Shown here in pieces: positions 1-32,747 of a DNA stretch of 32,747 bases. The DNA lies in IMG/VR virus record IMGVR_UViG_3300031963_000578, positions 1 through 32,747 of that record, one strand, 5' to 3'. The DNA comes from a virus. Its lineage: Duplodnaviria; Caudoviricetes. A program made the position numbers and the translations under genes. Below the pieces are notes generated by a model. The model ran no database searches. It saw only the letters and a list, made by a program, of their open reading frames with translations, and was not told the origin of the DNA. Every line of letters begins with the position of its first letter. Within the stretch, counting starts at the first letter, position 1.

Positions 1-41
1 CTCGCCGTCTAATCCACGCATACCGATAGGAGCGTTTTACT

Positions 42-1091
42 ATGGCACTTCCAGAGCAAATTCGTAAACAGACCGAGGCAGTTCAAGAACTGTACGCACA
101 ACTCAATGGTGATGGAACCAATGGCGAGGGACAAAATCCGCCCGCCGATGGTGGAACTCCGCCCACTGAAAGTGAAGCTACTAGAACTCCGACCGCCGAC
201 GCAGCCGCTGACACGAACAGTGCTACTCAGTCATCCAGTGTTGAGCACACAAGTGATGACGGAAAAGGCTCAGAAGAAAATCTAACTCAAAAATACCGTA
301 CCCTCCAAGGTATGTATAACGCGGAAGTTCCACGCCTGCATAGTCAGAACAAAGAACTTTCAGGGCGTTTACAGCAAATGGAGCAGTTGCTGGCAACCAT
401 CTCAGCACAACAATCTTCTGCTCGTAACATGGCGCAAACGCAAGTTGACCCACTTGTTACGGATAAAGATGTTGAGGAATATGGAGAATCACTTGACGTG
501 ATGCGTAAAGTATCTCGTGAGGAGCTAATCCCTGTTGCTCAAAAACTTGTGCAAATTGAGCGGATGCTTCAGCAGTTACAGACTAATGTTGTGCCACAGG
601 TTCAAAACCTCGCACATCGTCAGGCTATGACTACTGAACAGCAATTCTGGTCAGATTTGGCAGGACAAGTACCTAATTGGAAAGACATCAACGAAGACCC
701 AGAGTTTCAATCTTGGCTTCTTGAGTTTGACCCAATGTCGGGTATTAGTCGCCAAACTATCCTAGAGGATGCACAACGCAGCCTTGATGTACGTCGAGTT
801 GGTAGTTTCTTTAAGTCTTGGCTTGAGATTACTGGACAAGCCAATGTTGCTCAAAACACCCGCCGGAATGTGTCTGCTTCCGAATTGGAACGCCAAGTTG
901 CCCCCGGTAAAGGGCGCAGCACAGGTAATCCAACTGGAACAAACGCCAAGACATACAGCCCTGATGACATCAAAAACTTCTTTAGTGATGTTCGTCAAGG
1001 TAAGTACAAAGGGCGCGAGGCAGAGCGTGACCGCATTGAACGCGATATTTTCGCTGCACAGCGAGAAAATCGTATAACTGTTAACGCTTGA
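42..1091 (+). CDS. Capsid scaffolding protein (putative)
   Basis: 349 aa, AGGAG at 28-32. Acidic disordered N-terminus, coiled coil (YRTLQGMYNAEVPRL...), basic C-terminal helix. Lies directly upstream of the capsid gene. Confidence 0.75.
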   Translation: MALPEQIRKQTEAVQELYAQLNGDGTNGEGQNPPADGGTPPTESEATRTPTADAAADTNSATQSSSVEHTSDDGKGSEENLTQKYRTLQGMYNAEVPRLHSQNKELSGRLQQMEQLLATISAQQSSARNMAQTQVDPLVTDKDVEEYGESLDVMRKVSREELIPVAQKLVQIERMLQQLQTNVVPQVQNLAHRQAMTTEQQFWSDLAGQVPNWKDINEDPEFQSWLLEFDPMSGISRQTILEDAQRSLDVRRVGSFFKSWLEITGQANVAQNTRRNVSASELERQVAPGKGRSTGNPTGTNAKTYSPDDIKNFFSDVRQGKYKGREAERDRIERDIFAAQRENRITVNA

Positions 1092-1107
1092 TTAGAGGAG
1101 TTTTATC

Positions 1108-2013
1108 ATGGGATTTCCCGTCGCCGCAGGACGCCCGAATTATTCGGGTAACTTCATTCCAGAAATTTGGTCTGGTAAATTAATCGAGAATTTCTACGAT
1201 GCCACCGTGCTCGCAGCAATCTCTAACACTAACTACGAAGGCGAAATTCGCCGCATGGGTGACACGGTTAACATCCGTACCACTCCTGAAATTACTATCA
1301 AGACTTACGTAAAGGGCCAAACCCTAAGCGTTGAGAATCCTGATAAGCCAAAAATCCAGTTGGTCATCGACAAGGGCGAGTACTTTGCCTGTATCGAAGA
1401 TGATGTGGATAAGGTTCAGTCTGACATCAACATGATGGACACTTGGTCTAAAGACGCTTCTGAGCGTATGAAGATTAAGATTGACCAGCGCGTTCTGACA
1501 GATATTCTTCCGGGCATTTCTGCCTTGAACAAAGGTGCATCTGCTGGTCGCATCACTGGCAACATTGACTTGGGTACAACTGGTTCTCCAGTAGCTATCA
1601 CCAAGACTAACGTGCTTGAGTACATCGTTGACATGGGTACTGTGCTTGACGAAGCTAACTGCCCTGAAGGTGACCGCTTCTTGATTATCCCCGCCAAAAT
1701 GGCTGGCATGATTAAAAAGTCTGACCTGAAGGATGCTTCTTTGACTGGCGACAGCGTGTCTGTATTGCGTAACGGTCGTTTGGGTATGATTGACCGCTTT
1801 ACTTTGTACATGAGCCACAATCTGTCCGTGTCTTCCGGTAAGTTCAACCTTATCGCTGGTCATAAGATGGGCTTTACTTTTGCCTCCCAGATGACTGAGA
1901 TGGAATCTATCCGTGCTGAGTCTACTTTCGGTAACGTCATTCGTGGCCTGCAAGTTTATGGCTATCAAGTGGTGAAACCTGAGGCATTGGCTCAAGGCAT
2001 CATTACCATGTAA
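1108..2013 (+). CDS. Major capsid protein, HK97 fold, P22-coat-like
   Basis: 301 aa, GAGGAG RBS. Motifs FIPEIWSGKL, N.NYEGEI..MGDTVNI, R.E..FG..IRGL.VYG..VV.PEAL match those recalled for podovirus capsid proteins. Confidence 0.9.
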   Translation: MGFPVAAGRPNYSGNFIPEIWSGKLIENFYDATVLAAISNTNYEGEIRRMGDTVNIRTTPEITIKTYVKGQTLSVENPDKPKIQLVIDKGEYFACIEDDVDKVQSDINMMDTWSKDASERMKIKIDQRVLTDILPGISALNKGASAGRITGNIDLGTTGSPVAITKTNVLEYIVDMGTVLDEANCPEGDRFLIIPAKMAGMIKKSDLKDASLTGDSVSVLRNGRLGMIDRFTLYMSHNLSVSSGKFNLIAGHKMGFTFASQMTEMESIRAESTFGNVIRGLQVYGYQVVKPEALAQGIITM

Positions 2014-2018
2014 TTAGT

Positions 2019-2049
2019 GGGGGGCTTCGGCCCCCCGTTTCAACTTTTT
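2019..2049 (+). terminator. GC-rich cUUCGg hairpin; probable leaky intrinsic terminator or mRNA stabiliser after the capsid gene
   Basis: GGGGGGC-TTCG-GCCCCCC (2019-2036) followed by GTTTCAACTTTTT. Confidence 0.7.
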
Positions 2050-2061
2050 AGGAGATTTAAA

Positions 2062-2535
2062 ATGGCTACATATACTGACTCGCTAGGCTTTAATAAAGGC
2101 TCGGCTGCGTATCCTGCGGACTCTTTGAACAAGACTGTTCGTGTGGAAATTACCCTCGACTTCCCAGCAATCATTGCTGCACGTTCTGCTGCTGGTGCTA
2201 CTGCACTGGCTGCTTCTGATGTGTTGGAAGTGATTCCTGTACCTGCTGGCACTATCGTGTCTAACGTAGGTATGGTAGTTACTACCGCTGCTGGTGTTAC
2301 TAGCACCATTGCAATCGGTGATGGCTCTGCCACCGCTGGTTACTTGGCTGCAACATCAGCAAATGCAACTGGTACTTCAGGTGGTGTTCCTGTGTTGGCG
2401 TCTGGTGCATTTGCTCCCACTCTGAGTGGTGGTAAGGTGTACGCTGCTGCTGATACCATCGACATCTTGATTGGTACTGCTGTACCAGCCGCTGCTGTTG
2501 TACGTGTCTTCGCATTGTTGACAGATATTAACTAA
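2062..2535 (+). CDS. Capsid decoration/cement protein (putative)
   Basis: ATG at 2062 with AGGAG RBS is preferred over the GTG at 2017, which lies in the hairpin. 157 aa, Ala/Thr/Gly/Val-rich beta protein directly after the capsid gene. Confidence 0.65.
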   Translation: MATYTDSLGFNKGSAAYPADSLNKTVRVEITLDFPAIIAARSAAGATALAASDVLEVIPVPAGTIVSNVGMVVTTAAGVTSTIAIGDGSATAGYLAATSANATGTSGGVPVLASGAFAPTLSGGKVYAAADTIDILIGTAVPAAAVVRVFALLTDIN

Positions 2536-2543
2536 ACGGCAAT

Positions 2544-2568
2544 AGGATGGGGGCTTCGGCCCCCTCCT
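2544..2568 (+). promoter_or_regulatory. cUUCGg hairpin without U-tract, adjacent to the next RBS
   Basis: AGGA-T-GGGGGC-TTCG-GCCCCC-TCCT, with the same core as the 2019 hairpin. Confidence 0.6.
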
Positions 2569-2582
2569 TCTAGGAGAACAAT

Positions 2583-2867
2583 ATGGCACGCGATACAACT
2601 TCAGTACATAGTAATACTGATGCAATACTTCATACTGGGCCTATTAGATTGCTCGGCGTGTTATATACATCTTCTGGTGGGCAGAGCGTAGACCACATTA
2701 AGATATACGATGCACTTTCGGCTACCGGCTCTGTAAAACTAGAGTTAGATACTACCAAGCAAGGTATTGTAGATTTTCCTATTCCTGAGGGTGGGATGAT
2801 TTTTGGTACAGGAATTTATTGTGACATTGGTGGGGCAACATCCATTACAGTTCTTTTGAGAGACTAA
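2583..2867 (+). CDS. Hypothetical small beta-rich virion-module protein
   Basis: 94 aa, AGGAG RBS at 2572-2576, tiles with neighbouring genes. Confidence 0.7.
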   Translation: MARDTTSVHSNTDAILHTGPIRLLGVLYTSSGGQSVDHIKIYDALSATGSVKLELDTTKQGIVDFPIPEGGMIFGTGIYCDIGGATSITVLLRD

Positions 2868-2868
2868 A

Positions 2869-3138
2869 ATGGCTAAGGTCATTAAAAAATCTGAGATGGC
2901 ATGTAACTCCCCAAAAAAGACACCGGGGCATGCTACTAAGTCTCATGTAGTTAAAGCCTGTGCTGGAGGCAAAGAGAAGATTATTCGTTTTGGTCAGCAA
3001 GGTGTAAGCGGCGCTGGGTCTAGCCCAAGCACGCCAAGTGAAAAGGCGCGGCAAAAAAGTTTCAAAGCCCGTCATGCGAAGAACATAGCCAAAGGCAATA
3101 TGTCTGCGGCATACTGGGCGGATAAAGTGAAATGGTAG
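2869..3138 (+). CDS. Small basic hypothetical protein (DUF5754-like)
   Basis: 89 aa, Lys-rich. Motifs K.IRFGQ.G, R..SF.ARH and SA.YWA...W recalled from a phage/large DNA virus family. Confidence 0.7.
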   Translation: MAKVIKKSEMACNSPKKTPGHATKSHVVKACAGGKEKIIRFGQQGVSGAGSSPSTPSEKARQKSFKARHAKNIAKGNMSAAYWADKVKW

Positions 3139-3320
3139 CCAAGACTAAATCCAAAGTAAACGCAGCAGGCAACTACACTAAGCCTGAGTTGCGTAAGCGG
3201 ATTGTGTCGCAGGTTAAAGCTGCGGCGGTTCAAGGTACGGCTGCTGGGCAGTGGTCAGCCCGTAAAGCGCAGTTGGTGGCTAAGAAATACAAAGCGGCTG
3301 GTGGGGGGTACAAAGATTGA
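3132..3320 (+). CDS. Small basic protein resembling the N-half of DUF5872-like proteins
   Basis: 62 aa. YTKPELR..I, GQWSARKAQL and Y..AGGGY motifs. Confidence 0.7.
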   Translation: MVAKTKSKVNAAGNYTKPELRKRIVSQVKAAAVQGTAAGQWSARKAQLVAKKYKAAGGGYKD

Positions 3321-3550
3321 AAGCCTCGCAAAAGTCTCTAAAAGATTGGACGGCGCAAAAGTGGCGTACAAAGAGTGGTAAACCGTCAAGTAAGACTGGT
3401 GAGCGGTATCTACCAGAGGCGGCAATTAAAGCGTTGACCCCCGCAGAGTATGCGGCGACTACTAAAGCAAAGCGTGAAGGTAAGGCAAAAGGTCAACAGT
3501 TTGTAAAACAACCCGCTAAAATAGCGAGCAAGACATCTAAGTACAGATAG
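3317..3550 (+). CDS. Small basic protein resembling the C-half of DUF5872-like proteins
   Basis: 77 aa, TTG start overlapping the upstream TGA (TTGA). SQKSLK.WT...W.TKSG and RYLP..A motifs. Confidence 0.7.
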   Translation: MKASQKSLKDWTAQKWRTKSGKPSSKTGERYLPEAAIKALTPAEYAATTKAKREGKAKGQQFVKQPAKIASKTSKYR

Positions 3551-3559
3551 GAGTTTTAA

Positions 3560-3805
3560 ATGGCGCGATACCTACGAAATAAACAAGATGGTTTTATTTA
3601 CGACTATACTGAACTACTAGCTGAAAACCCACTGGTTGAGGAAGTAACTGAGGAAGAAGCATTTCCTGAAAAATTTATTCCAAAGAAACAAACTGGTCGT
3701 AAAACTGGTTTAAAGTTAGAGACTCCAGCAGAAGAAATTCCAGTTGAACCTCCTGTTGAGAACGCCGAACTTAACGCAGATGCATCTAAGGGATTACCCG
3801 AATGA
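3560..3805 (+). CDS. Acidic hypothetical protein
   Basis: 81 aa, AGGAG RBS, ATGA overlap with the next gene. Confidence 0.7.
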   Translation: MARYLRNKQDGFIYDYTELLAENPLVEEVTEEEAFPEKFIPKKQTGRKTGLKLETPAEEIPVEPPVENAELNADASKGLPE

Positions 3806-4452
3806 TACTCAATGATGTAGTTACAGAGGCCCGCCGTCTTATACAAGACATTAGTACACCACAGCGATATAGTGATGCGGTGCTACTAGGCTTTGCCAAT
3901 CAGGCGCTCAAGCGCATGGCAGTGCTTCGCCCCGACCTCTTTGCCTACATCGGAGAGATTCCTTGTACGGCTGGGACTGTTATTCAGTCGCCGCCGTCTG
4001 ACTCTATTCGTGTTATTGAGATTTTCCAAGTTAAAGACGGCGCAGGTGTCACTGAAGTTGACCGCACTGTTCTTGACCAGACCCTCCCTAACTGGATGAA
4101 CGACACGGCTGCAACCACTGTTAACTGGATGCGGCACGTACGTAACCCAAACAAGTTTTTTATATACCCTAAAGCTCCTGCGTCGTTGATTCTTATTGGG
4201 GAATATGCGCAGACTCCTCCTAATTACACAGGGTCGCAAACTGTAGCTTTGCTACCCGATGCTTTCTTCCCTGTCGTAGTTGACGGGACTGTGTTCCTAG
4301 CTGAGTCGGTTGACAATGAGCATGTAAACTCTAACCGTGCACAGTTGTTCCAGCAGGCGTTTACCCAAGCATTGGGCGTAAGCGCACAGGCAAGAACCTT
4401 GACTGATACAGAAGAAGCGGGTTTACCTAACGAAGCGGTGGTCGCATCATGA
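3802..4452 (+). CDS. Head-tail adaptor protein (DUF6682-like)
   Basis: 216 aa. R..IQD....RYSD..LL.F.N.A......RPD N-terminus and F..YP motif recalled from podovirus adaptors. Position fits. Confidence 0.65.
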   Translation: MILNDVVTEARRLIQDISTPQRYSDAVLLGFANQALKRMAVLRPDLFAYIGEIPCTAGTVIQSPPSDSIRVIEIFQVKDGAGVTEVDRTVLDQTLPNWMNDTAATTVNWMRHVRNPNKFFIYPKAPASLILIGEYAQTPPNYTGSQTVALLPDAFFPVVVDGTVFLAESVDNEHVNSNRAQLFQQAFTQALGVSAQARTLTDTEEAGLPNEAVVAS

Positions 4453-5102
4453 GTACTCGCACATTTCTTTCTTTGGCTAACCGCCTTGCACCTAGCGTGC
4501 CGGGCTGTCCTCAGCCAATCTTAGAGCAATATATTCGTGATGCAGCAATCGAGTGTTGCGAAAAGACGCTTGCATGGCGCTATGAGCAGCCTTCAATCCG
4601 TCTAACACCGGGGGTGTATGAGTACCCCTATAACAACCCATTGCAGACAGAAGTCCATGCTTTTCTGACTGCCGCTGTTAATGGCGCACCTCTTACGCCT
4701 TTAACGCTTGAGAAACTGTATATGCACTACCCCAACTGGCCTGATTTAGACCCAGACCAGAGGGCTGACCCTAGGTATATTTGTCAACTAGACCCTGATA
4801 ATTTTGTACTTGCTCCATTACCTGATGCTTCTGTAGCCTATGACCTTAAGATGATTGCTGTCTTAAAGCCGCTACGCACAGCTACCGGCATGGACAAGTC
4901 AATTATGGATGACCTAGAGAATACGATTATGCATGGTGCGTTGCAGCATTTATTGGTTATGCCGAACAAAAATTGGAGCGACCGTGAATTGGCAACGTAT
5001 CATGCTAAGCAATATATTTCTAAAATAACCGAGCGCAGAGCAAGGGCTAATCTAGGTGCAGCACGTGCCTCGATGAGTGTCCAAATGCGCCCTTTTGCGT
5101 GA
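4449..5102 (+). CDS. Second adaptor / tail tubular-A-like protein
   Basis: 217 aa. VPGCP...IR.AAIE.C..T..W, I..GAL..LL.MP.K.WS motifs. ATGA-coupled to the first adaptor. Confidence 0.6.
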   Translation: MSTRTFLSLANRLAPSVPGCPQPILEQYIRDAAIECCEKTLAWRYEQPSIRLTPGVYEYPYNNPLQTEVHAFLTAAVNGAPLTPLTLEKLYMHYPNWPDLDPDQRADPRYICQLDPDNFVLAPLPDASVAYDLKMIAVLKPLRTATGMDKSIMDDLENTIMHGALQHLLVMPNKNWSDRELATYHAKQYISKITERRARANLGAARASMSVQMRPFA

Positions 5103-5109
5103 GGTTACT

Positions 5110-5445
5110 ATGGCTGTCGATGTCATTCGTTTAGTAGAAGGTGATGAGAGACCAGTCATTGTTCTCACGTTGACCGACGATAATACAGGGTCGCCAATTG
5201 ACTTATCTTTGTCCACCACGGTGGTAACTATTAAGTTTCGTGAGGCTGGTACAACTACGCTGTTGTCAACGATTAGCACTTCAAAATTAAGTGGTGGTAC
5301 AACAGGGCAGGTACAGTTTGACTTTACAGGCGGTGTGCTTAATGTAGACCCCGGCATGTACGAAGGTGAGATTGTCATTAACTTTAACGGGCAAGTCCAG
5401 ACTGTGTATGACACCTTACGCTTTACGGTTAGAGAGAACTTCTAA
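5110..5445 (+). CDS. BppU-N-like fibre anchor domain protein
   Basis: ATG 5110 with GAGG RBS. GD.......L.D..G.PIDLS and G.Y.GE..I......QT motifs, 111 aa. Confidence 0.6.
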   Translation: MAVDVIRLVEGDERPVIVLTLTDDNTGSPIDLSLSTTVVTIKFREAGTTTLLSTISTSKLSGGTTGQVQFDFTGGVLNVDPGMYEGEIVINFNGQVQTVYDTLRFTVRENF

Positions 5446-6938
5446 TGGCTAATATCCGTGCCTCCTATGTTGTTTCGCAAGTACTGTTGGCGACCACTAC
5501 CTCAGTGGTTATCAATATTGCTGCGATTGGCGGAGCCACGGCTACAGCACATGCAACACCCGTAATTAAAGCGTCAGCGTTTGTTGTACCTACCACTGCA
5601 CTGGAGAATGAAATTGTCCAGATGTCGGACTTCCGTGCGCTTAATATTGGGCAAATATCTATTGACGTAGCCACGGCTACGGATGACGTAGCTATCTCAT
5701 TCGATACCTCGTTCACAGACTCTGTGACGATGACGGATGCAGTCAATCGTATGTTCTATGGCAACATAGACTTTGACCCCACCGACCCAGACGCTGACCC
5801 AGACCCAATTAATGTTGCAGACGCAGATGAAAAAGAAGTAGGGAAAACCCTAACTGATACTGCCGAAGCTACTGATGCTGACGTTAAAACTACTGATAAA
5901 GTGTTGTCGGACTCCACATCTAGTGTGGATGACGTAATCAATACTAAAGATATTGGCAAGTCATTGGCTGATGCTGCTACAGCAGCAGACAACATCAACA
6001 CATTTAACACAGACAAAGTTGTTGCTGATAGTGCGACGGCTACAGACGCAGCGGCTAAAGACTTCACACGCCCAGACGTTGTTGATTCGGTAACTACAGC
6101 AGATGATTCTTCACGTCAGCCGGAGTTGGGCAAAACTGAAACAGTAACTGCTTCTGATGCATTTGGCCCATTTGATATAGGGGTAAACCCTAGTGATGCC
6201 GTAACTGCATCTGATGCAGTAGATTCTTTTGCTGTCACGACTGTCTTGGCTGATTCCGTTGAGATAACGGACTTTATTGCTAAGACCCCGGGGTATGAGT
6301 TTGACTTTGACGTAACTGATGCTGACGCTGATGCTGACCCAGTAACCATGACCGAAGTCATGGCGAAAGACTTTACCCGCCCTGACATTACAGATAGTGC
6401 ATCGGCTACGGATGCTATTGCTAATAACCCCGATTTATCAAAAACCGATACTGTTACGGCTACGGATTCTGATGCGAAGTCCTTTGACACCGCACGTACT
6501 GAGTCTGTATCCGCAACAGATGAGGCTGCTATTAGCACAACAAAGGTTCTGACTGACGCTACTACCGGGGCTACAGACGCACTGGTGGTTGAAGTAGGTA
6601 GTGTTTTGGCTGATGCTGTTACTGGTACAGATGCAATCAATACTTTCTCTGTCAGTCAAGTTTTGGCGGATACAGCATCTGTTACTGATAGTCTAATTAC
6701 TACCCTTATACTTGGGCAGTCTACACCGCTCTATGACTTCGCATTTATGTCGGATGACAAGTTTACGTACTTCGCAGTGCCGGGTACGATTAACAGTCAT
6801 CTAATCCACCAACCTGTCGTTAACGGTGAATTTGTACTGACAACTGACCCCAATGCTGGTATCGTATATACCATCCGCACGGAGTCGTACAGTTACATGT
6901 TTGCTGGTTACGGCTTGAACGAAAACCAACTTAACTAA
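5445..6938 (+). CDS. Highly acidic Asp/Thr/Ala-rich repeat protein, probable fibre or shaft
   Basis: 497 aa with many imperfect ~19-aa repeats (K.L.D.VTATD-like). TAATG coupling to the upstream gene. Confidence 0.75.
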   Translation: MANIRASYVVSQVLLATTTSVVINIAAIGGATATAHATPVIKASAFVVPTTALENEIVQMSDFRALNIGQISIDVATATDDVAISFDTSFTDSVTMTDAVNRMFYGNIDFDPTDPDADPDPINVADADEKEVGKTLTDTAEATDADVKTTDKVLSDSTSSVDDVINTKDIGKSLADAATAADNINTFNTDKVVADSATATDAAAKDFTRPDVVDSVTTADDSSRQPELGKTETVTASDAFGPFDIGVNPSDAVTASDAVDSFAVTTVLADSVEITDFIAKTPGYEFDFDVTDADADADPVTMTEVMAKDFTRPDITDSASATDAIANNPDLSKTDTVTATDSDAKSFDTARTESVSATDEAAISTTKVLTDATTGATDALVVEVGSVLADAVTGTDAINTFSVSQVLADTASVTDSLITTLILGQSTPLYDFAFMSDDKFTYFAVPGTINSHLIHQPVVNGEFVLTTDPNAGIVYTIRTESYSYMFAGYGLNENQLN

Positions 6939-6947
6939 GGAGTAATC

Positions 6948-7388
6948 ATGCTTCACGATACCATTAAAATGACTGGCGACCTGAAGATTGTTCTAACAGA
7001 CGAAAACGGTCAAATTAAACATGAGCAAGAAATTAAAAACCTAGTCGTCACGACTGGTAAAAACTTCATTGCATCCCGCATGAAGGATGCTACAGCAACA
7101 GCTATGACCCACATGGCTATTGGTTCTGGTACTACGGCTGCTGCCGCAGGCGACACTACGCTTGGTACGGAACTTGGTCGTGTTGCATTGACTTCAACTA
7201 CTGTTACTACCAACAACGTGGCATATGTTGCTACGTTCCCAGCCGGTACTGGTACTGGTGCAGTAACCGAAGCAGGTTTGTTTAATGCTTCTTCTGCTGG
7301 TACGTTGCTTTGCCGTACAGTGTTCTCAGTCATCAACAAGGGCGCAGCAGATACGCTCGGCATTACTTGGACTGTGACTGTTAACTAA
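6948..7388 (+). CDS. Tail-collar/fibre-attachment-like structural protein
   Basis: 146 aa, AAGGAG RBS. NLVVT.G, MAIGSG, L..EL.R, TEAGLFNA and INK motifs. Confidence 0.6.
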   Translation: MLHDTIKMTGDLKIVLTDENGQIKHEQEIKNLVVTTGKNFIASRMKDATATAMTHMAIGSGTTAAAAGDTTLGTELGRVALTSTTVTTNNVAYVATFPAGTGTGAVTEAGLFNASSAGTLLCRTVFSVINKGAADTLGITWTVTVN

Positions 7389-7399
7389 GGAGTCTGGGA

Positions 7400-7687
7400 A
7401 TGGGTATCAAACTCACAAACAATGCTTTTGCTACGCTTGCGGCGGGTATCAACTCGGCTGCAACAAGCATTACGTTGACAACGGGGCAGGGTGCTCGCTT
7501 CCCAACTTTAGCGGGCGGGGACTACTTTTACGCCACACTGGTTGACACCTCCAACAACTTGGAGATTGTCAAGTGTACGGCTCGTAGTACTGACGTACTG
7601 ACAGTTGTACGTGGACAAGAATCTACAACGGCTCGTGCATATGTTACTGGTGACCGTATTGAGATTCGCTTGACTGCTCAGACCTTT
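7400..7687 (+). repeat. Anchor-domain duplication, copy 1 (copy 2 at 9111-9398)
   Basis: 72/96 identical residues by hand alignment. Confidence 0.9.
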
Positions 7688-8734
7688 ATTGACGCAGTAA
7701 ACGAGATTGGCCCTACTCAGGTATCTGATGAACTTAATAGTTCGACCGGGTATTTTGATTTACCAAGTGGTACAACTGCCGAACGTCCGGGTTCCCCCGG
7801 GACAGGAATGATACGGCACAATAGTACTACTGGATACCCTGAGTGGTACGACGGTACAAATTGGCAAGATATTAGACCTTCAACATACTTTGTAGAGTAT
7901 CTTGTTATTGCTGGTGGCGGCGGAGGCGGCGCGGCAAGGTCTTCTGTAAGTTACGCTTCTGGCGGCGGCGGTGGCGCAGGCGGGTATCGTTCGTCTGTTG
8001 CTGGGCAGTCTTCTGGCGGCGGTGGCAGTGCTGAATCGCAATTTCTGGCAACACAAGCAACTATGTACACAGTTACCGTTGGCGCTGGCGGCGCTGGCGG
8101 CGCTCCCGGTGTTGATAGCGGGACAAACGGCGCTAATTCTGTATTTGCAACAATTACTTCTGTTGGTGGTGGTGCGGGTAGTGGATACCCAGTGGCAGGC
8201 GTTGCTGGCGGCTCAGGGGGCGGTGCTGGTGGTGCTGCTGGAACCCAACCGGGCGGTGCTGGGACTTCTAACCAAGGATATGCTGGTGGTAACGGATTAA
8301 ACGCCCCAAATTATGGAGCTGGCGGCGGCGGCGGAGCTGGGGCTGTAGGCGGAAATGGAACAACTAACGTAGGTGGCAACGGTGGTGCAGGTGTTTCTTC
8401 AAACATTACTGGCTCCGCCGTAACTCGTGCAGGCGGTGGCGGCGGCGGTGTTTACACAAGCTCAGGCACGCCGGGTACGGGTGGCTCTGGCGGCGGCGGT
8501 AATGCTGGTCAAACATTCCCAAGCAATGGTGTAGCAGCAACCGCAAACACAGGAAGTGGTGGTGGCGGAGCAACCGACAACGCTGCTGATGATGCTGTAT
8601 CTGGTGGTAACGGCGGCTCAGGTATCGTAATTGTTCGTTATCAAGGCGCTCAGCGTGGGTCTGGTGGCACTGTTACATCGTCTGGCGGATACACCATCCA
8701 CACATTTACATCGTCTGGCACGTATACAGCATAA
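7400..8734 (+). CDS. Tail fibre/receptor-binding protein 1 (anchor domain + linker + Gly-rich domain)
   Basis: 444 aa, AAGGAG RBS. LPSGTTAERP...GMIR.N linker, then an EYLVIAGGGGGG...GGSGIVIVRY Gly-rich domain. Confidence 0.75.
   Translation: MGIKLTNNAFATLAAGINSAATSITLTTGQGARFPTLAGGDYFYATLVDTSNNLEIVKCTARSTDVLTVVRGQESTTARAYVTGDRIEIRLTAQTFIDAVNEIGPTQVSDELNSSTGYFDLPSGTTAERPGSPGTGMIRHNSTTGYPEWYDGTNWQDIRPSTYFVEYLVIAGGGGGGAARSSVSYASGGGGGAGGYRSSVAGQSSGGGGSAESQFLATQATMYTVTVGAGGAGGAPGVDSGTNGANSVFATITSVGGGAGSGYPVAGVAGGSGGGAGGAAGTQPGGAGTSNQGYAGGNGLNAPNYGAGGGGGAGAVGGNGTTNVGGNGGAGVSSNITGSAVTRAGGGGGGVYTSSGTPGTGGSGGGGNAGQTFPSNGVAATANTGSGGGGATDNAADDAVSGGNGGSGIVIVRYQGAQRGSGGTVTSSGGYTIHTFTSSGTYTA
7895..7931 (+). 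repeat. 37-bp perfect direct repeat, copy 1
   Basis: GAGTATCTTGTTATTGCTGGTGGCGGCGGAGGCGGCG, identical to 9908-9944. Confidence 0.9.
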
Positions 8735-8745
8735 GGAGAATTTGA

Positions 8746-9108
8746 ATGTCACATTTTGCAAAAGTAGTAGACGGTTTGGTAACGCAAGTAATCGTTGCTG
8801 AGCAAGAGTTTTTTGATACGTTTGTGGACTCTAGTCCCGGACAATGGATTCAGACAAGCTACAACACCCACGGTGGTGTTCATGCTAATGGCGGCACGCC
8901 TCTGCGTAAGAACTATGCAGGTATCGGGTATACCTACGACGCTGGTCGTGATGCGTTCATCCCACCGAAGCCATACAGTAAGTGGGTCTTGAATGAAACT
9001 ACCTGCTTGTGGGATGCACCTACACAGATGCCTAATGATGGCAAGCGTTATTCATGGGATGATGCCGCAGGTAACTGGGTAGAAGTACCTGACACTCAAG
9101 GACAGTAA
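8746..9108 (+). CDS. Fibre-associated hypothetical protein (possible chaperone or tip)
   Basis: 120 aa, AAGGAG RBS. W.QTSYN, RKNYAGIG..YD..RDAFIPPKP motifs of a family recalled to follow Gly-rich fibres. Confidence 0.7.
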   Translation: MSHFAKVVDGLVTQVIVAEQEFFDTFVDSSPGQWIQTSYNTHGGVHANGGTPLRKNYAGIGYTYDAGRDAFIPPKPYSKWVLNETTCLWDAPTQMPNDGKRYSWDDAAGNWVEVPDTQGQ

Positions 9109-9110
9109 TC

Positions 9111-9464
9111 ATGGGAATTAAAGTCACCAATAACGCTTTCGGCACATTGAACGCAGGTATCAATAGTTCGGTAACGACTATTGTGCTAACTGCGGGCGAT
9201 GGTGCGCGTTTTCCTACATTAAGTGCTGGTGACTATTTCTATGCCACACTGATTGATACGTCAAACAATCTCGAGATTGTAAAAGTTACAGCCCGTTCAA
9301 CTGACACTATGACTGTAGTGCGTGGTCAGGATAACACAACGGCTCGTGCATACAGCACGAACGACAGGTTTGAGCTACGCCCAACGGCGGCTCTATTCAC
9401 AGAGTTTGCTGACCGTGCTACCACTGGTAAAGCAATCGCAATGGCAATTGTCTTCGGAGGATAA
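9111..9464 (+). CDS. Stand-alone fibre anchor protein, paralog of the 7400 N-domain
   Basis: 117 aa, ends in the hydrophobic peptide TTGKAIAMAIVFGG. Confidence 0.8.
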   Translation: MGIKVTNNAFGTLNAGINSSVTTIVLTAGDGARFPTLSAGDYFYATLIDTSNNLEIVKVTARSTDTMTVVRGQDNTTARAYSTNDRFELRPTAALFTEFADRATTGKAIAMAIVFGG

Positions 9465-9467
9465 ATC

Positions 9468-9821
9468 ATGGCAGCCCCAAACATCGTAAACGTAGCAACT
9501 ATCACAGGTAAAACAGCGGTGCAAGCTGTCGGCACTTCGGCAACAGCCATCGTCACCAACTCAGGTAGCAGCGGCAAAGTCTTTAAAGTGAACGCACTTT
9601 ATATTGCAAACATTGACGGCACTGCTGGGGCAGAAATCACAGTAGACTTGTTCCGCTCATCGACTGCGTATCCTATTGCTTCAACTGTTTTAGTTCCTGC
9701 TGATGCAACACTTGACCTAATGTCTAAAGCAATTTATTTAGAGGAAGGTGACACACTTCGTTGTACAGCCAGTGCGTCTGGTGATTTGACAGCGGTGTGC
9801 TCTTATGAGGAGATTTCATAA
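9468..9821 (+). CDS. Small beta-sandwich fibre adaptor (putative)
   Basis: 117 aa, GGAGG RBS. MAAPNIV, ANIDG, VPADATL, IYLEEGD and SYEEIS motifs. Confidence 0.7.
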   Translation: MAAPNIVNVATITGKTAVQAVGTSATAIVTNSGSSGKVFKVNALYIANIDGTAGAEITVDLFRSSTAYPIASTVLVPADATLDLMSKAIYLEEGDTLRCTASASGDLTAVCSYEEIS

Positions 9822-10681
9822 TGGGTGTTTCTCTTAGCGGTATTTGGACAGCACGGCAAGTCCGAGATGGTAGAGGCGACGCTGATTACCCTAGGGTATA
9901 TAACATTGAGTATCTTGTTATTGCTGGTGGCGGCGGAGGCGGCGGCTCTACTGAGGGGCATCAAGGCGGTGGCGGTGGCGCTGGTGGCTATCGTTCTTCT
10001 GTAACGGGCGAATCTTCTGGCGGCGGCGCATCTGCTGAGTCCACACTAAGTTTAACTCCGGGAGCCGCTATTACAGTAACTGTTGGTGCAGGCGGGTCTG
10101 GTAGTCCAACTGGCTCAAAAGGTGCTTCCGGTAATGATTCTGTACTTAGTTCTATAACTTCTACGGGCGGTGGCGGTGGCGGTGCTGGTAGTAATGGAGG
10201 AACTAACCGTGTAGGTTTATCAGGCGGTTGTGGAGGCGGCAACGCTTCTTCAGACCAAAGCCCAAACGGTTCTGCGCCATCTGGGACTGCTGGTCAAGGT
10301 TATGCTGGTGGAGTAGGCTCTACTGGCCCGGGTTGGGGTGGTACAGGCGGTGGCGCTGGAGCTGCTGGTGCTTCTAACTCAAATCCAAATAATTCTTTAG
10401 CTGGCGGTGCTGGTGTAGCTTCTTCAATTAGTGGCTCTTCGGTTACTAGAGCAGTTGGTGGTGGTGTAACTGGATATGGTTTAAGTGGAAATAACGGAAC
10501 AGCAAACACAGGTGGTGGAGGGTGGGGAGGAACAACTGGGACTACAACTGGATACAACGGTGGTTCAGGCGTTGTTATTGTGCGTTACTTTGGTGAGCAG
10601 CGTGGTTCCGGCGGAACTGTAACTTCATCCGGCGGCTATACCATCCATACATTCACATCATCTGGGACTTACACAGCATGA
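9821..10681 (+). CDS. Gly-rich receptor-binding protein 2, paralog of the 7400 C-domain
   Basis: 286 aa. Short SGIWT N-peptide, then the same EYLVIAGGGGGG domain. The last 27 aa are identical to those of fibre 1. Confidence 0.8.
   Translation: MGVSLSGIWTARQVRDGRGDADYPRVYNIEYLVIAGGGGGGGSTEGHQGGGGGAGGYRSSVTGESSGGGASAESTLSLTPGAAITVTVGAGGSGSPTGSKGASGNDSVLSSITSTGGGGGGAGSNGGTNRVGLSGGCGGGNASSDQSPNGSAPSGTAGQGYAGGVGSTGPGWGGTGGGAGAAGASNSNPNNSLAGGAGVASSISGSSVTRAVGGGVTGYGLSGNNGTANTGGGGWGGTTGTTTGYNGGSGVVIVRYFGEQRGSGGTVTSSGGYTIHTFTSSGTYTA
9908..9944 (+). repeat. 37-bp perfect direct repeat, copy 2
   Basis: Identical to 7895-7931. Confidence 0.9.
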
Positions 10682-10863
10682 TAGACGGACGCAGACTACC
10701 TCTCGTTATGTTTCCGAACGGCGCATTGATGCGCTGCGAAGCTGTACCTGAGGGCTGCGTTCTTGTAATTGAACCTGAAGAACCGCAAGAAAGTGATTTC
10801 CCTGCGGTAATAGACCAAACACAAGCCGTTAAGGAGGCTAACCGTGGCAGCAACAACTCATGA
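10678..10863 (+). CDS. Hypothetical protein
   Basis: 61 aa, ATGA-coupled to the upstream gene, fills the gap. Confidence 0.55.
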   Translation: MIDGRRLPLVMFPNGALMRCEAVPEGCVLVIEPEEPQESDFPAVIDQTQAVKEANRGSNNS

Positions 10864-11026
10864 ACTAGAAGTACAACTAACCTCTCATGAGGCTGTTTGT
10901 GCTGAGCGTTACCAAACTTTTATCCAACGGGTTGACCGTTTGGAGTCTTTGATTTTTAAAACCGCCGGTGCTCTGATAGTCGGCATGGCGGGTATCCTTG
11001 TGGCTATTCTTTTTAAGGGGATTTGA
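10844..11026 (+). CDS. Small C-terminally anchored membrane protein (XhlA/holin-accessory-like)
   Basis: GTG start with AAGGAGG RBS. HEAVCAERY motif, short coiled coil, one C-terminal TM segment. Confidence 0.7.
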   Translation: MAATTHELEVQLTSHEAVCAERYQTFIQRVDRLESLIFKTAGALIVGMAGILVAILFKGI

Positions 11027-11027
11027 A

Positions 11028-11174
11028 ATGATGAACAAGAAACCTGCTGTAAAAAAAGCTGCTGGTAAGCCTATGGGTTACGCTAAAGGCGGTATGACTT
11101 TCAAACCTTGTGCTGGTTGTCCTAACGCTGCAAAGTGTAAGGCGATGGGCAAGTGCATGAAAAAAGCAAAATAA
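11028..11174 (+). CDS. 48-aa basic 4-Cys protein (absent from the ORF track)
   Basis: Hand translation: MMNKKPAVKKAAGKPMGYAKGGMTFKPCAGCPNAAKCKAMGKCMKKAK. AAGGGG RBS. Fills most of the gap between 11026 and 11200. Confidence 0.75.
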   Translation: MMNKKPAVKKAAGKPMGYAKGGMTFKPCAGCPNAAKCKAMGKCMKKAK

Positions 11175-11199
11175 CCACTGCGGGGTTTTAAATTGAGCT

Positions 11200-11652
11200 A
11201 TGTCAGACGAACTGGGGTTGTCGGTTGGTGCCAAGGGTATCAGCGAAGGGATAAAAACTGGTAGGGAAGCTGGTCGAGAGATTGGCAAGAACATTGAAGA
11301 AGTCCAGAAAGAAGCAGTTGACGTAGCAAGACAACAAGCGAACGCTAAGATTCGTGAGCGCAGAGAAGCAGAGTTTAGGAAAGAGCGGGCAATATTCAAA
11401 GCCCTTGATGAGTATCGACACCGGAAGAAAATTTCGGATGAGGAGTACAAATTAAGGGTAGATTTTATAAAGCAGCACGGTACTAAAGAGTGGCAAAAGG
11501 TTTTAGATATTAAGACCGAGATTGAACGATTGGAAAAAGAAGATAAGAAGTATTTTGATGCGGAGTTAGCAAAGGTTAAATGGGTGCAGTTTTGGTGCTT
11601 TATGGCAGCAGGCTGGGTTGCTTATTTTATAGTTTGGGGAGGTAAAAAGTAA
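11200..11652 (+). CDS. Coiled-coil protein with C-terminal TM helix
   Basis: 150 aa, charged helical body, hydrophobic WVQFWCFMAAGWVAYFIVW tail. Confidence 0.7.
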   Translation: MSDELGLSVGAKGISEGIKTGREAGREIGKNIEEVQKEAVDVARQQANAKIRERREAEFRKERAIFKALDEYRHRKKISDEEYKLRVDFIKQHGTKEWQKVLDIKTEIERLEKEDKKYFDAELAKVKWVQFWCFMAAGWVAYFIVWGGKK

Positions 11653-12014
11653 TGAGTGAAAAAGAAACATATATCGAAACTGCCAAAGAAGTTGCTGGTA
11701 AAGCGATTGGCAAACATGGTCTGGTATATATCACCATTATTGTAGCTATGGGTGTAGGTGCCTCAATCGTATTAGAGGAAAGCAAAATGGCGGCGGTCAT
11801 GGGTCTACTGGGCGCATCGTTAACTGCTTTAATCTCTATGCTTAACGGTGTAGCAGGTGCTAACCCTAAACAAGAACGCCCCGAATTTGAAATTATGAAG
11901 CAGCTTATTGACAAAGTAGAAACAATGGCTGACCGTGACCCGATGTCGGTGCAAGTTGAGGGCGATAAAGTTACTGTTCGCAAAGGCGATAACGAAACCG
12001 CAATAGGGAGATAA
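11652..12014 (+). CDS. Two-TM membrane protein (lysis cassette)
   Basis: 120 aa, GGAGG RBS, two hydrophobic segments. Confidence 0.7.
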   Translation: MSEKETYIETAKEVAGKAIGKHGLVYITIIVAMGVGASIVLEESKMAAVMGLLGASLTALISMLNGVAGANPKQERPEFEIMKQLIDKVETMADRDPMSVQVEGDKVTVRKGDNETAIGR

Positions 12015-12015
12015 C

Positions 12016-12429
12016 ATGTTTCCACTAACCGCATTAGTAGATGTCGGCATGAAAGTGCTGGATAAATTTATTCCAGACCCCGAAGCTAAAGCAAAAGCTC
12101 AGCAAGAACTTCTTAAGATGCAACAAGAAGGCAGACTGGCTGAACTCAATGCTGACAATATTGAAGCCCAAGAACTTACTAAGCGCCATGAAGCAGACAT
12201 GGCTAGTGATAGTTGGCTGTCTAAGAATATAAGACCCATGACCCTTGTGTTTATCTTAATTGTCTATTCCACTTTTGCAATGATGTCTGCTTGGGATATT
12301 GAAGTAAACAACAATTATGTTGAATTGCTTGGGCAGTGGGGTATGCTAATTATGTCATTCTATTTTGGCGGTCGTACGCTAGAGAAGATTATCGACATGA
12401 AGGGAAAGAAAAATGCAACTGACAAATAA
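12016..12429 (+). CDS. Holin (3TM / GTA-holin-like)
   Basis: 137 aa. DKFIPDPEAKAKAQ.EL, SWL.KNIRP and YFGGRT.EK motifs. Directly upstream of the endolysin. Confidence 0.75.
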   Translation: MFPLTALVDVGMKVLDKFIPDPEAKAKAQQELLKMQQEGRLAELNADNIEAQELTKRHEADMASDSWLSKNIRPMTLVFILIVYSTFAMMSAWDIEVNNNYVELLGQWGMLIMSFYFGGRTLEKIIDMKGKKNATDK

Positions 12430-12877
12430 CTTTTCCCTTGTCGAGATGGTTAAATCTGAGACAGCGTTGCGTCACAACATGGACAATACGCCCGGGGAGG
12501 CTGAAATTGAAAACCTTAAAAAACTATGTGAGCAAATTCTTCAGCCTGTTCGGGAACACTACGGCAAAGGAGTTAAAGTCAACTCCGGTTTCCGACATCC
12601 CGAAGTCAACGCCAAAGTCGGTGGCTCCAAAACCAGCGACCACTGCAAAGGCCAAGCGGCAGACATCGAAATCCCCGGTGTCCCCAACGCGGAACTCGCG
12701 GAGTACATCGCAAAAAACTTCTCGTTCACGCAAGTCATCTTAGAGTTTTACACCCAAGGTATTCCTGATTCTGGTTGGGTGCATGTATCGTATGACCCTG
12801 CGAATTTAAAGAAACAAACACTAACTGCTGTCAAACAAGACGGCAAGACTGTGTATTTACCCGGATTGGTTGCCTAA
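12413..12877 (+). CDS. Endolysin, peptidase M15A family
   Basis: 154 aa. L..NFSL.E, SGFR...N..VGG...S.H..G.AAD and WVHVS (H-x6-D...H zinc ligands). Confidence 0.9.
   Translation: MQLTNNFSLVEMVKSETALRHNMDNTPGEAEIENLKKLCEQILQPVREHYGKGVKVNSGFRHPEVNAKVGGSKTSDHCKGQAADIEIPGVPNAELAEYIAKNFSFTQVILEFYTQGIPDSGWVHVSYDPANLKKQTLTAVKQDGKTVYLPGLVA
12507..12743 (+). CDS. Candidate nested (+1 frame) 78-aa amphipathic cationic peptide inside the endolysin
   Basis: GGAGG at 12496-12500, TTG at 12507. Endolysin third positions are skewed to C within the overlap. Confidence 0.55.
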   Translation: MKTLKNYVSKFFSLFGNTTAKELKSTPVSDIPKSTPKSVAPKPATTAKAKRQTSKSPVSPTRNSRSTSQKTSRSRKSS

Positions 12878-12878
12878 T

Positions 12879-15497
12879 ATGGCCGCAGTAAAAATTGTTA
12901 AATTTCTTGGGGAAGCCCCGAAGATTGCTTCGGAGTTGCTGCCTGACGCTGCGGCGCAAGTTGCGTTTAACGTCAAGCTATATTCAGGAGATTTGATTCC
13001 TTACCGCTTACCCTATCTAGCTGGTCACGTAGACCGTGTGGGCACAATTAAGACGTTGTATGCTTTACGTGACCCAAGTAATGGCGACCTAAAGTGGCTA
13101 ACTTGGGCAACTGACGTTGACATTATTACGGCTTCAGCGTCTGAAGATTTGGAACAACGCTTTTACTTCACAGGTGATGGTGTACCTAAAGTAAGCAACT
13201 ATGAGTTGGCTACTGCTACGGGTGTACCTTACCCAAACAATTCTTATGACTTGGGTTTACCCTTACCCGAAACAGTACTTACTACATCATCTACATCGTT
13301 CACCCAAAAAACCTCTACTACTCGGGCACGGGATACAGGTAATTACGCTACTGTAGTTACATCTGCAAACCATGAGTTGCGTACAGGGATGATTATTACC
13401 ATCAGCGGGTTTCCTGCGGCAACAACCAGTGTAGCTACATTTAATGCAACCAATGCTGAAGTGACTGTAGTAAACGACACTACGTTTACCTACTTTAGCC
13501 CGGGCGAGCAGGTTAGCACTACATCTGATACCAACGGTAAAGTATCTCTTGCTGGTAACACAATCCCTCGGAACTATGTCTACACATGGTATACCCCGTG
13601 GGAAGAAGAATCTATTGCGTCTGAACCATCTGACAATTTATATATTAAAGAAGGTCAGTTAGTTACAGTTAGTAATCTACCTACTGCTAAACCTACTGGC
13701 AGTAACTTTGTACGTGGTGTGCGGTTGTACCGTACGCTTGCGTCGTCTGGCGGTACAGAATATTTTCGTCTAGGAACCTTGTGGTTCCCGACTACCACGG
13801 CTCGTGTAAGCCGTGCTGACAACGTGTCTCGTGTGACACTAACTAACCATCACAATCTTGCATTAGATGACCGCTTTAAACTAAGTGGTTGTACTGATTC
13901 GTCGTTTAATATTACAGGCGGTGTTGTCCTTGACATCATTGATGACTATACGTTTGAGTATGCGCAAACCGCAAGTGCCGTAGCAGATAAGGCTGAGACC
14001 GCTGGCACGGTATATCACGATGTTGCAGAATCTTTAGATAAACCTGCTCGCTATTGGGGTGATGGTAGTTACACATTTACCGATGACTTTGATTCACGGA
14101 ATCTGTTTGACATACTGGAGACCAATGAATATGACCCCCCTCCTGAAAATCTTAAAGGTCTTATCGCAGCACAGAATAACATTCTGGTTGGTTTTGATGG
14201 TAATCAGTTATTCTTTTCCGAACCAAATGTTCCACATGCTTGGCCTGCCAAATATGCGCTGACGTTTGAGTCAGACATTGTGGGTGTTGCCTCTGTGGGT
14301 GGATACATTCTTGTTATGACAAAAGAGTATCCATACCAAGTATCCGGTAACAACCCTGCGACTATGGCGTACGCTCGTATTGATACCCTGTATCCTTGCA
14401 TATCTAAACGCTCTATTGTGAACATGGGCTACGGCGTAGCGTATGTAACATATGGTGGTCTAGCTGTATACAACCCATCGGGCGGTATGGACTTGATTAC
14501 AAAGTTTGTGCATGACTGGGATACATGGCCCGAAGCAGTTGATTTGACCAACGTAACAGGTCGTTTTTATAACGGCAAATACTTTGGCTCTGACGGTACA
14601 GCTTCATTTATCTTTGAACGCGATGACCGCATCGGTGGTTACTTTGTTCAAATCAACTATAAATTTACTGCTGCGTGGTACGACCCGCAGTCTAATGACT
14701 TTTACTATATTGCCGATAACCTTGGTAATTTATATGAGTGGGATAAGTCTACACAGCCTTTATCTTCTGCTGAGTGGAAGTCGAAAACCATTGTGACCAA
14801 AGACTTTCTAAACCTTGGGGCGGCTCGAATTATTGCAGACTACGCTGTACCTGACGCTGAGTCTGAAGCGATTGCTGCGTACAACGCTGGCGTACCTGCG
14901 TACAACCTTGGAATATGGAACGAATATAACCATACATCTGTCTCACTGTCTTATGCTCGTGCTTCAGGTGTAGCAACAATCGTAACGGCTACTGCGCACC
15001 AGCTAATTACAGGCTCTCGAATCCGTATTACTGGGTTTACCTCTGGTGTTGGAACAACCTTCAATACTTCTGATGCAGTTGTTACTGTGGTTAACTCTAC
15101 GACATTTACCTACACTAATGCGGGGGGAGATGTATCTGTTGTATCTGACGGGTCTGCAACAATCCAAAGTCTAAAAGGCTTGGGGGATATGAATGGCCCA
15201 TACGACCGCATAGATGCGCAAGGCAACCGCATTACTAACTTTGGCACTTTAAACTCTGTGGTTGTAAATGGAGATAACTATACACGTTCGTTAAGAACCA
15301 TTGAGTCCATACTACCAATTACGTTCCGCCTTTGGGTGGACAAGCAACTTGCCTTCCAAGCTACTGTATCCACGGATGAAGTATTCCGCCTCCCTACAGG
15401 ATACCGTTCCGATACGTTTGAAGTAGGGGTGTCAGGTTCTGCACGAGTTCGGGCTATCCATTTTGGAGAGACCCCCTTTGGATTGAGGACAGCATAA
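12879..15497 (+). CDS. Tail nozzle / tubular-B / stabilisation protein with three inserted beta-barrel domains
   Basis: ATG 12879 preferred. F.G..P N-terminus, YVYTW...W.EES..S, RLYRT, FSEP..PHAWP, W.SK and FRLP.G motifs. Confidence 0.7.
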   Translation: MAAVKIVKFLGEAPKIASELLPDAAAQVAFNVKLYSGDLIPYRLPYLAGHVDRVGTIKTLYALRDPSNGDLKWLTWATDVDIITASASEDLEQRFYFTGDGVPKVSNYELATATGVPYPNNSYDLGLPLPETVLTTSSTSFTQKTSTTRARDTGNYATVVTSANHELRTGMIITISGFPAATTSVATFNATNAEVTVVNDTTFTYFSPGEQVSTTSDTNGKVSLAGNTIPRNYVYTWYTPWEEESIASEPSDNLYIKEGQLVTVSNLPTAKPTGSNFVRGVRLYRTLASSGGTEYFRLGTLWFPTTTARVSRADNVSRVTLTNHHNLALDDRFKLSGCTDSSFNITGGVVLDIIDDYTFEYAQTASAVADKAETAGTVYHDVAESLDKPARYWGDGSYTFTDDFDSRNLFDILETNEYDPPPENLKGLIAAQNNILVGFDGNQLFFSEPNVPHAWPAKYALTFESDIVGVASVGGYILVMTKEYPYQVSGNNPATMAYARIDTLYPCISKRSIVNMGYGVAYVTYGGLAVYNPSGGMDLITKFVHDWDTWPEAVDLTNVTGRFYNGKYFGSDGTASFIFERDDRIGGYFVQINYKFTAAWYDPQSNDFYYIADNLGNLYEWDKSTQPLSSAEWKSKTIVTKDFLNLGAARIIADYAVPDAESEAIAAYNAGVPAYNLGIWNEYNHTSVSLSYARASGVATIVTATAHQLITGSRIRITGFTSGVGTTFNTSDAVVTVVNSTTFTYTNAGGDVSVVSDGSATIQSLKGLGDMNGPYDRIDAQGNRITNFGTLNSVVVNGDNYTRSLRTIESILPITFRLWVDKQLAFQATVSTDEVFRLPTGYRSDTFEVGVSGSARVRAIHFGETPFGLRTA

Positions 15498-15844
15498 TGG
15501 CTAGATTTACTGCAATACCATCTGTACCCACTGGGAATGTTACCGAGTGGCAAGGACAAATTTTCCGGGCCTTAAAAGAAGACGTTGAGCTTCTTGCTGG
15601 TATTCGGGGCGAGGCCGACTTGGCTAGTAAAGCAGTGACTCGAAGTCAACTTCGGGTTAACCAGACTGCGCAACCTACATTTTCTCGTGTATCTGCGACC
15701 GGTAAAGGGTATACTATTAGCGGGCAAAACGTAGCAGATTTGGACGACTTTGGAAAGTTAATTAATGATGTTCAGCTTCTTGCAAACGACGTGGCGACAC
15801 TACGAAATGTTGTTAATACGCTCATTGCCCAATTGAAAGGATAA
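15497..15844 (+). CDS. Hypothetical tail-associated protein with C-terminal coiled coil
   Basis: 115 aa, TAATG coupling, GAGG RBS. Confidence 0.7.
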   Translation: MARFTAIPSVPTGNVTEWQGQIFRALKEDVELLAGIRGEADLASKAVTRSQLRVNQTAQPTFSRVSATGKGYTISGQNVADLDDFGKLINDVQLLANDVATLRNVVNTLIAQLKG

Positions 15845-15847
15845 ATC

Positions 15848-16822
15848 ATGGCTGCACCGAACCCAGTACTGTCAATTCTAAACATGCAACAGAAAGCCCC
15901 GGCTTCAATGCCGCAGGCAGCCCAGCCCAGCCCACAAGGGCCAGCGGCGGTAAACTTGACAGGTACTCCTGCTCCTGTTATGCGCCCTGCGCCTGTAATG
16001 TCTGCTGACCTTCCAGCACCTACAACGTCTCTTGATTTACCTGCGTCGTTACAAGGTTTGCTTGGGTCTAGTAGCCCACAGGTTGCTATAGATGAACCCC
16101 TATTAGCGCAACAAAGCCAACAGTTTACGCAGACAGGTACAGTTGCTTCTAACCCTAACGCTCCTGCGTTAGATTTTCGTTTACAACCTACATATGCGGA
16201 GGGTGGTATGGTCGGTCAAAATGGTATGCCTATGCGCCCTGCTGGTATGCAAAGCGGGCAACAACAAGCAATGTCTCCACAGATGATGGAGATGCAAATC
16301 CAAGAATTTATGCGCAAGAACCCACAACAGGTTCAGCAAATTACACAAGCCATCATGGCAGGATTCCAATCTGGGGAAATTACTCCTGAGGAATTGAATA
16401 TGGCAGGCCAGTTGGCTATGACCGCCCTTCAGAATCCTGAAATGTACCAGTACGTACGTCAGTTTGCTATACAACAAGGTCTAGCGACTGAGCAAGATTT
16501 GTCTCCTGAATATGACCAAGGTCTTGTATTTGTTCTACTTTTAGCCGTTCGTGCTGCACAGCAGCAAACCGGTAGCATGGGTGGTATGGGTACACAAACT
16601 GGTATGCCAGAACAACCCGTTATGAGTATGGCTAACGGCGGCTACATATCAATGGGGGACAACGCACGTAGCGGTGGTAAGGTTGTTGGCCCCGGCACTG
16701 GCACTAGCGATAGTATTCCAATTCGTGTATCAGCAGGTGAGTACGTTATCCCGGCTAAGATTGTCCAAGCTAAAGGTAAGGACTTCTTTGACTCCCTTCT
16801 TAAGAAATATCAAAACGCATGA
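15848..16822 (+). CDS. Gln/Met/Pro-rich internal virion-like protein
   Basis: 324 aa. AxGG motifs and a C-terminal GPGTGTSDSIP..VS.GEYVIPA motif. Confidence 0.7.
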   Translation: MAAPNPVLSILNMQQKAPASMPQAAQPSPQGPAAVNLTGTPAPVMRPAPVMSADLPAPTTSLDLPASLQGLLGSSSPQVAIDEPLLAQQSQQFTQTGTVASNPNAPALDFRLQPTYAEGGMVGQNGMPMRPAGMQSGQQQAMSPQMMEMQIQEFMRKNPQQVQQITQAIMAGFQSGEITPEELNMAGQLAMTALQNPEMYQYVRQFAIQQGLATEQDLSPEYDQGLVFVLLLAVRAAQQQTGSMGGMGTQTGMPEQPVMSMANGGYISMGDNARSGGKVVGPGTGTSDSIPIRVSAGEYVIPAKIVQAKGKDFFDSLLKKYQNA

Positions 16823-17307
16823 GCACACTCCCAGCAGGGTACGACCCAATACCATTAGATGACTTCGAGCCTTTGCTCCTAGCCACTAAGGAGCATTTTG
16901 ACTTGTATTGGCCCTCGACTAAGCCTTTGTTGGAGCGGTGTATTAAACGTGCTATGCATGGAGAGATGAGTGTAGATGATATTTATAACTCGGCGCTTGC
17001 TGGCAAGATGTATATATTTGTTGTGAAGTGTGATAAAACAATTACTAAGAGTGTGAAACTAGCACTTGCAATTGAGATTATCCCTTACCCAAAGTTAGCT
17101 GCTATGAATATTGTTGCACTTGGCGGTAGTGATTTAGATGCTTTACATGCAAAGTATTGGAAGATGCTTTGCGGTTGGGCGTATATGAATAGTGTCCGAG
17201 TCATTGAGGGATGGGTATCCCCAGCAATGGAACGGGTGATTTCTCAATATGGTTTTAAACCTGTGTATACACACATGCGACTCGAATTGACGGAGGCTAT
17301 GAAATGA
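16819..17307 (+). CDS. GNAT-like protein (positional analogue of T7 gp13 / P22 gp14)
   Basis: 162 aa. I..YP, I.ALGG, IEGW...A..R....YGF pattern. Precedes the first ejection protein. Confidence 0.5.
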   Translation: MSTLPAGYDPIPLDDFEPLLLATKEHFDLYWPSTKPLLERCIKRAMHGEMSVDDIYNSALAGKMYIFVVKCDKTITKSVKLALAIEIIPYPKLAAMNIVALGGSDLDALHAKYWKMLCGWAYMNSVRVIEGWVSPAMERVISQYGFKPVYTHMRLELTEAMK

Positions 17308-18944
17308 ACGAAACTAAATTTATGCGTATGCCCAGTGCCAAACAAATGGCAATGATGGGGATTCCTGATTTACCTGAAGCTGCTTTTGGCGGTGATATAC
17401 CCCCACTGCAACGTAAAGCATTGGTCAGAGCTATGGGTATTCGCCCACAAGGTGGCGGTGGCGGTGGTGGTAGAGGCTTAATGGCAGTCGTTGGTGTTGT
17501 TGCTGCTGTTGCAATCCCATTTGCTGCACCTGCGATTGTTGGTGCAATGGCTTCTAGTACAGCAATTGCTGCGTCTATGCCTTTTGTAACTGCGGCTTTG
17601 AGTACCACGGCTGGTGCTGTGATTGGTTCTGCGATTGTTGGTGCTGGTTTAGGTGCGGTAACTGCGGCAGTAACTGGCGGTAACGTCGGTCGTAGCGCCT
17701 TGATGGGTGCTATCGGTGGTGGTATCGGTGGTTACTCACAAGCTGGCAGTATCACAGCACAAGGTACAAACGTCGGTACTGGTGCTACAGCACTTACAGA
17801 TGCCGGTACTGCGCAACTAGCTACTACCCCAACGGCTAATGCTGTTGTGACTAACGTCGGTTCCAACACTGGTTACTGGTCTCCTGAGCTTGGGCAGTTC
17901 GTTGACCCAATGACTGGTAATACTATTGCCGCTCAAAACATCGCTTACGGCGGTACTGTTGACAGTGCAATGGCTAGTCAGTTGAGTTCAGGTTCTCTTG
18001 GTTCACAAAGCCTTGCTAACGCAATTAGTGCTAATGGAACTTTGGCTGTTAACACACCAGTAGCTGCTGGCGGTAATGCGGCTGCGTTTGGTGCTGGTGG
18101 CGGTACATACTATGACCCAACCACTGCGGTGGCTGGTTCTGCTCCAGCGTATTCTCAAGCTGGTTTGCAATACACTCCTGCAATGGAACAAGCTGCGGCT
18201 AATCAAGCTGTACAGTCTGGGCAATTAACGAACGTAGTTAGTAAAACTGGTGGGGCAACACAAACTGTTCCGTCCGCTGCTGCTACTACCACTGGAGGGG
18301 CTGCTGCTCAAGTTGCTCCAACGACATTTAGCGAAGCTCTTAAACAGAAATTTACTGACCCACGTAACCAAGCCGACTTGTTCCTTCGTGCGGCTGGTCA
18401 AATTGCTGGTTCTGCGATTGCTGGTGATGGCTTGTCAGATGAAGAAAAAGCCTTGCTCAATCAGCAAACTGCTGAACTTCGTCAGTTACGTGAAACTAAC
18501 CAAGAGTTGTTTAACCAACGTCTGCAAGAAGCACAAGGACTCATTGGTGAGTCTAAATACTTTGACCCAGCGTACTTTGGTATGCAGAGTGAACGTGCTG
18601 TTAGAACTGCTGGTGCTCGTGCAAAGCGTGAAGCCCTTGGTAAGTTTGGCCCACAACGTGCAGGATTACGTAGCGCAGAAGAACGTCGCTTTGACTTAGG
18701 TATCTCGACTGGTAGTCAAACTGCTTACCTGCAAGGTGCTGATGCAGCGCAACAAAACAAAATCCGCACGCAAACTGCGGGTCTTAGCGCAATGCCTACA
18801 GGTGCTCCTACAGGTGCGTTGCAATATGGTTCTTATGTTGGTGGTTTATATGATGCGGCTGACCGTCGTCGTCGCCAAAATGCTGGTGACATCGGTGACC
18901 TATTCGGTTCATTCACTGGTAGTCGCATGGCTACTAGCGTGTAA
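17304..18944 (+). CDS. Ejection/pilot protein with leader, poly-Gly and hydrophobic helices
   Basis: 546 aa, GGAGG RBS. Long Gly/Ala hydrophobic stretch at about aa 59-143, helical C-terminus. Confidence 0.65.
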   Translation: MNETKFMRMPSAKQMAMMGIPDLPEAAFGGDIPPLQRKALVRAMGIRPQGGGGGGGRGLMAVVGVVAAVAIPFAAPAIVGAMASSTAIAASMPFVTAALSTTAGAVIGSAIVGAGLGAVTAAVTGGNVGRSALMGAIGGGIGGYSQAGSITAQGTNVGTGATALTDAGTAQLATTPTANAVVTNVGSNTGYWSPELGQFVDPMTGNTIAAQNIAYGGTVDSAMASQLSSGSLGSQSLANAISANGTLAVNTPVAAGGNAAAFGAGGGTYYDPTTAVAGSAPAYSQAGLQYTPAMEQAAANQAVQSGQLTNVVSKTGGATQTVPSAAATTTGGAAAQVAPTTFSEALKQKFTDPRNQADLFLRAAGQIAGSAIAGDGLSDEEKALLNQQTAELRQLRETNQELFNQRLQEAQGLIGESKYFDPAYFGMQSERAVRTAGARAKREALGKFGPQRAGLRSAEERRFDLGISTGSQTAYLQGADAAQQNKIRTQTAGLSAMPTGAPTGALQYGSYVGGLYDAADRRRRQNAGDIGDLFGSFTGSRMATSV

Positions 18945-18955
18945 AGGAGAGCACC

Positions 18956-21145
18956 ATGTCTCTAAATATGGGGCAATTATTAGGCGGTGCTGGTATCGTT
19001 GCGGGTCGTCAGCGGCAAGCTGAAAACGCAGAGATTGAGCAACGTGGTAACTTAATGCGAATCCAAGAGGCTAACCGCCTCATGGAAATTCGTGCTCGTA
19101 TGGGCGAAGGTACAAATGAAATAGCTAACGCTCCACTGCCACAGTTTGTGCAGACTCCGGGTACAACGATTGGTAACCCCAATGCACCTACTGCACCTGC
19201 TCCGGCTGCTGCACCTGCTCCGACTGCTGCACCTGCGTCTGCTACATCTGCGCCTGTTGCACCTCCTGCAAATGTACCTACAACTGCACTTCCGGCTGCA
19301 CCCGCTGCGGGGTTGCGTACTCCTGCACAACTAGCTTCTATACCAACTGACCAGTTGACTACGGCTGAGTTTCAGGCGTTGCCACAACAAGAACGTCTTA
19401 AGCGATTGCAGATAGAAAATGACCGTCGCAAACTTAGTCGTATTGACACGGCTGTTGCTGCGCCACCTGCGGCTGCTTTTGATGTAGTAACACTCCCTTA
19501 CACTGGGGCAGCTACGCTTTTACAAAAAGGTCTTAACGCAGTTGACTTTGCTAGATTTGGTCGTGCCGCAGGTTTTTATGACCCCGATGTAACTAGCGTA
19601 ACAATTCCGGGTGCAGGTTCAATTACACCTTTTACTGACCGCCTACGTAAGTCAGATGCAGAAAACCAACCTATAACAGAAGCACAATTACTCGAGCGTT
19701 TAAAAACAGGCGAAGCTACTAAAGCAAAAGCAGTAGAAACTGAGCGTGTTAAAAATGCAGAGGTTGCCCAGAAGCAAGGTTTGGAAGACTGGCAACTGGA
19801 TGCTAAGGGTAAACCCGTACGTGGTCTAGTAAATAACAATCCCGGCAATATCCGTCCTAGCACTCAGTACACATGGCAAGGTCAGGTTGGGATTGATAAA
19901 GGTGCGAAAGAAGCCGCAGGCTTTGTGCAATTTGCTTCGCCTGAAGCAGGTATCCGTGCCATGACGTTAAACCTGTTGTCTTATGACCAGCAGGGTATTA
20001 ACACAGTACAAGGAATTATTAATCGCTGGGCACCTCCGTCTGAAAATAAGACAGGTGCATATATAAATCAAGTCGCAAAAGAATTAGGTGTTAAACCCAC
20101 TGACACAATAAATCTCAAAGATGCAGCAGTTATGCGTCAGTTGGTTACTTCTATCATTCAATTTGAAAACGGAAAGAACCCATATAATGCTCAAATCATT
20201 GACACAGGCATTGCGCTCGGCTTTAACAAAGAGTCGCCAATTGTTACAGCAAGTACTGGAAAAGCTCCGCCAGTACCTACTCAAGCTCAAACAGTTACTC
20301 AAGCGGTAAACACAGGTACACCTAAAGATGTGGCAACTGCTGCGTCTACTGCTGTACCAGTACAACCTGCTAAAGATGGTGTGATGTACGGCCCTGCTCA
20401 GATTGACGCAAGTGCCCGCAATCCACAAATTCAGCAGTTGCTGACTACTCGTACTATGTTGCAAAAGCAGGTGGCTCTTTATAACCAGTATGGTATGGGC
20501 GATAAAGCCATAGAAGCTGCGGCTAAGATTCAAGCTATTGACCTTGGTATGTACAAGAACCAAGCAGACATCGGGCTTTATGAGGGCGCAACGACTGGTA
20601 ACTTTAGCCGTGCTATGTCTGTGTTGTCTACCTTTACTGGTGCACCGCACCAAGTTCTAAGCCGTAATGATGGCAAGTTTGATTTGTATATTAACGGCAA
20701 GGTAGCAAAAGCTGGTCTTGATGGTACGCAGGTTGAACAACTTGTTCGTACGCAAGTCGACTCCGATTACCGTGCACAGCTTGCTAAACTACAAATTGAG
20801 CGTGGTACAAAACGCTTTGAGACTGATGAAAAAATTCGTGAGAAAACCAGTGAAGAAGTTTTACGTTCTGCTCGTGAGATTCAGCTTGAAATCCTCAAAG
20901 GTAATACTAAACTGGCTGAAGAAAAAATTAAATTGGCTGGCTTTAAACTTATTGGCTCTGGTGCTGGCGATGGTAAAGCCTATTACTCCAACGGTCTAGG
21001 CGATGTATTTATGATTGATGGGCAAAATAAAACAGCCACTATCAATGGTGCTACAGTTGACCTTGGAGTAGTTGCACAACAAGTTTCTGGAGTAGATAGG
21101 AGTATTTGGAGTACCGTGAATCCTCCCCAACAAGTAGTCAGGTAA
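18956..21145 (+). CDS. Internal virion protein with a lysozyme-like NNNPGNIR domain
   Basis: 729 aa, AAGGAG RBS. RG..NNNPGNIR, F.SPE.G.RA, II.RWAP..EN.T..Y and I..FENG motifs. Pro/Ala linker. Confidence 0.75.
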   Translation: MSLNMGQLLGGAGIVAGRQRQAENAEIEQRGNLMRIQEANRLMEIRARMGEGTNEIANAPLPQFVQTPGTTIGNPNAPTAPAPAAAPAPTAAPASATSAPVAPPANVPTTALPAAPAAGLRTPAQLASIPTDQLTTAEFQALPQQERLKRLQIENDRRKLSRIDTAVAAPPAAAFDVVTLPYTGAATLLQKGLNAVDFARFGRAAGFYDPDVTSVTIPGAGSITPFTDRLRKSDAENQPITEAQLLERLKTGEATKAKAVETERVKNAEVAQKQGLEDWQLDAKGKPVRGLVNNNPGNIRPSTQYTWQGQVGIDKGAKEAAGFVQFASPEAGIRAMTLNLLSYDQQGINTVQGIINRWAPPSENKTGAYINQVAKELGVKPTDTINLKDAAVMRQLVTSIIQFENGKNPYNAQIIDTGIALGFNKESPIVTASTGKAPPVPTQAQTVTQAVNTGTPKDVATAASTAVPVQPAKDGVMYGPAQIDASARNPQIQQLLTTRTMLQKQVALYNQYGMGDKAIEAAAKIQAIDLGMYKNQADIGLYEGATTGNFSRAMSVLSTFTGAPHQVLSRNDGKFDLYINGKVAKAGLDGTQVEQLVRTQVDSDYRAQLAKLQIERGTKRFETDEKIREKTSEEVLRSAREIQLEILKGNTKLAEEKIKLAGFKLIGSGAGDGKAYYSNGLGDVFMIDGQNKTATINGATVDLGVVAQQVSGVDRSIWSTVNPPQQVVR

Positions 21146-21153
21146 GGTGAATT

Positions 21154-24100
21154 ATGGCGACTAAAGCCACACAGTCATTTGAAAACCCACTGTACACTAG
21201 CTCTGGCGGGTCACTCGCCAGTGACATGAGTGGCTATACTTTTTTAAATCCTGCGGTTAGTACAGGGTCGGACGCTCTCCAGCAAGGGTTGGCTGACATT
21301 GCCGCAATGGGTGCAAGGGCGCAACAAATAACGCAGTTTGAACTGCCGCAGATTAAACGCCCACCTGCTATTCAGTACAGTCCATCACAGAAAAAACTTG
21401 CTGTACAGGGCGTTACCTTCGATGAAGATGACTCCGAGATGACCCTGCGTGCGGAGGCTTTGCTAGACCAGCCCCCCGTTGGAACACTAAAGGGTGGCGA
21501 CTGGGTAACACTTACACCGCAAGCATACGGGCAGATTACCAGTGGTATCCGTAACCCTAGTCTTGGTCGTCTTATGTCCAAGAACTTTGGTATTGGCGTT
21601 GACCAGTTGCAGTTACTTGCTGGTCGTGGGCTTCAGCTTGCTGGCGCAGAACAAACAGGTCAGGCTATCGTTGACCAGCAGATGGATGACATACGTAAGA
21701 ACCTTCCGTTCCGTCGTGAGTTCTCTGAGATTGATTCTTCTAAAGGTGCTATCGAGTGGCTGGCTGCAACTGTTGCCCAGCAAGGGCCGAACATCCTTGA
21801 GTCTATTGGTGTTGCTGCCGCAGGTTTCTTTGCAGGTGGCGCAGCAGGTGGCCCTTTGGGTGCGGCAGGTGGTGCACTGGCTGGCTTGGCAGGTAAGACT
21901 GCCTTTAAACAATCTGTACTTGCGGCTCTAAAGAAACAAGCAGCAGGCGAAGCATTAGATGTAGCCGAAACTAAACTGCTTAAAGAAGCGGCTGGTATTG
22001 CAGGTGCAACAATTCTTAGTGTGGGTCAGAACTACGCCACTGGTGCGGCTGATATTTATGGTGAGTTCCGTGAACAAGGGTCGGGTGCTGATGATACCAA
22101 CGCTCGTCTTGCTGCTTTGTCAGGCGCAGTTCCTTATGCTGTTCTCGAATCTCTCCCTGAGTTCTTACTAGCTTCCCGTCTATTTGGGCGTGGTGGTATA
22201 TCTGCCAGAGGTGGTTCAACTAACCTACAAGATATTCAGGGTAAAACCTTTCTTGGGACACAAGCCCTTCGTGGTGGGGAACTACTTAAGCGTGGAGCAA
22301 AAGGTGCGGCAGTCGGTGGTACGGCTGAAGGCTTAACTGAACTAGGACAAGAGAGTCTGCTTATTGGTATGACAGGTCAGGACTTTACTGATGCTGATGT
22401 ACAGAACCGACTCCTTGAATCCTTTGCTGCTGGCTTTGGTGTTGGCGGTACGATTGGTGCTGGTGCTAACCTACGACGCGGCCCTATCGGCAAACAACCT
22501 ACCAACTTGTTGAACCCCGGTCAGACTACTGACCCACCTCCTAGCGACTCTCGTGAAGTAACCCCCGTAGGCGGGCCAACCCCCTCAGGTGGTATGGGCG
22601 CACGCCCTGACTTCGTAGCTGGTGCTGCTGGTGTTCGTGCATCTACGCCGGGCGACCGCATCTACACTGGCCCAGTTGAGCCTAATCAGTTTGGTGGTGC
22701 GCAAGGCGTGCTTGACCTCGGTGGTATCCCTGTGGCTGAAGCCAAGGCTCGCAGCATGCAAGGCAATGTGCAACCACAACGGGTATGGGATGTAACCACT
22801 CAATCGTGGCGTGAAGTTAGCCCACAAAGTGCAGATGAACAAGTAGCCGCTAATTTCCAACAGAAACGTCAGGAACGTATTCAATTAGGGCAATACATCA
22901 ATACCCTAAAACAACAACTTGCTAATCCTAATCTGCCCCCACAAGAACGGGCTAATTTAGAACGGCAATTAGCGCAAGCCACTGAAGCGATTCGTACTAC
23001 GACTGATGTTATAGATACCACTCAGTTTGCTAGAGAGCAAGCTGGGCAACCGCCTATTCGGCAAGAATTACCAACAGTAGACCCTAATCAGTTGGCGTTG
23101 CAGTTTGCGCCTCCTGCCCCTAGTGGCGTAGGCTTTACTGACCAAGCTGCACCTATCGTAAACCCTGCTATGCAGCAGGCAATGAACTTGGCACAAAGCC
23201 GTGAAGCTCAGGTACAGGCGCAAGCCGCAGCCGCCGCACAGCGTGAGGCTGACCTTAATAAATTGCAGGCACGTGGGCAAGCCCAACGTCAACTGGATAT
23301 TGCTCAGCAAGCTATGGACGCTGCCCGGGCACAACAGCAACAGACACAGCAACAACTTCCCACGAAACCGTTGCCTATACGGCAGCCTCAGCAGTTGGAA
23401 TTGTTTAGCCGTAGAGAAGCTCCGCGCCCATCCCGTGCTGAAGGTCTACGTCGTGGTGTAGGTACGCAACTTCCTGAGCCAACCACTCCCGTGTTGCCTG
23501 TCCAAGACTTGCGCCGTAGTCCTCAAGTGCCTTTGTTTACTCAACAAGGCGCTCCATCTATGGCCGCTCTCAGAAGTGCAGGGACACAGCAACAAGTTGT
23601 ACCGACAGTGCAGCAAGGCGCTACCCAGATTGCTCCAACAGGTGCACCTGTTACTGCGGTTACTTCTGAAGCAGCTAAGGGTGTGGCACTTAAGAAAGAA
23701 AAGACTGGCACGATTACCTTTGAAGATGGCTCTATATATACAGGGCAATTGAAGAAGGGCGAGCCTAATGGTCAAGGTACTTTGATTTATTCGGACACAT
23801 CCACATACACGGGGCAGTTCAAGAACGGCAAACCACAAGGTAAAGGTCGTTTTGAAGATGCAGATGGTACTGTATTCGATGGTCAATTTGAAGATGGAGA
23901 TTTCATACAACCTGAGGTAACAGAAGATGCCACTCAAAAAGGGAAGCAGCAACAAGGTCGTCAGTCAAAACGTAAGCAAGATAATGCGGGAGTACAAGGC
24001 GGGGGGCAAACTGGGCAACAGCCCACGACCCAAGAGCAAGGCGGCGGCACTGAAACAGGCGGTGGCGGCAAGTCTCTCAAACGCGGGAAGAAGCAAGAAG

Positions 24101-27100
24101 TAACTCCTGACGAGACACCCCCACCCCCACCTCCTAAGGGGGGTAAGGCTCTAAAGAAAGCCCCAGCAAAAAAGACTGAGGCTAAGGCTGAAGCCGCACC
24201 CAAAGCAGCCAAGTTGCAGAAAGGCCCGAGTGGTTTAGCTGCAATGGTTGGTCAGCTTATGGGTACTACGGCTCAACCTACTGTGGTTGAGAGCCAGCCT
24301 AAACGTGGGCCGAATGAAGCCAGTGCTGAAACAGTCGCAGCCAATGAAGAACTCGACATGGCTATCGAGACTGCTGAAACAACTAAGAACGCAGCAGCTT
24401 ATGCCGAGGCTTTGTATGACATTGTGTCTGCTTATGTAACCTCAGCAGACCGTACGTATCTACGTAAGACATCCACAAAGTTCTTGACAGATGAAGGTGG
24501 TGTACCGAAGGGCGACTATGTAGCTGCTCTGCGTGAGATTGCGTTGGATGAAGAATCCATCTCTCCAAAGTCACGCCTGTATGGTTTGTTGGCTGATGCT
24601 GGTTTGTTAAACGATGTGAACGTACTGAAGAACGTACGTGTCCCCGGCGCAAAAACTACACAAGAAGCAGTGGTAGGAGAAACCATTGGGGCAAACTCTG
24701 AGATTACTCCTGAAGAAAGCCTTGCTAACTTCATTGATTCCAATCCACAATGGCCTAACCGCAAGCAGTTGGTTGACAAACTCAAACAACTCTACGGCAA
24801 GATTGACGATGATAATTTTCTTGTCGGTAAACGTGGTCGCATCAAAGACTTCTTTGACACTAATGGGAATCCCTTAGTAACTCAACCTGCTGGTACGTCT
24901 TACTTTATCCCTAATACTGTGGCTGAAGAAAAGACTACCAAGTCTGATTTCGTAGCTAAGCATGAAACCGCCCGTAAAGAATTGCGGGACTTGGAAGATA
25001 CTGAAGACCAGACCACACTGGATGACCTTCAGTTTGACCCATTCTATGACCGCAAGCCAAACAGTGATGATGACTGGCGTGCTTTCCGTTCTAATGGTAA
25101 ACCCTTAACGCCAATGAAAGTTGGCCCACTGCGTTTGTTTGCGGCTCGGGTTATCTCTAAGTATGCTCGTAAGCCACGGGTATCTGTGTTTGCGAATATC
25201 CAAGACATGAAGCGTAGCAACCCTGCCCTGTTTGAAGCAGCAGCAAAGGCTCGTAAAGATGGTGACATCGAGGCGGTCAATGCCGCAGGTATGGCTTGGG
25301 GTGACAACGTGGTTCTGTTTGCAGACCTCATCCACTCTGAAGAACACGCCCGCTTTATCATTGCCCATGAAACTCTTGGGCACGTAGGTTTCCGTGGATT
25401 GTTTAGCAATCAAGCACTTAACAAGATTCTCCAGTTCGTTGCTGATGCTGACCCTCATCTCACAAATGAGGCGATTGTCTACGCAAACGGCAAAGGAATC
25501 CCATTCCTCGAAGCAGTCGAGGAGGTGTTGGCAGACCGTGCTGCTGCCATTGACAATAACACAATCCTTAGATTTTGGAACTGGTTAAAAGACCAACTGA
25601 ATAAACTTGGCTTGTCGTTCAACGATGACGCAGCCCGCTACCTTATCAGCCTATCACGCAAGTACGTGCGTCAGGGCGTTGGGCGTAGTGAAGTCAACAC
25701 CTCTGGTCTCTATAAAGAAATCAACGAGGCACTGGCTACTGAGCAGTCCGACATTGAAGTATTACGCTTTGCCCAGTCTGCCGCCCAAGGTTCTGCTAAC
25801 TTTGCACAGAACTTTGTAAACCGCAACTTTGCCGTTTATGGAAACCTTGAGCGTTCCATCCGTGACATTGTGGATGCTTCACAGAAGTCTGCCGAAATGC
25901 GCAAGCAAGGCAAGGGTGTCCTTGCCAACGTACGTAACGTGGTTCAAAAGGTTCTTGATGGTATTCAAACCCAAGACAACATGGCTCGTAAGTCTAAGGG
26001 CTACTTCAAAATCTTTAGGTTGCTGCAAGACCAAGCGGCTCGTCAAACTGAACTTAAGACCCAGTATGCTGAGATAACCAATATTGCCCATGAAGCTAAG
26101 TTCCTTGGGTTTGGTGAGGGTTTAACGTCTGAGCAAAGTGTCCGTGCCGGTGAGTTGATGGCATACGCTACGCTGTTTAAGATGAACCAATTGTCGGATA
26201 ACGCTATTGCCAAGATGGACAATATCGTGTTCTATGACCCGAACAATCTTGAGCCTATACCTAAGATAAACGTAGACGGATTTAACCAGTTAAAACAGGT
26301 TGGTCGTATGACTCCTGAGGAATTCCGTAGCGGCTTTAAAGTTCAGCAGGGTACTGAAGAACGCCCAATGACTGAGGAATATAAAGCGGAACTGGCTGCG
26401 CAACGGGACAAAGAGCTTGCCATTATGGAAGCAGGTAGGAATCGGGAACTTGCCCGCCTGCAAAAGAAACTGGCTGCGGCTACTAATGAGGAAGCCAAGC
26501 TAGAGTTTGAGCTACGCATTAAGCGTCTTGAGAGTAGATACGCCAGTAATGTAGAAAGTACCAAGCGGTACTACACCAAGCAGATGAACGATAAGACCTA
26601 TGAGGCTCCTCGTCTAACGGATTCTCTTGACTGGTTTAAAGATGTTGATGGTACTGTAATCGAGAATGACGATGGTACTGTGACCTACACAGGTACAAGT
26701 ATTGAGTATCAGGTGTACTTGCAGTTCCACGAGGCTATCTCTAAATCGGCTGCGGATGTATTGATTGGTAAGTATCTTGGTGCTATCCACGAGCAAGCCC
26801 GTGCCATTACCTCTGGTGTTGGGGCATCGTTTAACCAGTCGCTAACTGCACAGGAAACTAAGTTCATTGAGGACATAGTTGAGCAGTACGACCGCATGCG
26901 GCTAAAGGATTCAGGCTACAAGAACAACCGTTTTGAGATGAGCGAGTCTGCCCAAGAGGATGCTAACGAGTGGCTACGTATGAAGTTTGCCCGTGCGTTC
27001 TATACCGACCTTGCCCTGACTGACCTAGCCAAAATGGTCGAAGGCTATACCCCCGCAGAGGTTGATACGATTGTCCGTGGTATGCGCAAGAAACTTCGTA

Positions 27101-29658
27101 CCAAGGTAGACCCTGACATAGATGACATTCGGGATAGTTCTATTTGGGCATTAGAGCATCGCATTGAAGAACGGGCAATGTTTGCCGCCTCTATTAATGA
27201 TGACCAGTTCTACGCCAAACGAACCATTGCTGGTTCGTACGTTCCCCTCATCCGTGAAGGCGATTGGCAAATTCGTATTCAAGCCTACAAGACTGTCAAC
27301 GGACAAGAAGTTCCTATTAAGTTACGCCAAGGGCAACAAGACTCTTTGTTCTACGGCAAGACCGCTAACCAAAAAGATGCCCAAGAAGTTCAAGACGAAC
27401 TGGACAACCTCTTTTCAGGTGAGCATGACATGCGTGATGCCGATGGCAATATGCAGACAGTTAAGTTGCGAGCCATTGCATCGGTTGCAGAACAGACTCC
27501 CGCCCTTGTGGACATCCTCCACTACGACGAGGTAATGTATTCGCTCAGTCGTTTGGGTATCAACATTACCCCTGAGCAACGGACAACCTTGGTTCAGAAA
27601 CTTACTGCACAGAACACTCGTGCCCGTGCAAACCTGAAGCGTTCGGGCGTACCGGGCTGGGATAAAGATGTTGTCAAGAGTGCGTCGGCTTACCTAGAAC
27701 AGCAGGCATATACCGCAGCTAATAAAGAGTTCCGCCATCAGTACGATGAAGTGCTTGATAACCCGTTCAACTGGCAAGGTGACCCTACCCGTTTAGAAGA
27801 ACTGCGGGTTAAATGGGAAAGCAGTACTGGCGAGGCTAAAGAGATTGCCGCTCGGGAGTATTTCCAAGAGAAGTTCTACTACGATAATGCCGTTGAAGTT
27901 ATTGATGGTAAGCGGGTGGAGCGTGGCAACTGGTACAAAGAACGTGCCAAGTCTTTGCTTGACTGGAAAGAATCCACGGGTGACATCGTTCATGCTGACG
28001 ACATTTGGACAAACAACGAATGGTCTGTTGCGGCTCGTACTTGGGCGGCTATTGCCCAACTTGGTGGCTCTATTGCTACTGGTGTCACACAGATGCTTTC
28101 GTTGCCAACCAACTCATGGGCGTACCTCTCAGCCTTTAATCCTAAGAATGGATTTGGCTTAGGGTTAGGCGCAGGTCGTGCCGCCACATTGTTATTTGAC
28201 TATGGTCGCAAAGCAGGTAGCTTCCGTTACGCCAATCTAGACTACATCAAAGGACAGATTAAAGAACTCCAAGATAGTGGTGAAGATAGGAACAAGGATG
28301 GGCTGACGTTTGCCGAACTGAACTTCCTCCAAACCATGACGGAAGAACAACGCCTTGATGCCGCACAATTTAACGCTTTGACTGGTACTAGCCGTGGTCG
28401 TAAGATTACTGGCAATCCAACCGCACAAAAAGTTATTCAGGTATGGATGCTTCCATTCAGTTATTCCGAACAATTTAACCGCCGCACCACACTCCTAGCA
28501 GCATATCGTGGTGAGTATGACCGTCAACGTGCTGCTGGCCTAGCCCACAATGAGGCTGACCTTGCCGCCCGTGCTGCGGCATCTCGTGCCGTTGATGCTA
28601 CCCAAGGGGATTACGCTCAGTACAACCGCCCTGCTTTCTTCCGTGGTGGACTCCAGTCGTTCATCTATATGTACAAGCAGTACCCTATCTTGATGGTTCA
28701 GTTGCTAAAGAACATGAACTATGAAGGTCGTATCATCATGCTCGGGTCGTTGCTCTTGTTATCCGGAGTACGGGGCATACCGGGTTCTGACGACATCTTG
28801 GACATTGTTGATGGTATTGCTCAGCGCCTTGGCTTGAAGGTTGGCTCGATTGAAAAAGAGTTTGCTCGTCTGACCCGTAGCGTATTCGGTGATGAACTAG
28901 CGGCAGAGATTAACCCAATCATCATGCGTGGTTTGCTTGACCACTTCACTGGTCTTTCATTCTCGAATCGCTTAGGTCTTGGGGACATCATCCCCGGAAC
29001 TGGCTTGCTTAAACCATCGGCTACCAAGCAGGAGATTCTGCGTGAGGTGGTAAATATTGCAGGTGCACCAACGTCTTTCTTGGCAGGTGCGTTTGAGTTT
29101 ACGTTTAACACATTGCCTGCGGTAGCCACAGGGCGTAAAGGACTAAGTTCCTTAGCGACTGACTCTCCCTTTACGGCTATTAAGAACTTGGGTACTGCGT
29201 TTAAGTTTTACGACACAGGTGCGATTGTCGACACCAAGGGATATGTTGTAGCGCAGAACGCCACCACTTGGGAAATACTTGGTAAGGCACTAGGTTGGTA
29301 TCCATCCCGTGCTCAGGCACAGATGGACTGGTTGATGGCTGACTCCCAAGAACAAGCATACATGTCTATGATTAAGACTGAAGCTACCCGCCAAGCAGTT
29401 GCCGCTCGATTGTCAGGCGATGTGGATGCTGAGAAGGATGTCAAGGAATACATCAAGTCATGGAACGAAAGCACCAAAGGGACACGCCTAGAGATTCGCA
29501 ACTTTGAGAAAGGTTTAAATCAAGCCTTCCGTGAAGCCAAGAAACCACTAGCGTTACGTGCCCTCAAGTCCTCCGCTAAAGGTGGCAGAGCAGAAGCTAA
29601 GGAGTTGCTACGCATTTACGGCGTAGACGAGGAAACCCTTTCGGGCATCCCCGACTAA
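21154..29658 (+). CDS. Giant polyvalent internal virion/ejection protein
   Basis: 2834 aa. Gly/Ala hydrophobic N-domain, Gln/Pro linker, MORN repeats, HETLGH zincin motif, helical C-domain with TQGDY...NRP..F motif. Confidence 0.8.
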   Translation: MATKATQSFENPLYTSSGGSLASDMSGYTFLNPAVSTGSDALQQGLADIAAMGARAQQITQFELPQIKRPPAIQYSPSQKKLAVQGVTFDEDDSEMTLRAEALLDQPPVGTLKGGDWVTLTPQAYGQITSGIRNPSLGRLMSKNFGIGVDQLQLLAGRGLQLAGAEQTGQAIVDQQMDDIRKNLPFRREFSEIDSSKGAIEWLAATVAQQGPNILESIGVAAAGFFAGGAAGGPLGAAGGALAGLAGKTAFKQSVLAALKKQAAGEALDVAETKLLKEAAGIAGATILSVGQNYATGAADIYGEFREQGSGADDTNARLAALSGAVPYAVLESLPEFLLASRLFGRGGISARGGSTNLQDIQGKTFLGTQALRGGELLKRGAKGAAVGGTAEGLTELGQESLLIGMTGQDFTDADVQNRLLESFAAGFGVGGTIGAGANLRRGPIGKQPTNLLNPGQTTDPPPSDSREVTPVGGPTPSGGMGARPDFVAGAAGVRASTPGDRIYTGPVEPNQFGGAQGVLDLGGIPVAEAKARSMQGNVQPQRVWDVTTQSWREVSPQSADEQVAANFQQKRQERIQLGQYINTLKQQLANPNLPPQERANLERQLAQATEAIRTTTDVIDTTQFAREQAGQPPIRQELPTVDPNQLALQFAPPAPSGVGFTDQAAPIVNPAMQQAMNLAQSREAQVQAQAAAAAQREADLNKLQARGQAQRQLDIAQQAMDAARAQQQQTQQQLPTKPLPIRQPQQLELFSRREAPRPSRAEGLRRGVGTQLPEPTTPVLPVQDLRRSPQVPLFTQQGAPSMAALRSAGTQQQVVPTVQQGATQIAPTGAPVTAVTSEAAKGVALKKEKTGTITFEDGSIYTGQLKKGEPNGQGTLIYSDTSTYTGQFKNGKPQGKGRFEDADGTVFDGQFEDGDFIQPEVTEDATQKGKQQQGRQSKRKQDNAGVQGGGQTGQQPTTQEQGGGTETGGGGKSLKRGKKQEVTPDETPPPPPPKGGKALKKAPAKKTEAKAEAAPKAAKLQKGPSGLAAMVGQLMGTTAQPTVVESQPKRGPNEASAETVAANEELDMAIETAETTKNAAAYAEALYDIVSAYVTSADRTYLRKTSTKFLTDEGGVPKGDYVAALREIALDEESISPKSRLYGLLADAGLLNDVNVLKNVRVPGAKTTQEAVVGETIGANSEITPEESLANFIDSNPQWPNRKQLVDKLKQLYGKIDDDNFLVGKRGRIKDFFDTNGNPLVTQPAGTSYFIPNTVAEEKTTKSDFVAKHETARKELRDLEDTEDQTTLDDLQFDPFYDRKPNSDDDWRAFRSNGKPLTPMKVGPLRLFAARVISKYARKPRVSVFANIQDMKRSNPALFEAAAKARKDGDIEAVNAAGMAWGDNVVLFADLIHSEEHARFIIAHETLGHVGFRGLFSNQALNKILQFVADADPHLTNEAIVYANGKGIPFLEAVEEVLADRAAAIDNNTILRFWNWLKDQLNKLGLSFNDDAARYLISLSRKYVRQGVGRSEVNTSGLYKEINEALATEQSDIEVLRFAQSAAQGSANFAQNFVNRNFAVYGNLERSIRDIVDASQKSAEMRKQGKGVLANVRNVVQKVLDGIQTQDNMARKSKGYFKIFRLLQDQAARQTELKTQYAEITNIAHEAKFLGFGEGLTSEQSVRAGELMAYATLFKMNQLSDNAIAKMDNIVFYDPNNLEPIPKINVDGFNQLKQVGRMTPEEFRSGFKVQQGTEERPMTEEYKAELAAQRDKELAIMEAGRNRELARLQKKLAAATNEEAKLEFELRIKRLESRYASNVESTKRYYTKQMNDKTYEAPRLTDSLDWFKDVDGTVIENDDGTVTYTGTSIEYQVYLQFHEAISKSAADVLIGKYLGAIHEQARAITSGVGASFNQSLTAQETKFIEDIVEQYDRMRLKDSGYKNNRFEMSESAQEDANEWLRMKFARAFYTDLALTDLAKMVEGYTPAEVDTIVRGMRKKLRTKVDPDIDDIRDSSIWALEHRIEERAMFAASINDDQFYAKRTIAGSYVPLIREGDWQIRIQAYKTVNGQEVPIKLRQGQQDSLFYGKTANQKDAQEVQDELDNLFSGEHDMRDADGNMQTVKLRAIASVAEQTPALVDILHYDEVMYSLSRLGINITPEQRTTLVQKLTAQNTRARANLKRSGVPGWDKDVVKSASAYLEQQAYTAANKEFRHQYDEVLDNPFNWQGDPTRLEELRVKWESSTGEAKEIAAREYFQEKFYYDNAVEVIDGKRVERGNWYKERAKSLLDWKESTGDIVHADDIWTNNEWSVAARTWAAIAQLGGSIATGVTQMLSLPTNSWAYLSAFNPKNGFGLGLGAGRAATLLFDYGRKAGSFRYANLDYIKGQIKELQDSGEDRNKDGLTFAELNFLQTMTEEQRLDAAQFNALTGTSRGRKITGNPTAQKVIQVWMLPFSYSEQFNRRTTLLAAYRGEYDRQRAAGLAHNEADLAARAAASRAVDATQGDYAQYNRPAFFRGGLQSFIYMYKQYPILMVQLLKNMNYEGRIIMLGSLLLLSGVRGIPGSDDILDIVDGIAQRLGLKVGSIEKEFARLTRSVFGDELAAEINPIIMRGLLDHFTGLSFSNRLGLGDIIPGTGLLKPSATKQEILREVVNIAGAPTSFLAGAFEFTFNTLPAVATGRKGLSSLATDSPFTAIKNLGTAFKFYDTGAIVDTKGYVVAQNATTWEILGKALGWYPSRAQAQMDWLMADSQEQAYMSMIKTEATRQAVAARLSGDVDAEKDVKEYIKSWNESTKGTRLEIRNFEKGLNQAFREAKKPLALRALKSSAKGGRAEAKELLRIYGVDEETLSGIPD
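23707..23906 (+). repeat. MORN-type repeats (about 3) within the giant protein
   Basis: YTGQLKKGEPNGQGTLIYSDTST / YTGQFKNGKPQGKGRFEDADGTV / FDGQFEDG, 23-aa period. Confidence 0.85.
23927..24103 (+). CDS. Nested (+1 frame) 58-aa basic protein, MPLKKG/DUF6496-like
   Basis: GAGGT at 23914-23918, ATG at 23927, TAA at 24101-24103. MPLKKGSSNKVVSQNVSKIMREYKAGGKLGNSPRPKSKAAALKQAVAASLSNAGRSKK. Confidence 0.8.
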   Translation: MPLKKGSSNKVVSQNVSKIMREYKAGGKLGNSPRPKSKAAALKQAVAASLSNAGRSKK

Positions 29659-32519
29659 ACAACCTTGAGTTGCCCGTGAGTTAGGTCGTTCACCGAATGG
29701 TCAGCGTCATCCAAGATTCCCAATAAACGTGGGTGATTTAGGTTGATGCCGACCACATAGCATTGCGGAATCTTAATACCAACATCTTTACCGAAGTACG
29801 CTTTCTGTGATTTCGGTGTGGCAATAATCCCTTCCATCTCAAACTCTTGGATAAATGCTTTGTAGTCATAGCCACGGGTGCTAAGCCATTTCCGTAGCTT
29901 GGTTCTTTCGACAAGCACTGTGCCACTCTCGAACTTGCCATCGTAGGTTTTGCGGAATAAGTCGTAGCGTACAAGGATGTCTGCAATATACGGGCGATTG
30001 TTGTCCCGCATTGGCTTCTGTCCGGGGGTGTGCATGACAGTCAAAGTTGCATCCATGTTCTCGTTGATGAACTCGCCCAGTGCATCGAAGGCATCCATAC
30101 GATTGGTTGCCGCAGATACTTTCATGGACTTCAGTTCACCTAGTGCCCATTCAGTTGCGTCTTGATAGTCATACTGGATAAGCCCATACTCCTTTGCCAA
30201 CTGGTTACCCAAGTCTGAAAGCACAACACCGACTTCCCAAAAGCGCTCGTCACCAGTAAAGCTAACACCATATTTCTTAGGGAACTCATTGATAGCGTGG
30301 TCAAGCATTGCCTTCAAACCATCTATACCCAACGGCATTAAGTGCCTAATAAACTCCTGCCCTACTGTGCCGTAGTTGTTCATTAGGAACGCATGTATCT
30401 GCCGACCTACTTGGCTACCCTTGGTAAACAGTGGGTGCGGTGCAACATTAAACTCAAGCAGTCGAGCGAGCTTGGCGTCCGTAGCATGACCACCTGCGTA
30501 CAACATACTGTGCAGTGATTCGTTGGTCGATACAGTCATGGTGGTTGCCCACTCTTTGGTTGCTCGTTCTTCTGCACTACGATTCAAACGTGCCTTGTCC
30601 CTACCCTGCGATGTCCAGTAGATAAGGTCGCCTGCTTCTTCACGGTCAAGCATCGTCAGTTCGTCTACTGTCATGGGTAGGTTGCCATGCAAAGAAAGAC
30701 GTGAGAACAAACTGTTCTGTGTGAACTTACCACCGAAGTGGAGTTGGTCAGGGTTGCCCCATATGGATTGCATCATGTACTGACCGAGCGTCTTACCGCC
30801 ACCAGTCTTGCCATACAAGGACAGAATCAAACCTTTCAAGCCACTGACCTTGAGCAATGGTGTTGCAAATGAGAAGCCAATCAGGAACTTGTGGAGTTTT
30901 AAATCGGCAGAGTCAAGGATACGGGTGAAGTTAACCCATTCTTGCAGGTCTCCTTTTGTGCCGTACATGTCCTCAGATAGCTTGCCGACCCCTTGGGCTA
31001 GGTTGACTTGCTCAATATTTACTGTGCCGTTGGAGTCCCGGCGAAGAAGCGAACTGCCAATCACAAACTCGTTGTAGTTTGATTTCCAACCCATTGATGA
31101 GTACAAGTTTGTTAGCCCTCGGCGTTGCTTCAACTCCTCCATGTATGAACGTAAAAGCATTTGGAAGTTTTCCGTTTGTGACTTGTTAAAAAGAAGGATG
31201 CCTTGGTCTGCGATTGTGGTAGAGAAGTCACGGCTACCATGTGCTAAGTTGGCTTGACGCATTACCAACTCAGTCCACCCAACGTGTGGGCGATTCCACA
31301 TAAAGCGAACTACCTCATAGCCAAGTCCTTCATCCTTACCATACCCCACTGGGTATAGGTCGAACTTGCATACGTCAATATCTGTTTCTTCAATGACCAT
31401 CTTCATACCATCAGTGGTACGTTTAAATGGTTTGGGTACTGGCACTACTGCGGCAATAGGGTCAACCATAGCCGCCATTGATTTGACCTCAGCTAGTTGT
31501 GTACCTAGTCGTGCGGGGCTACCAATCTTGTCCTTAAACTTACAACCCTTACAACCCTCAGGTCGCTCAAGCATAAACTTCTCGCACAGTGTTGGGCCTG
31601 TTGCGCCGTTCTTCCAGTTCTCAATCTTGGTGGTTACTTCACTCTCATTAAAGTTTGCGTATTCTTTACTCCATTTAATTGCAGTAGCTACTGGCTCTTG
31701 GCAATAGGCGGCGACACCCATCATCTTCCACCAAAAGGGTTCAGTCACATCGTTCTGATTCTCAGCACCCCATTTAATTTGTTGGCATCCTGCGACCACT
31801 CGCTCTGCATTTGCAGGTTGGTATTCATGCTTGACTGCCATAGCATCCAACAACGTATTGTTGCGTGTTGGTTGTGCGGGTGGCTCATAAGATGAGCCAT
31901 GAGTAAACGGCTCGAGTACTGCCCACAACTGGTTGTAGGTTACATCGGGAGCATCTCTTAACAAAACCGCAGTCTTATTACCCTTGGGATTCACACACCC
32001 AATCGGTCTAAGAATACGTGCGTTATCTCCTGTCACACCAATATCAGGTGTGAACCCTTTGTCCAAGCAAGCCGCCTTCAGTGCGTTAGCCAATGGCTTC
32101 CACTGCGCAGGCGCAACCGCCGTATCAAGAATCCAGTAAACGTGTAGCCCATTACCAGACGAAACAATCATCGGCATGGGTAGCCCAACATCTTTGACAA
32201 AGGCAATCAGAGCCTTGGCCCCTTCGCTTGCATCAATGAATGGCTTTGGCTTTCCATTCTTACCAATACCGCAGTCAACGTCTATCGCAAGTACCTTTGT
32301 ACGCTCAACGAACTCCTGCTTCCTACGCTTCTCCGTAAATGTAGAGATGGCGTAGTACGTGTTCTGCCCCCTGTCATTCAGAGCCTGTGCAACTTGTGCG
32401 AGTTTTTCTACCGAATCAAAGTAACCATGTCTTGGTGCAGGGTTGTCCCGCTCAAAACTAGCTATGCAATACAATCCTTCAGTTGGTAGTACTCGCTGAA
32501 AAAAACTCAGCGTGTCCAT
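29655..32519 (-). CDS. Primase-helicase (AEP/RepB-like primase + Cys cluster + DUF927 + P-loop helicase)
   Basis: 954 aa. IDVD, SSGNGLHVYW and RILR.IG..N.K motifs, C..F....P.GC.GC cluster, MGW, Walker A GKTGGGKT, Walker B TVDE. Confidence 0.85.
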   Translation of the reverse strand: MDTLSFFQRVLPTEGLYCIASFERDNPAPRHGYFDSVEKLAQVAQALNDRGQNTYYAISTFTEKRRKQEFVERTKVLAIDVDCGIGKNGKPKPFIDASEGAKALIAFVKDVGLPMPMIVSSGNGLHVYWILDTAVAPAQWKPLANALKAACLDKGFTPDIGVTGDNARILRPIGCVNPKGNKTAVLLRDAPDVTYNQLWAVLEPFTHGSSYEPPAQPTRNNTLLDAMAVKHEYQPANAERVVAGCQQIKWGAENQNDVTEPFWWKMMGVAAYCQEPVATAIKWSKEYANFNESEVTTKIENWKNGATGPTLCEKFMLERPEGCKGCKFKDKIGSPARLGTQLAEVKSMAAMVDPIAAVVPVPKPFKRTTDGMKMVIEETDIDVCKFDLYPVGYGKDEGLGYEVVRFMWNRPHVGWTELVMRQANLAHGSRDFSTTIADQGILLFNKSQTENFQMLLRSYMEELKQRRGLTNLYSSMGWKSNYNEFVIGSSLLRRDSNGTVNIEQVNLAQGVGKLSEDMYGTKGDLQEWVNFTRILDSADLKLHKFLIGFSFATPLLKVSGLKGLILSLYGKTGGGKTLGQYMMQSIWGNPDQLHFGGKFTQNSLFSRLSLHGNLPMTVDELTMLDREEAGDLIYWTSQGRDKARLNRSAEERATKEWATTMTVSTNESLHSMLYAGGHATDAKLARLLEFNVAPHPLFTKGSQVGRQIHAFLMNNYGTVGQEFIRHLMPLGIDGLKAMLDHAINEFPKKYGVSFTGDERFWEVGVVLSDLGNQLAKEYGLIQYDYQDATEWALGELKSMKVSAATNRMDAFDALGEFINENMDATLTVMHTPGQKPMRDNNRPYIADILVRYDLFRKTYDGKFESGTVLVERTKLRKWLSTRGYDYKAFIQEFEMEGIIATPKSQKAYFGKDVGIKIPQCYVVGINLNHPRLLGILDDADHSVNDLTHGQLKVV

Positions 32520-32524
32520 AATAT

Positions 32525-32553
32525 CCCCGTTAGTGGGGGGTAGTTAGCCCCCC
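32525..32553 (-). promoter_or_regulatory. Intergenic G6/C6 hairpin upstream of the primase RBS
   Basis: Minus strand reads GGGGGG-CTAACTA-CCCCCC-ACTAAC-GGGG-ATATT-ATG. Confidence 0.5.
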
Positions 32554-32559
32554 TGTCCC

Positions 32560-32747
32560 TCAGTTAAAACGCTTCATAAGTTCGTCAAGGCGTTCTTTCC
32601 TCTGCTTCTGTTCCATAGCAATGACGGCAGGCGTAGGCCATTTGTCATCCACCATGATAGAAAGCAATTGTTTGAGGACAGTCCTGACAGTACCATCGTT
32701 AGCTTTGCGGATAACTTTCCCCCGCACCCAACCATAATACGTCATAC
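32560..32747 (-). CDS. 3' part of a small probable HTH DNA-binding protein, likely truncated by the window edge
   Basis: TYYGWVRG resembles an HTH recognition-helix end. The frame is open to the window end. Confidence 0.5.
   Translation of the reverse strand, partial: MTYYGWVRGKVIRKANDGTVRTVLKQLLSIMVDDKWPTPAVIAMEQKQRKERLDELMKRFN

Follow-up and report, generated by a model that had tools for sequence, protein, structure and literature searches.

Phage genomes contain small genes overprinted in the +1 frame of larger ones, such as phiX174 E within D and T4 gene 30.3' within 30.3, and the nested open reading frame (ORF) described here resembles them in this. The E protein of phiX174 has a transmembrane helix and inhibits MraY, and neither E nor 30.3' lies in an endolysin gene. 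In mycobacteriophage Ms6, the protein embedded in lysA is named Lysin241. Phage phiKT encodes, between its endolysin and its holin, a 56-aa cationic peptide (gp28) that complements lambda Rz/Rz1 (10.1101/515445), and in another study 91 of 677 genomes were without spanins (PMC6139136). For the question of how phages of Gram-negative hosts get through the outer membrane when they have no spanin, the ORF studied here provides a candidate family, invisible to gene callers. Comparison of many homologous sequences gives good support to the existence of an unannotated family of overprinted genes inside a phage endolysin. Our literature search, with subscription journals and supplements outside its scope, found no published out-of-frame gene inside a phage endolysin.

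We analysed a 32.7-kb fragment of a tailed phage (32,747 nucleotides in all, the only contig of its record, hereafter the window), which carries capsid, tail and internal-virion genes. The closest GenBank matches of its major capsid protein are those of four Rhizobium phages (52% identity). The nested ORF is also present in DSL-LC04, a relative with a complete genome whose predicted host is Pseudomonas (PMC10611076), so that a Gram-negative host is likely for the window phage. The features of interest are collected in Table 1. The endolysin reaches 72 bits with the Peptidase_M15_3 model (cut-off 23.2) and adjoins the holin gene, as expected for the M15A type. A hairpin is predicted at 12387-12451 (z -2.5), where the purine run upstream of the endolysin pairs with early endolysin codons; across 10 homologues, a hairpin over the endolysin start was inconsistent. 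A search for an internal promoter on the + strand between 10500 and 13500 found none.

Table 1. Features of the lysis cassette and of the second nesting site (window positions unless stated).
Feature	Position	Strand	Basis
Holin-family gene (GTA_holin_3TM), overlaps endolysin start	12016..12429	+	PF11351 E 1.8e-11; phrog_3427 holin
M15A-type peptidase endolysin, 154 aa (host gene of the nested ORF)	12413..12877	+	Pfam PF08291 E 4.5e-20; phrog_894 endolysin E 1e-45; PDB 1lbu match E 1e-5
Shine-Dalgarno (SD) of nested gene, GGGGAGG over endolysin codons Gly28-Glu29-Ala30	12494..12500	+	GGAGG 12496-12500
Putative gene in the +1 frame, opening with TTG; 78 aa here, 63-105 aa in homologues	12507..12743	+	SD, open frame, synonymous-site constraint
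N-terminal predicted amphipathic helix, residues ~1-18; face M1, L4, Y7, V8, F11, F12, L14, F15	12507..12560	+	AlphaFold helix; T3-rich host codons 32-48; synonymous constraint
Hydrophilic basic Ser/Thr/Pro/Ala/Lys/Arg-rich tail, predicted disordered, variable length	12561..12740	+	Composition vs expectation; AlphaFold coil
Second +1 nested ORF, 58 aa, basic	23927-24103 (shadow frame 23921-24103)	+	Inside 2834-aa gene 21154-29658; phrog_2423 E 1e-7
Giant-gene nesting slot	window 23927-24103; L291 9212-9349	+ (window)	Nested basic ORFs

The signals proposed in an earlier, sequence-only reading of this DNA were all exact in the window copy: GGAGG (12496-12500), a 6-nt spacer (CTGAAA), TTG (12507-12509), 78 codons and TAG (12741-12743), and so was its count of 13 Lys, 5 Arg and two acidic residues (one Asp, one Glu). 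It had also remarked on the third positions of the endolysin, and we recovered the same figures: codons 49-109 (12557-12739) end in C in 35/61 cases and in T in 5/61, as against 8/43 and 16/43 past the nested stop. This C-over-T bias is the highest of 7,914 61-codon windows taken from 31 plus-strand genes, with a C minus T of 30 where the best value outside the endolysin is 14. The frame is likewise unlike other +1 shadows, as had been claimed, since a hydrophobic fraction below 0.3 is found in only 2 of 47 such frames of at least 45 codons, the other being 23921-24103.

As a null model we used 50,000 synonymous resamplings of the endolysin with the window's own codon usage. A frame open to codon 110 was obtained with P = 0.0065, and SD, start and open frame jointly with P = 2e-4; the count of C-ending codons has a z of 7.2. 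In the 327 simulations with the frame open, the tail contained 27 +/- 3 hydrophobic residues (minimum 18) as opposed to the 5 observed. The predicted anti-SD pairing of the nested start, computed with an anti-SD motif, is -13.1 kcal/mol, versus -5.3 at the endolysin's own start, and is also stronger than at the holin and capsid starts. A longer version from TTG 12438 (101 aa) was rejected, as this start has no strong SD and its frame is interrupted by +1 stops at codons 9-13 in many homologues. In RNA runs the shares were 0.05-0.07, and assembled contigs of three RNA libraries cover parts of the ORF; strand, level and translation are not readable from these.

Five scans, two GenBank regions and the window yielded 290 stretches, corresponding to 170 distinct coding sequences spanning codons 22-140. 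The sequence-only reading had proposed to look among homologues for a conserved SD and start and a depletion of +1 stops, frequent stops being the outcome that would speak against it. With an SD word set fixed after inspection of the data, the +1 frame is open for at least 63 codons in 70/70 homologues with SD and TTG, none of which has an early stop, and in 10/100 of those without. When 11 sequences found by the peptide query only are removed, the figures are 62/62 and 10/97. The stops of the 70 carriers occupy five positions, giving frames of 63, 71, 76, 78 or 105 codons, the longest in 19/70. One of these 105-aa forms is in DSL-LC04 (OR003939), where it was omitted from the annotation; annotated genomes such as this one miss genes of this sort. 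In all carriers, identity to the window's endolysin is 76% (rounded) or higher, and in more distant relatives the frame is broken; some non-carrier endolysins reach 90% identity. Of 22 helix-type lineages, 20 have GGG as codon 28 and 20 have GAG as codon 29; in 56 non-carriers, GGG does not figure among the six codons most used at position 28.

The note had also suggested that synonymous variation should be suppressed over the overlap, and it is. In the lineage figures that follow, sequences were thinned to below 90% nucleotide identity, and since shared ancestry remains these figures are descriptive and not independent trials. Among 23 helix-type lineages, the pairwise synonymous difference is 0.23 over codons 28-48, 0.37 over codons 49-94 and 0.50-0.57 outside the overlap, so that the strongest constraint falls on the SD and helix rather than on the tail. 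Codons 111-136 give 0.20 for the 8 long forms and 0.56 for the 15 short ones; the 63 non-carrier lineages are flat (0.55-0.61) throughout. Codon bias follows the same boundaries. Among the 59 sequences collected first, the 9 with a stop at 137 had a C/(C+T) of 0.94 over codons 111-136 and the 5 with a stop at 110 one of 0.28, and C3 over these codons is 0.96 in 8 stop-137 lineages versus 0.62 in 15 shorter ones. C-for-T bias and synonymous constraint thus end at each lineage's own stop. Codons 32-48, under the helix, are T-rich in carriers (C/(C+T) of 0.06-0.27) and flat in non-carriers, so the bias reverses between the T-rich helix part and the C-rich tail part. Stop avoidance does not by itself explain the C bias, which persists in codons unable to generate a +1 stop. 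A recombined segment from a high-GC donor, which the note had named as an explanation that would undo its reading, is not indicated either: A, not G, rises at the third position of Lys/Glu/Gln codons (G 0.17 in carriers vs 0.60 in non-carriers). G-ending Gly/Ala/Pro/Thr codons, in which NCG gives a +1 Arg, amount to 0.30 in carriers and 0.09 in non-carriers.

Initiation is therefore conserved together with the open frame, and synonymous constraint is confined to the overlap, as in an overprinted gene. At the level of sequence, these comparisons demonstrate an SD, a start, an open frame and selection on the +1 product, which strongly support the second nested gene that had been placed on the endolysin, and the +1 frame at 12507-12743 is very probably a real overprinted gene.

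The product had been described as an amphipathic cationic helix followed by a tail. The predicted N-terminal helix stands: AlphaFold gives a helix at residues 2-22 and then coil, with a pLDDT of about 76 over residues 1-10 in what is a low-confidence model (mean 62.5). Charge and hydrophobic moment, however, are not unusual, as in the window copy both lie within the null of the +1 frame (net charge +16 vs 14.2 +/- 1.7, P = 0.24; moment, P = 0.33). What is unusual is the complete filling of the eight hydrophobic-face positions, seen in about 3% of the null. Since the helix class was defined by its own pattern, helix statistics are partly circular; at two sites outside the class definition, carriers still differ from non-carriers, with CCT at codon 45 in 22/22 versus 31/56 and AGA or AGG at codon 47 in 17/22 versus 3/56. 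AGA is present at codon 37 in 13/22 carriers. Acidic residues at positions 6 and 16 (Asp6 and Glu16, via rare AGA codons) look favoured in many lineages. Such favoured acidic residues are unlike a classic cationic antimicrobial peptide.

For the tail, we derived expectations from the codon usage of each locus. In the 22 helix-type lineages, 125 hydrophobic residues were observed where 506 were expected, together with 768 Ser/Thr/Pro/Ala (365 expected), 365 Lys plus Arg (266 expected, a 1.37-fold excess, compared to 0.91 in non-carriers) and no stops (63 expected). The 56 non-carriers conform to expectation more closely (observed/expected: hydrophobic 973/959, Lys/Arg 372/409, stops 79/96), and their acidic count is similarly low, so that this last trait is not specific to carriers. 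Selection on the tail thus acts against hydrophobic residues and for Ser/Thr/Ala/Lys/Arg. Net charge ranges from +7 to +27 across helix-type lineages. The window's product contains no Cys and no hydrophobic stretch and was not picked by lipobox scans, which sets it apart from o-spanins and u-spanins.

The helix pattern is matched in 49/70 carriers and degraded in 21/70, where the tail bias is milder. In one sub-lineage (L033, L034, L037, L048, L058, L068 and relatives) the SD, the TTG and a 63-codon frame are kept, and the Phe-Phe face and the Lys/Arg enrichment are lost; this may be decay or altered function. A clade of 11 sequences nested among carriers has lost SD and helix, with early stops in 4. 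We infer a single origin by overprinting, on a poorly resolved tree (154 columns, 6 state changes). Helix-type carriers are followed by 11 downstream gene clusters, one or two of which are probably spurious ORFs. The holins that precede carriers differ visibly in length and sequence, with at least three kinds (137, 146 and 168 aa). Because the nested gene moves with the endolysin through these 11 downstream clusters, a generic host target would be favoured over a phage-specific partner. Endolysins about 80% identical were also found in four low-GC contigs (L039, L042, L051, L080) whose neighbouring genes are T4-like by eye; the nested ORF is absent from these copies. Such contexts suggest that the endolysin family moves between distant phage types.

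Spanin-like genes were sought in the 120 of 170 loci with enough flanking sequence, with lipobox scans and then with profiles of two lipoprotein families, one of which was contaminated by two members of the other, leaving the any-hit count unaffected. Both families had been detected by the lipobox scans near non-carrier endolysins, and one of them lies within an upstream gene whose product has a hydrophobic segment at its N-terminus, an Rz/Rz1-like architecture. I-spanin-like genes lie directly upstream of the endolysin in 31 loci, all non-carriers; Pfam gave them no name, and they are assigned from architecture. A Cys-rich family of small lipoproteins, with a lipobox and then an RFRY/RYRY motif, occurs at L008 1615-1800 and about 20 other non-carrier loci, some 1 kb upstream of the endolysin and often beside a separate Rz/Rz1-like pair; it has no Pfam match. 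Spanin-like lipoprotein genes were found near 0/47 carriers, 1/7 open frames without SD and 30/66 non-carriers, the remaining 36/66 of which had neither lipoprotein nor nested gene. The spanin absence is real and the contrast is confounded by phylogeny, as the positive loci belong mostly to one clade and leave 3 independent pairs (sign test p = 1). No such lipoprotein was found in the window fragment or in eight carrier records with a completeness of 81-100%; since the lipobox scanner missed 3/3 lipoproteins that HMMs found in whole records, this absence is weak evidence. Among near-complete non-carrier records, 3/6 had a lipoprotein and 3/6 had neither gene. In the 11-sequence clade devoid of SD and helix, no gained lipoprotein was detected. 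As for the proposal of a spanin substitute nested in the endolysin, the nested gene stands and the substitute role is plausible only, given that the spanin contrast is phylogenetic and that the helix covers about 20 of 78 residues.

The endolysin is not the only gene of these phages with a small basic ORF in its +1 frame. The 58-aa ORF of Table 1 is the only other hydrophilic +1 frame of the window, and three related records contain stand-alone homologues of it. The relative G001 carries a different basic ORF at this position, which falls in a low-complexity linker of the giant protein; that ORF is 45 aa long and opens with a similar SD-ATG, as if the slot were exchangeable. The giant protein itself has a MORN repeat and a C-terminal phrog_11358 region and is otherwise unannotated. 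Small ORFs rich in Lys/Gly/Ala/Met occur, several per record, in 14 of 15 records (G001-G015). The window's own ORF of this kind, at 11031-11174 (47 aa), has four Cys and no Pfam or PHROG match. The all-frame scan behind the count of 14, with criteria modelled on the nested endolysin peptide, recovered that peptide's ORF from the window and from 7/7 helix-type records, and did not pick it in the degraded-helix record G012. Because these phages nest small basic genes readily, location alone is no proof of a role in lysis.

The reading that we place first, though at somewhat less than an even chance, is that the nested product is a membrane-binding accessory of lysis in phages with no detectable spanin. 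The gene would have arisen by overprinting in one endolysin lineage and would be translated from the late holin-endolysin message, at a rate above that of the endolysin if the stronger predicted SD pairing is a guide. The helix would insert its Leu/Phe/Trp face into the membrane and the polycationic tail would bind anionic lipids or LPS. This would weaken the envelope, in the way suggested for phiKT gp28, and the outer membrane would give way once the wall is cut by the endolysin. Such a role would be accessory, not essential, since the gene is lost or decayed in sub-lineages. In favour of it are the succession of helix and coil, the hydrophobic face kept at sites that do not define the class, the Lys/Arg enrichment, the position in a lysis cassette, the 0/47 carriers with a nearby spanin-like lipoprotein and the phiKT gp28 precedent. 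Against it are the charge and moment of the window copy, not above the null, the restriction of the helix to about 20 of 78 residues, the 21/70 degraded helices, the phylogenetic nature of the spanin contrast, the 36/66 non-carriers with neither gene and the 11-sequence loss clade. We rank this membrane role ahead of DNA binding, of a protein-binding regulator and, last, of there being no gene.

DNA binding, which the sequence-only reading had mentioned as an alternative, gained weight from the many small basic genes of these phages and their nesting in other genes, and we still consider it unlikely. The product would then be a small basic late protein that binds or neutralises DNA, in the virion core or the cytoplasm, with a helix that docks or oligomerises and an incidental endolysin site. 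Small basic ORFs with an SD are present in 14/15 records, carriers and non-carriers, although some may be shadows; the ORF at 23927-24103, replaced by a different one in a relative, indicates that nesting need not reflect the function of the host gene; and selection acts on a long hydrophilic Lys/Arg/Ser/Thr tail of freely varying length. However, it is the SD and helix and not the tail that are most constrained (0.23 vs 0.37), none of the listed small basic ORFs shares the helix sequence, the searches given below found no stand-alone homologue, and the gene accompanies the endolysin in phages whose downstream virion genes differ. Less probable again is a helix that binds one specific protein, be it the endolysin, the holin or a membrane or division protein of the host; the product would then regulate the timing of lysis or inhibit the host, and its tail would serve to keep it soluble. 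Specific helix residues, including Asp6 and Glu16 through rare AGA codons, the inseparability of nested and endolysin genes and a possible resemblance of the helix to the membrane-targeting helices of MinD, FtsA and MreB would agree with it, whereas the holins of at least three lengths before carriers argue against a holin-specific partner, and non-carrier endolysins up to 90% identical to the window's also count against it. That there is no gene, the pattern resulting instead from recombination of a C-rich tract, from an RNA element or from codon bias in the endolysin, seems to us very improbable. Charge and amphipathic moment are indeed largely forced by the frame, any ATT-G yields a TTG (P = 0.59), and no database homologue of the peptide was found: a search of a protein database with a 20-sequence alignment gave no stand-alone relative among 2,435 candidates at E <= 0.01, PHROGs and Pfam gave weak compositional matches below cut-off, the ESM Atlas no usable named match (best 0.81) and GenBank phages DSL-LC04 only. 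But the bias extends to codons unable to make a +1 stop and ceases at each lineage's stop, its sign flips between helix and tail, A instead of G rises in Lys/Glu/Gln codons, the 63 non-carrier lineages are flat, and the start region is folded less stably than its shuffles (z +1.3).

A bolder extension of the membrane role, which we consider less likely than not, is that one 465-base locus encodes a wall-cutting enzyme and a de novo overprinted outer-membrane disruptor of new architecture (membrane-inserting helix plus disordered polycation). Two steps of lysis would then share a module that is mobile between unrelated aquatic phages, in lineages where small basic genes are routinely lodged in a +1 frame. 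Whatever its function, the family offers a natural series for de novo gene birth, with one start, five stop positions, decay and loss; selection on the nested gene can be read in the silent sites of the endolysin, and tracts of C-over-T bias at third positions can serve to find further nested genes. Compared with the other small basic proteins of these phages (phrog_2423; a DUF6496 match is weak and below cut-off), the product is similarly small, Lys-rich, late-region and +1 nestable, but no sequence similarity was detected, and stand-alone homologues were found for the others only.

The product is like phiKT gp28 (Holt et al., 10.1101/515445) in being small, cationic and helix-forming, in a holin-endolysin cassette where no lipoprotein or spanin was detected. 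It differs in that gp28 is a separate gene of 56 aa, +7 and described as predominantly helical, while the nested product is out of frame in the endolysin, has 63-105 aa, a long hydrophilic tail and a predicted helix at its N-terminus only. In the disruptin screen of that report the cut-off was below 80 aa with a net charge of at least +4, which includes the window copy (78 aa, +16) and excludes by size the 105-aa form of 19/70 homologues. Disruptins are also expected to be predominantly alpha-helical and amphipathic, and here the low-confidence model has a helix at residues 2-22 only. Because it is not predominantly helical and has no lipoprotein signal, we file the product neither as a disruptin nor as a spanin; at most, it would work like phiKT gp28. 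As lambda Rz1 in Rz (Kongari et al., PMC6139136), it occupies the +1 frame of a lysis gene, has a start of its own and is rich in disorder-promoting residues, but Rz1 is an outer-membrane lipoprotein encoded in an i-spanin gene and our ORF lies in an endolysin, with no signal peptide or lipobox. Finally, as in lysA of mycobacteriophage Ms6 (PMC3111421), a second gene resides inside an endolysin gene; that of Ms6 is in frame and yields a shorter endolysin, whereas the one described here is out of frame and would encode an unrelated product.

Follow-up and report, generated by a model that had tools for sequence, protein, structure and literature searches.

The window analysed in the present study is a stretch of 32,747 nucleotides of tailed-phage DNA, and its plus strand carries a giant gene (21154..29658) encoding a predicted polyvalent-type ejection (internal virion) protein of 2,834 aa. 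The virion role is suggested by gene position and by analogues. Upstream of the giant lie virion genes at 12870-15497 (phrog_511) and 18956-21145 (transglycosylase-like, phrog_873/7182), and phi24B gp47, a protein of 2,811 aa, is described in part of its report as present in virions and proposed to be an ejection protein (bioRxiv 10.64898/2026.04.10.717836). As in gp47 and the polyvalent MPTase proteins, whose HEXXXH-type motif is given in part of PMC5512222, a giant late-region protein here carries a zincin-like metallopeptidase motif of this type (HETLGH, aa 1405-1410, 25366..25383, plus strand) with EAVEE downstream, and the H, E and H together with two E residues were invariant across 8 aligned relatives. 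Unlike the polyvalent MPTase proteins, the window's giant gave no LPD match in a Pfam search, which returned only MORN repeats, and its peptidase domain had no relative in GenBank phages by tblastn; the host giant of relative L018 carried LPD38. The C-terminal region (28339..29535, plus strand) matched phrog_11358, and a GTDB scan with the host domain found 5 weak loci (25-31% identity), none with the small gene family described below. The MORN-repeat insert (23689..23898, plus strand; host aa 846-915 by phrog_7324) immediately precedes a linker of the giant and supplies the Shine-Dalgarno (SD) sequence in the window. Most relatives lack the insert, and a MORN-like motif lay within 100 aa upstream in only 10 of 63 relatives with a filled slot, so this adjacency is incidental.

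A second gene, read in +1 relative to the giant, occupies 23927..24103 (plus strand) with 58 codons and a TAA at 24101-24103, and the SD-like GAGGT (23914..23918, plus strand) is located 8 nt 5' of its ATG at 23927. The 58-aa product contains 11 K, 3 R, 1 E and 0 D, with helices predicted at residues 9-25 and 38-53. Over the same bases (23926..24105, plus strand) the host frame reads aa 925-984 as a Q/G/K/T-rich linker (DATQKGKQQQ...) with no Cys or aromatic residues. The start signal, spacer, length and composition were all as given in the original prediction, which had proposed a real conserved gene at this place, and its homology to phrog_2423, the selection on its frame and its conserved starts bear this out. 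The open frame by itself was unremarkable: when the host was shuffled synonymously, 82 of 500 versions retained an ATG-started open frame, and such shuffling controls poorly for it; the nested ORF exceeds chance because of homology, frame-specific selection and conserved start signals. It lies wholly inside an ORF of shifted frame and is kept in relatives, and 23927-24103 is almost certainly a real selected gene as judged from sequence comparison.

Selection on the two frames was asymmetric. Among 17 distinct nested copies, dN/dS was 0.21 in the small frame versus 2.04 in the host frame, and variable columns were distributed 18/18/44 over the small-gene codon positions, as expected from the claim that the nested gene is conserved while the linker varies. 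In copies chosen through the host domains, the values were 0.19-0.29 versus approximately 2.05-2.16 for pairs of at least 70% identity, and weaker (0.44-0.50 versus 1.3) when all pairs of the window's family (family A) chosen in this way, including deep ones, were counted; these pairwise counts are non-independent and include near-copies. The small protein was 83-98% identical to that of the window (45-53 of 54 residues), and in several such loci the host peptidase domain was down to 37-46% identity. The original prediction had further regarded the linker as a by-product. The host frame does absorb the change, but Cys and aromatic codons are depleted in it across the slot (10 observed versus 320 expected), with observed over expected residues of 0/139 for Cys, 1/50 for Trp, 2/39 for Tyr, 7/92 for Phe and 93/314 for Ser, whereas the same residue classes were near expected counts in free genes. 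The third position of the small gene is the first position of the host codon, and avoiding T at this position leaves no stop and hardly any Cys or aromatic codon. Thus, the linker is under compositional selection against these residues and is not a pure by-product.

The start signals were conserved in the relatives. In the window, the anti-SD duplex was -6.9 kcal/mol at the nested ATG and -5.9 kcal/mol at the giant's own start. An SD-like site was found at 61 of 63 nested starts in relatives (approximately 10% of control starts), and the 15-mers upstream of these 63 starts comprised 57 different sequences. A duplex of -5 kcal/mol or stronger was present at 29/30 family A starts versus 449/4,301 other +1 starts, and at 32/33 starts of a second family (family B) versus 522/4,889. 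No such enrichment was seen at family B starts of an AT-rich giant group (7/33 versus 17%). Bacteroidota hosts are not known to use SD sequences. The single sigma-70-like site in 22500-24600 corresponds to chance level. In assembled contigs, RNA run X19 yielded a 190-nt contig at 23977-24166 that is identical to the window and run X18 yielded scattered pieces only, and these contigs are evidence of neither transcription nor translation. Translation of the nested gene likely starts from a ribosome-binding site of its own.

The place of the gene in the linker appears to be a slot. In 84 relatives picked by host domains, the slot held family A in 32, the unrelated family B in 34 (hhalign probability between the profiles, 3.6%) and neither in 18; the occupant was always in the +1 phase, A and B never occurred together, and all five genomes that were at least 90% complete had a single occupant. 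Three loci (L323, L324 and L325) were judged to be chance open frames, lacking a host start, and are not included among nested B, and a weak family B profile match (E 0.027) in a window frame starting near 12577 was taken as chance. Two complete genomes had neither gene anywhere, which together with the 18 of 84 loci lacking both argues that the small product is not essential. The exchangeable segment corresponds to 23932..24097 (plus strand) of the window, where L106, L108 and L109 carry a family B gene instead, with shared ends ATGCC and AAGTAA; compared with L106, the giant is 99% identical in two domains and B takes over immediately past ATGCC and runs up to the stop. Such A/B junctions recur in independent run assemblies. 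Moreover, the cassettes of L119 and L133 are 97% identical with flanks of 51-64%, and the empty slots of L213 and L242 are deletions. On the host tree (72 rows), 28 changes of slot state were counted, somewhat clustered compared with 34.6 when shuffled, and starred branches forced minimum changes of 13 (A), 17 (B) and 11 (empty). Empty linkers showed no third occupant family among the matches listed. These comparisons make a swappable gene slot very probable; the proposal of a captured gene holds insofar as a real nested gene is present, but a fixed one-off capture does not, as the occupant is exchanged or lost. No description of such a slot was found in PMC and bioRxiv full text, which cover few subscription journals, and papers on DUF6496 or on genes nested in phage giants, looked for there, included none on this arrangement.

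The window's small protein is phrog_2423-like (E 9.6e-8, residues 1-22), and short-form A relatives match this profile over 46-49 residues with E down to 5e-20, while the long form adds approximately 15 central residues. The original assignment to a DUF6496-like family was not upheld, since the match to PF20106 reached 17.6 bits against a gathering cut-off of 24 (E 0.0052); at E 0.1, 14 of 68 family A members matched (best E 2.2e-4), and 13% of members of the Atlas neighbour cluster carried DUF6496, which may be at most a distant relative of family A. Family B matched phrog_1375 weakly (E 3e-5 to 0.09). Both PHROGs are of unknown function, and their library entries and that of DUF6496 do not mention nesting. 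As the original prediction expected, stand-alone homologues exist: the 58-aa protein found 470 related viral stretches in the part of the collection scanned, and 73 of the 80 best viral loci of family A were not nested. Patterns of family A occurred in an estimated 11,000 or so viral stretches (nested in 2 of the best 80), and those of family B in an estimated 2,600 or so. A tblastn search of GenBank phages with the 58-aa peptide found nothing, so relatives there were reached via short forms, which matched 477 phage records of many groups. A DNA pattern that gave 24/24 nested matches was built from nested copies; being circular, it was not used as a frequency. Both families occur as free genes and also nested inside other giants, consistent with the suggestion that linkers of other giant phage proteins hide such genes. 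The suggestion that gene callers miss them stands for cultured Flavobacterium phage Elemo, whose nested 42-aa gene at 3583-3711 of MT497078 is unannotated, but not for five proteins of 59-74 aa in the protein collection that are 83-95% identical to the window's small protein.

The reading we favour, with a probability of about 0.8, is that a small gene lies out of frame in the linker of a predicted ejection giant, in a slot that may hold A, B or nothing, and that it is likely expressed by internal initiation to give what is likely an accessory basic protein, predicted to bind DNA within the head. Ribosomes would initiate at the internal SD and ATG on late mRNA to produce the 58-aa protein, and ribosomes on the giant would translate these bases into a hydrophilic spacer. 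First entry was probably rare and old, because free genes rarely fit the T-avoiding frame. Pre-adapted cassettes would then have spread by recombination between co-occurring phages, with A exchanged for A within the conserved island and A for B via near-identical flanks, and in-frame deletions would empty the slot.

Other readings were weighed against this one. That the host linker or an RNA signal is the conserved element and the +1 frame its shadow is extremely improbable. The host-frame peptide does look conserved, as 45 giants matched it in a search that covered only proteins of 1,558-4,960 aa, and the avoidance of Cys and aromatics could point the same way. However, the host-frame dN/dS of approximately 2 equals that measured in free A genes for their non-coding frame (2.0-2.4), A and B alleles encode entirely different host peptides, the host peptide can be deleted, free homologues exist, and the nested start region is unstructured (z +0.85); the reading is refuted by the frame-specific dN/dS, the A/B swap and the free-gene comparison. 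Regarding the direction of the overlap, the small gene is probably older, and capture of an old gene into the giant is likely as judged from distribution, the small frame being the more widespread (477 GenBank records), as expected of an ancestral small gene. The original claim of a pre-existing captured gene is likely, but most forks of the A and B trees (58 and 45 columns) are open, and none of 65 free A genes was stop-free in the frame needed for nesting (free B, 1/40). This last result, with every nested copy using that hard phase, would fit an opposite origin that we consider unlikely, in which A and B began as Lys-rich peptides overprinted in +1 on Glu/Gln/Lys-rich linkers, and the free and fused copies later escaped from there. 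Acidic/Gln-rich linkers of phage giants would on that account be a gene nursery and marketplace, which improbably would have raised two Lys-rich +1 peptides to large phage families, passed frame-compatible cassettes between unrelated giants and let copies escape as free genes, thousands of them, and as N-terminal portions of head proteins. Nested A is diverse and the AU test allows a single nested A clade (p 0.87); of the de novo frames of eukaryotic viruses, 75% are +1, a share that is higher for internal overlaps, according to part of PMC8227390. Nevertheless, a single nested B clade was weakly rejected (p 0.03), A is far commoner outside giants, the T-poor nested signature occurs in no free A (lowest ratio 0.43 versus at most 0.12 when nested), and long and short A are each found both nested and free. 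The phase bias is also explained by the other phase, which is open in 14/65 free A and 11/40 free B genes and would force a mean of 1.4-2.3 Cys or aromatics per gene versus 0.

A further route, which is possible although doubtful, is that the small gene stood between genes for the N- and C-modules and these were fused by read-through, as proposed for the HBV polymerase spacer. In L239 the giant is split, and its 928-aa N gene carries nested B at 44 codons from the stop; the giants of L163 and L224 are split and empty, and an 891-aa gene precedes six free A genes in an apparent ejection cluster. L163, however, branches well inside the fused giants of the host tree, so its split looks derived, L239 is outside the tree, and the slot is mid-linker in giants whose N parts have no BLASTP link. 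Fusion would be compatible with the favoured slot reading as the route of first entry. As for function, a role of the small protein as an accessory DNA-binding protein in the head interior is suggested tentatively by its neighbours: a portal gene directly precedes 56 of 73 non-nested A genes; other copies follow a P22-like coat gene, lie between head morphogenesis and major head genes, are fused within the gene following a prohead protease, or match under genes annotated as head maturation protease. Some lie away from head genes, namely RSB1 gp47 (after lysis genes) and a phiCbK copy among tRNAs, and free B genes showed no dominant head-gene neighbour. A and B probably share one function. We regard it as rather less likely that the small proteins are host-directed effectors (anti-defence, or ribosome- or RNA-binding), made late or co-delivered with the ejection protein and swapped in an arms race. 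Frequent exchange and loss, the description of polyvalent proteins as conflict cargo in part of PMC5512222 and the DarB-like PHROG matched by some host giants favour that reading, whereas strong purifying selection, the presence of just two families in the slot, and the head-gene neighbourhoods and protease-linked fusions of A speak against it. Fold searches of the small protein gave a best Z of 4.5, with no PDB match at E 0.001, and its BFVD matches were uncharacterised phage proteins only; a match to the Arc repressor (E 0.009) covered 21 residues and was not accepted.

Genes nested in linkers are already known, in Rz1/Rz and in the HBV spacer. The sections of PMC6139136 on spanins describe embedded, overlapped and separated forms, with lambda Rz1 fully inside Rz over a flexible linker of the outer gene, and 196 o-spanins missed in annotation. 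The window resembles Rz1/Rz in its nested +1 gene in a tailed phage, over the outer gene's linker and often unannotated. Spanins, however, are an obligate interacting pair in +1 or -1 without bias, with no family mixing embedded and separated forms in that part of the source, whereas the slot families are nested or free, always +1 when nested, and the slot can lose its occupant or take an unrelated family instead. An Rz1-type spanin was rejected, as the peptide has no Cys, hydrophobic signal, lipoprotein or membrane features and its host is a 2,834-aa protein rather than an inner-membrane Rz type. Likewise, the portion of PMC8227390 on the HBV polymerase spacer over Pre-S and the ASGV polyprotein linker over the movement protein describes an interdomain linker of a long protein read over a better conserved gene, with asymmetric evolution and the linker proposed as the de novo frame; those overlaps of small eukaryotic viruses are single and fixed, and exchange of the occupant or free-standing copies are not described in that portion. 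The words "linker" and "overlap" are absent from the main text of PMC5512222. Overlapping genes are usually treated as fixed, mutually constrained pairs, and here the overlap acts as a modular slot in which either of two unrelated small genes can take the other's place or be lost, and this is seen in several giant families that are themselves unrelated. Slot genes can be missed by annotation, and T-poor third positions in a +1, Lys-rich frame inside acidic/Gln-rich linkers offer a simple detector of them. The slot also gives a functional hint for two large uncharacterised phage families, and translation, packaging and knock-out can be tested directly in phage Elemo. Furthermore, the nested copies form a natural series for measuring shared selection between linker frame and nested gene, and the high cassette identity between distant hosts may partly reflect double constraint rather than transfer.

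The window is the virion-gene region of a tailed phage, in which genes for major head, tail fibre, holin, endolysin, internal virion and transglycosylase-like proteins lie upstream of a giant ORF (21154-29658; 2,834 aa). Besides MORN repeats, the giant protein carries a HETLGH motif, with a Glu further downstream, and matches phrog_11358 in its C-terminal region. The HETLGH motif is of the same HEXXXH type as that known from polyvalent-protein peptidases (PMC5512222, available text), and gene position together with analogues such as phi24B gp47 (bioRxiv 10.64898/2026.04.10.717836, available text) indicates that the giant is probably an ejection protein. A 954-aa DUF927 primase/helicase-like gene (29655-32519, minus strand) is convergent with the giant, the stop codons overlapping. 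Among relatives of the 2,800-aa giant, P0015 and P0031 carry the source label 'ribosomal protein L33', an apparent mis-annotation; at L170/L252 the giant is broken by a frameshift (L170) and at L157 it ends early (2,171 aa), each possibly an assembly error.

A small basic gene (23927-24103, plus strand) is nested in the +1 frame of this ORF, and its sequence signals were present as originally predicted: GAGGT at 23914-23918, ATG at 23927, 58 codons and TAA at 24101-24103. The peptide contains 11 Lys, 3 Arg and 1 Glu, and a second copy is absent from the genome, whose record is the window itself. An ATG-started open frame was kept in 82 of 500 synonymous shuffles and is thus not rare at this place, so the case for a gene rests on comparison. 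The peptide had been called DUF6496-like; it does belong to a real family (phrog_2423, E 9.6e-8; hereafter family A), but DUF6496 itself fell below the cut-off. Stand-alone homologues were found as anticipated, 73 of the 80 best viral family-A loci being non-nested and the other 7 lying inside a giant, in the phase seen in the window. Moreover, dN/dS over 17 distinct nested copies was 0.21 in the small frame versus 2.04 in the host frame, and variable columns fell at 44 of 55 third codon positions of the small gene, versus 18 and 18 at the other two. These copies had been found with a pattern built from the small gene itself, and the test was hence repeated on copies found through host domains, giving 0.19-0.29 versus 2.05-2.16 for pairs of at least 70% identity and 0.44-0.50 versus 1.3 with deep pairs included. 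Within the giant's family, anti-SD duplexes of -5 kcal/mol or lower were found at 29 of 30 starts of A and 32 of 33 starts of family B, a second small family at the same site, versus about 10% of other +1 starts; the nested starts show 57 different upstream 15-mers. By these sequence comparisons, the nested small gene is a real feature and under selection, its translation being predicted.

The linker site was then compared across 84 distinct loci, near-copies included, kept from 160 loci with two host domains because the linker was covered; 32 held A, 34 held B and 18 neither. All 66 filled sites were +1 relative to the giant's N part, and A and B occurred together in none. Family B (MPFKS...) weakly matches phrog_1375, and hhalign of A against B gave 3.6%. 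The two host domains of locus L106 are 99% identical to those of the window; L106 has the SD and ATGCC in common with the window and then carries B as far as a common AAGTAA, and L108 and L109 show the same replacement pattern against L110. Independent runs argue against a chimera, because their assemblies contain the same junctions as loose ends; in other phages from these runs, different upstream DNA is joined to the A gene at its ATG. On the host C-module tree (72 rows, 12 shorter rows left out), 28 changes of state were counted (shuffled mean 34.6); its well-supported branches require a minimum of 13 changes for A, 17 for B and 11 for empty. In L119 and L133, 97% of cassette bases are shared versus 51-64% of flank bases, a pattern suggestive of transfer or conversion between distantly related giants, to which double constraint contributes. 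When four empty sites were compared with a filled relative, L213 showed a clean in-frame loss of 201 nt and L242 retained the 3' end of B. Exactly one occupant was present in each of 5 filled genomes at least 90% complete, and no A or B occupant was found in five genomes with an empty site, two of them complete. As read from these alignments, the site is a slot whose occupant is swapped or lost. A minority of relatives have, immediately before the slot, the MORN insert (23689-23926 in the window), which supplies an SD of its own; relatives without the insert have a different SD, located inside a Lys-Lys-Gly peptide.

Embedded genes in linkers are known from Rz1 in Rz (PMC6139136) and from the HBV spacer and ASGV linker (PMC8227390). 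Unlike the A/B slot, these accounts, in their available text, mention no exchange and loss of occupants that also exist as free-standing genes. No publication on an exchangeable nested-gene slot was found in the main texts of the full-text literature, in which subscription journals are thinly covered.

The linker had been regarded as a by-product of the nested gene. Over A there was no sign of site-specific conservation, the host-frame dN/dS being the same as in the non-coding frame of free A genes (2.0-2.4); over B the nested value of about 2.2 is lower than in the free control (3.7-3.9), so that mild constraint on the host frame is hinted at there. Composition, however, is selected. The small gene's third position is the host's first, and T is avoided there also at sites where it would not create a stop: 19 seen versus 234 expected in nested A, 37 versus 207 and 50 versus 212 in nested B, and 503 versus 453 and 234 versus 236 in free genes. 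This avoidance tracks the host residue made (Cys 0/139, Trp 1/50, Tyr 2/39, Phe 7/92, Ser 93/314, seen/expected), which points to a giant that needs a hydrophilic spacer and not a given sequence; the host frame thus appears to be constrained in composition only. In the +1 phase, stops, Cys and aromatics can always be avoided altogether; in the other phase, 1.4-2.3 such residues per gene are inevitable. This explains why all nested copies are +1.

The short A form matches 477 GenBank phage records across many groups, so that A is older than its overlap by the distribution criterion for dating overlapping genes (PMC8227390, available text). This part of the predicted capture of a pre-existing gene is likely. 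Direct capture is nevertheless hard, since the needed frame is open in 0 of 65 free A genes and 1 of 40 free B genes, and small-protein trees did not separate the direction of movement between nested and free copies. Birth of the small genes in the giant's linker, followed by escape as free genes, would accommodate the closed frames and the trees; set against the distribution of A, it is improbable. We favour, with a probability of about 0.7, a rare old entry into the giant and a later spread of adapted cassettes. Perhaps an upstream gene was extended by read-through, a step for which the split giant L239 would be an illustration, and frame-adapted cassettes then spread. At L163/L224 and L239 the giant is present as separate N and C genes, 4-5 kb of other genes lying between them; in L239, B is retained 44 codons ahead of the stop of the N gene.

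Linkers of other giants were proposed as a hiding place for such genes, and nested B and A copies were indeed found in further, unrelated giants. As samples of top-ranked loci and not frequencies, 34 of 80 were nested in the family-B scan (three chance cases dropped), and 13 of 80 (metagenomes) and 2 of 80 (short form) in further family-A scans, all +1. Nested B occurs in at least five host groups without BLASTP links between them: an AT-rich giant group (24 loci), the window's family, a DarB-like group, a 290-420 aa acidic protein and an internal-virion-like protein. In the cultured Flavobacterium phage elemoE_10-3D (MT497078; L348), an unannotated 42-aa B gene (3583-3711) lies +1 within the gene for a structural protein of 3,667 aa. 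Of its 42 third positions, 3 are T, versus 39% in the host, and its upstream region is A-rich and has no SD; 68 Elemo records match, gene details coming from this one. A single giant of 2,568 aa (L294) has two B-like segments in its +1 frame, at about 5479 and 6001, the upstream one without the usual MPFK start. In the acidic proteins, B is nested near residue 60-70 (L332:3862, L296:5177); by eye, the L332 gene stands between portal-like and major-capsid-like genes and is scaffold-like, with no PHROG match. At L306, L309, L313, L316, L326, L337 and L341, the B motif forms the N-terminus of 190-220 aa proteins.

AlphaFold predicted two helices for both A (pLDDT 83.5) and B (87.6), and sequence and fold searches gave no informative solved-structure match for either. 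Among non-nested A copies, 56 of 73 directly follow a portal gene, and others follow a coat gene or lie among head genes. At L041 and L043-L046, the A motif makes up the N-terminus of a protein of 161 aa, encoded immediately after a prohead protease (Peptidase_S77); the 161-aa protein has a weak ArfA Pfam match (residues 98-113, E 2.4e-4, below cut-off). In Acinetobacter phages, short-A matches from residue 1 fall under genes annotated as head maturation protease, which suggests an N-terminal fusion or tag; 303 Pseudomonas records are also among the short-A GenBank matches. Given its net charge of +13, the mutual exclusion of A and B and the head context, the small protein is tentatively predicted to be an accessory, charge-neutralising DNA-binding head protein. 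Counter to a head role, the RSB1 and phiCbK copies of A lie away from head genes and free B genes have no dominant neighbour; a host-directed effector, the main alternative, seems rather unlikely. In phiCbK (L350), the A-family gene (5001-5159) lies within a tRNA cluster.
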